Positions 1 to 64,000 of a DNA stretch of 64,000 nucleotides are shown in pieces (positions within the stretch are counted from its first letter, which is position 1; every line of letters begins with the position of its first letter). This DNA is from Promethearchaeota archaeon (GTDB lineage Archaea > Asgardarchaeota > Lokiarchaeia > Sigyniarchaeales > SOKP01). The position numbers and the translations under genes are program-made. Location: assembly GCA_030599585.1 (NCBI GenBank), contig JAUVNS010000001.1, positions 347,118 through 411,117 on the forward strand. The letters run 5' to 3'. Below the pieces are notes generated by a model. That model was not told the origin of the DNA. It ran no database searches and worked only from the letters and a program-made list of their open reading frames with translations.

Positions 1-492
1 ATTCTGATTCCCACCTGGAAAATCTGATCTTCCAATACTTCCTCTAAAGAGTAAATCCCCCGTGAACACTATACCGCTAATTTCGTTTCCTCTGAACTTA
101 TTAACATCGGAAGTGTAAAAGCACAAAGATCCTGGACTATGACCTGGTGTTTCTAAAGTAAGGAGGTTTATCTTTCCGATTTTAATTACATCTCCCTCAA
201 CTAACCACCGGTTAGCTTCTTTTTGTTTGAATGTTCCAGAATCGTATTCTTTCTTATTATACATCAGGGGTATTTGAAAGTGGCGCATTATTTTGCCTAC
301 TTTTGTTGTGTGATCGAAATGACCGTGCGTTAACAAAACTGCAATTGGTTTTCCGTTCAATTCGTCAATACTCCTAATTATAGCTTCGGCGTTTCCTCCT
401 GGATCTATTACAACAATTTCTTTGGTCTTGTCTGATCCAAAAATATAGCAATTAGTACCCAATTGTCCTACGATAAGCTTTTTGAAAATCAT
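1..492 (-). CDS. MBL-fold metallo-hydrolase (glyoxalase II-like), 3' end outside the window
   Basis: Not in the ORF track. Read by hand from ATG at 492 (preceded by GAAGGAG): MIFKKLIVGQLGTNCYIFG...IDPGG...LTHGHFDH (HxHxDH)...TPGH...FTGD. Confidence 0.9.
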   Translation of the reverse strand, partial: MIFKKLIVGQLGTNCYIFGSDKTKEIVVIDPGGNAEAIIRSIDELNGKPIAVLLTHGHFDHTTKVGKIMRHFQIPLMYNKKEYDSGTFKQKEANRWLVEGDVIKIGKINLLTLETPGHSPGSLCFYTSDVNKFRGNEISGIVFTGDLLFRGSIGRSDFPGGNQN

Positions 493-601
493 TTTTTCGT
501 AACTCCTTCTAATCATCTAAATATATCATCTTTTTAATAAAAAAAGAAAGAAAGATTAAAAATAACTGCTGAGAATATGAGATTTTAGCACAAAGTGAAG
601 T

Positions 602-889
602 CTATTTATTGTTTATTAGATTATTAATTTCTACTAATCTATTATACACATCTAAACCTTTAGGCGTTAATTTTACATATTTCTTTTTGTTGTTCTGCTC
701 AATCGCAATCAATCCCCTATCAATTAAATCCTCTTTAACTCGGAAATACGAATTGTAGTAGCTAAACTTGTTCAATTCGTTATAAAAGGAGTGTTTATCG
801 ATTTTATGCCCTTTAGAATTCATTAGGACTTCTAATGTATCTCTAAAACCTTTCTTCTTTAAAAAGCTTATCAAATCATCAATTGTCAT
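602..889 (-). CDS. Small winged-helix DNA-binding protein
   Basis: 95 aa; C-terminal LIDRGLI...KYVKLTPKG is a typical wHTH wing. Confidence 0.7.
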   Translation of the reverse strand: MTIDDLISFLKKKGFRDTLEVLMNSKGHKIDKHSFYNELNKFSYYNSYFRVKEDLIDRGLIAIEQNNKKKYVKLTPKGLDVYNRLVEINNLINNK

Positions 890-1154
890 TCTATCCCTTA
901 CCTTATTTAAATGGTATCAACTAAATTTACTTAAATGTAATAAAATAAAACTTTCAAAATTAAAAAACATTTTGAAAATAATTATTAAGCCAATAATGAA
1001 ATAAACAAATAATTTAAATTATGGGCTCAAATTCCCTAAAAACAAAATAATCCTTAAAGTTAAACGCTCATCAAAATAAACTGGAGTAAATTAGGTCACA
1101 ATTCTCATATTAATTTATCAAAATTTATTACTTGGAAATAATTTTTAAACTTGA

Positions 1155-1880
1155 ATGGACTTTAGAAGATATTTTGAATTCGCAAAAGGTAACACACCAG
1201 TTATCCTATCTTGTCCTCATGGAGGATACAAAAAGCCAAAGAGAATACCAGATAAAACAGTCGGACCTCGAATTGCTGACAAGAATACGTACTTCATCGC
1301 AAAGTTGATTATAAGTTCATTAAAAGTTAGAAATATCCGAATTTTCTATATTCTTAACAAAATCCACAGAAGTAAAGTAGATTTAAATCGACCTTCGCAA
1401 TCGGAAAGTTCCTACAATCGATCTTCTATTGAAGCCAAGACGATTTTTCATTCTTATCAAGAAATTTTGAACGATTTCGCTCAAGAGTGCGTATCAAACT
1501 ACGGAAGAGCGTTAATAATAGATTTTCATGGATATACAAAGCCTTATAGAGAATATCCAGATGTAATTTTTGGTCACATCTTCGGGAAAACCCTCGACTT
1601 ATTAGAAGATTTAAACAAGCAAGATTGTAAGAAATATTGGGGTTGTTCACAGTTACAAAACGAATTCTCTAAGCATTTCAAAATGGACGATGGTCTGGCT
1701 TTAACGGAACATAATTTATCTTACTCTGGGGGATATATAACTCAACAATTTTTTAAAAAAAGCCAAATAAACGCCCTTCAAATAGAGGTCGCAAAAAGCA
1801 TTCGCTTGGACTTAAAACTTACAAAAACTCTTGTAAACGCATTCACAAAAGCCATTATCGAATCTATTAGTGAAACATGA
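1155..1880 (+). CDS. N-formylglutamate amidohydrolase family protein
   Basis: SCPHGG, VDLNR, IDFHG, YSGGYIT and ALQIEV motifs. Confidence 0.8.
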   Translation: MDFRRYFEFAKGNTPVILSCPHGGYKKPKRIPDKTVGPRIADKNTYFIAKLIISSLKVRNIRIFYILNKIHRSKVDLNRPSQSESSYNRSSIEAKTIFHSYQEILNDFAQECVSNYGRALIIDFHGYTKPYREYPDVIFGHIFGKTLDLLEDLNKQDCKKYWGCSQLQNEFSKHFKMDDGLALTEHNLSYSGGYITQQFFKKSQINALQIEVAKSIRLDLKLTKTLVNAFTKAIIESISET

Positions 1881-1896
1881 ATTGAATTATTTTTAG

Positions 1897-2115
1897 TTAT
1901 GCGTCACTAAAAATTTGATTTAGAAGCGTAAAGAAGAAAAATACCGCAAATAGTAGTAAAATAGCTGGAATAAAACCTAAAATCTGAAGTGCAACCAAAC
2001 TACTAATTATTGGAACAGGGTTAACGTAAAGAATGAAATAAACAAAAATAAACGATAGTAGAAAAAAAATTGTAAATGCTATATCTTTACAGATATACTT
2101 TTTTTTCTCGTCCAT
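1897..2115 (-). CDS. Small two-TM membrane protein
   Basis: 72 aa, two hydrophobic helices; same layout as 2172-2381. Confidence 0.6.
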   Translation of the reverse strand: MDEKKKYICKDIAFTIFFLLSFIFVYFILYVNPVPIISSLVALQILGFIPAILLLFAVFFFFTLLNQIFSDA

Positions 2116-2171
2116 GGTAAATATGTAACTGATTAACCTATAAAAATGTTCTTATAATAATAATACAGCGC

Positions 2172-2381
2172 TCAGCCTTTCCGAATTACATAATGTAAAG
2201 CGGAAAAGAAAAAAAACCCCATAAAAAAAATAAGCGTTACCATGACTACAATAGTAATCTGATATTCCACCCAATTGTTAAACTCAGCGATTACTAGAAA
2301 AGTAATAGCACAGATAACAGAGATTAAAAATACAATAAAAAGAAGTGTATATTTTAAAAAATCTTTTTTCCGTTCATGCAT
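2172..2381 (-). CDS. Small two-TM membrane protein
   Basis: 69 aa; MHERKKDF N-terminus parallels MDEKKKYI of its neighbour. Confidence 0.6.
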   Translation of the reverse strand: MHERKKDFLKYTLLFIVFLISVICAITFLVIAEFNNWVEYQITIVVMVTLIFFMGFFFFSALHYVIRKG

Positions 2382-2465
2382 TGTTAAAATTGTAAATGAA
2401 CATCCATCTTTAAGAATTGTGTCTATATTAATAGACTAAAATAGATGAATGCCAGATTAATTTTC

Positions 2466-2804
2466 TCAACTCATCATCTCGAGGACAACTATCAATATGC
2501 CATAAAGGATGTAAGGGATAAATGGAAGTATCAAAGCAATAAAGACTAAACCTATTGGTCCAATAAACCCTATACTAAGTGGAATCCACCACCACGAAAG
2601 CCCTCCTCCAACCATAAGATAAACGGATACAATTAACCCTAAAATTGCACCTGCTATCAATAACCCTTTCATAGGCCCCTTATGTAATAAATACGCATAG
2701 TATTTACCCATAAAAGAATTTTTACTCTCTATTAATGCTTTTCTATCCGAAATCTCCTCTTTTTCTTCAAGCACATATAATTGTTCTTCAATCACATTAA
2801 CCAC
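2466..2804 (-). CDS. Hypothetical membrane protein
   Basis: Hydrophobic C-terminal half; true start may be GTG at 2795 because the annotated GTG lies inside an AGGTGG RBS. Confidence 0.6.
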   Translation of the reverse strand: MVNVIEEQLYVLEEKEEISDRKALIESKNSFMGKYYAYLLHKGPMKGLLIAGAILGLIVSVYLMVGGGLSWWWIPLSIGFIGPIGLVFIALILPFIPYILYGILIVVLEMMS

Positions 2805-3181
2805 CTTTTATTTTTCATTAATTTATTTTTATTTTGAGTTTTTAATTAAATAAAATAAGGTTGAAAGTATATTACTAGTTTATTGTCTAAAACTTTAACT
2901 GAACTTTTGGACTCTTATTAAGTCTCATTTTTTGTCGGTTTAAGCTCACTTTCTCTGAAATCTGTTCAGATTAAACACAATTTAAATTGAAAATATGAAT
3001 CGAGTTCAGTCTAAAATCTAAAATCTAAACAATATTCAATTGAAATAAATATTTATGTTCATTTAATGTGAAAAAAATGAAAAAAATGAAAATTATCGTA
3101 ATGTTTATAACTATTTTTTCATAATATAATAGTAATAGGGAATTTTTTCCCACATCAAAGTAAAAGGTGATGTGATAAAAA

Positions 3182-3397
3182 GTGATAAAATGTGAAAAAT
3201 GCGGTATGCTTCATGCGTTATACCACGATTGTAATCAAATTACAATAGGTCATGGAGTAGTATTTGAGGACGACCGAAAATGTTACGATTGGAACTGTTT
3301 TATAACAGACGCTCCAAGAATATACAAAATTGAAGAGAGAATTTTAGATAGTATTCTTAACAATCCAAAGGAAAATCCGTTATTAATTTACGAGTAA
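3182..3397 (+). CDS. Small Cys/His-rich, possibly Zn-binding protein
   Basis: CEKC...H...HDC...C..C; AGGTGA upstream. Confidence 0.5.
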   Translation: MIKCEKCGMLHALYHDCNQITIGHGVVFEDDRKCYDWNCFITDAPRIYKIEERILDSILNNPKENPLLIYE

Positions 3398-3506
3398 TTT
3401 TTATTAACTTATTTCTATTTTTAAATCGTATATCAGGAAATTTCTAACTTTATAAATTAAAAAAGATAATTTCTTAAGCTACTATTTCATCTTAAAACCA
3501 TTCATT

Positions 3507-4409
3507 ATGGTTAAAGAAGTATTTGAGTCAGACATTGTAATCATTGGGCATGTAGCGAAAGATATCATAGAAATCGACGGAGTGAGCAAATCGGTACTAG
3601 GAGGTGCCGTGTATTACGGCGGGTTAGCTGGTAGTCGAATGGGATTAAGAATAGCGATCATTACGCGGTTGAAGGCCGAAGATTTCCCAATTTTGGATTC
3701 GTTTGAGAAAAATGGTATCAAATACTTTGCGTATCCGGCTAAAGAAACTTCAGGAATTAAAAACATATACTCTTCGGAAAATATGGAATATAGAACTTAC
3801 GAACCTTTAGGTTTTGCGGGTGCGTTTAAAAAGGAAGAAATCCCAGTTATTACTACAAAATTTTTTGTTATAGGTTCGATAATTGCTGGCGAAATCGATT
3901 TAGAGCTGTTAGAATACTTGAATAAAAAATATAACGGCAGATTGGGGCTTGACATTCAAGGATTTCTTAGAGGTGTAAAGGATAATAAAATGCAGTATTT
4001 CAACTTAACAGAAAAAGAGAAAGTTGAAATAATATCTAAAGTGGATTACTTAAAAGTTGACGAAACGGAAGCGAAAGTGCTAACAAATCTCTCTTCTTTA
4101 CAAGATGCAGGAAAGCAACTCATTAATTTAGGACCGAAGGAAGTTCTTATCACGCACCAAAGAGGAATCAACTTAGTTTCAAGAGAAGGATCATACTTCT
4201 TTCCTTGGAAAAATAAAGGTAGTGTAGGGAGGACAGGTAGAGGAGATACTGCCTTTATAAGTTATTTAGGATCGCGAATAACGAGAAGTCCAGAAGAATC
4301 CTTACGATTTTCTGCAGCGTTAACATCGCTTAAAATGGAATCAATGGAACCATTTTCATTACCTTTAAGTGCGGTTGAAAAATTGATAAGGGAGGAATAT
4401 GTTCAATGA
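3507..4409 (+). CDS. PfkB-family carbohydrate kinase
   Basis: N-terminal GGAVYYG, LGLDIQG, C-terminal RTGRGD (variant of DTTGAGD). Confidence 0.85.
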   Translation: MVKEVFESDIVIIGHVAKDIIEIDGVSKSVLGGAVYYGGLAGSRMGLRIAIITRLKAEDFPILDSFEKNGIKYFAYPAKETSGIKNIYSSENMEYRTYEPLGFAGAFKKEEIPVITTKFFVIGSIIAGEIDLELLEYLNKKYNGRLGLDIQGFLRGVKDNKMQYFNLTEKEKVEIISKVDYLKVDETEAKVLTNLSSLQDAGKQLINLGPKEVLITHQRGINLVSREGSYFFPWKNKGSVGRTGRGDTAFISYLGSRITRSPEESLRFSAALTSLKMESMEPFSLPLSAVEKLIREEYVQ

Positions 4410-5164
4410 GAGTCGGTGGAATTATAGATATATCAACAAAGGACATTCCTAATAGGTCAACAATGGTTATTTTCACGGTTGGGTGCAATTTGAGTTGCGA
4501 ATTTTGCCACAATAAATATCTACTACATAAAGCCGTAGGGAGAGACATCGATATTCCCGAATTAATGGGACAAATTAAAAGTAACATGTTAGTTAGTAGT
4601 GTGAGCATTTCTGGAGGAGAACCTACGCTTCAAAAGGATTTGCTTGATCTATGTACAGAAATAAAGAATGTTGGAAAATATATCAGTATTGACACAAATG
4701 GAACAAATCCGAAATCGATTGTGGAATTACTGCCATATATCAACAGAATTGCTTTAGATATGAAAGGTCCACTCAACAATAAGAGACTAACCAAAATTAC
4801 AGGAAATCAAATTAATTCCAACCTGATTGTTGAGACGTTTAGAGCTGTAAACAATCGTAAGGATATTGATTTTGAAATAAGAACGACTTACGTGGGAAAT
4901 TTGATGAAATCGAACGATATCGACAAGATTATTTCATTCCTAAGAAAAAATCATTTCCGGGGGAGTTTTGTTCTTCAACAATATCAATACTCCGAAGGCG
5001 TTGGTGAAGAAAATAAACTTAAATTTCAAAAACCAGATCATTTTACATTACTCAATATCCTAAAGCCTTATAGAAATATGGATTTACCCTTCGAAATCTA
5101 TTTGAGAGACGACATAGTAGGATATAGTAGGATAGATAAATTATACGAGTATCTTGATGCCTAA
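4406..5164 (+). CDS. Glycyl-radical activating enzyme (NrdG/PflA-like radical SAM)
   Basis: GCNLSCEFCHN (CxxxCxxC), SGGEPT, IDTNG, FEIRTT; overlaps the kinase stop (ATGA). Confidence 0.85.
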   Translation: MRVGGIIDISTKDIPNRSTMVIFTVGCNLSCEFCHNKYLLHKAVGRDIDIPELMGQIKSNMLVSSVSISGGEPTLQKDLLDLCTEIKNVGKYISIDTNGTNPKSIVELLPYINRIALDMKGPLNNKRLTKITGNQINSNLIVETFRAVNNRKDIDFEIRTTYVGNLMKSNDIDKIISFLRKNHFRGSFVLQQYQYSEGVGEENKLKFQKPDHFTLLNILKPYRNMDLPFEIYLRDDIVGYSRIDKLYEYLDA

Positions 5165-5175
5165 AGGTGAAAAGA

Positions 5176-5343
5176 ATGAGCAAAGATAATGAAGAATCCA
5201 ATAAAGAAAATGACAAGATGAAAGACGACCCTAAAGACGAATTAGATAACCAATGGGAAATGCAAGACCAAATTCATAAAACATGTAAAATGAAAGGAGA
5301 CAGTGAAGAAAGGCAAAAAAAGTGGAAAGAAAAATATGGTTAA
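5176..5343 (+). CDS. Small charged protein, 55 aa (below the ORF-track cutoff)
   Basis: AGGTGA at 5165-5170, ATG at 5176, MSKDNEESNKENDKMKDDPKDELDNQWEMQDQIHKTCKMKGDSEERQKKWKEKYG, TAA at 5341. Confidence 0.6.
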   Translation: MSKDNEESNKENDKMKDDPKDELDNQWEMQDQIHKTCKMKGDSEERQKKWKEKYG

Positions 5344-5361
5344 TTTTTAAGTACCTTTGAT

Positions 5362-6696
5362 TTATTTACTGGCTTTTGTTTCGATTTTTGATTTCATTGT
5401 ATAAAAAACGACTACTCCACATAAGATAATAATTATTTGGATAATAACAATCAACAAATCAAAAGTAAAAAGTAGTCCGAAACAAACAATACAACCTAAT
5501 AGTGCAACTATTGGAAACCAACCAATATTGGGTTTTTGCTTAAAAGGTCGATCAAGCTCGGGTTTTTTCTTACGTAAAACTATTAGGCTTAAATTCACGA
5601 GGAAAAAAGTAATTAACACTCCAAACACAGTGGCGTTGGCGACAATAGATATGTCCCCCAAAAACAATGGAATTATTGTTAAAATCAAGGTTGCTAAAAC
5701 TGCTAGGACGGGTGTTCTATGCTTAGGTGATATTTTACTCAATCCTTCTGGTAACGCTTTATCTCTTGCCATTCCGTACATCATTCTTGAGGTAACAATC
5801 ATCATTATCATAACGGTGTTAGCTGTAGCAAAGAGGGCTATAAAAGACATAATGATTCCACCTGTAGGACCTAAAACAGCTGAAACAACGCTGTTTAAAG
5901 GAGCTGAAGAAGAAGCGATATCTTCATATGGTAAAATACTCACAACTGATATGGCAGTTAAACAATATAAAACAGTTGTGATGATGATCGAATAAATTAT
6001 AGCTCGAGGAAGATTCCTAGCAGGTTCTTTAACTTCTTCAGATATATTCGCGATATCTTCAAATCCAATATACGCAAAAAATATTAAAGCAACCGCAGAA
6101 AAAACGCCACCGAAAGAGCCTCCTAAAGGGAGCACAAAATAGTTGACTGTACCTAAAAACGGGAAACCTATTATAATAATTAAAATGAGCCCGGATGCTT
6201 CAATTAATGTAAATATGATATTTGTCCATGTAGATGCCCTTATTCCAATGAAGTTGATAAGACTTAGAATTACTATAAGTAAAACAGCGAAAATTATAAC
6301 AAGAATAATCGAGGGAATCCCGATTAAATTGGCTAAGTACCATGCAAAACCTAAAGCAACCGTAGCTGCAGAAAGTATCCCTGAAAATATTATTATCCAT
6401 CCAAGAAGAAACGATAAAATTCGGATTTTGAAGGCTTCCTCTGTATACACAAACTCAGCAGCACTTTTAGGGAACATAGCAGAAAGTTCAGCATACGATA
6501 AACCAGTTAATGCTCCAGTAACTGAAGCTATTAGAAAAGCTAACCACGAAAAGTTTCCCGTAATTCCTACTACTTCTCCAATTAAAGCATATATTCCTGC
6601 TCCTAGGACATTTCCGATTCCATAGACAGTAACACCGAATAACGATATCCTTCTTTTAAGTTCAGGTCTTTTCTTAACTTCTTCCAATAAATTCAC
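5362..6696 (-). CDS. APC-family amino acid permease
   Basis: GNVLGAGIY, YAEL, FAYIGFE motifs; about 12 TM helices. Confidence 0.9.
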   Translation of the reverse strand: MNLLEEVKKRPELKRRISLFGVTVYGIGNVLGAGIYALIGEVVGITGNFSWLAFLIASVTGALTGLSYAELSAMFPKSAAEFVYTEEAFKIRILSFLLGWIIIFSGILSAATVALGFAWYLANLIGIPSIILVIIFAVLLIVILSLINFIGIRASTWTNIIFTLIEASGLILIIIIGFPFLGTVNYFVLPLGGSFGGVFSAVALIFFAYIGFEDIANISEEVKEPARNLPRAIIYSIIITTVLYCLTAISVVSILPYEDIASSSAPLNSVVSAVLGPTGGIIMSFIALFATANTVMIMMIVTSRMMYGMARDKALPEGLSKISPKHRTPVLAVLATLILTIIPLFLGDISIVANATVFGVLITFFLVNLSLIVLRKKKPELDRPFKQKPNIGWFPIVALLGCIVCFGLLFTFDLLIVIIQIIIILCGVVVFYTMKSKIETKASK

Positions 6697-6786
6697 CTAT
6701 CTAAATATAAATAATTCTATACTTCGCCTAATAAAAAGTTACATTTGAAACCTTGAAATCGTTTTAATCCAGAAATAGATGTTGTT

Positions 6787-7302
6787 CTATTTTAACTTTT
6801 CCGGTCTAATTATACATGCTTGTTGACGATGATGATGAGGCTTAGCGTGTTGTAACCTAATTTCTCTCCTTTTTTTAGCTTCCTCAGAGCGTCTTTTTTC
6901 ACTTTCAGTCTCAGAAATCAGCCCGGGTACTTCAGTTGGTTTATCATCCTTACCCAGAGCTACAAATGTAAGGTAGGCGGACCCAATATGGGTGTGAGTG
7001 CCAGTTTTTAGGCATTCTGCCTCTACTCTTACTCCAATTTCCATCGAAGTTTTTGAAACATAATTCATTGACGCTTTAATAAAAACTAAGTTCCCAATGT
7101 AAGCAGGTGAAATAAAATCGAAACGATCTACCGATGCAGTAACTACATTAGTGTGCGTATGTCTCGCTGCCACAATAGCTCCCGCTTGATCAACAAGTTT
7201 TAGAAGATTACCCCCATGGACATTGCCCGAGGGATTTGCGTGCTCTGGCATCATTACTTGCGCAATCTCAACCTTTGATTGCGAAACTGTTTTAGCTTCC
7301 AA
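6787..7302 (-). CDS. Hotdog-fold acyl-CoA thioesterase (YciA-like)
   Basis: ANPSGNVHGG, TSMEIGV, LTFVAL. Confidence 0.9.
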   Translation of the reverse strand: MEAKTVSQSKVEIAQVMMPEHANPSGNVHGGNLLKLVDQAGAIVAARHTHTNVVTASVDRFDFISPAYIGNLVFIKASMNYVSKTSMEIGVRVEAECLKTGTHTHIGSAYLTFVALGKDDKPTEVPGLISETESEKRRSEEAKKRREIRLQHAKPHHHRQQACIIRPEKLK

Positions 7303-7471
7303 TTTAATCTACCACTAGTTGTCTAATCTGTTTTTAAGATACAAATGATAAAACTAATGATAAAGGTAACTCTTTTAATTTAAAATATATGCTAAAAGAT
7401 ATGCTACGAGCATCTCTTCTATATAGAGAAATTTATATACAATTATTTATTCTATATAAGTAAGTCAAATT

Positions 7472-7487
7472 ATGAATAATCATTCTT
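7472..7487. promoter_or_regulatory. Palindromic operator copy 1 (ATGAATAATCATTCTT)
   Basis: Downstream of TATA-like TATATAAG (about 7453), upstream of the OsmC gene; one of six copies. Confidence 0.65.
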
Positions 7488-7511
7488 AATTTAAAAAAAT
7501 ATAGACAAAAA

Positions 7512-8021
7512 GTGAAAAAAATGCCAAGCTTTAAAGAAACATATGAAGCAATAAAAGAAGATTGGAGCAAAGGGGAAAAGAATTTCAACATTGAGTGCGA
7601 GATGTTATCGGAAGGTATGCAAGTTAAATGTACAATGGGAGCAAAGCCTTTTGAAATGATAATCGACGCGCCTCTAGGCTTAGATGGAACAAATGAAGGA
7701 CCATCTCCACTACTCGTTATTTTAGCCTCAATAGGCGCATGTATAGTTGCAGTTACGAAATTTTGGGCTAAGATTATGGACATAAATATCACAGAATTGA
7801 AAGTATTTTCTCGTGGTCATATTAATCTAGGAGCTATATTTGGTCTCGACGATAGTAAACTTGCGGGTTACGATAAACTCGAACCTGTTGTCAGGATTAA
7901 AGCAGACGCCCCCAAAGAAAAAATAGAGGAATTGATGGAAAAAGTATTTTCTCATTGTCCAGTCATAACGAATTTGGGTGGAGCTTCACCTATTACTCCA
8001 AAACTCCAAATAAGAGAATAA
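7512..8021 (+). CDS. OsmC/Ohr-family protein
   Basis: D.P...G...GPSP, LASIGAC and HCPV two-Cys pattern. Confidence 0.85.
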   Translation: MKKMPSFKETYEAIKEDWSKGEKNFNIECEMLSEGMQVKCTMGAKPFEMIIDAPLGLDGTNEGPSPLLVILASIGACIVAVTKFWAKIMDINITELKVFSRGHINLGAIFGLDDSKLAGYDKLEPVVRIKADAPKEKIEELMEKVFSHCPVITNLGGASPITPKLQIRE

Positions 8022-8082
8022 GTTATATACTATTCTTTGTTTTTTTTAATTTTTTGTTTTCTCTTTTTAAGACTGAATTTCT

Positions 8083-8937
8083 TTAGCGTAGAGGGTATTT
8101 AGGATCTCTCTTTCCAAAAAACGCAGCAGAGGCTTCGTTCACATCTTTGGAACTGAAAGTAAGCACGATACTAGAGTTTTCCAATTGACAAATTGTCTCT
8201 AAACTTGGAGAATCAAGAGTTAAATTTAACGATTGTTTAGTCATTCGCAAACCTAACGGACTCTTCCTTAGCATCTCGTCTGCTAACTCCAACCCAGATT
8301 CTAACAGATCTTTTGACCCAACAGATTTTAAAGCTAATCCAATTTTAACCGATTCTTCAGCCCCGACTTGCCTTCCGGTGTACATTATCTCAGAAGCTCT
8401 CGATAATCCTATTAAGCGAGGAAGAAAATAACTTCCGCCTACATCAGCTCCCGTTAACCCAATATTAATTGAAGCGTTAATAAACTTAACATCAGCACCT
8501 ACAATTCGTATATCTGAAGCCATAGCAAAGCCAAATCCACCTCCTGCAGCTGCACCGTGAACTAAAGCGATAATTGGTTGGCTTATCTTGCGCATCTTTA
8601 TAAAGATCGAACTAATTCGCCACTGATGGTACATTTTTTTTTTAATCGGTTCTGAAACATTTAGAAAATAATATTTTTCGTATCCTTCAGGTTTCTTTTT
8701 AGTGTTTAAGATCAATGCCTCCTGTAAATCAGTTCCCGCACAGAATGCCCTTCCCTCAGCTCTTAAAATTACCACACGACAATCTAAATTTACCATTAGA
8801 TGATCGAATACCTCGTGTAATTCCTTTTCCATTTGGAAGTTAATAGCATTCAATTTTTCCGGACGATTTAAGGAAAGAATTCCAATTCCATTTTCCTTTA
8901 ATTCAAATTTAATAGTCTCAAAATTCACTTTTATCAC
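8083..8937 (-). CDS. Enoyl-CoA hydratase/isomerase (crotonase)
   Basis: LNRPEKLNA, FCAGTDL, GAAAGGG, ASDIR. Confidence 0.9.
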   Translation of the reverse strand: MIKVNFETIKFELKENGIGILSLNRPEKLNAINFQMEKELHEVFDHLMVNLDCRVVILRAEGRAFCAGTDLQEALILNTKKKPEGYEKYYFLNVSEPIKKKMYHQWRISSIFIKMRKISQPIIALVHGAAAGGGFGFAMASDIRIVGADVKFINASINIGLTGADVGGSYFLPRLIGLSRASEIMYTGRQVGAEESVKIGLALKSVGSKDLLESGLELADEMLRKSPLGLRMTKQSLNLTLDSPSLETICQLENSSIVLTFSSKDVNEASAAFFGKRDPKYPLR

Positions 8938-9012
8938 TTTTTTTAATAATGTAATAAAACCACTTTTGAATTTATAATTTAGGACTGTGCTTAAGCTCGG
9001 GATTTAACAATT

Positions 9013-9792
9013 TCAAAGTAATAAAGAACTTAAGGTCTTTTTAGCTAGAGTAAATAAAGTATGCAGATGTTCCTCAGTTAAATGAAAGTGAAGCTCCCAA
9101 TTTTCTTCAGTCAAATAATCGCTAATAGTAAAAATTGCCCCTGCTTCGATGTTTAAACACTTTGCAATCACAAATATAGCAGAAGCTTCCATTTCAACCG
9201 TCAATACGCCTTCATCGCGGTAATGTTTTAATTCAGCTAAAGATTCACGATAAGGTGCGTCAGTCGTCCAACTTGTTCCCGTGTGATAATTTAGGTTCAT
9301 ATCTTTAGCTATTTCGATCAATTTATCAGTCAAGCCACTAGAGGGATGTGAGTACTTCTCGCTTAATGCGTAATGATGCGAAGTTCCCTCGTCTCTAATT
9401 GCTCTCGTGCAGATAATGGTACTACCTAATTGAAGATTTCTTTGTAGAGATCCAGCAGTCCCTATTGAAACAAATGATTTAATACCAAAAGCGTTGAGTT
9501 CTTCCAAGAGAATCCCAACAATTGGAGCTCCGATTCCAAAAGTTCCACAAAGTGCAATTTTTTTGTTAGAATCGTTTAAAAGATAAAAATCCTTTCCAAA
9601 AACATTGTCAACTTTAGTAAGAGAATAATTTTCTACGATGTAATTTAGGATTGTCGGGGAATAACAAATGATTACTCCTTTTGGAGGCTCGATATCCGGA
9701 TATACCCCAAGTTCTTTCTTATACTTCCAGAAATCTACAGCTTGAACAACAGCTCTCTCACGATGTTTATTTGGAAAATTTGGAAATGTCAT
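9013..9792 (-). CDS. Nucleoside phosphorylase (PNP/UDP family)
   Basis: GIGAP, GTAGSL, RDEGTS, TTDAPYRE, VEMEAS. Confidence 0.9.
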   Translation of the reverse strand: MTFPNFPNKHRERAVVQAVDFWKYKKELGVYPDIEPPKGVIICYSPTILNYIVENYSLTKVDNVFGKDFYLLNDSNKKIALCGTFGIGAPIVGILLEELNAFGIKSFVSIGTAGSLQRNLQLGSTIICTRAIRDEGTSHHYALSEKYSHPSSGLTDKLIEIAKDMNLNYHTGTSWTTDAPYRESLAELKHYRDEGVLTVEMEASAIFVIAKCLNIEAGAIFTISDYLTEENWELHFHLTEEHLHTLFTLAKKTLSSLLL

Positions 9793-9860
9793 ATTTGTTT
9801 TAACGATCTAAAGAATTTGAAACTTTTTGAAAAGGCTAGCTCGTACAAAAATTAGATAGG

Positions 9861-10658
9861 TTATTTCTGAGAGAGATTATGACGAATATTTATTTTTACA
9901 TTTGACTTTAAACTTTTCAAGATCTCCGGGATAATTTTAAAATCGTTCCAACTCAAATCGACACTTTCAAGGTTTGTAAGATCGCTTAGTGTATCTGGCA
10001 AATCAGTTAAATTATTACAACTAAGGTCCAAATTTTTTAAATTCTTCAATAATTCAATGGAGGAAGGAATTTGATATTTTAGGGATATACTTAATTCTGA
10101 TATGTGCTGGTCTTGAATTTTAAACATTACATCGTCATCATAGATCAGTTTACTGTTTGAACTCCAATTAAAACTATTATAATTCTCAATACTAAATTCT
10201 ATATCCAGTAAGAAAGGGACTTCCTCGGAAACTACATCAAGCTTTTCACCTATCTTCTCTAATCTATGAAGATAAATTGCATATAGGTTCTTGTATCGAT
10301 CGATTTTTGGATCATTTAACATTTCTCCAAGGACTTTAAGTAATCTAGATGACTTATCGTTTAATAGAGCCCATTCCAAGCATTTTTCTCCAATATGTAA
10401 ATAATTTTCTAAAATATTTTTAGCGGAAATTATCCTAATCTCTTCAGATTCGTCAGAAATTATACAATTTTCTAATGTTTTAAAAACAATCTGATCTTGA
10501 GTTTTCAGTCTATAGAGAATTTTTAAACTTTCCAATCTGGCGCTAGGCGTATCAGATTTTTCTATGATCGAAATTAGAAACTCAATACCTTCTATCCTGT
10601 TGATTTTATCCTGGAGTATTTTCTGATAGATGGTATTTGGGTTTAGTGTAACTTTCAT
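9861..10658 (-). CDS. Leucine-rich repeat protein with helical (HEAT-like) N-terminus
   Basis: LKNLDLSCNNLTDLP and LESVDLSWNDF LRR units. Confidence 0.8.
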   Translation of the reverse strand: MKVTLNPNTIYQKILQDKINRIEGIEFLISIIEKSDTPSARLESLKILYRLKTQDQIVFKTLENCIISDESEEIRIISAKNILENYLHIGEKCLEWALLNDKSSRLLKVLGEMLNDPKIDRYKNLYAIYLHRLEKIGEKLDVVSEEVPFLLDIEFSIENYNSFNWSSNSKLIYDDDVMFKIQDQHISELSISLKYQIPSSIELLKNLKNLDLSCNNLTDLPDTLSDLTNLESVDLSWNDFKIIPEILKSLKSNVKINIRHNLSQK

Positions 10659-10772
10659 TTCGAACGATTAGAGAATAATTGTTATTAAGCTATTTTACTT
10701 ATTTTTTAAAGTTTTAAAATACTTATTAGATTGTTGATTTAAATTAATTACAATTTTAAATTTTAAATTTCA

Positions 10773-13181
10773 GTGAAGAATTTGACTGTTAAAACTCCTT
10801 CCGAACGGATTAGTACTCTCAAAAATAACATGCTATCAAGCAAGTATGAATTATGTATCGAACGCATGAGATTTTTCACTGAGATTTACAAACAATATCC
10901 GGACGATCCCGAAATTATTAAGAGAGCGAAAGCTATAGCACATACTCTAAAAAATATGACCCTTTTTATTAGAGACGAGGAATTACTGGTTGGAAACGAA
11001 ACCAGTAAAAATTTGGGCGAAAAAATCAATCTCGATCTTCAGCGGTACGATAACAGCTTAGAGAAGAGATCAACCTATAAGAAGCTAAGAAGAAGAAAAC
11101 TTCAACCCTTTTTTATCGACGAGCCGGATATTGATGAGTTACTCGAAATAATTCCTTATTGGAAAGGAAAATCGCTATTAGAAGGTCGCATTTTTAAAAA
11201 ATTACGGGAAGAAAAACTAGCCACAGGAGAGGGGAAAATCACTTCCTTAGCTCCAAATGTTTCCATCCAAATTGGACCCACAGAAGGACATGTATGCGCT
11301 GGCTACGAGAAACTCTTAAAACTAGGTTATAAGGGAATTGTTGAGGAAGCTGAACTATTCCAATCCCGCTTAGATAAAGAGAATAAAGAATTTCAAGAAA
11401 AATATAACTTTTACGAAGCTGTTAAAATTTATTACAGAGCGGCAATAGAGTTTTCGCAAAGGTTTTCAGCACTTTCTCTCGAAAAGGCAGAAACTCAAAA
11501 CAACGAAAAACGGAAAAAAGAGCTTGAAATCATAGGAGAAATGATGAAAAAATTTACCGAAACTACCCCAGAAACTTTTTACGAGGCAGTTCAACTCATC
11601 AATTTTACTCAAAATATCATAAATATTACTTACCAGCGAAGTGTTGTAGCCCTTGGTCGTTTAGATCAAATTCTCTGGCCTTACTATGTTCAAGATCTTA
11701 AAAACGGGAAAATTGATAGAGAGGACGCGTTAGAATTAATAGAAGAACTCAATTTAAAATTAACTTGGAATGTTACAATATTACCTACAGACTTTACTTT
11801 AGTAGCTAACGCTCTTGGTCAAAACACACAAACAATTACTATTGCTGGCATGGATTCAAATGGTAAAGACGCAACAAATGAGTTATCTTACCTTTTTCTT
11901 GAAGCGTATAAGAAAGTAAAGGTTTTCACTACTGATCTTTCAGTTAGAATTCATAAGAAAACTCCAAGAGAATTCTTTGAAAACGCGATTAAAGTTTTTA
12001 AACACACTTCAGGTATCGCATTTTATAACGATGAAATTATCGTTCCAGCGCTTCAAAAGACAGGTTATTCTCCAGAAGATGCCCGAAATTACGTTATAAT
12101 CGGATGTGTGGAGCCCACCGGTCAAGGTAACAGTTTTTCAGCAACTGCTAGGATGTTCATAAATCTACCTGGAGTATTGGAATTAACTTTAAATAATGGT
12201 TATAGTAATTTCTCAAAAAATATAGATGGTTTACAGACAGGTAATCCAGGAAAGTTTACCACTTACGATCAATTTTACGATGCTTTTACACGCCAGCTTA
12301 AATTTAACATTGAAAAATCTGTGAAAATTGCTGAAGTAGGAGATAAAATAGTGATGAACTATTTTCAACACCCGATTGTGTCTGCTACGCTTGATGGATG
12401 CTTGGAAAGTGGGAAGGATTACGTATGTGGTGGGGCAAAATATAATTATTCGTCGATTACTGCTTATGGGTTTGCTACTTTAGTTGATTCTATGTATACC
12501 ATTAAAAAAGTCGTTTACGACGAAAAGTTAATGACTTTACCAGATCTTATAGATATTCTCAATTCAAACTTTGAAGATAATGAAGTTTTTCGGCAAAAAT
12601 TAATTAATAATTACGAAAAGTGGGGAAACGATGGTGCTGAGATTGATTCCTTTGCTATTGAATTATGGGATTTATTTACCCAAGAGGTAAGGAAGAATAA
12701 ACCTTTAAGGGGAGGACAATATAATGCGGGAGCTTATTCAATGGGTATCCACGTAATGGAAGGTGTTATAACTCGACCAACAGCTGATGGTAGAAAAGCA
12801 GGAAGACCCATCTCAAATAGTTTATCTCCAGTGAATAGGGTTGAAAAGAATGGAATCACCGCAATATTGAATTCAATCGCAAAATTAAACTACGACTACG
12901 CTATGAACGGAGTAGCTGTTAATGTGCGATTACATCCCCAAAATTTAGAAAGTCAAGAAAACATCGAAAAGTTTTATCACTTGTTAAAAACCTATTTTGA
13001 TAATGGTGGTATGCAGATTCAACCAAATGTGGTGTCAACTGAAACTTTAAAAGACGCACAGATTCATCCTGAAAATTACACAGATTTAATTGTAAAAGTT
13101 GGAGGGTATAACGCAACTTTTGTTGATTTAGGAATTCCGATTCAAAACGACATAATAGATAGATTAGAAAATAAATTTTAG
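10773..13181 (+). CDS. Glycyl radical enzyme (PFL2/eliminase-type family)
   Basis: 802 aa; GRLDQ, IIGCVEP Cys loop, C-terminal LIVKVGGY Gly loop. Confidence 0.9.
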   Translation: MKNLTVKTPSERISTLKNNMLSSKYELCIERMRFFTEIYKQYPDDPEIIKRAKAIAHTLKNMTLFIRDEELLVGNETSKNLGEKINLDLQRYDNSLEKRSTYKKLRRRKLQPFFIDEPDIDELLEIIPYWKGKSLLEGRIFKKLREEKLATGEGKITSLAPNVSIQIGPTEGHVCAGYEKLLKLGYKGIVEEAELFQSRLDKENKEFQEKYNFYEAVKIYYRAAIEFSQRFSALSLEKAETQNNEKRKKELEIIGEMMKKFTETTPETFYEAVQLINFTQNIINITYQRSVVALGRLDQILWPYYVQDLKNGKIDREDALELIEELNLKLTWNVTILPTDFTLVANALGQNTQTITIAGMDSNGKDATNELSYLFLEAYKKVKVFTTDLSVRIHKKTPREFFENAIKVFKHTSGIAFYNDEIIVPALQKTGYSPEDARNYVIIGCVEPTGQGNSFSATARMFINLPGVLELTLNNGYSNFSKNIDGLQTGNPGKFTTYDQFYDAFTRQLKFNIEKSVKIAEVGDKIVMNYFQHPIVSATLDGCLESGKDYVCGGAKYNYSSITAYGFATLVDSMYTIKKVVYDEKLMTLPDLIDILNSNFEDNEVFRQKLINNYEKWGNDGAEIDSFAIELWDLFTQEVRKNKPLRGGQYNAGAYSMGIHVMEGVITRPTADGRKAGRPISNSLSPVNRVEKNGITAILNSIAKLNYDYAMNGVAVNVRLHPQNLESQENIEKFYHLLKTYFDNGGMQIQPNVVSTETLKDAQIHPENYTDLIVKVGGYNATFVDLGIPIQNDIIDRLENKF

Positions 13182-13208
13182 ATTTACAACAACTTTAACC
13201 TTAACCGC

Positions 13209-13643
13209 ATGAAAATGGAAAAGTTATTTCCTATAAGTATAAATCCGCAATTTTGCGTCCGGTGTGAAAAGTGTTCTTATTCGTGTTCAACAAAAGCAAT
13301 ATTTTTTCGAGATTCACTTCGATACGTCGATTATAATAAATGCAAAGGATGCTTAAAATGTGTAAGTGTTTGCGAACACAACGCTATAGAAGTAATCTCG
13401 TTAGAAGAGGGACGTTTAATTGATTTTAAAATTGATGAAGAGAGATGTACCGTTTGTAAAAAATGTTTAGAGTCAAATTTCTGCTTTCAAAATTTATTTA
13501 ACCTTTGCGTTGAGTCAGATACAAACAAAGAATACATCGAATTTAATAATAAATTAATGAATAAGTGTTTTAATTGTTTGAAGTGTTTTAAAGATTGTCC
13601 AAACAACGCTATAATCCCAAATATACGTGTTAATGGAACATAA
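13209..13643 (+). CDS. Poly[4Fe-4S] ferredoxin
   Basis: Four CxxCxxC groups. Confidence 0.85.
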   Translation: MKMEKLFPISINPQFCVRCEKCSYSCSTKAIFFRDSLRYVDYNKCKGCLKCVSVCEHNAIEVISLEEGRLIDFKIDEERCTVCKKCLESNFCFQNLFNLCVESDTNKEYIEFNNKLMNKCFNCLKCFKDCPNNAIIPNIRVNGT

Positions 13644-13669
13644 ATCTTATTTAACGAATTTAGTTTACA

Positions 13670-14161
13670 CTACCACTTCGTTTTAGAACCTAATTTAATG
13701 TCTAAGATTGGGGTTCCATTAATCGCATCGAGATTTTTAACAAATAAAGTGGTGCCTTCAATTTTAACTAATTTCACATTGGTAATCCCTATGCGAGATA
13801 ATCGATTAGGCGTCCGAGAAGCGAAAATACCTACCTCTTTTCCATCTATCCCTCGAGAAAAAATAGATCGAATTTTGTGCTGTTTATGAAAATAATATAC
13901 TACAGTAATCCATTCGTCTTCTTCTAATTTGTAAAGAAATTTTCGTTGAGATTCAAAAAGGTGGATTTTAGAGACATTATTTCTACTCCCTTTCAACCCA
14001 AATCCTTCTCCTTTTTCTAATAGATTTTCTACAAAACCGATTGGAAATATCTTAAACGGCTTATTGTTCTGATATAAGCAAGAATGACACATAAATTGGT
14101 CATTAAATTTATCAAGTTCGTCTAATCCTTTTTCCTTTTTACATTTCGTGCAAACTGGCAT
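13670..14161 (-). CDS. TrmO/TsaA-family SAM-binding protein with N-terminal zinc finger
   Basis: GIFASRTPNR, LDAINGTPILDIK; N-terminal CTKC...CHSC. Confidence 0.8.
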   Translation of the reverse strand: MPVCTKCKKEKGLDELDKFNDQFMCHSCLYQNNKPFKIFPIGFVENLLEKGEGFGLKGSRNNVSKIHLFESQRKFLYKLEEDEWITVVYYFHKQHKIRSIFSRGIDGKEVGIFASRTPNRLSRIGITNVKLVKIEGTTLFVKNLDAINGTPILDIKLGSKTKW

Positions 14162-14182
14162 AGCTACCCATCAGGTTATTGG

Positions 14183-15115
14183 TTAATTTATTAATTTCCA
14201 AAAAGTCTGGTTATTGTAAATTACTTTTTTAATCCTATTTTGCGATGCTAGAGTATTCAATTCAAGTAAAACATCTTGCTCATTAAACTTTTTTGAACTA
14301 AATGTTTCAATAATTTGTTCTTGTCTCATTGGATGTCTTTCAAGCAAAATTTTTAATTCCATTTCAAAATTAGAACTAAAAACGCTAAATATTCCCTGCT
14401 CAGGAAAATTTATATTATTATATTCTCCAAAAACATCGTTTAAAATCGGAATAATGTTTTTATCGGGAATTTGTACCCAACTTTCAGCAGGAGGTCTTAT
14501 TGGAACGTTAATGTCAATTCTATCGGGTTTAATTAGATCTAATTTATTTTTTATTTTTACTAGTTCCTCTTTAGAATCGTTAATTCCCTTCATCAGCATT
14601 ATTTCTATCCAGAATTTACCGTTATATTCTTTCCTAAAATCAATGTATCCTTGAATCATTTTTTCATACTCTATGGAGGGATGTGGACGATTTATTTTAA
14701 CGAATAACTTTTCATCTCCCGCATCCAAACTAGGCAAAACAACGTCAACACTCACTAACTCTTTTCTAACTTCTGGAGAGTATAATAAAGCTCCGTTTGT
14801 AATTACGCAGATTGGTTTGCTTGAGAATTCTTTTGCCTTTAAAATCAGTTTTCCTAAACTTTTGTATAACGTAGGTTCGCCGCTACCTACAAATGTTATG
14901 TAATCAAAATTTTCTTTGTTTTGCTTAATAGCTTCTTCCATTTCTTTATAAATTTCTTCTTTGAGATAAAATTCTCTTCTCTCATTTGTGAAATTAGTCG
15001 TTTTTCCCAATTGACAATATATACACTGAAAATTGCACGTTTTTGAAGGAATCGGGTCGATCCCTAAAGAACTTCCTAATCGTCTACTAGGAACTGGTCC
15101 ATATACATATTTCAT
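14183..15115 (-). CDS. Radical SAM protein (COG0731-like)
   Basis: YGPVPSRRLG.SLGID, CNFQCIYC, GSGEPTL. Confidence 0.9.
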   Translation of the reverse strand: MKYVYGPVPSRRLGSSLGIDPIPSKTCNFQCIYCQLGKTTNFTNERREFYLKEEIYKEMEEAIKQNKENFDYITFVGSGEPTLYKSLGKLILKAKEFSSKPICVITNGALLYSPEVRKELVSVDVVLPSLDAGDEKLFVKINRPHPSIEYEKMIQGYIDFRKEYNGKFWIEIMLMKGINDSKEELVKIKNKLDLIKPDRIDINVPIRPPAESWVQIPDKNIIPILNDVFGEYNNINFPEQGIFSVFSSNFEMELKILLERHPMRQEQIIETFSSKKFNEQDVLLELNTLASQNRIKKVIYNNQTFWKLIN

Positions 15116-15185
15116 TTTCTTTTTTTATGAAAAAATACGATTCGTAAGCAGAATCCAGAATTTTTTAATTATATCTCTTTAGTTA

Positions 15186-15629
15186 TTATGAACTCACTAA
15201 TCCTTTATAATCCGCTATCGCTAGTTGCAAAGTTCTATATGCTAATTCCGCACAATGTTTGTGATCTTCAGGTAAACCGTTTAACGCTGCGTCAATGTCT
15301 TCTGCCTTTATTTTTTCAGCGTCATCTAACGATTTATTCTCTATGAGAAGAGTTGTTTGACACCCTGTTGCCACTGAAGCTCCACACCCGTCAGTAAGGA
15401 AATTGGCTTTTTCAATAATATTATTTTTTATTTTTAGAAAGAATGACATCGTATCCCCACATGGACCCTCGTAAGATTTAGAAACGGTAATCTCATCTTC
15501 AGAGGGTTTACCCCAGTTTTTAGGATCGTGATATAATTCAACTATGCGTTCGTTATAATCTCTAATTTCTTCTTCATATATGATCTTTTGAAGATTTTCT
15601 ACATACAAGTCAAATTTATCTTTAGGCAT
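15186..15629 (-). CDS. NifU/IscU-type Fe-S scaffold protein
   Basis: GPCGD, DGCG, HKHCA three-Cys pattern. Confidence 0.9.
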   Translation of the reverse strand: MPKDKFDLYVENLQKIIYEEEIRDYNERIVELYHDPKNWGKPSEDEITVSKSYEGPCGDTMSFFLKIKNNIIEKANFLTDGCGASVATGCQTTLLIENKSLDDAEKIKAEDIDAALNGLPEDHKHCAELAYRTLQLAIADYKGLVSS

Positions 15630-15709
15630 TTAAAATGAACTACTCTTATTAATTATAATTCGGTTAACTAGAACAATTAATGGGTCAAATGATTTTCGAT
15701 TCATTTCGA

Positions 15710-16123
15710 TTAATGCTGTTGGTGATGATGCTCGTGATCGTTATTATCGTCTGCGTCAGTGTGGATTTTTTCTACTCCATAACCTTTACCTCCACCAGGA
15801 GAACAAATGTTTTCTCCACCTTCTAAAGTCCCATCTAAAATCTTGGCAATAACATCGTCAATCTGGCCAGTAACACCCCTTATAACTTCAATACCGTATT
15901 GATTAAAGAAATCAACGGCTCTATGACCAATTCCCCCCGCGATCATACAGGTGGCACCATTTTCGTTAATAAATTTTGGTATACTCCCAATTTCGTGTCC
16001 TGGATTAGGTAACACTTTTTTTTCAACTACTTTGTTATCTTCAATTGAAACAAAAGTAAACTCTGGAGCCCGACCAAAATGTTGCGAAACACTTCCCATT
16101 TCTGTACATATAGCTACTTTCAA
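15710..16123 (-). CDS. NifB/NifX-family protein with His-rich tail
   Basis: VSQHFGRAPEF, GGIG; ends in DHEHHHQQH. Confidence 0.9.
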   Translation of the reverse strand: MKVAICTEMGSVSQHFGRAPEFTFVSIEDNKVVEKKVLPNPGHEIGSIPKFINENGATCMIAGGIGHRAVDFFNQYGIEVIRGVTGQIDDVIAKILDGTLEGGENICSPGGGKGYGVEKIHTDADDNNDHEHHHQQH

Positions 16124-16157
16124 CTTTTAAATCACTTTTTTTTTATTATGTTTTTTT

Positions 16158-16173
16158 AAGAATAATCATTCAA
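16158..16173. promoter_or_regulatory. Palindromic operator copy 2 (AAGAATAATCATTCAA)
   Basis: 35 nt upstream of the 16123 start; minus-strand TATA-like sequence near 16191-16198. Confidence 0.65.
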
Positions 16174-16347
16174 AATAAATCATTCAAATTATTTAAAATT
16201 TTCTAGAATATCAGACTAGAGGACGCCGTCACCAAAACTTTGTCTACCTCATTTAGATCCTTGATAGGAGTGATGTACTGAGTTCATTTCCACTAAATGA
16301 AACCCAAAAAGAGATATTAAACTTAAAAATTAGAACTATGTCAAAAA

Positions 16348-17313
16348 TTACCAGTGGTTTGAAAACAAGGACCAAAAAATATTTCCTTCGCAACCGATAC
16401 AATCCCGGCACTTCTCTTTAATTTCTTTTTCAATAGGGTTTTCGTTAATAAAAACTCCAACGCCTTGGATATTCTTCAAATCTAACACATGGTCAAGGCG
16501 ATTATTAGTAAGCCAAAAATATTCTAATTTTTTAGGACCTTTGATAGGATGAATGCGCTGAATTTTGTTTCCATCTAAAAATAACTCCGTCAGAAAGCGT
16601 AAGTTCTCAAGCCCCTTAATTTCAGTGATATCGTTGAAACTTAAGTATAATCCCTTCAACTTATTAAGGGTGTCCAAGCCTTGAATTTCAGAAATCTGGT
16701 TATGCCCGAGAGACAAGCCTGTAAGATCGGTAAGCGGTTCGAGTTGCTCAATTTTAACGATTTTATTACTACTTAAAATTAAGTCGTCTAAGATTTCAAG
16801 TCCAATAAGCCCTTCAATTCTCTCAATTGAATTGAATTTAAGATTCAAATTTTTCAATGTTTTTAACCGTTCTAAGCCTTCAATTTTACGGATTCGATTA
16901 TGGTGTAAAGAAAGTCTTTCGAGGTTAACGAGCGTATCAAGTCCTTTAATTTCATCAATTTTGTTACGCGAAATATCCAGAAATCTCAACTGTCCCAAAT
17001 TCTCTAACCCTGTTATCCCAGCGATTCTGTTCCGATCTAACCGCAAATATTCCAAATTCGTTAAGGATTCTAAGCCTTGAATTTCGCTAATATCGTTTTT
17101 TTGTAAGGAGAGTATTCGAAGATTTGTCAAATGCTCTAAACCTTCGATGCGAGAAATATGGTTTTCGATAAGATCTAATCGCGATAAACCAGTGATATCT
17201 TGAAGTCCCTCAAGCTCGCTGATGTCGGAAACGCCCAAATTATTCACCCTAAGATATTCGTCTTCTACAAAATGCTTCTTCCCTTTAAAAATAACGTACT
17301 CTTTGTCCGACAT
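16348..17313 (-). CDS. Leucine-rich repeat protein (Sds22/internalin-like 22-aa repeats)
   Basis: About ten LxxLxLxxNxIxxIxGL repeats. Confidence 0.9.
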   Translation of the reverse strand: MSDKEYVIFKGKKHFVEDEYLRVNNLGVSDISELEGLQDITGLSRLDLIENHISRIEGLEHLTNLRILSLQKNDISEIQGLESLTNLEYLRLDRNRIAGITGLENLGQLRFLDISRNKIDEIKGLDTLVNLERLSLHHNRIRKIEGLERLKTLKNLNLKFNSIERIEGLIGLEILDDLILSSNKIVKIEQLEPLTDLTGLSLGHNQISEIQGLDTLNKLKGLYLSFNDITEIKGLENLRFLTELFLDGNKIQRIHPIKGPKKLEYFWLTNNRLDHVLDLKNIQGVGVFINENPIEKEIKEKCRDCIGCEGNIFWSLFSNHW

Positions 17314-17612
17314 CGCTAAAATACAAATGGTAATTCTCGTTTATAAACGTTTAGACCATACAGTAAACCTAAACTTTAAAAAAATCTATAAAAAATAATT
17401 TTGACTGAGTTCAAAAACTTTAGTTACAGCTAATTTAACACAATCAAACTCATAAAATATTGAAGCTCATTGCTTTCTCAAGATAATTTTTCACTAATCG
17501 TTTATTCTTTAAGAAATATGAAGAGTAATATAAATCAGTCATTTATAATTAAAATATAATTTAGTTTCGTAATACTTAAATATACTGATTAATATTTGTT
17601 ACATAGAGAATA

Positions 17613-17628
17613 GTGAATGATTATTCAT
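17613..17628. promoter_or_regulatory. Palindromic operator copy 3 (GTGAATGATTATTCAT)
   Basis: Upstream of the DUF5320 and DtxR genes; a degenerate second site follows (TTAATTATTCAC). Confidence 0.65.
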
Positions 17629-17689
17629 TATTAATTATTCACATTCATATAAAAAAACAAACAAAATAAAATGAGATGATAACAAAATA

Positions 17690-18067
17690 ATGCCTGGTGG
17701 AGATAGAACTGGCCCTAGAGGTCTTGGAGCAAGAACGGGAAGAGTTTTAGGATATTGTGCGGGATATGACGCTCCAGGGTATGCTTACGGCCCCGGATTT
17801 GGTTATGGACGAGGTGGAGGTCGAGGGATGGCTTGGGGTTCCGGACGAGGTAGAGGATACGGTCGAGGGTGGGGCTATAGAGAGCCGATTTATCCTCCAA
17901 TTGTAGCTACTGCCCCGGTTTACACTTCAAGAATCCCCTTAGAACCAGTAGATAGATTAACAATGCTAAAACAGGAAAAGACTTACTTAGAGTCTGAAGT
18001 TAAAGGGATCAGTAGTGCTCTTGAAGATATAACCAAACGCATTGAAGAACTAGAACAAAAAGAATAA
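17690..18067 (+). CDS. DUF5320-family Gly/Arg-rich protein
   Basis: MPGGDRTGP.G.G..TGR.LGYC, RG-rich middle, coiled-coil C-terminus. Confidence 0.85.
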   Translation: MPGGDRTGPRGLGARTGRVLGYCAGYDAPGYAYGPGFGYGRGGGRGMAWGSGRGRGYGRGWGYREPIYPPIVATAPVYTSRIPLEPVDRLTMLKQEKTYLESEVKGISSALEDITKRIEELEQKE

Positions 18068-18124
18068 TTTTTTTTTCATTTTTTTATAACTAAAAATTAA
18101 ATATTAAGAAGTTAAGACCATTTA

Positions 18125-18532
18125 ATGCCGAGTACGATGTCGCAAATAAAAGATACCCACGAAGATTATCTTAAAGCAATTTATAAGGTATCAAAAAAAA
18201 ACAGAGGCGGGTGGGTCTCAAATTCAGAAATTTCTAACTTTCTTAAAGTTAAGCCCGCTTCAGTATCAAGTATGTTATATAAATTAAAAGAGAATAATTA
18301 CATACATTGGTATCCAAGGAAATCAGTAAGATTAACTGCTAAGGGCAAAAAAATTGCGTTAATAACGATTAATAAATATAACCAATTGAAGCTTTTCTTT
18401 GAAGATGTTTTAGGAGTGGACAATGCATTTAAACTCGACGAACTCTGCTGCAAAATTGAGCATACGATAACGCCAGAAATATCAGATGCTTTAGAAAGCC
18501 TTTCTCTTAAAGTAATTCAAGAAAATATTTAA
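18125..18532 (+). CDS. DtxR/MntR-family metal-dependent transcriptional regulator
   Basis: EDYLKAIY, VKPASVSSML..L, LTAKG, CKIEH. Confidence 0.85.
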   Translation: MPSTMSQIKDTHEDYLKAIYKVSKKNRGGWVSNSEISNFLKVKPASVSSMLYKLKENNYIHWYPRKSVRLTAKGKKIALITINKYNQLKLFFEDVLGVDNAFKLDELCCKIEHTITPEISDALESLSLKVIQENI

Positions 18533-18577
18533 AAAATAAACTCAAAATTTAAATCATTTCATAAGCACATAGAAATC

Positions 18578-18730
18578 ATGCCAAAGGTAAATATAAAAGT
18601 AAACGGTGAAAAAGTTCCTTTAAACGATTTTATGGAAGAAATGTTGAAGAACCTACTGGTGGGGTATTTAAAAGCAGCAAAAGGTATCCCTGAGGAAATA
18701 AAATCGATTAATGTTGAAATTGAACTGTAA
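18578..18730 (+). CDS. 50-aa protein resembling the C-terminal domain of archaeal MobB proteins
   Basis: Not in the ORF track: MPKVNIKVNGEKVPLNDFMEEMLKNLLVGYLKAAKGIPEEIKSINVEIEL. Confidence 0.65.
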   Translation: MPKVNIKVNGEKVPLNDFMEEMLKNLLVGYLKAAKGIPEEIKSINVEIEL

Positions 18731-18854
18731 TTCTATTTTCTTTATTTTTAAAATTTAGAATCTAAAACGCAAAAATCAAGTATATTTCTAATTGAATCTA
18801 TCTTTATCATAGATTTTAATAAATTAAAAAAAAAAAAAATTAAATAATATTATA

Positions 18855-20171
18855 TTATAATTCTTGGATTTTTTTTTGTCGTGCTAACTTTTCTTCTTCC
18901 GTAAGTTCTACTTCGCCTCTTTTTACTAACGAAATCATAACAAAGGCTAAAATGAAGAATATGGCACCATTAAGAAGTAAGAATTGTATTCCCATTAAAT
19001 CAGTGAGACCGCCTACGACCATCGGACCTAATATAGCAGCAAAGTAACTGAAAAAGTAATATAGCCCTGTGTATGTCCCAATTTTCTTTTCACTAGGAGC
19101 TAATTCCCATACAATTACGATAGAATTAGTGTTAATCATTGCCCATCCGATTCCAAGGAAAGCAAGTGGAATTGCCATTATGGCTAACGAAGCTTGAACA
19201 AGCCCCATGAAGAATCCAACAATCAACATAACCGTCCAAAGTATTACGCCGATTTTAATTGTTTTTCTTCTCCCAATTTTGCCAGGAAGGTACGAAAGAG
19301 GATAAATTGATATCAAAAGAGGAACAGTAACTATAAAAGGTAAGAATCCCGCGAGACCTTGGCTGTATCCTAGCACCTGCACTCCATAAATAGAAATTAG
19401 CGCAACAATTCCCTGATATCCGATGAACCAGCAGAAAATTGCGAATAACATAAATAAAGTGCTCCTATCTTCCTCGGAGGCTATGTCCTTAATACTCTCG
19501 ATCAATCCAGGAGCAGTCTTTTCTGCTTTGACTTTTTCTCCTTCATTTCCTTCCATCTCTAATATTAACTGATAGCTGTATGAGTCTTTTTCTTTTATTC
19601 GCCATAATAGTACCAGTAGAGCAACTACCATTATTATTGAAATAATAAGAAATAATATTTGTAGGCTAACGATTCCAAGTAATATACTGAATCCATATCC
19701 GATTGCTACTCCAAAGCCCCCCATAAGATTTATAATTGCGTTTCCTTTGCTTCTATTAACTGGTCTTACGAAATCTGGCATCAGTGAAACAGCTTGGGCT
19801 CTATAAAAGCCCATACTTAATCCAAAAAAGAACATATAGATTAACAGCATTATGATCGAAGTTGATGAAGGAATCAAAAAGAAAAACAGCGCACCTAAAG
19901 GAATACCTATAATCAAATATGGCATTCTTCTTCCGAATTTAGTACGTGTATTGTCGGAGATTGAACCCATTATAGGTTGAATTATTACTCCAATCATGTT
20001 ATCTAATGCCATAAGTAAGCCAATTACGAATAAAGAAGAGAAATAATCACTTAATAGCAAAGGAACTTGTGCGTTATACAGTGACCATGCAATCTCTGAC
20101 GAAAAAAAAGCTAAACCGATCGTAAAAGTCTGTCCAACTCTAAATTTTGATGTTTCTGACATTTTTTTCAC
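18855..20171 (-). CDS. MFS sugar transporter (GPH/SLC45-like)
   Basis: QPIMGSISDNTRTKFGRRMPY; 12 TM helices. Confidence 0.9.
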   Translation of the reverse strand: MKKMSETSKFRVGQTFTIGLAFFSSEIAWSLYNAQVPLLLSDYFSSLFVIGLLMALDNMIGVIIQPIMGSISDNTRTKFGRRMPYLIIGIPLGALFFFLIPSSTSIIMLLIYMFFFGLSMGFYRAQAVSLMPDFVRPVNRSKGNAIINLMGGFGVAIGYGFSILLGIVSLQILFLIISIIMVVALLVLLWRIKEKDSYSYQLILEMEGNEGEKVKAEKTAPGLIESIKDIASEEDRSTLFMLFAIFCWFIGYQGIVALISIYGVQVLGYSQGLAGFLPFIVTVPLLISIYPLSYLPGKIGRRKTIKIGVILWTVMLIVGFFMGLVQASLAIMAIPLAFLGIGWAMINTNSIVIVWELAPSEKKIGTYTGLYYFFSYFAAILGPMVVGGLTDLMGIQFLLLNGAIFFILAFVMISLVKRGEVELTEEEKLARQKKIQEL

Positions 20172-29164: not shown

Positions 29165-30592
29165 TTATTTTGAAAGATTTCTTTTCGCATCTTCAATTAT
29201 TTTCTCAAGATCGTTTCTAACATCGTCATCTAAAGGTGTTGGCTCGTGGTTTGCAAGGAGCTCTTCTTTGCGATTACGACATCGTTTTTCCATGTCAGTA
29301 GAATCCGCTTTTAGCCAAATATCGTAATTTTCCCTATCTAAAAGAGTGGGAAACCACAGTTCTTTCCTAATGTTTTTTGCTGTATGACGTTTGTTTAGAA
29401 AAGATCCTTTGGGTCCAACCTCATTAATGAGATCGGTAGCAAAAGTTTCGTCATCGAAGTTTAATAATCTATTAGTGCTTTCTAAATACGAAATGATTTC
29501 TGATTGCATGATCAGAATATCTAACGAAGTTCCCTGGTCCGCTCCACAGATTCCCATGTGCCCAAATATGTCTGCTCCGGAAGAAATCCCTAACGAAAGA
29601 GTAATCCCACTCTCAAGTCCGGCTTGAGCGTCTGGTCTTTTAGAATCTGTCAGTCCAGCATTAATATAGACTGGTAGTCCATAATATTTACCTATCTGAC
29701 TCATTGCAACGGAAAATATCGCTTGTTCAGGACCTCCAAAAATAATTTGGGTGTCCCTCATATCAAACGCATGACATATTCCACCATAACAAACGGGCAT
29801 TCCTTCGCGAATAAGTTGAGTAATGCAAATTGCCGCCAAAATTTCGGCGTTTTCTTGAGCTAAAGTCCCAGCAACAGTAGCTGGTGCGGAAATCCCCATT
29901 TGAGCCATTGGACCGATGTGCACAGGTAAATTGAGTCGAGCAGTCTCAAAAAGTAGATCTATCCCGTTAAAGGGAAAACTTAAGGGACTAATGGGTTCAA
30001 AGAGGGGGTAGAATAAAGGATATTTCTGAGCACTTTTGACATCCCCTCTAAGAACTACAAGAAGATCGATGAGATATTTTGCTGACTGTCTGTCAGTAAA
30101 CCAAAATGTGATAGGTTTATTAGTGTTTTTTATCATTTCAAAAGCTACTTGTATACTACGCCACTTCAGAGGAATTTCAAGCGGATCTGACATGGCACCG
30201 GGGATTGTTATTTGTTCTAAGGCATCACCAAGCCTAGTAGCTTCTGTAACATCGTTAAGAGTTGTATGTCTTCTTTGATCGCCTACATTATCTATCCAAA
30301 ACGCTTGACCCGCCGAAGAATTATAATTGCGCTTTCCTACTCCAAATTCTGCTTTTTTAGAAAGATCGCGACCATACATCGTGAAGGTTTTTCCGGCTTT
30401 CGAAATAAGTTCCATAACTAAACTGGGAGGAATTTTCACTAGATTCATTTTATGGTCCACAATTGCGCCACAACCTTCAAATTTTGTTAAAATTTCTTCG
30501 TGGGGCACATTCACGCCAGTATTTTCAAGGATCTCCAGAGTTTTCAGATGGACTTTTTCAATTTGGTGATCTTCTAGTATTTTAACTTGCAT
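29165..30592 (-). CDS. MttB-superfamily (non-pyrrolysine) corrinoid-dependent methyltransferase
   Basis: ILENTGV, PISPL, G..APAT.AG.LAQ.NAE.LA, TDSK.PDAQAG.E, VGPKGSFL...HT; no in-frame TAG. Confidence 0.85.
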   Translation of the reverse strand: MQVKILEDHQIEKVHLKTLEILENTGVNVPHEEILTKFEGCGAIVDHKMNLVKIPPSLVMELISKAGKTFTMYGRDLSKKAEFGVGKRNYNSSAGQAFWIDNVGDQRRHTTLNDVTEATRLGDALEQITIPGAMSDPLEIPLKWRSIQVAFEMIKNTNKPITFWFTDRQSAKYLIDLLVVLRGDVKSAQKYPLFYPLFEPISPLSFPFNGIDLLFETARLNLPVHIGPMAQMGISAPATVAGTLAQENAEILAAICITQLIREGMPVCYGGICHAFDMRDTQIIFGGPEQAIFSVAMSQIGKYYGLPVYINAGLTDSKRPDAQAGLESGITLSLGISSGADIFGHMGICGADQGTSLDILIMQSEIISYLESTNRLLNFDDETFATDLINEVGPKGSFLNKRHTAKNIRKELWFPTLLDRENYDIWLKADSTDMEKRCRNRKEELLANHEPTPLDDDVRNDLEKIIEDAKRNLSK

Positions 30593-30772
30593 CTATACTC
30601 ACTATTAATATTATTTTGAAAGGATAAAACAAGTTTCAGTTAATATTAACACTATTTGTTTTCAACTTTAAATACTTTTAATGTTTGAAAATAAGTAATT
30701 TTAAATGATGTTCATCAAAATGTAAGATAACGTACATTTACTATTAAAGAAATTAAGGATATAGCACTGATT

Positions 30773-32056
30773 ATGACGCCTAAAATTGGAGTAATCCTCC
30801 TTGGTTTTGGGGAACCACCGGAGTACAACGAACACACATATTACTCGTTCCGTAATCTCGGAAAGAGCCTTATCGATATGGGTATTATTCCTAAGATTGT
30901 CTTGAAATCAAAAAGAGGGACCATTCTAATGGAACGAAATAATATCTTTTCTGAGGAACCCCATCCAGAACCAGATCTGATAGACGCATGGCTGAAACCA
31001 CATACTGAATTTACTGAGTTTGTTCCATCACGTGAAAAGCTCTTTAGACTCATTACGGCTCCACGAAAAGCTCATTATCTTCTCAAGGGAATGGAACCCG
31101 GTCGGAATGAGCCCGATTTCTATCAATTTTATGGTTTTGCGATCTGCCGAAAATGGCTTATAATGGACAATCACTCTCCATTTTATGAACACACCCAACC
31201 CCAGAAAATTGAGGTTAAACAACGGTTGGAAAAAAAGTATGGTGATCAATTCTTAATTAGATTTGCCTATGGTAACGATCCATTTCCCGAGAAAAAAATA
31301 CAATCCCCTCATCTTGTAGTTAAGGAATTAATCAATGATGGATGCGAACTAATAGCTGTAGCTGAACATTTTCATGTAATCTCAGATTCAATGTCTAAAC
31401 ATTATTGTCGTCAATCGGTATTAGATGGAATTCATCAAACTGGAAGTCAGATCCCTGTAGTATTCGCGGATCAGATCGGTGACCATAAAGAATTGATTCG
31501 GGGTATTGTCCTCAAAGTTAAAGAAGAACTTTCGGCAGTGAAGCAAGGTATTGATGTAGCAATTTTCCTTTCTAACCATGGATTCCCTATCACCAAGGTT
31601 GGTCATTACGATGCGGGATCCGATTGTTATCACAAAAATAATAAAAAGGTTTTTGAGAGTACTGAAGAAGCAATCCAAAAAAATATTGAATGGTCTGGCA
31701 GACTCAAAGTAATACAAGTTTTTGCTGAATACACTGAGGAGAAATATAATCCCGATGGAATCAAAACCTCACCTTTAGATGCAATTAGGCATGTAGCTGC
31801 TGATGGTTTTCAGCAGGTAATTGATATTCCATACGAGTGGCCCGGAGACACCGTAGATACATTAATCAATCTCCGTTATGCCTATGGGATCGATCCACCA
31901 TATTGGGACGAAAATTTTGAGACTCGATTTGAGAGCAACGGTATTCCAATCAAGATATGCTCAGCACTTTTTCACACTGAGTGCCGTATCAAAGCTTATT
32001 TTGAAAGAGCTTGCGAAGCCGTGGATCAATGTATAATGCTACTAAAAGAAAGATAA
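30773..32056 (+). CDS. Divergent ferrochelatase-like (class II chelatase) protein
   Basis: IGVILLGFGEP N-terminus, FLSNHGFP, PYEWPGDTVDTL resembling HemH motifs. Confidence 0.6.
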   Translation: MTPKIGVILLGFGEPPEYNEHTYYSFRNLGKSLIDMGIIPKIVLKSKRGTILMERNNIFSEEPHPEPDLIDAWLKPHTEFTEFVPSREKLFRLITAPRKAHYLLKGMEPGRNEPDFYQFYGFAICRKWLIMDNHSPFYEHTQPQKIEVKQRLEKKYGDQFLIRFAYGNDPFPEKKIQSPHLVVKELINDGCELIAVAEHFHVISDSMSKHYCRQSVLDGIHQTGSQIPVVFADQIGDHKELIRGIVLKVKEELSAVKQGIDVAIFLSNHGFPITKVGHYDAGSDCYHKNNKKVFESTEEAIQKNIEWSGRLKVIQVFAEYTEEKYNPDGIKTSPLDAIRHVAADGFQQVIDIPYEWPGDTVDTLINLRYAYGIDPPYWDENFETRFESNGIPIKICSALFHTECRIKAYFERACEAVDQCIMLLKER

Positions 32057-32251
32057 AATTTCATGTTATACTTTTAACCTTTATAATTAACTGATCTAAA
32101 TTTCCGCCAATATGTTGAGATGAGTAGTAGGAGCGGATTAATTTATATTCAATAATCTAAAGAAATTAATAAGTATCTAAATATTATTCACTCGTGAGAC
32201 TCTATATTAATTATACTTTTAAGGTGAATTAATTTACCAGTTCAAAACTTT

Positions 32252-32719
32252 ATGGAATTGTATAAATTTCTACCAAAAACCAACTGCAAAAAATGCGGAA
32301 AGCCTACATGTATGGCGTTTAGTTTGGATTTATTGATGGGTAAAGTTAAAATCGACGATTGTCCTCCGCTTTTAGAATCAAAGTATAAAAAACAATACGA
32401 TACACTAAAGGAAATTCTTGGTTCAGAAGAAGGGCAACAAAAGGAGCTAAAAATAAATATAGATGAGGATCTCTGCGATGGTTGTGGAATCTGTGTCACT
32501 GTTTGTCCCGTAAATGCAAGATACTGTCCATCAAGTTTAAGTGGTAAAGCTCCAGAATATCCTCCTGAAGAGCACCAGCTCTTTCAAGTAGTTGGAGGAA
32601 AATGTGAATTGTTAAAAATTGAACATTGTAGAAGGTTAGAATCGGGGGGAAGAGAAAGGGAGTGTCGAGTCTGTGAAACCTATTGCCCTCGCGAAGCTGT
32701 TAAGATTGAATATGTTTAA
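32252..32719 (+). CDS. Fe-S protein (FwdG-like): N-terminal Fe-S domain plus 2[4Fe-4S] ferredoxin
   Basis: LPKTNCKKCG.PTCMAF...CPP; CDGCGICVTVCP; CRVCETYCP. Confidence 0.8.
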   Translation: MELYKFLPKTNCKKCGKPTCMAFSLDLLMGKVKIDDCPPLLESKYKKQYDTLKEILGSEEGQQKELKINIDEDLCDGCGICVTVCPVNARYCPSSLSGKAPEYPPEEHQLFQVVGGKCELLKIEHCRRLESGGRERECRVCETYCPREAVKIEYV

Positions 32720-32754
32720 TTAGTGATTTACTAAAATTTATTGAGGAATTTGTT

Positions 32755-34062
32755 ATGAAAAGGTTTACGTGTTCAGGTTGTTCGCTCCTATGCAATGATA
32801 TCATCGTTCAAAGCGATGGAATATTTATTAGTGAAGTAATAGGGGCTTGTTTAAAGGGAAAAGAAAGGTTTGATCAAGTGAGTGCTAAAAACAGGATTAC
32901 TAGCCCATTGATTAGAAAGAATGGCGAATTGATTGAGGTATCTTGGGATGAAGCAATGAATTCAGTTGCAGAAATCTTAAAAAAATCTAATAAACCTCTT
33001 CTTTATGGATTTTCAAATGTAACGTGCGAAGCTCAAGAAGCAGGTATAAAATTAGCAAGAGAAATCAATGGATTCATAGACTCAAATGCTTCAATTTGTC
33101 AAGGGAAGTTCTTAAAGAAAGCAAAAAGCCTAGGGATAAATTTTACGACCATTACCGAAGTTATTAACAAAGGAGATTTGATAATTCTATGGGGAGCTAA
33201 TCCCGCAGAGACAATTCCTAGATTGCTAAATAAACTTCTCTTCTCCCGAGGTAAATTTCGTATGACGGGAAGAGAAATTAAAACTCTAGTAATAATCGAT
33301 CCTGTAAAGACAGCATCTTTCAGAGTTATGGGCGTCCGAGACCTCGCATTGATGATTGAACCAAATAAAGACATTGAACTTATACGAATGCTAAAAGAAG
33401 AGTGTTGTTCTGCAGATAGCATACCTTCGGAAGGAGTAGCAGGAATAGATAAAAGCGATCTTAAACGCTTATTACTCCATCTTACTGGTGCAGAGAATGG
33501 AGTGATTATTGTAGGTCAAGGAGTTATTCAGCCTTATCCTGAATATGATTTAGTAGAAGAACTATTAAATTTATTACAACTGATAAACGAAAGACAAGAA
33601 AAAGGACGAATCTCTTTAATGTTATTGGGAGGACATTTTAACATGGCGGGCTTCGACCATGTAGCGCTTTCTGCTTATGGAGTTTCGGGTCATTTAGAAT
33701 TTGGAGGTAATCAACTGATAAAGACAAAAGATGGCTTCGTCTCAAAAATTGAAAAGAATGACTTCGATTGTTCCATCATTGTTGGAACAGACCCCATTTC
33801 TCATTTACCTTATGATTTAAGCTCAAAAATGGCAAAAAAGGCACTAATCCTTATAGATAACCATAACACAGCTACTTCACAAATAGCAGAGGTAGTATTA
33901 CCAACAACAATAACGGGAATTGAAAGCGGCGGATTAGCTTATCGTTTAGATCAAGTACCCATTGAATTAAATAAAATAATAAATCCACCTAATAACCTTC
34001 CATCAGACGAGGAATTACTTAATCAATTGATTGGATTATTAAATCAAGGGGGGTCGGAATAA
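32755..34062 (+). CDS. fwdB: Formylmethanofuran dehydrogenase subunit B-like (divergent)
   Basis: CSGCSLLC...C, VSWDEA, CEAQ, ASICQG, WGANP, GHFN..GF, AYRLD.VP. Confidence 0.85.
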   Translation: MKRFTCSGCSLLCNDIIVQSDGIFISEVIGACLKGKERFDQVSAKNRITSPLIRKNGELIEVSWDEAMNSVAEILKKSNKPLLYGFSNVTCEAQEAGIKLAREINGFIDSNASICQGKFLKKAKSLGINFTTITEVINKGDLIILWGANPAETIPRLLNKLLFSRGKFRMTGREIKTLVIIDPVKTASFRVMGVRDLALMIEPNKDIELIRMLKEECCSADSIPSEGVAGIDKSDLKRLLLHLTGAENGVIIVGQGVIQPYPEYDLVEELLNLLQLINERQEKGRISLMLLGGHFNMAGFDHVALSAYGVSGHLEFGGNQLIKTKDGFVSKIEKNDFDCSIIVGTDPISHLPYDLSSKMAKKALILIDNHNTATSQIAEVVLPTTITGIESGGLAYRLDQVPIELNKIINPPNNLPSDEELLNQLIGLLNQGGSE

Positions 34063-34063
34063 C

Positions 34064-34441
34064 TTGGAATTTATATTAAATTCGATTAGAAGAATTGATA
34101 ACGATCAAGTAAAAGAATACACTTTTGGGACTGAGCAATCATTAGAAGAGAAATTAGCTATTTGTTTTATTAATCCTAAAGATTTTGAAAAATTAAACTT
34201 AGTGTCAAGTCTGCATTTAAAAATATCAAATAAAGAGAAGCATGTTATAGTAAAGGTTGAGAAGGATGATGATGTTCCAGATGGAACGGTTTTAATGCCC
34301 GTTTCTATATGGTCAAATCGGTTATCGGTAGTTCAAAATAATGAAATTCTCTATAAAAACATCGTTGTGGATATGGAAGCTACACGCGAGCCAATAATGA
34401 AATTTAAAGAAATTATTCAAGAACTTGTGGTGAAAAAATAA
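34064..34441 (+). CDS. fwdD: Formylmethanofuran dehydrogenase subunit D-like (divergent)
   Basis: CFINPKD, VPDGTVLMP...WSN, YK; located between fwdB and fwdA. Confidence 0.75.
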   Translation: MEFILNSIRRIDNDQVKEYTFGTEQSLEEKLAICFINPKDFEKLNLVSSLHLKISNKEKHVIVKVEKDDDVPDGTVLMPVSIWSNRLSVVQNNEILYKNIVVDMEATREPIMKFKEIIQELVVKK

Positions 34442-34442
34442 G

Positions 34443-36107
34443 ATGACAAACCTTCTTGTAAAAAACGGTTTTGTTTTTGATCCCTTTAATAACATAGAAG
34501 GCGAGAAAAAGGACATTTTAATTGAAGATGGCAAAGTCGTAGATAAATTCGCAAGTAGTAGCGATATTAGGGAAATAGATGCTAAAGGGAAAACAGTTGT
34601 TCCAGCGGCGGTAGAGATTCACGCACATGTAGCCTCCCAGCAACTTAATTGGGCTCGATTACTTGGTTCTAACAACCAAGATTTTCAGGATCAATGGAAC
34701 GGCTTGACTTTAAATACTATCGCTAAAGATTATGTTTCTAACGGATATACTTTTATCCTTGAAGCTAACGTTTTCCCATCGCTAACAAAACAGACAATTT
34801 TTGATTTAAAACGATTACCCGTACTAGATAAGGCGTTCTTATTAAACACCAGCAATTTATGGACTCTAGAACTTGAGTTCCAGAAAGAGATGGTCGAAGA
34901 AGGTGCTGCTTTATTATCAGATCTATTAGAGAAAGTTAAAGGTTTTGGTTTGAAAGCCTACAATCCTTTCGAAGCAGAGTATTGGAATTGGAAAGTGGTT
35001 AGAAAAAACCTAACCGATAAAGGAAGACTATTCAATTTCGCTCCTATGGATGTGTATGAAAAACTACCGAGATTTGTTGAGCACTTAGGGTTACCTCATT
35101 CTATTCACGCTCATATTGAAGGATGCGAATCCCAATATTCTAAAGAAAATTTATTTGCTACTTTAAATAAGGTGAAATTGCTTGGATTAAAACCCAATCC
35201 AAAAAATGATTTTGAAATAAAGCGATCTCAAATATTTCATCTTGCACATGCTTCAAGTTATAACATTGACGGGAATAACTCTGAGTTGATTAAATTTTAC
35301 AGCGAAAATCATGACTTTGACATGGATTTGGGATTTGTAGGTTTTAACACAATAAATCCATTAATTACCTCTGATAGGCATCTTATAAACAAGCTAAATA
35401 ATTCAACAAACCCATACAAAATAATTAGATATTCTGTAGAAACTGAAGGAGACTCGTTTGCAACTCTCAGAAATTTCAGTAAAAAGAAGAAAGAAGATTG
35501 CGTAATGTGGGCGAACGCTATTGATTTAGCATTAAACATATCTCCATGGCAACTACAGTTTTCAGTAAATTATCCAAACTACGCCGATATAACAAATCTT
35601 CCTGAAATCGCAAGTTGGTTAATAAGTAATGAAGCTCGCAAACATTTTATGAAAGATATTGACGCTAGCTTTTTAAACGATAATACTCTTATCAGCAATG
35701 ATGAAGTATTACCATTTAATGATTTTATTATTTTAACTCGGTCGAGTCCTGCTAAGTCTCTCGGTATTGGGAGCATTAAAGGGAACTTAAGTTTAGGAGC
35801 TGACGGCGACCTCAACATTCTAAACTTGAATTTAAACGAAACTGACATTTCAAGAGACTATGAAAAATTCAAATCTGCCCTTAGTAATATTGAATACGTA
35901 ATTAAAGCAGGTCAAATAATAAAAAACCACGAAAAAATCAATCTGGGCGGGTCAGGAAAAATCCTATGGGCTTCCGGTAAGCCTGAAAAAGAAGACACTA
36001 CATCAATCTTAGCAAAGAAAGAAGATTTTTACCGAAAATATTATTCTAATTTCTATGATTCTTACTCCACAACTATCAATAAAAAAATATTGAGAAAAAT
36101 AGCTTAA
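34443..36107 (+). CDS. fwdA: Formylmethanofuran dehydrogenase subunit A-like amidohydrolase (divergent)
   Basis: KNGFVFDP.N, EIHAH, GYT, LGLPHSIHAH, TRSSPAKSLG, KGNL..GADGD. Confidence 0.85.
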   Translation: MTNLLVKNGFVFDPFNNIEGEKKDILIEDGKVVDKFASSSDIREIDAKGKTVVPAAVEIHAHVASQQLNWARLLGSNNQDFQDQWNGLTLNTIAKDYVSNGYTFILEANVFPSLTKQTIFDLKRLPVLDKAFLLNTSNLWTLELEFQKEMVEEGAALLSDLLEKVKGFGLKAYNPFEAEYWNWKVVRKNLTDKGRLFNFAPMDVYEKLPRFVEHLGLPHSIHAHIEGCESQYSKENLFATLNKVKLLGLKPNPKNDFEIKRSQIFHLAHASSYNIDGNNSELIKFYSENHDFDMDLGFVGFNTINPLITSDRHLINKLNNSTNPYKIIRYSVETEGDSFATLRNFSKKKKEDCVMWANAIDLALNISPWQLQFSVNYPNYADITNLPEIASWLISNEARKHFMKDIDASFLNDNTLISNDEVLPFNDFIILTRSSPAKSLGIGSIKGNLSLGADGDLNILNLNLNETDISRDYEKFKSALSNIEYVIKAGQIIKNHEKINLGGSGKILWASGKPEKEDTTSILAKKEDFYRKYYSNFYDSYSTTINKKILRKIA

Positions 36108-36118
36108 AACAATCTAAT

Positions 36119-36919
36119 CTAACCATCTTTCTTATTATTAACAAAATCTAAAAACGCCTTGACAACCATATGAAATTTAGGGTCTGATGTCACTGTTAAG
36201 TGATCTTGACCTTGGATTTGAAAGTGACACGCATCTGGTACTATTTGAGCCACTAAGGTCTTATCTCCGAGGAGAACTTCACTAGAACCTACGACAGTCA
36301 TTACAGGTACATTAATCTTCTTAAGAGATCCTCTTATTTGGGCGGGTGTCATAGTTTCGGGATAATATTTAAGATCGCCAGCCTGTACAGCAGCCAAAGC
36401 AAGTAAATCATTATCTCTTGATTCTGCGATCATACGGAACGCACGAGCCATAGGTTTTTTAACTTGATCGATACTTTCTGCTCTGAACGCTTCCACAATC
36501 TGTTGAGCAGTTTTATGATCCTTTGCTATTTCTTTCTCATTTAATGTTAAAACAAATCCCCCAAGAATAGCAGATATGATAATCTCTGGATTAGTCAGCA
36601 ATAAGTGATATGTTATATAAGCTCCCATTGAGTAACCAAATAAATTAGCTTTTTCAATAGAGAGGTGTTTCATAAGTTTTTTGATGTCATCACTCATTTT
36701 TTGCCCATAAGAAGAATCGTCGTGAGGTTTATCACTTCTTCCATGACCTCGGCAATCTAGAAGAATTAACTGATAACTGTCTTTTAGAGTCTTTACCCAA
36801 TTTGTTTCCTTCCAACTAATTTCAAGATTTCCAGTAAATCCATGAATCATTACTACTGGGGGGCCTTCTCCTTCAATTTCGTAATAGATTTTTATTCCAT
36901 CATTATTAAAATATGGCAT
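36119..36919 (-). CDS. Alpha/beta hydrolase
   Basis: IHGF, DCRGHGRS, GYSMG nucleophile elbow, C-terminal DH. Confidence 0.9.
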   Translation of the reverse strand: MPYFNNDGIKIYYEIEGEGPPVVMIHGFTGNLEISWKETNWVKTLKDSYQLILLDCRGHGRSDKPHDDSSYGQKMSDDIKKLMKHLSIEKANLFGYSMGAYITYHLLLTNPEIIISAILGGFVLTLNEKEIAKDHKTAQQIVEAFRAESIDQVKKPMARAFRMIAESRDNDLLALAAVQAGDLKYYPETMTPAQIRGSLKKINVPVMTVVGSSEVLLGDKTLVAQIVPDACHFQIQGQDHLTVTSDPKFHMVVKAFLDFVNNKKDG

Positions 36920-37151
36920 TCTAATTCCTCTCCATCTATATCTTTTACTTTAGATTTATAGGTTAACCTAAGATTTGAATATTTTTAACATTTTTGACTA
37001 ATTTTTAATGTCTTTTGAATTAAATTCAATCCAATAAAAACATCGCTTCTCCCTATAAGAGGAACTTACTTTCCTAAGAAACAAAAAGAAAGATAATATG
37101 ATACTATCTTTAGTTGACCAATTTTGAATTAATTACATGAATTGAGTTACT

Positions 37152-38291
37152 TTATCTATTCTTATGTCGTAAACGACTAGGTATTCGTTTTTCGGCTTTT
37201 GAAGTAGGTTTTGTTGAATCAGAAGATTTTGCGTAAACATACTTAACTCTTCCTGGTTTTTTCCTCAAAATTCGCGTCGTACTTACTACCATTAATAATG
37301 CTATTGAACCAATTGCGAAGTAAGTCCAAGGAAGATCAGTAATATTCCACTTACCAGGGATAGGTACACTCCACGATAATCTTGGATCGTAGGATGCATT
37401 AGTTAACTCACCGAAATTTATGTAAATCACTCCATTATTAGAAGGTACAGAGGATTTGGGTATAGTCGTATTTACAATAGTAGGTGTCCCATCTGTGATT
37501 GCCCAATTATACCATTCATATTCTACCATGTATTCTCCGGTTGAGCTTTTCACCGATAATCCTGTATTTGAGAAGATAAGGTTGTGAGTTGCATTTAACG
37601 ATAGTTTTAGGGCCAGATTCGTACCAGGCGTAAGTGGTCCATAATTTGTAAAAGTTAAGTAAGATTTTAATTCATTCGGAGCCATTAAACCAACTTGACG
37701 AGCAAGCAATACATGTTCTCGAGATGTATAAAGATTTACTTTAAACACCCCACCTAGGGTCGAATATATCGAATAATAAGATGGTCGACCGTCAACACCA
37801 TAACCGAATTGAGTACGCGTTATGTTGTCCAGCGTTGTTTGTGCAATAACTACATCTAAAGCTGGTTCGAAAAATCCGTTAGCATCGGAATCTGTGAATT
37901 CAATTAGCGACTCATATTTTACGACAAACTCTAATAAAGGAATTTCTGTTGATACATCGTCGTAAAGTTTCGAACGTATTTCTAAATGGGAACTAAATCC
38001 AGCATGTGATATATCTAAATTATGACCAACTTCGTGGTTTCCACTAATTGGAGTAGTTTCGGTTCCATAACTGCGAAAAGTGAGAATCTCATCCGTTATA
38101 TCGAAAAATAACGGTTGTACTGCTCTATCCTCTTCAAGATCGGGGATCGTATCACCATCGCTATCTGATGCTGCGACGATGTCGTTAAATATTAGCATTC
38201 CAAGTGAAAGCGTAGATAGTATGCCGAAAACCGCAATTAAAACTCCTATGTTCACATGAGGTTTATCCCTCACAAATTTTTCTTTTGACAT
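37152..38291 (-). CDS. Membrane-anchored extracellular protein (N- and C-terminal TM helices)
   Basis: TM at about aa 15-36 and near the C-terminus; DSDGD Ca-binding-like loop; basic cytoplasmic tail. Confidence 0.7.
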   Translation of the reverse strand: MSKEKFVRDKPHVNIGVLIAVFGILSTLSLGMLIFNDIVAASDSDGDTIPDLEEDRAVQPLFFDITDEILTFRSYGTETTPISGNHEVGHNLDISHAGFSSHLEIRSKLYDDVSTEIPLLEFVVKYESLIEFTDSDANGFFEPALDVVIAQTTLDNITRTQFGYGVDGRPSYYSIYSTLGGVFKVNLYTSREHVLLARQVGLMAPNELKSYLTFTNYGPLTPGTNLALKLSLNATHNLIFSNTGLSVKSSTGEYMVEYEWYNWAITDGTPTIVNTTIPKSSVPSNNGVIYINFGELTNASYDPRLSWSVPIPGKWNITDLPWTYFAIGSIALLMVVSTTRILRKKPGRVKYVYAKSSDSTKPTSKAEKRIPSRLRHKNR

Positions 38292-38775
38292 TATTTAAAC
38301 CTTATTTTAGAATTTTAGCTATATCCTATTGTTTTCTTAATACCTTCAATAAAAAAAGATTTGGATTATATTATATTTATTCAGATAACAAACGCCTTAT
38401 AGGAAACATAGCTTTTTCAAATTAAATTTTTAAGTAATAGATTTCATTAATTTTGACAAAAATGTTGTTTCTATTCTTGCCCTATGCTTCAATATATTCC
38501 GAATAATTTTATCCTGTTACAAAATCCCATTATCATGGGCGATATTGATCATTTTATTGTTCGAAGAAGTAAAATTAATAACCAAATACCAAATATTTAT
38601 ATACTTCTTCACCATAATTCACTTGTGGTAATTGATAAATTTATGTAATTTTTCATGCATAATTATTATTTTCATAAATTTGTACGACTAAAAACAGGCA
38701 TTACTTTATCAATTTAAAAAATTTAAGTTATGAATAAGATAATTCGATAACGAAAAACAGTATTAGAGGTGTATT

Positions 38776-39918
38776 ATGAAAGTCAAAAGTTTTGAAGATT
38801 TAATTGAAGAAGTCCACAAAAAAGGGATTTGTCAACAATGTGGCGGTTGTGTAAGTTTCTGTAACTCCATGGATTATGATGTTATAGGATATAAAAAACC
38901 AAACTCGCCTCCAGAATTTATAAATGAAGGAAATTGTCTGAAATGTGGAATTTGTTATCACATATGCCCACAGACTCATGTGTTAGACTACGAACTCAAC
39001 AGAGCCTTTAATTTATTAGACTTTTCTTCGATGCCCTTAGGTAATACCAGCGAAATTTATTCCTGCCAGTCAACAGACTTTGATCTTCTACACCAAGGGA
39101 CAGACGGAGGAGTAGTTAATTCTTTGCTTACCTATATGTTTAAGGAAAAATTAATAGATGGAGCTGTAGTAGCTAAGACAAATGCGCCCTTCTCAAGAGA
39201 GCCGTTCTTTGCTGAGTGTAAAGAAGATTTAGTCGGAACATCGGGACTTAAATTAGGTATCTCACAGCAATTGGACGAAGTCCAAAAGCGCCATTCCTAT
39301 TCGAGCTCGCTCCCAGAATTAAACAAGCATAAATTTAAGAAACTCGCAGTAGTTGGAACGCCATGTCAGATTTATACCATTAGAAGCATGCAAAATCTCG
39401 GCATTATTCCTTCGCAAAATATTGAATATTGCTTAGGATTATTTTGTTACGAGAATTTTGAATTCGATCAACGAAAAGTAGAGAAATTTCAAAGGGAATT
39501 TAATATCAAATTCGAAGATATCGAAAAAATTAATATTAAAAAAGACTTAATTATCCAACTAAAAGGAGACAAAAACAGAAATTCTTTAATTCACATTGAA
39601 TTTGAAGATTTGAAAGATTATATTCGTCCAGCATGTAATGCCTGCAATGATTTTACGAATGTTTACGCAGATGTTTCGTTTGGAGGATTAGGTTCACCTG
39701 AACATTTTACAACAGTTATTACAAGAACTGAAAAGGGAAGACGAGCGGTAAACGATGCTCTTGAAAGGGGGATAATTAGTAATTTAGAATTAGATTCTGA
39801 AACCAAAAAGCATATGAAGGACCTTCTAATCGCACATTCAATTTCAAAGATGGCTCGAAAAGAGAGCTTTATGAAAAGTAAATTTGGACCTTTAAAGAAA
39901 GCTAAATCTACAGTTTAA
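38776..39918 (+). CDS. Coenzyme F420 hydrogenase/dehydrogenase beta-subunit (FrhB) family protein with N-terminal ferredoxin
   Basis: CQQCGGC, CLKCGIC, DGGVV, VGTPCQ, GLFCYENF, C..C.DF...ADVSFG. Confidence 0.9.
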   Translation: MKVKSFEDLIEEVHKKGICQQCGGCVSFCNSMDYDVIGYKKPNSPPEFINEGNCLKCGICYHICPQTHVLDYELNRAFNLLDFSSMPLGNTSEIYSCQSTDFDLLHQGTDGGVVNSLLTYMFKEKLIDGAVVAKTNAPFSREPFFAECKEDLVGTSGLKLGISQQLDEVQKRHSYSSSLPELNKHKFKKLAVVGTPCQIYTIRSMQNLGIIPSQNIEYCLGLFCYENFEFDQRKVEKFQREFNIKFEDIEKINIKKDLIIQLKGDKNRNSLIHIEFEDLKDYIRPACNACNDFTNVYADVSFGGLGSPEHFTTVITRTEKGRRAVNDALERGIISNLELDSETKKHMKDLLIAHSISKMARKESFMKSKFGPLKKAKSTV

Positions 39919-39988
39919 AACATTTTAGAAAAAAAAAAAAATTTAATTCCAAAAAATTATATGGTGATATAGTAAAAAGGTGTATTAA

Positions 39989-42016
39989 ATGTCTGATTTT
40001 ACGACCAATGCAAGAATCGGTGTTTATATCTGCAGATGAGGAGTTAATATAAGTAATAGCGTCGACTGCGATATTGTAAGAGAATACATGGAATTGCTCC
40101 CAGATGTCATAATTGCGAGAGTAAATGATTTCACATGTAGCGATCCAGGACAAAATATTATAAAAAACGATATTTTAGATCTGGGGTTAAACCGAGTTGT
40201 TGTTGCTGCGTGCACTCCAAAAATTCACGAATCTACTTACCGTGCTGTTTTAATTGAAGCTGGACTGAGCCCTTACTATTTTCAAATGGTTAATATTAGA
40301 GAGCATTGTTCTTTTGTCCATCCCAACGATATTAAAAAAGCTACTGAAAAAGCTATAAGAATGGTTAGGGGTGGTATAAATCGAGCTCGACAGTTAGAAG
40401 TTGTCCCATACAAGGAAATTCCGGTAAAAAAGGCTGCTTTAGTTGTAGGGGCAGGAATTGCCGGGATGAACGCTGCTTTAGATTTAGCAAACCAAGGGAT
40501 AAATGTTTATCTTGTTGAAAAAGAAGCAACAATAGGGGGAAAAATGGCTCAATTAGACAGAATCTACCCTACAGACGATTGTGGTATATGAGTTCTAGCA
40601 CCAATTATGGTTAGTACTTCAAAACATCCTAACATAACCTTACTTACATACAGCGAAATCGTAGAGTTTAGTGGTATTCCGGGGAATTTTAATATTAAAA
40701 TTAAGAAGAAACCTCGCTATGTGAATGAAAAAAAGTGTACGGGATGTGGTTTGTGTACTGAAAAATGCCCAATTAAAGTTCCAAACGAATTTAACAGGGG
40801 TATTGGCGAAAGAAGTGCGATTTACATTCCATTCCCACAAGCTGTTCCAAAATTCGCAACGATTGATAGAAGTGTATGCATTGAATGCAATAACTGCGAG
40901 AGAAGTTGTCCAGCTGAAGCAATTAAGTTTGACCAAGAACCCGAATTTATCGATATTAATGTTGGAGCCGTAATTGCTGCAACGGGATGGGACGAATATC
41001 CAATAATGAAATATAACGATTACAAATACGGCATTTATCCAGATGTTATTACTCAGATAGAGTTAGAGCGGATGCTGAGCCCAATCGGACCAACGGACGG
41101 ACACTTATATCGAATTTCTGATGGTAAGAAACCAAAAGTCGTTGCGATGATTCAGTGTGTAGGTTCAAGAAGTCTCAAAGGTAATCCATATTGTTCAGTA
41201 GTATGCTGCAGTGTCGCGCTTAAAAATGCTCAGCTGTTAAAGCAAGAATATCCAGACATGGAAGTAGTTATTTTTTACATAGACATGCGCACATGGGATA
41301 AGGGAAACGAAGAATATTATAGAAAAGTTAGAGAAGCGGGAGTCTTAACAATTCGGGGAAAAGTAGGAGCTATTCACAACGATCCAGAAACCAATAAACT
41401 CACACTTACAGCATCTGATACCCTTTCAAATCAAATTGTCAATCTTAACGCTGACTTAGTTGTTTTATCAACAGGTATGGTTCCTTCAAGACATTCAACA
41501 AAATTAATTGAAACTTTAAACCTAAACAAAGATAGCTACGGATTTTTAACGGAAGTTCACGGTTGTTTGAAACCTCAAGAAACGACCAATATGGGAATAT
41601 ACATATGTGGATGTGCTGCGGGACCTAAAAACATACCTTCTAGCGTCTCAACAGCTTCGGCAGCGGCAAGTAAAGCGGCTACATTACTTTCTAAAGACAC
41701 GATAATTCAAGAATTGGTAATTGCTGAAGTAGACAAGAACCTCTGTATGGGGTGTCAGAGATGCGAAAAACTATGTAACTATGGTGCTATAACAGTTGAT
41801 AAAGACTCTATTGCCCAAGTTGACGGTTTAAAATGTAAGGGATGTGGTGTGTGCGCATCTTCGTGCCCATCTCACGCAATCGATGTCAAGTATTATAGAA
41901 ACCTACAATTCGTCGAAGAAATAAAGGGAATTTGTAGTACTGAGCTTGAATACAAAGAAGAATATATTGATACGATTGAACTTATTACTGAAAAACTCAA
42001 TTCATTAACTCCTTAA
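39989..42016 (+). CDS. hdrA: Heterodisulfide reductase subunit A, 675 aa, with two in-frame UGA codons read as selenocysteine (U17, U201)
   Basis: ATG 39989 after AAGGTG. One frame: MSDFTTNARIGVYICR-UGA(40037)-GVNI... joins track ORF 40088-40591, then DDCGI-UGA(40589)-VLAPIM joins track ORF 40607-42016. Both UGAs fall on Cys positions of the HdrA motifs GVYxCxCGxNI and DCxxCILxP. Confidence 0.9.
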
Positions 42017-42024
42017 TAATTTAA

Positions 42025-42097
42025 ATCCGAAATAGGATGAATCTTTCAAAAAAATTATAGTTGAAAGAGAACTGACCCTCTGCAAGGGTTTTCGGAT
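42025..42097 (+). ncRNA. Putative SECIS element in the hdrA 3' UTR
   Basis: ATGA(42037)-A-TCTTTCAA / A-rich loop / TTGAAAGA-GA(42069), enclosed by ATCCGAAA(42025-32) pairing with TTTCGGAT(42090-97); side hairpin ACCCT/AGGGT. Confidence 0.7.
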
Positions 42098-42178
42098 ATC
42101 CAATTTTTAAACTTAAAAATAGGCCCTTTAAGCTCTCTTATGAACTTAGAAGAGCCCATATTAATATCATATAGTTAG

Positions 42179-42196
42179 ATAGGTTTTAAGACCTAT
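42179..42196. terminator. Short inverted repeat between the convergent hdrA and VWA genes
   Basis: ATAGGT-TTTAAG-ACCTAT. Confidence 0.3.
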
Positions 42197-42204
42197 TAAT
42201 AAAA

Positions 42205-43629
42205 TTAGTAAGCCAGCCCCTTTAACATTTGGACTGTTGTATATTGATTTTTTCCTCCCGTTCTTAGGTAGTCCATCGCTTCTTCTATTCCTTCTACTGT
42301 TAAATTATACATTGGGATGATGCTCGATATGATCTTCCTAGTCCACGGCACCCACTCCAACCGTATTAATTCGGGATTTAACCAAACAACACTGTTTTTG
42401 AAATGATTAGCAATTTCTCTGATATAATAGATGCCCGGCATCTCATTTCGATGATAATAATAAATAGAGCCAAATCTTTCCGTCAATTCCCATGAAGCCA
42501 TAGCTGCATCGCCGACAAATACCACTTTATACTTATTATCATATTTTTTTAAGAAGTCTTCAAAATCTATAGCTTCATCTGGGTTTCGGCTCCCACTAAA
42601 ATATAATTTATCGTATACGCAATTGTGAAAGTACAGGGGGACAAACTTGGCCCAGTGCGACATGTTGTTAGCTGCTGAGAAAAGAAGGTTAACGAGGTGG
42701 GCGTATGGTGACATGCTTCCTCCCACATCCATTAATAAAACCATTTTAACATTGTTTTTTCTCCGCTTCTCAAAAATTATATCTATATCACCGCCATTTT
42801 TAGCGGTCATATCGATCGTTTTATCTATGTTCAATTCGTCAAATTTTCCAATTTCCTCTAATTTCTTTAGGCGTTTTAGTGCGACTTTTATTTGTCGAGT
42901 GTCTAACACGATATCTTTTCTGTAATCAGAAAATATTCTTTTTTGGGCTATCTGAACTGCCATTCGCATTCCCGAAGAGCCACCTACTCTCATCCCCATT
43001 GGGTTTTGTCCTGAATTTCCAAACTGAGATGTTCCTTGAGTGCCTACCCAGTGGTCCCCTCCGTTATGTTCTTCGTCTTGTCTTTGCATGAGTTCCTCGA
43101 ACTGCTTCTGCATTTCTTCAATATTGAACATCTGACTTAACATTTCTTGAAAATTACCGTCCATTCCTGATAAGTCCATATTTTTTTTCAGCCAATCCCA
43201 GATCTCCTCTTTAACTTTCTCTGGGGCGTTTATCAACATATTTCCGTCTAAACCATCGTTGAGCTTCTGGAGAAATTCCTCTAGGAATTGTTGGAGGTCT
43301 TCAATGTTTAAATATTGTGGGTAATCTTTCAATAGAATTTTCAATCCCTCGATTAACTCGGGAATAGTAATGTCTTGGTTCAGCCAATCCCAAATCTCTT
43401 GCTTTATATCATCGGGAAATTTAATGACAGCGTTTTTAAAAAAATTAGCAAAGGAAATATCGTATATATCAAAGTGGTGTTCGTTCTTACATAAGATAGA
43501 ACGAGAGATATAATAAAACTCCACCATATTGTGGATAAGCCCTTTATTTAATGCTTCTATAAGAGCCATATATTCTGTTATGCTTACTGGTAATCTTTCC
43601 TTAAGATAATAAAAATATTCTACAAACAT
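42205..43629 (-). CDS. VWA-domain (CoxE-like) partner of a MoxR ATPase
   Basis: H.GG.HWVGT.GTS.FG..G, LMDVGGSM (MIDAS-like), YFHNC.Y, VGDA.M, VWLNP. Confidence 0.9.
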   Translation of the reverse strand: MFVEYFYYLKERLPVSITEYMALIEALNKGLIHNMVEFYYISRSILCKNEHHFDIYDISFANFFKNAVIKFPDDIKQEIWDWLNQDITIPELIEGLKILLKDYPQYLNIEDLQQFLEEFLQKLNDGLDGNMLINAPEKVKEEIWDWLKKNMDLSGMDGNFQEMLSQMFNIEEMQKQFEELMQRQDEEHNGGDHWVGTQGTSQFGNSGQNPMGMRVGGSSGMRMAVQIAQKRIFSDYRKDIVLDTRQIKVALKRLKKLEEIGKFDELNIDKTIDMTAKNGGDIDIIFEKRRKNNVKMVLLMDVGGSMSPYAHLVNLLFSAANNMSHWAKFVPLYFHNCVYDKLYFSGSRNPDEAIDFEDFLKKYDNKYKVVFVGDAAMASWELTERFGSIYYYHRNEMPGIYYIREIANHFKNSVVWLNPELIRLEWVPWTRKIISSIIPMYNLTVEGIEEAMDYLRTGGKNQYTTVQMLKGLAY

Positions 43630-43820
43630 TTAAGTTAAAATCAAAAATTTTAATTCTTCTAATTTATAAAATTAATTTACAAATATTAGCTTTCTCATGA
43701 TTAAAAAAATGCGGGTAGTTTTAGATTTTCTATTAGGAATAAATTAAATACACTAGGAAATAAAATGTTTAGAGATTAGAGTTGAAAAGATTAAATAGTA
43801 TGTAATACATATTTACATAT

Positions 43821-44051
43821 ATGAGAACGAATATAATAATTGATGATGCTCAAAAAAGCAAATGGTGGGAAATTAAGCGGGAAGCTGCTAATTTGAATAT
43901 GAAAATTGGTGACTATCTAATATTCTGTCATGAATTTAGAAAGAAAAACAAAGAAAAAGAGGTGTTATTAAAGATCTTAGAGACACCATTGTCAGGAGGG
44001 GAAAGTGGTATTGATACAATCAAAGCGAGTAAAAGCATGTGGAAAATATGA
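43821..44051 (+). CDS. Probable VapB-type antitoxin
   Basis: 76 aa, RHH-like N-terminus MRTNIIIDD, overlaps the PIN gene. Confidence 0.65.
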   Translation: MRTNIIIDDAQKSKWWEIKREAANLNMKIGDYLIFCHEFRKKNKEKEVLLKILETPLSGGESGIDTIKASKSMWKI

Positions 44052-44470
44052 GAGGAATAGACTCAAATATAATAGTTTACGCTTTAAATAGTGACTTACA
44101 CGAGCATAAACCATGTAAGGAGTTGTTTGAAAGGATAGCAGATGCGAAAGAATTCGCGGGAATTCCAAGTATAGTATTCATGGAAAGTTACCATGCTCTG
44201 GTGTATAAATTTAAGTTTTTATCTTCTGAAGTTAAGCATCGTCTTAGTGCAATTTTAGATTCAGAGAATGTAATTATTTATAACATATCTACTTCAACAA
44301 TATTATATGCTTTTGAAATTGCTAGTCAATATAAAATGGGGGGACGAGATTCTTTGATCGCTGCCAGTTTGTTAGAAAATGGTGTTAAGGAGATTTATTC
44401 ACACGATGCAGATTTTGACAAAATTAATGAAATTACCAGAGTAGATCCTATAAATAAAACCTCGTCCTAG
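44039..44470 (+). CDS. vapC: PIN-domain toxin (VapC)
   Basis: IDSNIIVYA, E, DSLIAA, YSHDADFD; ATG at 44048 is the likelier start. Confidence 0.85.
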   Translation: MENMRGIDSNIIVYALNSDLHEHKPCKELFERIADAKEFAGIPSIVFMESYHALVYKFKFLSSEVKHRLSAILDSENVIIYNISTSTILYAFEIASQYKMGGRDSLIAASLLENGVKEIYSHDADFDKINEITRVDPINKTSS

Positions 44471-44522
44471 CTGTTTAAAACTTAATCTTTGAACACATAT
44501 TGATATTAAAATGTGATAGATG

Positions 44523-44888
44523 TTAAAACCACATAGTAGCGTCGGCTTCTAACACCAAATCGTTCAATGTTGCTGCCCCAACAATTTTCAATCCTGGAAT
44601 TAACTCAACAGATTCCCAACCTAACATTCTTTTCGAAGCTTCGCAAACAAAAATTTCGATACCATCCGCAAGTGTTTTATCAATCATTTCCTTGAGCGTT
44701 GGGAAGTTTCCCGCTTTAATCTCCTCTGCTACACCAGGTTTTAGGATCCTTAATCCTTGACCTAAATAGTAAACAAGTGCTTTAACATCCATTGCTTTAG
44801 CAGTCTGTGCTAATACAAGTGGTGAATACTGGCGTTCAGGATCATCACTAGTTTGCACATAAAGAATATATTTTTCTTTTTCGCTTAT
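44523..44888 (-). CDS. DsrE/DsrF-like family protein, probably starting at ATA 44888
   Basis: QTSDDPERQYSPL.LA, YLGQG, IFVCEAS, VGAA. The frame extends upstream of GTG 44858 as ISEKEKYILYV (first beta-strand), with GAGGTGAGG just upstream. Confidence 0.8.
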   Translation of the reverse strand: MSEKEKYILYVQTSDDPERQYSPLVLAQTAKAMDVKALVYYLGQGLRILKPGVAEEIKAGNFPTLKEMIDKTLADGIEIFVCEASKRMLGWESVELIPGLKIVGAATLNDLVLEADATMWF

Positions 44889-45098
44889 AATTCCTCACCT
44901 CATTTTTAAAATATAATACAAATTGATAGTGTTTTTAATGTAAAGTAGCTCATTGCATAGAGAAAATCTAAACCTAATAAATCTCCTCTTTATAATTTAA
45001 AAAATAAATGGGGATTGTAAAAATAAATTGCAAGAAAATTCTCGCCAGTTCTTTAAACTAAGATAAAGAGTTGAGAGACTGGTTAAATAAAAACGATC

Positions 45099-45953
45099 TT
45101 AGGTTGGAAATTTAATTTTTTCTAAGGCAACCTCTATGTCTTTTTCCTTTTTAAGGAGTACACCTAGAAATGGTATGTTTCCTTTAAGTTCGTCTAAACT
45201 TATTCCACTTTTTAATAAAACACCGATCCAATCAAGAAGTTCTGATGTCGATGGCATTTTTCTCAGTTTAGTGATAGCTCTAAGTGCGTAGAAATGTTTA
45301 AGGCATTGATCCAATAGATTTTGCTTCAAATTAGGATAGTGAAGATTACAAATTTCTGTCATAAATTCCTTAGATGGGAATTCTATCCAATGAAATACAC
45401 ATCTTCGTAGGAAGGCATCAGGTAATTCTTTTTCGTTGTTTGAAGTAATAATTACAATTGGTCGCGTTTTAGCTTTTATAAACTCTTTTGTTTCTTTAAC
45501 ATAGAATTCCATAACATCCAATTCTTGTAAAAGGTCGTTAGGAAATTCAATATCCGCTTTATCTATTTCATCAATTAATAAAACAACTTGTTCTTCAGAA
45601 TCAAATGCTTCCCCAAGAGGTCCGAAAGAAATGTAATCTTTTACAGTGTCCACATTGCGATCGTCGCTTCCAAATCGACTATCGTTTAGTCTCTGAACTG
45701 TATCATACATATATGCGCCATCTATCGCTTCTGTTGTGCTCTTTACATTCCATATTATTAATTTTTTCCCCAAAGATTCAGCTATAGCATGAGATAACAG
45801 AGTTTTTCCCGTGCCAGGCTCCCCTTTTACCAATAAAGGGCGTGCTAAGGCAATAGAAACATTTACGATATTTCTCAGTTGAGGATCAGCGATATATTTG
45901 ATCCTTTCGGTATTAATATCTCCTTTAAACTGATTAAATCCATCATTAACCAT
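45099..45953 (-). CDS. MoxR-family AAA+ ATPase (CoxD-like)
   Basis: GEPGTGKT, LIDEIDKAD.EFPNDLL, LPDAFLRRC. Confidence 0.95.
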   Translation of the reverse strand: MVNDGFNQFKGDINTERIKYIADPQLRNIVNVSIALARPLLVKGEPGTGKTLLSHAIAESLGKKLIIWNVKSTTEAIDGAYMYDTVQRLNDSRFGSDDRNVDTVKDYISFGPLGEAFDSEEQVVLLIDEIDKADIEFPNDLLQELDVMEFYVKETKEFIKAKTRPIVIITSNNEKELPDAFLRRCVFHWIEFPSKEFMTEICNLHYPNLKQNLLDQCLKHFYALRAITKLRKMPSTSELLDWIGVLLKSGISLDELKGNIPFLGVLLKKEKDIEVALEKIKFPT

Positions 45954-46031
45954 AATTAATTGAAATAAGACTAAAATTAAATAATTTTGGATATTTCCAA
46001 ATTACTAATAAAAACTTAATTTTCCGGAACA

Positions 46032-47465
46032 CTAAGTAAAGTCTAAATCCTTTCTATGTCTTAGTTGACTGATGTTATTTTGCACATAAATAGATTCTAA
46101 ATTAGGTAGGACATCTTTATTCAATTTTTCTATTCTTTCCATGAGGTTCCTTCTTTGCTTGTATATCTCATTGCTAATAACTGTCTTTGGGTTTATGACA
46201 CTGTATGATCCATTAGTAGAGGTAATCCATTCTCGTTGAATTAGGCTATTAAGAGCACTTTTTACTAGATTTTTATCACTTTTCATGACCTCAGTTAATA
46301 TGGATTCACTTGCTTGCCCTAACGACATTAAAGTTGTGTAAGTTCTTATTTCAGAAGCAGATACATCTAATAATCCCATTGAGTCTAAAGTCTCTTTTTT
46401 GGGTAAGGTTATTTTTGTTTTCTTTCTAAAGGCATTTTTCTCAATTTTAAGATGATCGACATTATTGGAAGCAAAAATTTTATTTGCTTCAATTGCTTCA
46501 TTGAAGACTTTTACGCCAATATCTGTGCGCAGAATTACACTATTCCAATCATTACTATAGGTCCCTGCGCTTCCAACAGATATGTCAGCAAGTTCAGCAC
46601 TAAAATCTTTACAAAACTGACAGCTACTCCACTTGAATTGTTTCGTTTTTCCTATTGAAACTTGTTTAACTGACCCATCCTTCTTATATACATAGAACTG
46701 CCCTTTTGAAACATCGAATTTCTTTATAGTATTTAATGGTATTCCAAGTTCTCCTTGAACGAAGGTTTTCATTAGATCGTAAGTATAATTTGAGAAACAA
46801 TAAAGGCCTATAATTAATTTGAACTTTCCATAAACTTCTGAAAGAGGGGATGATAATTGCAATTTTCTCACTGCGTGGATTTGGCAAGGGACACCAACGA
46901 ATGCTAATTTTTCTAGTTTGAACTCCCTAATTGCTTCTCTGTAAGTAATTAATGTTGGTGAAATTGTATATTTGGAACCAACGCAAGATAATATTTCATC
47001 AGGAGTTCTCGCTATTACTGGTTTTGGAAACCATTTATCATCCTTATCTGTAAGTAAAACACCATCTATTAAACCTGATTCAAGAGCGTGAATTAATAGT
47101 GAAGAAACTACGCCTCCATTCTGAGCTCCCCTCAATACAGTTTCGTCGTTACTTTTTGCTGCTATTAATTTTTGATAGTGCCCTATTGAATAACTTTTAT
47201 TCGCATCACCATTGAACAATTCTTTTTCAAACATTTCTGTAGGAAAGTATGTTCTTGGACAATACCTAAAACAAGTGGAACATTCCGGATCATATTCTAA
47301 TAACTTTGGTTCCTTTTCGTTCATCCCAATTCGCGGACATAACGAGATACAAGACCCACAAAATACGCAGTTTTCTTTATCAATGACTAAGTCGCTTAAA
47401 TCTTGAAATCCTATATCAATATCGTTAGTTTGTAAGTAATTTTTTACTTCATTTTTCATTTCCAT
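46032..47465 (-). CDS. FrhB-family protein fused to a C-terminal TrmB-like winged helix
   Basis: CVFCGSC, QNGGVV, GSKY, VGVPCQ, IGLYC, CQFCKDF.AELADISVG; last ~115 aa: L.VSASEIRTYTTL..LGQAS...L......V...L.SL..REWI. Confidence 0.85.
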   Translation of the reverse strand: MEMKNEVKNYLQTNDIDIGFQDLSDLVIDKENCVFCGSCISLCPRIGMNEKEPKLLEYDPECSTCFRYCPRTYFPTEMFEKELFNGDANKSYSIGHYQKLIAAKSNDETVLRGAQNGGVVSSLLIHALESGLIDGVLLTDKDDKWFPKPVIARTPDEILSCVGSKYTISPTLITYREAIREFKLEKLAFVGVPCQIHAVRKLQLSSPLSEVYGKFKLIIGLYCFSNYTYDLMKTFVQGELGIPLNTIKKFDVSKGQFYVYKKDGSVKQVSIGKTKQFKWSSCQFCKDFSAELADISVGSAGTYSNDWNSVILRTDIGVKVFNEAIEANKIFASNNVDHLKIEKNAFRKKTKITLPKKETLDSMGLLDVSASEIRTYTTLMSLGQASESILTEVMKSDKNLVKSALNSLIQREWITSTNGSYSVINPKTVISNEIYKQRRNLMERIEKLNKDVLPNLESIYVQNNISQLRHRKDLDFT

Positions 47466-47869
47466 TTTAATTTTCTCCGTTTCTATTTTTCGTGATTTTC
47501 AATCTACTCAAGCTTCAAGCGCAACGAACCCGACAACGACCTTTTCAAAAAATATAATTTTTCAAGCAAACAAAACCGCGAAAAAGTATACAAAAAGATC
47601 AAGCGGATTTGCTTCGCTTATCTAATTAATACTGCTAAGATAATAATAATTATAGGTATAAATAACCTAGACAATCTTCTTGTAGCAGTATAACTTGAGA
47701 TCATTGTTATAACAATATATTAAATTAGCCTATTTAAACTTTTTCCCGATATTTCAAAATATTATAGAATTTACGGATAAATCTTTATTTTATAGATATT
47801 CACTTTAACCACCCTATTTTTTAATTCGGAAAATTTTAAAAGCGGGGTTTCTCTTCTAAACCTTGATTT

Positions 47870-48493
47870 ATGAGAGAAAAAAAGTTAAAAGTAACAGTTT
47901 TTTCGGATTACATCTGTCCTTTTTGCTACATCGGATTTTATCGCGTGGAGCAGCTTAGTAAAAATTACGATCTCGAGGTTGAGTGGAGACCATTTGAAAT
48001 TCATCCTGAAACACCAAAAGAGGGTAGGGATCTGAATAATTTACCCTATCCTAAAGAGTATTTAGATATGATGAAAGCAAATATAAAAAAACTTGCTGAT
48101 GATGTCGGAATATCATTAAACCTCTCAGAAAAGCTTCCAAACTCACGGTTAGCATTATATATATCGGAATTCGCTAGGAAGAAAGGTAAGTTTGACGATT
48201 TTCACAAGTTAGTTTTCGATTCTTATTGGAAGGATGGAAAAGATATTGGTGATCAGGCTTTGTTATTAGGTTTAGCAGAGAAAGTTGGTTTAAACAAGAA
48301 CGATCTACTTGAATACGTCAACAGCGAAGAGCCAAAATCCGAGTTAACAAAATCTCTTAAAGATTTAAGACAGTACGGAATAAATGGTGTACCAACATTC
48401 ATAATTGGAGACAAAATCGTAGTAGGCGCTCAACCCTACGATGTTTTTGAGAAAGTAATAGAAAACGCCCTACAAAATAAAGCGGTTATATAA
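47870..48493 (+). CDS. DsbA/FrnE-family thiol-disulfide oxidoreductase
   Basis: SDYICPFCYIG, PNS, GINGVPTF, GAQP. Confidence 0.9.
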   Translation: MREKKLKVTVFSDYICPFCYIGFYRVEQLSKNYDLEVEWRPFEIHPETPKEGRDLNNLPYPKEYLDMMKANIKKLADDVGISLNLSEKLPNSRLALYISEFARKKGKFDDFHKLVFDSYWKDGKDIGDQALLLGLAEKVGLNKNDLLEYVNSEEPKSELTKSLKDLRQYGINGVPTFIIGDKIVVGAQPYDVFEKVIENALQNKAVI

Positions 48494-48563
48494 TATAATA
48501 AAATATTTTTAAACGCTCAGAATATAATTTTACTTATACTATTATAAAAAGGATGTTTTAAGA

Positions 48564-48944
48564 TTGGACAAAAAAAATTTATGGTTAATTCTTGGTGCTT
48601 TTAACGCTGCCTTTGCAGTTCTAGCGGGAGCTTACGGCGCGCATCTAATTGATGTGGGTCACCCTGATTCTGCGATTCTTTTAACTTTTCAAAAAGCTGT
48701 GCGATATCAAATGTATCACGCTTTTGCTTTAATAATCGTAGCACTTTTAGCAAACACCATTAAACTAAAAATGGTAGATATCTCTGGATGGTTATTTTTA
48801 TCAGGTATCATCCTCTTTAGTGGGAGTCTTTATTTCATAGTCTTTACGGGGATTCAATGGATCGAATTTTTAGCCCCTATTGGTGGTTTTGCTTTCACTT
48901 TCGGTTGGTTGGGCTTGATGTACGTCGGATTTAAGAACAAGTAA
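48564..48944 (+). CDS. DUF423 (YgdD/TMEM256) membrane protein
   Basis: GAYGAH, YQMYH, LFSGSLY, APIGG. Confidence 0.9.
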   Translation: MDKKNLWLILGAFNAAFAVLAGAYGAHLIDVGHPDSAILLTFQKAVRYQMYHAFALIIVALLANTIKLKMVDISGWLFLSGIILFSGSLYFIVFTGIQWIEFLAPIGGFAFTFGWLGLMYVGFKNK

Positions 48945-49025
48945 TATCTTAACATGAAGAATTATTTTAATTTCCTTTATTTTTTTATTATAATATTAAC
49001 GTAATCATAGCAAGATAAGTTTATT

Positions 49026-49976
49026 ATGGATTTATTCACTCATTTGGTTGTTGGAGCCCTTATGTACTTACTTTTTATGAGGGATGTCACGCTTGATTTT
49101 TTGTTTATAGCCATTTTTTTCTCAGTATTACCTGATTTGGACATATTCTTGATGCCTTTAAAAAAAATTTTTAAGTCAAATTATTTTGAACATCGAGGAG
49201 GATCTCATTCATATATTATTGGTATTATTGTAGCAAGTATATTTGGCCTACTTTTCTTTATTTTAAGACAAAGACCATTCTTTATTGTTTGGATTATTGG
49301 ATCTTTATTTTATGGTTTGCATGTGTCAATGGACCTTCTTACTACTACTAGAATTCCGTATTTGTTTCCAATCTCTAGAAAAGAGCGTAGTTTTCACGTC
49401 GAAAAAGCGGGAAGTTTTTTCACGATGGTGAACTCTTTTATTTTTCTTATAACTTCTATGTTCATATCTGTTTTTTCTGCAAATATAATTGCCCTTAGGT
49501 TTTTCATTGATTTTTACACAATCTTTTTTCTTATTTATTATTTCTACCGAATAAGTTCCAAATTATGGTTTTCTTCAAAGCTTAATAAAAATCAGAAGTA
49601 TTTCCCTGGAGTCCTACCTTTCTTTTTCGTTATTTTTGAGAGGGAGCTTGTAGAGAATATTTTATCTTTAAGCTTAGTAAGAAAATCGCACTTTTCGAAA
49701 AATCAAGAGATTTTTAACTCTAAAACGATCTTGACAGATGAGGAAATGATTTTTTTCGAACAGGGGATGGCACTCTGTAATAAATATTATTATTTTGCAA
49801 AATGGACCGCTGTTCCAATATTTATTAGGAAGGAAGGCATTTTCGCAATTAGATTTTTCTTTATTGAAACTATGATGCGAAAAAGAACTATGTTTATTCA
49901 ATATGACTTTGATATTTTTACTCGACAAATGATTAGTGTTAATCGAACTTCAGGTCACAAAAAATTAGTCATTTAG
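49026..49976 (+). CDS. Membrane-bound metal-dependent hydrolase (YdjM-like)
   Basis: MD.FTH, LPDLD, HRGGSHS, H...D. Confidence 0.85.
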   Translation: MDLFTHLVVGALMYLLFMRDVTLDFLFIAIFFSVLPDLDIFLMPLKKIFKSNYFEHRGGSHSYIIGIIVASIFGLLFFILRQRPFFIVWIIGSLFYGLHVSMDLLTTTRIPYLFPISRKERSFHVEKAGSFFTMVNSFIFLITSMFISVFSANIIALRFFIDFYTIFFLIYYFYRISSKLWFSSKLNKNQKYFPGVLPFFFVIFERELVENILSLSLVRKSHFSKNQEIFNSKTILTDEEMIFFEQGMALCNKYYYFAKWTAVPIFIRKEGIFAIRFFFIETMMRKRTMFIQYDFDIFTRQMISVNRTSGHKKLVI

Positions 49977-50084
49977 TCAATAATTGCATACATTGAAAAC
50001 TACTAAACTCTAAGGTTTTGTTAATCCATCTGTAATACATTGATAACCAAAGAGTATAATAATTTCCATGTCTAAATTATTAAT

Positions 50085-50591
50085 GTGAAAAGGAAATCAA
50101 TTTTTTTAGTTATAGCAATATTTGTATTTTTGTGTTCTGAATTCATCCAGTATGTTTATGGAAATCCTGTTGCGTGGGATCTCCCTGAAAATCCCTTTTT
50201 TACTGTCCCCATATTAATTCTCATGTTTTTCGTAGGATCACGGATAGAGTACGCTTATTTTAATTCAAAAATTTTTAAACATTATAGATTTAACCCTCAA
50301 ATGTCAAAAAGCCATTATATTTTATTTTTAAAAATCAATCTTGTGACCTTTCCACTAACCCAAATCCTGGCTTATTTTTTCTATATGTATTTCATACTAT
50401 TCTTTTGGTTTTACGTGTTTCTCATAGAGATTGGAGTTGTTATCATTGAATCGTACCTTTTAAAAATTGAATTAAAAAGAATAGTTGTTGTAGAATTAAC
50501 TCCAAAATTTGTGATTAGAAATACAATTTCTGCGAATCTTATCTCTTTTCTCGTTGGATTCTTAGCTTATTTGCCTGTAGTTATTTTTTAA
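50085..50591 (+). CDS. Hypothetical membrane protein
   Basis: Several TM helices; IE...E and ANLISF..G pattern. Confidence 0.65.
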   Translation: MKRKSIFLVIAIFVFLCSEFIQYVYGNPVAWDLPENPFFTVPILILMFFVGSRIEYAYFNSKIFKHYRFNPQMSKSHYILFLKINLVTFPLTQILAYFFYMYFILFFWFYVFLIEIGVVIIESYLLKIELKRIVVVELTPKFVIRNTISANLISFLVGFLAYLPVVIF

Positions 50592-50596
50592 ACAAA

Positions 50597-51991
50597 TTAA
50601 CCAATTCTTTTCTTATTACTTTTTAATATCGATATTAATGCTATTGGAGAAATAACACAAGCTAAACCTACAACGCTGAAGAGAAAGTAATCCTTTATGT
50701 TCAAAATCTCTCGGGGATCGGGTGGAAAACCTCCATCTACGGGATTCTTGACTAAAACACTGTATTCATTCATGTCACTCCATATTGTTTTGTACTCGCA
50801 GGTACAGATAAAATATATATTATTATCTAAATCAATATTCAGATACCCTGGTCTTTCATCAAAGGGACCGCCCCAAATAATTCTAGAAAGAAATTCACCA
50901 ATACTATTAATTTTAACCAAATTAATGTTTCCTAATCCATTATTTTGGATGATGTAAACATTGCCGTGTAAATCCTTAGTTAGAAATACCTGAAAAGGGT
51001 AAGAGAAACTTACATAATCGGTTAGCGAAAAATTCCATTTTTGATCAAGATTTAAATCATAACATGAAACTAACAAAGCACGGCTATTATACACTAATAA
51101 ATCATTCAAATACCATATATATCCATCATTATATTCGAAATTATCTATTAATATTTCCTTGATTTGGTCCCCTGTACTATTTAGTTTAAGAATAAATGCT
51201 GTCGTATAATTCTTACCCCCCATAACATACAAATTATCGTTCGAATCAGTTATAAATTTTGGAAAAGGATAATCTATACGTATTTGCCATAATATGGTCC
51301 CTGAAGCATTAATTTTAGCTATATACCATACAGAATTTTTCTTATAATCGAGGTAAATGTTATTTCCAGAGTCTTTGACGATATAAAGGGGTCTAAAATA
51401 TAAATCGATATCAAATGAGGTGTCCCATAAAAACTCCCCAGTATCATTAAATTTCATTATAACCAATTTCCTAGGATCCTTACTTGCTCCGACAACTAGA
51501 AGAGAATTATTTTCACTTAAAACGCAAGAAATATCATATAACTCTAGACTAATTTGTTTTGAAAATAGAAGGGCTCCCGATGAATTTAATTTTATTAATG
51601 AAAAAATATGTGAATAATAGAAATCATTCAAAATAATCAAATTATTTTCGTCGTCAAAGAAATAAGAGATTCGGGTTCTACCACTTAATTTTAAGGAAAA
51701 TTCCCACTCTTTCTCTCCCGATGTATTAAAATTCGATACATATAAGTATTCTTTGGTGTTATCCTCTACTCTCAGGCTTCCGATAGTATATAAAGAACCA
51801 TTAACTAATTCAAAATAAAAGTAGTTTAAATCTCCTTCTTTTACGATTTTTGACCAAGAATCCGAATTTGATGAACCTAACGGGTAATTTTGATGAGACA
51901 TTTCAAAATTTTGAAGAACATTTTCTGTAAAAGATATTAAACTGCTTATTATTATGAATATAACGAGACTTATCCAAGAGATTTTTTTCAT
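50597..51991 (-). CDS. Secreted beta-propeller-like protein with C-terminal anchor
   Basis: Signal-like N-terminus; repeated KxNxxGxxxW and DxxxNIY units; C-terminal TM. Confidence 0.75.
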   Translation of the reverse strand: MKKISWISLVIFIIISSLISFTENVLQNFEMSHQNYPLGSSNSDSWSKIVKEGDLNYFYFELVNGSLYTIGSLRVEDNTKEYLYVSNFNTSGEKEWEFSLKLSGRTRISYFFDDENNLIILNDFYYSHIFSLIKLNSSGALLFSKQISLELYDISCVLSENNSLLVVGASKDPRKLVIMKFNDTGEFLWDTSFDIDLYFRPLYIVKDSGNNIYLDYKKNSVWYIAKINASGTILWQIRIDYPFPKFITDSNDNLYVMGGKNYTTAFILKLNSTGDQIKEILIDNFEYNDGYIWYLNDLLVYNSRALLVSCYDLNLDQKWNFSLTDYVSFSYPFQVFLTKDLHGNVYIIQNNGLGNINLVKINSIGEFLSRIIWGGPFDERPGYLNIDLDNNIYFICTCEYKTIWSDMNEYSVLVKNPVDGGFPPDPREILNIKDYFLFSVVGLACVISPIALISILKSNKKRIG

Positions 51992-52265
51992 GAGATAGAT
52001 ATCTGCATTTTAGTCAATATTACTAATTTAATTTGTAACCATAAAATACTATCTGATGATCAGGAAAGAGGATAAAATTTTGTTGGTTGGTGATTTCCAT
52101 GTAAGTTAACTTCAAATTTTGAATAAACCAAAGTAAAATTTTAAATTTACTGCAACTTAAAACTTACAAGCTATATTTCAGATTAATAAAATTAATTGAT
52201 AAATTTCATATTGCCTCATAATTAATTTAATCTTAATATCAAATGTATTTAAATTATTTAAGGAC

Positions 52266-53723
52266 ATGAAAATACCTCGCTGTATGAGTACCCAACATCC
52301 CGATAATGTCCACCTTCCTTTTTTCGCTGAATCTCCTGATCTGGGAGGCGAGGATGAAATTCAGGAAGCCTATTATGCTTATTCACATCTTAAGTGCGAT
52401 GAGCAAATGTGGGATGCGGAGGGAAAAGAAGTTGATGGATTCGTGGTAAAAAAACTCTTAACTAAATTCCCTGATTTTTTTTCAGATAACCGGCTAGGAA
52501 AAGATGTATTTTTAACTATAAGAGTTCCAAACCCCAAAGAAGAAAAAGCAGAAGCAAAGGTTCTAATTGAGACTCTGGAAAGCATTCCGCGTTCGTTTGA
52601 TGCTGCAAACATGTATTTTAAGGATGATATCGCTCCTATTTTTGAAGTGATCCTTCCCATGACAACATCAGAGCAGGGACTTGACAGAATTTATAATTAT
52701 TATAATAAATTTGTGGTAGGAAAGCAATTTTATCCTACTATTGACGGTGATATCCTAATCTCAGATTGGGTTGGTGAATTTAAACCTCATAATATAAACG
52801 TAATCCCTCTTGTTGAGGATAAGCAACACATGCTTTTTTCTCATTTACTATTAAAATCCTACCTTAGCGATAAAGACTTTGAATACCAGAGGATTTTTTT
52901 CGCTCGATCAGACCCTGCTTTAAATTACGGGCTATTATCCGCTGTGATAGTAAATAAAATAGCTCATCAAAGAATTCATCAATTGGAAGAAGAAATTAGC
53001 GTGGATTTATATCCAATTATTGGAGTAGGTTCTGCGCCTTTTAGAGGAAATTTGCGGCCAGACACAGTTGAGAGAGTAATAAAAGAATATCCAAGCGTAC
53101 AGACTTTTACAGTTCAATCGGCCTTTAAGTATGATTATCCTCCAAATGTCGTTTCAAAAGCAATCAATCAACTTTGCGAAACACCAAGAAGTAGACCACA
53201 TTACATGGAAGAAGAACGATGCATTGAAATTGTAGAAAGATATTCCGAAGAATATGGAAAACATGTTATGAAATTAGCGCCATTCATTAACAAAGTTGCA
53301 AAATATGTCCCGAAAAGAAGAAAGAGAAAACTTCACATTGGATTATTTGGTTACGGTCGCACAATGGGGAATCACCGTTTACCTCGAGCAATTGGTTTCA
53401 CAGCTTCTCTCTGTTCTATGGGATTACCACCGGCATTACTTGGATTAAACGCATTAACTCAGAAGGATTACGATTTTATACTTACTCAATACATAAATTT
53501 TGAAGAAGACCTTCGGGATGCTCTGAAATATTTTAATCCTGAAAATCCTTTTACGCCCAAGTCTATAAGCAAAAAAGTAAAGGAATTAGCATTAGACTAT
53601 GAAATGGATGAAAAACACAAAAATGTAACTGATTACATTATAAATTCTCTGAGGGCTAATAAAACAGAGGACCTGTCAGTAAAAATCCTAATGGCGGCAA
53701 ATCAAAGGAGATACCTTGGATAG
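52266..53723 (+). CDS. ppcA: Archaeal-type phosphoenolpyruvate carboxylase
   Basis: IPRCMSTQHPDN, MWDAEGK, ARSDPALNYG, GSAPFRG, LPRAI.F. Confidence 0.95.
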   Translation: MKIPRCMSTQHPDNVHLPFFAESPDLGGEDEIQEAYYAYSHLKCDEQMWDAEGKEVDGFVVKKLLTKFPDFFSDNRLGKDVFLTIRVPNPKEEKAEAKVLIETLESIPRSFDAANMYFKDDIAPIFEVILPMTTSEQGLDRIYNYYNKFVVGKQFYPTIDGDILISDWVGEFKPHNINVIPLVEDKQHMLFSHLLLKSYLSDKDFEYQRIFFARSDPALNYGLLSAVIVNKIAHQRIHQLEEEISVDLYPIIGVGSAPFRGNLRPDTVERVIKEYPSVQTFTVQSAFKYDYPPNVVSKAINQLCETPRSRPHYMEEERCIEIVERYSEEYGKHVMKLAPFINKVAKYVPKRRKRKLHIGLFGYGRTMGNHRLPRAIGFTASLCSMGLPPALLGLNALTQKDYDFILTQYINFEEDLRDALKYFNPENPFTPKSISKKVKELALDYEMDEKHKNVTDYIINSLRANKTEDLSVKILMAANQRRYLG

Positions 53724-53743
53724 GAAATGGCAAGTTTTCCTTT

Positions 53744-54085
53744 CTAATTTTTTATTATAACCTTTAATATTTTTTCAATTTCATTCAATTCTTCTGAATT
53801 AGGACTTAAAATACATGATTTAACGACTTTTCCTTCTTGCATTGTTATAACTCCAGACAATTTCACTCTATTTTTAATGTGACTTGCCTCATTTGCTATG
53901 GCTTCATTAAAAATTGACGCTATTTTGTTGTATTGCTGTTGAGTAATTTTTTTTTTCACATAATCTCCCCCGTCGTAAATCCCACTTGAACTAAATTTGG
54001 GCTTGATGGGATTATATTCAATGGTATCTTGTTCTATTATGTATTGATTGCCATTTCCATCGCCGTAATCAATCATGGTTTTCAA
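53744..54085 (-). CDS. Hypothetical protein
   Basis: DGNGNQY...Y.PIKP..SSSGIYDGG; start uncertain. Confidence 0.6.
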   Translation of the reverse strand: MKTMIDYGDGNGNQYIIEQDTIEYNPIKPKFSSSGIYDGGDYVKKKITQQQYNKIASIFNEAIANEASHIKNRVKLSGVITMQEGKVVKSCILSPNSEELNEIEKILKVIIKN

Positions 54086-54380
54086 CTTTACTTATTCGCG
54101 TTTTAAATTCCTTATACCAAACTTCTCGCCCTTGTTTCTGAGCAATAAGATGTTCAGCGTTTTGTTTCCAAGCTTTAATAGACTCGAAGTCTGACCAATA
54201 CGACACAGTAATGCCAATATTTTCCCTTACTGACTCAACACCTAAGAATCCAGGTTGCTGGGATGCGGGTTTAACCATTCTCTCGGTCATTTCACCGTAC
54301 CCATTGTCACCTTCTGTTCTAAGAGATGTGAAGATAACAGCATAGTATGGAGGCTCAGGGGTTTGTGCAATTTTCGACAT
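54069..54380 (-). CDS. Antibiotic-biosynthesis monooxygenase (ABM) family protein
   Basis: MSKIAQTPEPPYYAVIFTS, QPGFLGVES, GITVSYW, EH..AQ..G...WY; ATG 54380 preceded by AGGAGAG. Confidence 0.85.
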   Translation of the reverse strand: MSKIAQTPEPPYYAVIFTSLRTEGDNGYGEMTERMVKPASQQPGFLGVESVRENIGITVSYWSDFESIKAWKQNAEHLIAQKQGREVWYKEFKTRISKVENHD

Positions 54381-54489
54381 AATTTCTCTCCTATTGATGC
54401 CTAACATCTTTTATCAATTATTAAATTTAAGTTGCATCATAATATTAAAAGTAAAAATTAAAAAAAAAAAAATTATTTATATTGCATAG

Positions 54490-56565
54490 CTAAGTGCCAT
54501 TATTCACAAGATTATCTATTAACCATTGAGCAGCAGAGATTAGTAGGTCAGCTTCTTCATTTGTAAGTTTCTTTCCTCTCATTGCTTCAACTTGATGTAT
54601 AAAAGCCTCGATTTGGTGGATTGCTACATCCGTGAGTCCCATTTCTATTGAATCTTGAGCAACTTCTAATTTTATAATAAGACTCTCCTCCGATACTCCC
54701 GGTAAATCTAATTCTTCTACATCTTCTATGATCTCTTCAGCAGCTTCTTCCGGGCTTTCAACGATTATCGTAAAGGAAGTGCTGCCTATACCACCGTCAT
54801 CATCCGTGATGGTGAGAGTCACAGTATATTCACCTGCTTCGGCATAGGCATGTGTTGGTATTAATGTATCTGAAGCGGAATTAAGGTCACCAAAATCCCA
54901 GGTAATAAAGTGAGAATCATATATCCCAGGATCAAAAAAGCTTCCGTGAAATTCGATTACATCTGAAGGTAAAATAAAGTTTGGAAACGGTTGCATCACT
55001 TGGTCTATTAATACCATTGGGGCAACATTATTAACCGTAACAGTTGTATCATCTGTCACTTCAACTGTACCATCAGAAACCTGAACGACTACTTGACCGG
55101 TATAATCATCGAACCAAGTATATTCTGAGACGGGATTGGAATCCCAATCCGTATCCCAAGACCCATCGCTATCAAAATCCCAACGAAATTGCAAGGGATC
55201 ATTATCCGGGTCGGTGCTTCCACTAGCATCAAAAACGACCGTTTCACCCTCACTAGCGTCTTGCTGAAGACCAGCAACTGCTAAAGGCGGTTGGTTCTCT
55301 ACAACTTCAATTTCTGTTAAGAACCCCATGTTAATAAGCTCATCCCCAGAAATTGCTTTCCAGTTCCCTACATTATCACGTATTTCTACATGTACAACAT
55401 GCCATGTTCCAGTCTCACTATATTGTGGGAATTCTACAGTGCGTTCATACACACCATCTAATTCATCTCCTGAAATACGGTGCCAGTGATTGACCCAATT
55501 CCCCCTAGTTTGAGTTCCAGAAGGGCTAGCTATAAGCCAACTAGCTTGAGATACTCCAGAAAATTCATCCGTAAGTCTCAAAGTAAAAGTAACTATTTGA
55601 GAACTTGCACTTACATCTATCGTAGTTGGAGTAAAGTCTAATTCTGTTAATTCTGGTGGTGCTAAATCTTCAGGATTTGAAATTACTTCTATAGTGGTTT
55701 CGAATCCTAGTTCTATGAGATCATCCTCAGAGATTGCTACCCAGATCCCTACATTATCGCGCAATTCTACATGTACAACATGCCACGTCCCAGCTTCACT
55801 ATATTGTGGGAATTCTACAGTACGTTCATACACACCATCTAATTCATCTCCGGATATACGATGCCAATGATTGACCCAATTCCCCCTAGTTTGAGTTCCA
55901 GAAGGGCTAGCTATAAGCCAACTAGCTTGAGATACTCCAGATAATTCATCCGTAAGTCTTAAAGTAAAAGTAACTATTTGAGAACTTGCACTTACATCTA
56001 TCATAGTTGGATTGAAGTCAAATCCTTCTAAATTTGGGGAAGCTAGGTCAGGCCCTCCAACAACGAGAATTTTTGTTTCTATTCCCAGTTCTATGAGATC
56101 ATCCTCAGAGATTGCTACCCAATTCCCTACATTATCACGCATTTCTACATGTACAACATGCCACATCCCAGCTTCACTATATTGTGGGAATTCCACAGTC
56201 CGTTCATACACACCATCTAATTCACCTCCTGAAATACGGTGCTCGTGATTGACCCAATTCCCCCTAGTTTGAGTTCCAGAAGGGCTAGCTATAAGCCAAC
56301 TAGCTTGAGATACTCCAGATAATTCATCTATAAGTCTCAAAGTAAAAGTAACTATTTGAGAACTTGCACTTACATCTATCGTAGTTGGAGTAAAGTCTAA
56401 TTCTGTTAATTCTGGTGGTGTTAAATCCCCGCTAGAAATTCTGTATTTCTCTATTTCATGATTTCCATTGCTATAATTAATTATCGTTCCTATTTGAGGA
56501 AATACGAATATTAAAAATATAGCAAAAACGATACCTATCGAAAACATCTTGTTAGTTCTTGTCAT
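54490..56565 (-). CDS. Secreted protein with three tandem ~126-aa repeats, PKD domains and a helical C-terminal domain
   Basis: N-terminal TM/signal; repeats D..PP.L..LDF.PTTIDVS; PKD signatures FDASGS.DPD, WDFD.DG, WDFGD, H.Y...G.YTV.LT..D.DG. Confidence 0.85.
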   Translation of the reverse strand: MTRTNKMFSIGIVFAIFLIFVFPQIGTIINYSNGNHEIEKYRISSGDLTPPELTELDFTPTTIDVSASSQIVTFTLRLIDELSGVSQASWLIASPSGTQTRGNWVNHEHRISGGELDGVYERTVEFPQYSEAGMWHVVHVEMRDNVGNWVAISEDDLIELGIETKILVVGGPDLASPNLEGFDFNPTMIDVSASSQIVTFTLRLTDELSGVSQASWLIASPSGTQTRGNWVNHWHRISGDELDGVYERTVEFPQYSEAGTWHVVHVELRDNVGIWVAISEDDLIELGFETTIEVISNPEDLAPPELTELDFTPTTIDVSASSQIVTFTLRLTDEFSGVSQASWLIASPSGTQTRGNWVNHWHRISGDELDGVYERTVEFPQYSETGTWHVVHVEIRDNVGNWKAISGDELINMGFLTEIEVVENQPPLAVAGLQQDASEGETVVFDASGSTDPDNDPLQFRWDFDSDGSWDTDWDSNPVSEYTWFDDYTGQVVVQVSDGTVEVTDDTTVTVNNVAPMVLIDQVMQPFPNFILPSDVIEFHGSFFDPGIYDSHFITWDFGDLNSASDTLIPTHAYAEAGEYTVTLTITDDDGGIGSTSFTIIVESPEEAAEEIIEDVEELDLPGVSEESLIIKLEVAQDSIEMGLTDVAIHQIEAFIHQVEAMRGKKLTNEEADLLISAAQWLIDNLVNNGT
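55300..56430. repeat. Three near-identical intragenic tandem repeats, 378-381 bp period
   Basis: GAAGGGCTAGCTATAAGCCAACTAGCTTGAGATACTCCAGA recurs at 55520, 55901 and 56279; outer boundaries approximate. Confidence 0.9.
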
Positions 56566-57005
56566 ACAATTTACACCTTTTTTTTAAATTCAACTCTTGT
56601 TTCTTTATATATGCATACAATTAAGTATGGGGTTTTTTATTTTCAAAATTGAACGTCAAGTATCGAATTATTAGTGGATTTGCTCATTTCCTCAAAAATT
56701 TGTGTTGATCCTCACCCATTAATCTTCGATTCAGAGATCAAATTTGATTAAAGAAGAAAAATTACAGAATCATATTTAATTATTCGTCAAAATTCTACCG
56801 GTAAATTCTACATTCTACTTGTAAAGCTTTTGATTTTTATTGAGGCTAAATAGATGAGTCTCATTAACAAACCAGATTGGTATTAAAAGAGAATTAAAAG
56901 AGAATTAAATTAATCTATTTGCTCTAAAATCGTAACTGAAGCCACGATGAGTGCGCTACAAAAATGGTCGGGATATTTAAATAACAAAGATTTTAGCGAT
57001 TGAAA

Positions 57006-58106
57006 TTAGATTTTCGTTAAGAAAGGATAATCGGTATAACCTCTCTCACCAGGAGTGTAAAAGGTAGTCTTATCATATCGTGTTATATCACTACTAAGCT
57101 CAAATCTTTTTGGGAGATCTGGATTAGAAATAAAAAGCCTTCCAAACGCTACGAGATCTGCTAGATTCTCTTTTAAAACGCTATTCCCTTTTTCTTGGTC
57201 AAATTTATTGTTTATCATTAAACACCCTTGATATAATGGTCTAAAATGTTTTGCTATCTTGGATACAGCAAAGGGTACGTTAGTTACATCATTGAATGGC
57301 TCGGATAAATGTAAATAAGCCAAGTTGTAACTGTTCAGTTTTTCTACTATATATTCAAAAATAGGAATAGTTTCTTCGTCAACTGTAATTCCAAATATTT
57401 CGTTAAATGAAGGATTTAGTCTCGCTCCAATACGATTCTCTGGTATTACTCCTTTGATCGCATCGATAACCTCGAATAGAAACCTGGCTCGATTTTCAAT
57501 TGAACCTCCATACTCATCCTTTCTTTTGTTAGAACAGCCCGTAAAAAATTGATGGAATAAATACCCGTTTGAGGAGTGAATCTCTACGCCGTCAAATCCC
57601 GCTTTTATAGCATTACTCGCTGCATTCTTGAAATCTTGAACTGTCTGTTTAATGTCAGCGATAGTCATTACCCTAGGAGTAACAGTGTCTTTAAACCCTT
57701 CAAATGTGAATGTTTTCGATTTAGGGTTTATTGCAGATGGAGCCAGCGGTGGTTCGCCATTGTGAAGATCAGGATGCGACATTCTTCCAACGTGCCATAA
57801 TTGGATAAATATTTTTCCTTCCTTTTTATGAACAGCATCGGTCACTAATTTCCAACCTTCCACTTGCGCTTCTGAATAGATACCGGGAGTGCTAATGTAA
57901 CCGACAGCATCTTTCGAGACTTGAGACCCACAAGTAATTATCAGCCCCGCAGACGATCTCTGGCCATAATGTTTGGCTTGAAGCTCAGTGGGGCGATGCT
58001 CTGGATTATTAGCCCGACTACGCGTCATGGGAGCCATTATCATCCTATTTTTTAGGTGTAAATCTCCCATCATTATTTCTCTTAAAAGAGGTTGTACTTT
58101 AGGCAT
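57006..58106 (-). CDS. Old yellow enzyme / alkene reductase (NemA-like)
   Basis: MAPMTRSR, QLWHVGR, GFDGVEIHSSNGYL, DEYGGSIENRARF, FGR.FISNPDL. Confidence 0.95.
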   Translation of the reverse strand: MPKVQPLLREIMMGDLHLKNRMIMAPMTRSRANNPEHRPTELQAKHYGQRSSAGLIITCGSQVSKDAVGYISTPGIYSEAQVEGWKLVTDAVHKKEGKIFIQLWHVGRMSHPDLHNGEPPLAPSAINPKSKTFTFEGFKDTVTPRVMTIADIKQTVQDFKNAASNAIKAGFDGVEIHSSNGYLFHQFFTGCSNKRKDEYGGSIENRARFLFEVIDAIKGVIPENRIGARLNPSFNEIFGITVDEETIPIFEYIVEKLNSYNLAYLHLSEPFNDVTNVPFAVSKIAKHFRPLYQGCLMINNKFDQEKGNSVLKENLADLVAFGRLFISNPDLPKRFELSSDITRYDKTTFYTPGERGYTDYPFLTKI

Positions 58107-58263
58107 ATCTGATCGTTTTGAATTTGATGTGTTTTTTAATATTTCTATTTATTGATACTATTTAACGCTACTCAGTATAATCTATAATTACATAAAATAC
58201 AAAATTCTCAACAACTAAATTAAGTAAAATTAATGGAAAAAAAAAAGAAATAAGGATTAACAG

Positions 58264-61200
58264 TTACATTTTAAACGTCTTAATTTTCAGCATTTCAGCG
58301 ATGACCCAAAGGAAAACAAATAATCCAAATGGAAAATATGTATATAGATATAATTTATTGAAGTTTTGAACGATTTCAAGAGAATCAGTTTTGCTATCAT
58401 CTGTTAAATCACCAGAGTCTTGTAATTTTGCGTTTTTATCAACAGTTTCAAACGTAAAATTGCCTACAAAGAAGCTCTTTCTCCATATCTCTACAACGTA
58501 AACTTCAGGCTTTTTCAAAGTCTTAAAATTCGTAATATACAACTCGCCAATCGAGTCAATGCGATAATTCGTAGAACCATCTCCAAATATAGCTAGCTGT
58601 AGAATATCTTCGGGGTTGTCGAACGCATATATAACGATATGAAGTTCTTCGTTGAGGACAAATGGTGTATTGATATCCACCGCTTCCGCCACTCTAAGTG
58701 AAAATTTCACAGGCATCGTTCTTCCGGCATTATTTTCTTCAGTAGCGGGTAATAATTCTAAAACTGCCCAATTTCTAATACTAACGCTAGTTATTTTTAC
58801 CCCAATAAGACCGAATCTATCACTCGATTCAACAATCAGCAAATAATAACCATCGGGTAGATCGGTTGTGTTAAAAAATAACTGCCATTGTTTAGTTATT
58901 TCGTCGTATACTGCTGACATATTTTCAAAGTCATCGTGGATAAATATTCCATTTGCTCCATCATCCTCTCGAATGGTAAGGTTTACCCAAATAACCCCAC
59001 TCAAATCTTCTGCTTTCCCTGTGAATACAATACCGTCTTGCAGAGCTTGATTTTCTCCTGGTGTCTCCACAGTAATAGAAGGAGGTGCAGTATCTATAAA
59101 GAGGCCAAATATGGATAGACTTTCTACTTCACCATAGATAATGTTGTTATCCATGTCAATAAAAACTGTTATATCTTCCCATTCTCCTGAAGTTTCATTA
59201 TAATGCAAAAGAGTCAAAAAATTCTCATCTCCGACAACGCTCTCATCATAGGGAATTTCTAAGTGTATGGTACCTTCATACTCTGCAGTTGTAGTGATTG
59301 AATAATAAATATCACCTAACTGGAAACCTTCTGGTGAAATTGGCCCTGTTTCAGAACCTTCAATGGTTGTGGCTCCAGCTTCGGTAACTTCATCGAAAGT
59401 TAGATTAATAAAATAATTCTGGTCGGTGATCTGAACATTGGGTTCAGCAGGTGTGTAGGTGTCAACATTAGCTAAGGGATCTGTATTGTAAAGCAATATT
59501 TCGTTACCATCTGATATCCCATCACCATCAGAATCTAAAAGGTTTGGACTTGTACCTAGGATTATTTCTTCGGCATTTGTGAGACCATCACCATCGGTAT
59601 CTCCATTTGGGTCAGGTGTATAATCAAAGATAGGTTTATAATCTCTATTGATACCACCAGGGATATCATAGGGAGTATCTCCCATTCCGTCGTGATCGGC
59701 ATCTACACCTATATAATCTCCCCAATAATTTCCAATAACAGTATTATTCCAAAAATTTATTCCGTCATCAAATCCATTAAGGATAATATTATCAAATATT
59801 TTATTTCCCGAGATGGTATTAGAATCGCAATTAATTAAATGGATCCCATAATAAAGGTTATTATTTGCAGCGTTTCCCGTAATAGTATTATCATCGCAAT
59901 TATATAAATAGATTCCATTATCTCTGTTATTGTTTGCGATGTTTCCCGAGATGGTGTTGTTGTCACTATAATATAAATATATTCCAAAATAAGTGTTGTT
60001 GTTTGCGGTATTTCCCGAGATGATGTTGTTGACACAATAAAAAAGATATATTCCACGAACTTGATTTGCAGTTAAATTGTTACTTGCGGTATTTCCCGAG
60101 ATGGTGTTGTCGTAACACAGATCTAAATATATTCCATAATAATGGTTATTGTTTGCGGTGTTTCCCGAGAGGGTGTTATCGTGGCACCGCGTCCTTAAAG
60201 ATATTCCAGAAGCATGGTTATCGTTTGCGGTGTTTCCTATGATCTCGTTAGCAAGGCAGTATTTAGATAAATAGATTCCATAATTGTTACTGTTTGCGGT
60301 GTTTCCCGTAATGGTATTAGAATTGCAGTGATACGCTAAATAGATCCCATAATAAGTGTTGTTGTTTGCAGTGTTTCCAGAGATGGTGTTATCGTCGCAC
60401 CACTCGTATAAATATATTCCATAATAAGTGTTATTGTTTGCGGTGTTTCCTGTTATGGTATTTTCATAGCAAATATGGTTTAAATGTATCCCATATTGTT
60501 CGTTATTGTTTGCGGTGTTTCCCGAGATGGTGTTGTTGTCACTATCATATAAATATATTCCAAAATAAGTGTTGTTGCTTGCGGTGTTTCCCGAGATGGT
60601 GTTGTTGTCACAATATGTTAAATATATTCCATAATATTGGTTATCGTTTGCGGTATTTCCCGAGATGATGTTGTTGACACAATAAATAAAATATAATCCA
60701 CGATCTTGATTTGCAGTTAAATTGTTACCTGCGGTGTTTCCCGAGATTGTGTTGTTGTCACATTGACTTAAAATGATTCCGGCACCATGGTTATTGTTTG
60801 CGGTGTTTCCCGAGATGGTGTTATCGTGGCACCACCTGCTTAAATATATTCCAGAAGCATGGTTATCGTTTGCGGTGTTTCCTGAGAGGGTGTTATCGTG
60901 GCAACTTATGCTTAAATATATTCCAAAATAAATGTTGTTGTTTGCGGTGTTTCCCGTGATATTGTTACGATCGCAGGAAGTTATTAAATATATCCCAAAG
61001 TCGTTATTGTTTGCGGTGTTTCCCGAGATGGTGTTATCGTCGCACCACTCGTATAAATAGATTCCATAATTGTTATTGTTTGCGGTGTTTCCTATGATCT
61101 TGTTAGCAAAGCAGTATTTAGTTAAATAGATTCCATAATCTCTGTTATTGTTTGCGGTGTTTCCCGAGATGGTGTTGTTGTCACTATAATATAAATATAT

Positions 61201-64000
61201 TCCACGATCTTGATTTGCAGTTAAATTGTTACCTGCGGTGTTTCCCGAGATGGTGTTGTTGTCACATTGACTTAAACTGATTCCGGCACCATGGTTATTG
61301 TTTGCGGTGTTTCCCGAGATGGTATTATCATTGCAGTGATCTTCTAAATAGATCCCACATTCAATGTTATTGTTTGCGGTGTTTCCCGAAACCGTGTTGT
61401 TATTGCTATTGGATAATTTAATTCCATAATCATTATTAGAACAATTATTGTCAATTAGTTTTCCGTTATCAACATCTACCAACATTATGCCTGTGCTCGA
61501 GTTGAAAGTTTTGCAATTTCTAATCTCAAAATACGCGGTAGAATCTCGAATCGTAATGCTGGTCCCACCACAGCCATCCATGATGAGATATTCGATAATA
61601 TAAGGATATAATTCACTCCCGGAACCACTACACCATGGCTCCAAGGCAGCTTCCGCCCAAGTGTAATCACCTTCTCCATTGCTTATATCATCATCTACAA
61701 CAAGCGACAGAAGAGTGTACTCATCCTCCCAGATTGGATAATTATCCTGACTCCCTGCAGAACCGGGGATAAAATAAGGAGCGTCTCCTATACCATCATC
61801 GTTCAAATCTAACCCTTGGTAATCATCCCAGTAATTTCCAATAGTTCTATTATCCCATTGATTGTTAGTTCCCTCGTCGAAAGCATTTTCTACATTATCT
61901 GTAAAATTGTTAAGGTATATGATGTTTAAATTGCAGTTATATTCTAAATAGATACCATAAATTTCGTTACTGTTTACGGTATTTCCCGTAATAGTATTAT
62001 TATTACATGAATCAGCCAAACAGATCCCATATTTTCCGTTATTGTTTGCGATGTTTCTCGTAATATTATTATCCTGGCTAAAAAGGTTTAATTGGATTCC
62101 ACGTACATTTTCGTTTGCGATGTTCCCTGTGAGTTTATTTGCAGAACTGCCTATTAGAAGGAAACCAAACCCATTTCTTAAAGCTATATTAGTTGAGAGA
62201 GTGTTATTCCAGCTTTCTACCAAATTAAAACCCACTTGTGCATCAACAATGGAGTTATCAAAGAGGTCATTTTGGGAACTTTTCCACAAACTAAAACCAT
62301 AATAGCTCTCCCTAGCAATATTATCTGAGATAGTATTATTTGAGCTCTCTTGGAGATATAATCCTCTCCACCCATTAGTGATATCGTTACTCGAGAGATT
62401 ATTATTAGAACTATCTTTGAGATAAATACCATAAGTCCAAAAACTTGGCATAAAACTCTTTACCGTATTGTTTAAAATGGTATTTTGTGAACTTCCTTCT
62501 AAATGAATCCCATTCTGGGTATTATCAATTTCATTTTTGATGATATTACCATTTTGAACATTCAATAGGTATATACCCGTGCTCGAGTTAAAAATCATGC
62601 AATTTTTAATCACAAAATACACGTTAGAATCTCGAATCGTAATGCAGTTCCCTCCATTAGCATCTATGATAAGATTTTCGATAACATAAGGATACAACTC
62701 TGTACCAGAACCGCTACACCAAGGCTCCAAGGCAGCTTCCGCCCAAGTGTAATCACCTCCTCCGTTATTTATGTTATTATCAATAATAAATGACACAGGA
62801 GTATCCCCATCATCCCAGATTGGATAATTATCCTGACTCACTGCAGAACCGGGGATAATATATGGAGTGTCTCCGATTCCGTCATCGTTTAAATCTACAC
62901 CCGGATAGTCATCCCAGTAATTTCCAAAAGATCCATTATCCCATTGATTATCAATTCCGTCATCCCAAGCATTTACTCCATTATCTAAAAATATGTTTCC
63001 TGAGAAACTATTTTTATGTTCATATGGTGCATTCCATTCTGCTAAATAGATTCCATAATCATCGTTATTGCTTATGATGTTTTCAGCAATGGTATTATAA
63101 ATGCAGCCAGTCCAATAATATCCCTGTATTATTATTCCTTTATTATTTTCGTTTACGGTGTTGTTGGTAATTACATTGAAATAGCAATCCTCATTTAAAT
63201 ATATCCCATTTAGATTATTGTTTGCGGTGTTGTTGGTAATCGTATTATCAGTACATAAAACGTATAAATAGATTCCATGTTGAGAGTTATTGTTTGCGGT
63301 GTTTCCCGAGATGGTGTTGTTGTCACACTGATATAAATATATTCCATCATAAGTGTTGTTGTTTGCGGTGTTTCCCGTAATGGTATTATTATTGCAACCA
63401 GAGTTTAAATAGATCCCATAATAATCGTTATTACTTGCGGTGTTTCCCGTAATGGTATTATTATTGCAACCAGAGTTTAAATAGATCCCACTATAATCGT
63501 TATTACTTGCGGTGTTTCCCGTAATGGTGTTAAAGTCACAGAAAATTTCTAAATAGATCCCATCACCATAGTTATTGGTTACATTGTTTCCCGTAATGGT
63601 GTTAAAGTCGCAGTAATTTTCTAAAACGATCCCACTAATTTGGCTCAATATATCAATATTACTTGCGGTGTTTCCCGTGATATTATTATCATTGCAGTGA
63701 TATTCTAAAGAGATCCCGTAGTCATTTTCATTTGCGGTATTTTCCGTTATGGTATTATTATTGCAGTGATAGAATGCATAAATCCCATAAGTGTTATTGG
63801 TTGCTATGTTTTCGGTAATATTATTATCCTCACAATATTGGAGTAAATAGATTCCATAGAGATTTTCGCTTACGACGTTACCCGTAATGGTATTGTCATT
63901 ACACATATAATTTAACATGATCCCATAATTAGTGTTATTGCTTGCGGTGTTTCCCGTAATAGTATTATTATTGCTGCTAAAGGATAAAGCGATCCCATTG
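58264..64000 (-). CDS. Giant surface protein with NosD/CASH-type parallel beta-helix repeats, 5' end outside the window
   Basis: The frame stays open from the track ATG (63918) to the window edge with further repeat units. Three beta-helix blocks each end in GNYW.DY.G.D...DG.GD.PY.IPG; then DxDGDG Ca-binding loops, Ig-like and PxKF-like (RTMPVKF) domains and a C-terminal TM. Confidence 0.9.
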   Translation of the reverse strand, partial: NGIALSFSSNNNTITGNTASNNTNYGIMLNYMCNDNTITGNVVSENLYGIYLLQYCEDNNITENIATNNTYGIYAFYHCNNNTITENTANENDYGISLEYHCNDNNITGNTASNIDILSQISGIVLENYCDFNTITGNNVTNNYGDGIYLEIFCDFNTITGNTASNNDYSGIYLNSGCNNNTITGNTASNNDYYGIYLNSGCNNNTITGNTANNNTYDGIYLYQCDNNTISGNTANNNSQHGIYLYVLCTDNTITNNTANNNLNGIYLNEDCYFNVITNNTVNENNKGIIIQGYYWTGCIYNTIAENIISNNDDYGIYLAEWNAPYEHKNSFSGNIFLDNGVNAWDDGIDNQWDNGSFGNYWDDYPGVDLNDDGIGDTPYIIPGSAVSQDNYPIWDDGDTPVSFIIDNNINNGGGDYTWAEAALEPWCSGSGTELYPYVIENLIIDANGGNCITIRDSNVYFVIKNCMIFNSSTGIYLLNVQNGNIIKNEIDNTQNGIHLEGSSQNTILNNTVKSFMPSFWTYGIYLKDSSNNNLSSNDITNGWRGLYLQESSNNTISDNIARESYYGFSLWKSSQNDLFDNSIVDAQVGFNLVESWNNTLSTNIALRNGFGFLLIGSSANKLTGNIANENVRGIQLNLFSQDNNITRNIANNNGKYGICLADSCNNNTITGNTVNSNEIYGIYLEYNCNLNIIYLNNFTDNVENAFDEGTNNQWDNRTIGNYWDDYQGLDLNDDGIGDAPYFIPGSAGSQDNYPIWEDEYTLLSLVVDDDISNGEGDYTWAEAALEPWCSGSGSELYPYIIEYLIMDGCGGTSITIRDSTAYFEIRNCKTFNSSTGIMLVDVDNGKLIDNNCSNNDYGIKLSNSNNNTVSGNTANNNIECGIYLEDHCNDNTISGNTANNNHGAGISLSQCDNNTISGNTAGNNLTANQDRGIYLYYSDNNTISGNTANNNRDYGIYLTKYCFANKIIGNTANNNNYGIYLYEWCDDNTISGNTANNNDFGIYLITSCDRNNITGNTANNNIYFGIYLSISCHDNTLSGNTANDNHASGIYLSRWCHDNTISGNTANNNHGAGIILSQCDNNTISGNTAGNNLTANQDRGLYFIYCVNNIISGNTANDNQYYGIYLTYCDNNTISGNTASNNTYFGIYLYDSDNNTISGNTANNNEQYGIHLNHICYENTITGNTANNNTYYGIYLYEWCDDNTISGNTANNNTYYGIYLAYHCNSNTITGNTANSNNYGIYLSKYCLANEIIGNTANDNHASGISLRTRCHDNTLSGNTANNNHYYGIYLDLCYDNTISGNTASNNLTANQVRGIYLFYCVNNIISGNTANNNTYFGIYLYYSDNNTISGNIANNNRDNGIYLYNCDDNTITGNAANNNLYYGIHLINCDSNTISGNKIFDNIILNGFDDGINFWNNTVIGNYWGDYIGVDADHDGMGDTPYDIPGGINRDYKPIFDYTPDPNGDTDGDGLTNAEEIILGTSPNLLDSDGDGISDGNEILLYNTDPLANVDTYTPAEPNVQITDQNYFINLTFDEVTEAGATTIEGSETGPISPEGFQLGDIYYSITTTAEYEGTIHLEIPYDESVVGDENFLTLLHYNETSGEWEDITVFIDMDNNIIYGEVESLSIFGLFIDTAPPSITVETPGENQALQDGIVFTGKAEDLSGVIWVNLTIREDDGANGIFIHDDFENMSAVYDEITKQWQLFFNTTDLPDGYYLLIVESSDRFGLIGVKITSVSIRNWAVLELLPATEENNAGRTMPVKFSLRVAEAVDINTPFVLNEELHIVIYAFDNPEDILQLAIFGDGSTNYRIDSIGELYITNFKTLKKPEVYVVEIWRKSFFVGNFTFETVDKNAKLQDSGDLTDDSKTDSLEIVQNFNKLYLYTYFPFGLFVFLWVIAEMLKIKTFKM
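59800..61420. repeat. Dense coding tandem repeats (mostly 66-72 bp units, some longer) with conserved core TTTGCGGTGTTTCCCGAGATGGT
   Basis: Over 20 units encoding GIYL...C..NTISGNTANNN; boundaries approximate; a similar block lies at about 63150-64000. Confidence 0.9.

What the first reader, a model, noticed from the sequence alone, without database searches (positions are those of the whole stretch)
39989..42016. HdrA hidden as a selenoprotein with two in-frame UGA codons
Seen: the two track ORFs plus 33 upstream codons form one 676-codon frame broken only by TGA at 40037-40039 (GVYICR*GVNI) and 40589-40591 (PTDDCGI*VLAP). There is no frameshift and no TAA/TAG, and an RBS precedes ATG 39989. 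Known: these positions correspond to the second Cys of the HdrA N-terminal CxCG Fe-S motif and the Cys of DCxxC; Sec-containing HdrA is known from methanogens, and Sec use is known in Lokiarchaeota. Inference: both UGAs are decoded as Sec, so one HdrA would carry two Se ligands in different Fe-S sites. The N-terminal CxU site is the less familiar one. Automated annotation would call this two fragments or a pseudogene.
Basis: partly seen in the sequence, partly recalled or inferred. Interest (0 to 1): 0.9.

Follow-up and report, generated by a model that had tools for sequence, protein, structure and literature searches.

The report
Two-selenocysteine HdrA in a Lokiarchaeon
This is an intact gene for the electron-bifurcating flavoprotein HdrA in an Asgard (Loki-type) archaeon, almost certainly read through two UGA "stop" codons as selenocysteine; that has been published for this group since 2016, and the only unremarked twist is that this copy has lost its usual partner gene vhuD and kept that gene's selenocysteine signal and last helix.

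Summary
Observation confirmed: 39989-42016 is one 675-aa HdrA frame broken only by TGA at codons 17 and 201. Both fall on Cys columns. In 44 homologues, all 98 core TGAs lie in Cys columns. The genome has SepSecS, EFSec, PSTK, two SelD and a two-intron tRNA-Sec. A covarying lokiSECIS starts 23 nt after the stop codon's first base. Sec decoding is very likely (0.93).

It is not new. Mariotti 2016 reported Loki HdrA with up to four Sec, and Huang 2024's data set lists orthologues with both sites. This genome has four more HdrA paralogues with 3-4 UGAs. The scan noted the same thing in other genomes.

In solved Hdr structures the U201 position is a Cys/Sec relay pair next to, or ligating, the N-terminal cluster, and U17 probably ligates that same cluster.

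Small twist: this paralogue (47 of 161 genomes, two genera) lacks the downstream vhuD. It apparently arose by an in-frame deletion that left VhuD's last helix as its tail and moved the SECIS next to its stop. It usually lies beside an frhB-like gene.

The parts
39989..42016 (+). hdrA, 675 aa when both UGA are read as Sec. N-terminal Fe-S domain, FAD/thioredoxin-reductase domain, inserted and C-terminal 2x[4Fe-4S] ferredoxin domains; all cluster cysteines intact
39978..39982 (+). Shine-Dalgarno-like AGGTG, 6 nt before the ATG; same motif in orthologues
40037..40039 (+). UGA, codon 17 (CxU). One of four near-invariant Cys/Sec columns (15, 17, 50, 75) of the N-terminal domain; probable ligand of cluster HA3/A3 (inferred)
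   Evidence: TGA in 29 of 30 full-length orthologues of this sub-clade, GGA in one
40589..40591 (+). UGA, codon 201 (DCxxU), the canonical HdrA Sec position, paired with Cys198 (40580-40582)
41957..42013 (+). C-terminal tail (about residues 657-675) that matches the last helix of VhuD/MvhD; remnant of the deleted vhuD (inferred)
42026..42096 (+). lokiSECIS: AUGA 42037-42040, 9-bp stem 42041-42049/42061-42069, A-rich 11-nt loop, AA 42070-42071. Also a lower helix 42026-42031/42091-42096 and an extra hairpin 42075-42089
38776..39918 (+). FrhB/FdhB/FpoF-like F420-binding protein with N-terminal ferredoxin motifs, ending 70 nt before hdrA; possible electron-input partner (inferred from adjacency only)

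Best explanation
One mRNA gives one 675-aa HdrA selenoprotein. EFSec with Sec-tRNA(Sec) is recruited by the eukaryote-like SECIS just behind the stop and inserts Sec at both UGAs, about 2.0 kb and 1.45 kb upstream; the true stop is UAA. The protein is an ordinary flavin-based electron-bifurcating HdrA. U201 with C198 forms the thiol/selenol relay between FAD and the mobile N-terminal [4Fe-4S] shuttle cluster. U17 most likely is one of that cluster's ligands, so in the dimer both Se atoms serve the same low-potential exit step. The gene arose by duplication of an hdrA-vhuD-SECIS unit, then an in-frame deletion of about 430-460 nt. This removed most of vhuD, fused its last ~20 codons onto hdrA and brought the SECIS next to the stop. 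The protein most likely borrows a VhuD and HdrB/C or HdrD from elsewhere in the genome and exchanges electrons with F420 through the neighbouring FrhB-like protein. Shown here: frame, alignment, conservation, machinery genes, SECIS covariation, tail homology, tree position. Inferred: actual Sec insertion, ligand roles, partners, direction of electron flow.
For: Frame and Cys-column match. 98 of 98 TGAs in Cys columns, with Cys and Sec alternating at the same columns. Synonymous differences exceed non-synonymous ones on both sides of U201. Machinery: SepSecS over cut-off, two SelD with an in-frame TGA, EFSec-like 480-aa frame, PSTK-like frame, and a 93-nt 9/4 tRNA-Sec with UCA anticodon after removing two introns. 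SECIS: 10 of 19 pairs change on both sides, 93% of cells pair, slid controls pair at most 60%. A strict pattern finds 7 sites in the genome, 6 behind UGA-bearing ORFs, against 0.33 in shuffles. Tail: all 14 tails of the first set hit VhuD profile positions ~109-134 (best 9.2 bits, window 5.9; the two best of 2800 shuffles scored 8.9 and 5.6), while no sister HdrA hits those profile positions with its C-terminus. DNA likeness to sisters jumps from the hdrA end to the vhuD end/SECIS. The vhuD-less rows form one branch (SH 100) among hdrA-vhuD sisters. Literature: PMC4989117, PMC11227280, PMC9012536, PMC13518236, PMC13580544.
Against: No proteomic or 75Se evidence. One close orthologue (L026, genome G012) has GGA/Gly at codon 17, so that site may be dispensable, or this is an assembly error near a contig end. 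EFSec and PSTK hits lie below the curated cut-offs of the models used. I found no paper listing the N-terminal cluster ligands by residue, and Mariotti 2016 (before the structures) called most Sec sites non-ligands. Single-tail scores against VhuD are weak; the case rests on their shared position. The frhB neighbour is divergent in most genomes and absent in 7 of 27 scoreable loci. The genome is a MAG with about 9% contamination, so the machinery contigs are assigned to it by binning.
Confidence: 0.93

Rival explanations
1. Only the canonical U201 is decoded. UGA17 terminates, or translation starts at ATG 40088, giving an HdrA without the first N-terminal cluster ligands.
For: An in-frame ATG lies at 40088. 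One orthologue has Gly at codon 17. UGA17 is ~2 kb from the SECIS.
Against: UGA17 is kept in 29 of 30 sub-clade orthologues and alternates with TGT/TGC in other HdrA. Residue 34 is not a conserved Met in orthologues, while the upstream ATG and its RBS are conserved. Cys15 upstream of the UGA is invariant. Long-range decoding of up to six UGAs by one lokiSECIS is proposed in PMC4989117.
Confidence: 0.04
2. Pseudogene with two nonsense mutations, or assembly errors.
For: Plain annotation gives two fragments. The genome has about ten other HdrA-like genes, so one could be lost.
Against: The same two codons recur in dozens of genomes, always at Cys columns and never as TAA/TAG. There is no frameshift, substitutions are mostly synonymous, the SECIS covaries, and a public contig is identical.
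Confidence: 0.01
3. UGA is reassigned genome-wide to Cys, Trp or Gly, so no Sec is involved.
For: The TGAs sit at Cys columns; one orthologue has Gly.
Against: TGA still ends 224 of 1948 long frames, and this gene uses TGG, TGT and TGC normally. In-frame TGA is limited to SECIS-bearing genes, and the tRNA with UCA anticodon has the tRNA-Sec shape.
Confidence: 0.01
4. On function only (compatible with Sec decoding): this paralogue works without any VhuD. The VhuD-derived tail fills the VhuD docking site, and the FrhB-like neighbour feeds F420 electrons directly, or the protein acts as a non-bifurcating or regulatory HdrA.
For: vhuD was lost once, and the copy is kept in 47 genomes with a conserved tail, usually beside an intact hdrA-vhuD sister. 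frhB-like genes are adjacent in 20 of 27 scoreable loci.
Against: In solved complexes the MvhD [2Fe-2S] cluster is the entry to FAD (PMC13580544, PMC13518236). The genome has 11 vhuD-like genes that could act in trans, and frhB-like genes also follow normal hdrA-vhuD units. The tail is modelled only at pLDDT 40-50.
Confidence: 0.15

Closest known systems
Multi-Sec HdrA of Lokiarchaeota (Mariotti et al. 2016, PMC4989117)
   Same: Several in-frame UGAs at conserved Cys columns, always including the canonical ~200 position; UAA/UAG true stop; lokiSECIS with AUGA, 9-bp stem and 11-nt A-rich loop. I recover five Sec columns in 44 homologues, matching their 'five possible positions' in number.
   Different: They found hdrA 'in every single case' upstream of vhuD, sharing one SECIS behind vhuD. 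Here vhuD is gone and the SECIS follows hdrA directly. The lower helix with an extra hairpin is not described in the passages I read.
Asgard selenoproteome (Huang, Xiao and Zhang 2024, PMC11227280)
   Same: Their HdrA file has orthologues with X at both sites and the same tail (e.g. Lokiarchaeia_GCA_019894885_U_4). They describe the AUGA_AA core for Loki hdrA/frhD.
   Different: The text says hdrA and frhD are always neighbours and 'almost all' share a SECIS; it does not discuss the vhuD-less sub-clade or its origin.
Sec-HdrA of Methanococcales (M. maripaludis Hdr-Vhu-Fwd, PMC13518236) and Cys-HdrA 5ODC, 8RVU, 7BKB
   Same: Same four-domain architecture, 39-49% identity to the solved chains, same CxxU/CxxC pair.
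   Different: One Sec only, Cys in the N-terminal CxC, and a known complex with VhuD/MvhD and HdrBC. No hdrBC or mvh genes flank this copy.

Membership tests
Lokiarchaeial multi-Sec HdrA | Full-length HdrA homologue with FAD motif and cluster cysteines | tested here: met
   E 5e-218 to PDB HdrA over residues 7-651; all ferredoxin and HA4 cysteines invariant; fold search ranks Hdr structures first
Lokiarchaeial multi-Sec HdrA | In-frame UGA at conserved Cys columns, including the canonical ~200 position | tested here: met
Lokiarchaeial multi-Sec HdrA | True stop is UAA/UAG | tested here: met
   TAA TAA at 42014-42019
Lokiarchaeial multi-Sec HdrA | lokiSECIS (AUGA, 9-bp stem, A-rich 11-nt loop, GA/AA) downstream | tested here: met
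   42037-42071, with covariation
Lokiarchaeial multi-Sec HdrA | Sec machinery in the genome (tRNA-Sec, SepSecS, PSTK, EFSec, SelD) | tested here: met
   EFSec and PSTK below the model cut-offs but clear best hits; EFSec, tRNA-Sec and SepSecS lie within about 7 kb on contig C28
Lokiarchaeial multi-Sec HdrA | Sec actually incorporated in the protein | not testable with these tools
   needs proteomics or 75Se labelling
Canonical hdrA-vhuD shared-SECIS cassette | vhuD directly downstream, one SECIS behind vhuD | tested here: not met
   no vhuD behind the window gene or its orthologues; SECIS AUGA mostly 14-23 nt from the hdrA stop
Electron-bifurcating HdrABC-MvhD complex | Partner subunits HdrB/C (or HdrD) and MvhD available | tested here: inconclusive
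   none adjacent; many CCG-domain genes and 11 vhuD-like genes elsewhere in the genome; which ones bind is unknown
Electron-bifurcating HdrABC-MvhD complex | Bifurcation activity | not testable with these tools
   Lys412 and Glu360 are invariant; that Lys412 equals the FAD N5 lysine (Lys409 in 5ODC) is from my own knowledge

The most novel reading that the evidence does not exclude
A Loki-specific HdrA sub-family has shed its VhuD adaptor, kept VhuD's last helix as a built-in tail, and works with an FrhB-like protein as a VhuD-independent F420-linked module whose shuttle cluster is bound by selenium. Its paralogues would carry up to three Sec ligands on that one [4Fe-4S] cluster.
Probability: 0.15. 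Interest if true: 0.55.

Novelty: already known. Interest (0 to 1): 0.2.

Why it matters
As annotation: the gene is intact, and pipelines that split it lose a redox subunit and miscount Hdr paralogues in Asgard genomes. As biology the core point is published. Two smaller points could be useful. First, the vhuD-less copy is a natural minimal case of one lokiSECIS directly behind a two-UGA gene, a simpler reporter for long-range archaeal Sec insertion than the two-gene cassette, and it shows how a SECIS can pass to a neighbour by deletion. Second, read against structures solved after 2016, the extra Loki Sec sites map to the N-terminal shuttle-cluster domain. Natural Cys/Sec variants there (0 to 3 Se) could test how selenium tunes the unresolved FAD-to-shuttle step of electron bifurcation.

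Tried and rejected
Rfam RF01852 and plain ARAGORN missed the tRNA-Sec because of its two introns; ARAGORN's C21 'SeC' call with a 1245-nt intron and its low-threshold SeC calls were not accepted. Rfam has no match to the SECIS region. Single-strand folding of the element alone was only z -2.3; covariation was the informative test. The sigma-70 promoter/terminator scan was at chance level and is not suited to archaea. Complex prediction of the FrhB-like protein with the HdrA C-terminal domain gave no verdict. The RNA run X19 holds only short contigs of relatives and says nothing on expression of this gene. Three literature searches found no residue-level list of the N-terminal cluster's ligands, and one found no paper joining Loki HdrA, MvhD and FrhB. 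The IQ-TREE run timed out, so the tree is FastTree only, midpoint-rooted, with no clade test. One search was a mis-specified alignment and was ignored.

Full report
Observation. The + frame from ATG 39989 to TAA 42014-42016 has 675 sense codons and only two internal stops, both TGA: codon 17 (40037-40039) and codon 201 (40589-40591). Plain ORF calling gives 40088-40591 and 40607-42016. An AGGTG lies 6 nt before the ATG. The read-through product is a full HdrA: E 5e-218 against PDB HdrA chains over residues 7-651, and a predicted model finds Hdr structures first. Codon 17 aligns to the second Cys of the N-terminal CxCG. Codon 201 aligns to the last Cys of DCxxC, written X in entry 9SFI. A public contig is identical across both codons (it may be the source sample).

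Chance, pseudogene or recoding. The same genome has four more HdrA genes with 3, 3, 4 and 3 in-frame TGAs, plus all-Cys paralogues. Of 41 related genomes, 40 have HdrA matches, most with 2-4 TGAs. In 44 aligned homologues every one of 98 core TGAs lies in a Cys/Sec-conserved column (27 of 638). Five columns are used: 17, 50, 75, 201 and 303 in window numbering. Column 17 reads U 37, C 6, G 1; column 201 reads U 41, C 3. Synonymous differences outnumber non-synonymous ones on both sides of U201 (327:137 and 226:103). TGA is still a normal stop genome-wide (224 of 1948 long frames), and the gene uses TGG/TGT/TGC normally. Pseudogene and general reassignment are rejected.

Machinery. SepSecS passes its cut-off at C28:17005-18306. 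Two SelD genes on C34 each carry one TGA. An EFSec-like 480-aa frame lies at C28:12078-12959 and a PSTK-like frame at C9:160274-161014; both are below the model cut-offs but are clear best hits. Standard tools missed tRNA-Sec. I found it at C28:16776-16926, between EFSec and SepSecS, with a 28-nt intron in the anticodon loop and a 30-nt intron in the T loop. Spliced in silico it is a 93-nt 9/4 cloverleaf with UCA anticodon and G discriminator, and ARAGORN calls it tRNA-SeC. Mariotti 2016 reported the T-loop intron and the linkage to EFSec.

SECIS. AUGA at 42037 opens a 9-bp stem with an 11-nt A-rich loop, closed by AA, as defined for lokiSECIS with the AUGA_AA core noted for Loki hdrA/frhD. 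Across 24 distinct copies, 93% of cells pair, 10 of 19 pairs change on both sides, and slid controls pair at most 60%. A lower helix and an extra 4-bp hairpin covary too. An earlier scan note (e1-5628398) pointed me to that hairpin, and it holds here. A strict pattern gives 7 hits in the genome, 6 behind UGA-bearing ORFs, against 0.33 in shuffled sequence.

What the two Sec do. The papers I read argue otherwise. The canonical residue (Cys197/Sec197) was described as a ligand, from the partner protomer, of the N-terminal cluster (PMC9012536). In cryo-EM maps it forms a selenosulfide between FAD and that cluster (PMC13518236), or binds an unknown ligand together with its partner Cys (PMC13580544). 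The N-terminal domain holds one [4Fe-4S] 'shuttle' cluster, and in my alignment it has four near-invariant Cys/Sec columns, 15, 17, 50 and 75, while 107 varies more. I infer that U17 is one ligand of that cluster, so that U17 and U201 of the partner meet at the same relay. I could not read coordinates or find a residue list, so this is inference. Mariotti's remark that most sites are not cluster ligands predates these structures. One orthologue has Gly at 17, which may be an error or may mean the site is dispensable.

What differs from the published picture. Mariotti found hdrA always followed by vhuD with one shared SECIS; Huang says 'always neighbours' and 'almost all' share. The window gene has no vhuD, and its SECIS follows its own stop. 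Orthologues share this. In 20 further loci none had vhuD behind hdrA; 13 matched my SECIS pattern, 3 have a stop that coincides with the UGA of the SECIS core, and 4 did not match and were not examined. Forty-seven of 161 genomes of the class, from two genera of one family, carry the full-length tail. The 11 such rows in the tree form one branch (SH 100) among hdrA-vhuD sisters. Their ~20-aa tail hits the last helix of VhuD in all 14 first-set cases at the same profile positions. The scores are weak singly, but no sister HdrA C-terminus hits those positions, and 17 more tails repeat the hit. At DNA level, likeness to sisters ends about 60-85 nt before the stop and resumes at the vhuD end/SECIS, 430-460 nt further on in the sister. 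The simplest history is duplication, then an in-frame deletion of vhuD. An FrhB-like gene (38776-39918) is adjacent in 20 of 27 scoreable loci, co-directional in 6 and divergent in 14; kin are not independent. Since solved complexes use MvhD as the entry to FAD, and this genome has 11 vhuD-like genes, supply in trans is the likelier mechanism. A VhuD-free module is the open alternative.

Comparison and novelty. Multi-Sec HdrA in Lokiarchaeota (up to four Sec, five positions) was published in 2016. The 2024 Asgard survey's HdrA file holds the same CxU motif 38 times and includes orthologues of this very sub-clade with both sites marked and the same tail. The scan has flagged the same gene in other genomes. 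The finding as given is therefore already known. The deletion origin, the VhuD-derived tail and the mapping of the extra Sec to the shuttle-cluster domain are not in the texts I could read, but they are refinements.

Verdict.

Noticed in passing
G000:C28:16776-16926 (+), outside the window: tRNA-Sec gene with two introns: 28 nt in the anticodon loop and 30 nt in the T loop. Missed by Rfam and ARAGORN; Mariotti 2016 mentions only the T-loop intron. It lies between EFSec and SepSecS.
   Followed up: yes
G000:C50:65394-67340 (-); C24:310912-312906 (-); C26:76457-78436 (-); C24:251335-253335 (-): Four more Sec-HdrA paralogues, each followed by a UGA-bearing vhuD. The C50 copy has UGA at three of the four near-invariant N-terminal Cys columns plus the canonical site, i.e. 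possibly three Se ligands on one cluster.
   Followed up: partly
L118, L119, L120 (codon 406 or 407); L121 (codons 260, 297): Some orthologues of the vhuD-less clade gained further UGAs in the HA4 CC motif or the inserted ferredoxin, beyond the five columns in my main alignment.
   Followed up: partly
L026 (G012:C71, codon 17); L129 (G111, codon 112): L026 has GGA (Gly) at the N-terminal Sec site. L129 has a TGA at a non-Cys column. Either may be a sequencing error.
   Followed up: no
G000:C34 (+), ORF just upstream of SECIS at 226786: A small frame of about 70 codons with two UGAs, followed by a lokiSECIS with the extra hairpin; family not determined.
   Followed up: no
G000:C34:187468-191178 (+): Two selD genes about 3 kb apart, each with one in-frame TGA.
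   Followed up: no
window 32252-36107 (+): fwd-type cluster (Fe-S protein, FwdB, FwdD, FwdA) about 2.7 kb upstream of the frhB-hdrA pair. The linkage is kept in G013, G010 and G014 (in G014 fwdA lies just upstream of hdrA).
   Followed up: partly
window 46032-47465 (-): A second FrhB/FdhB-like protein, fused to a C-terminal TrmB-like HTH domain: a possible F420-sensing regulator.
   Followed up: no
window 58264-63918 (-) and 54490-56565 (-): Large surface-type proteins: 1884 aa with many beta-helix (NosD) repeats and TSP3 repeats; 691 aa with PKD and DUF7743/7035 domains.
   Followed up: no
window 10773-13181 (+), 52266-53723 (+), 30773-32056 (+): Glycyl-radical (PFL-like) enzyme, archaeal-type PEP carboxylase and a weak ferrochelatase-like protein.
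   Followed up: no
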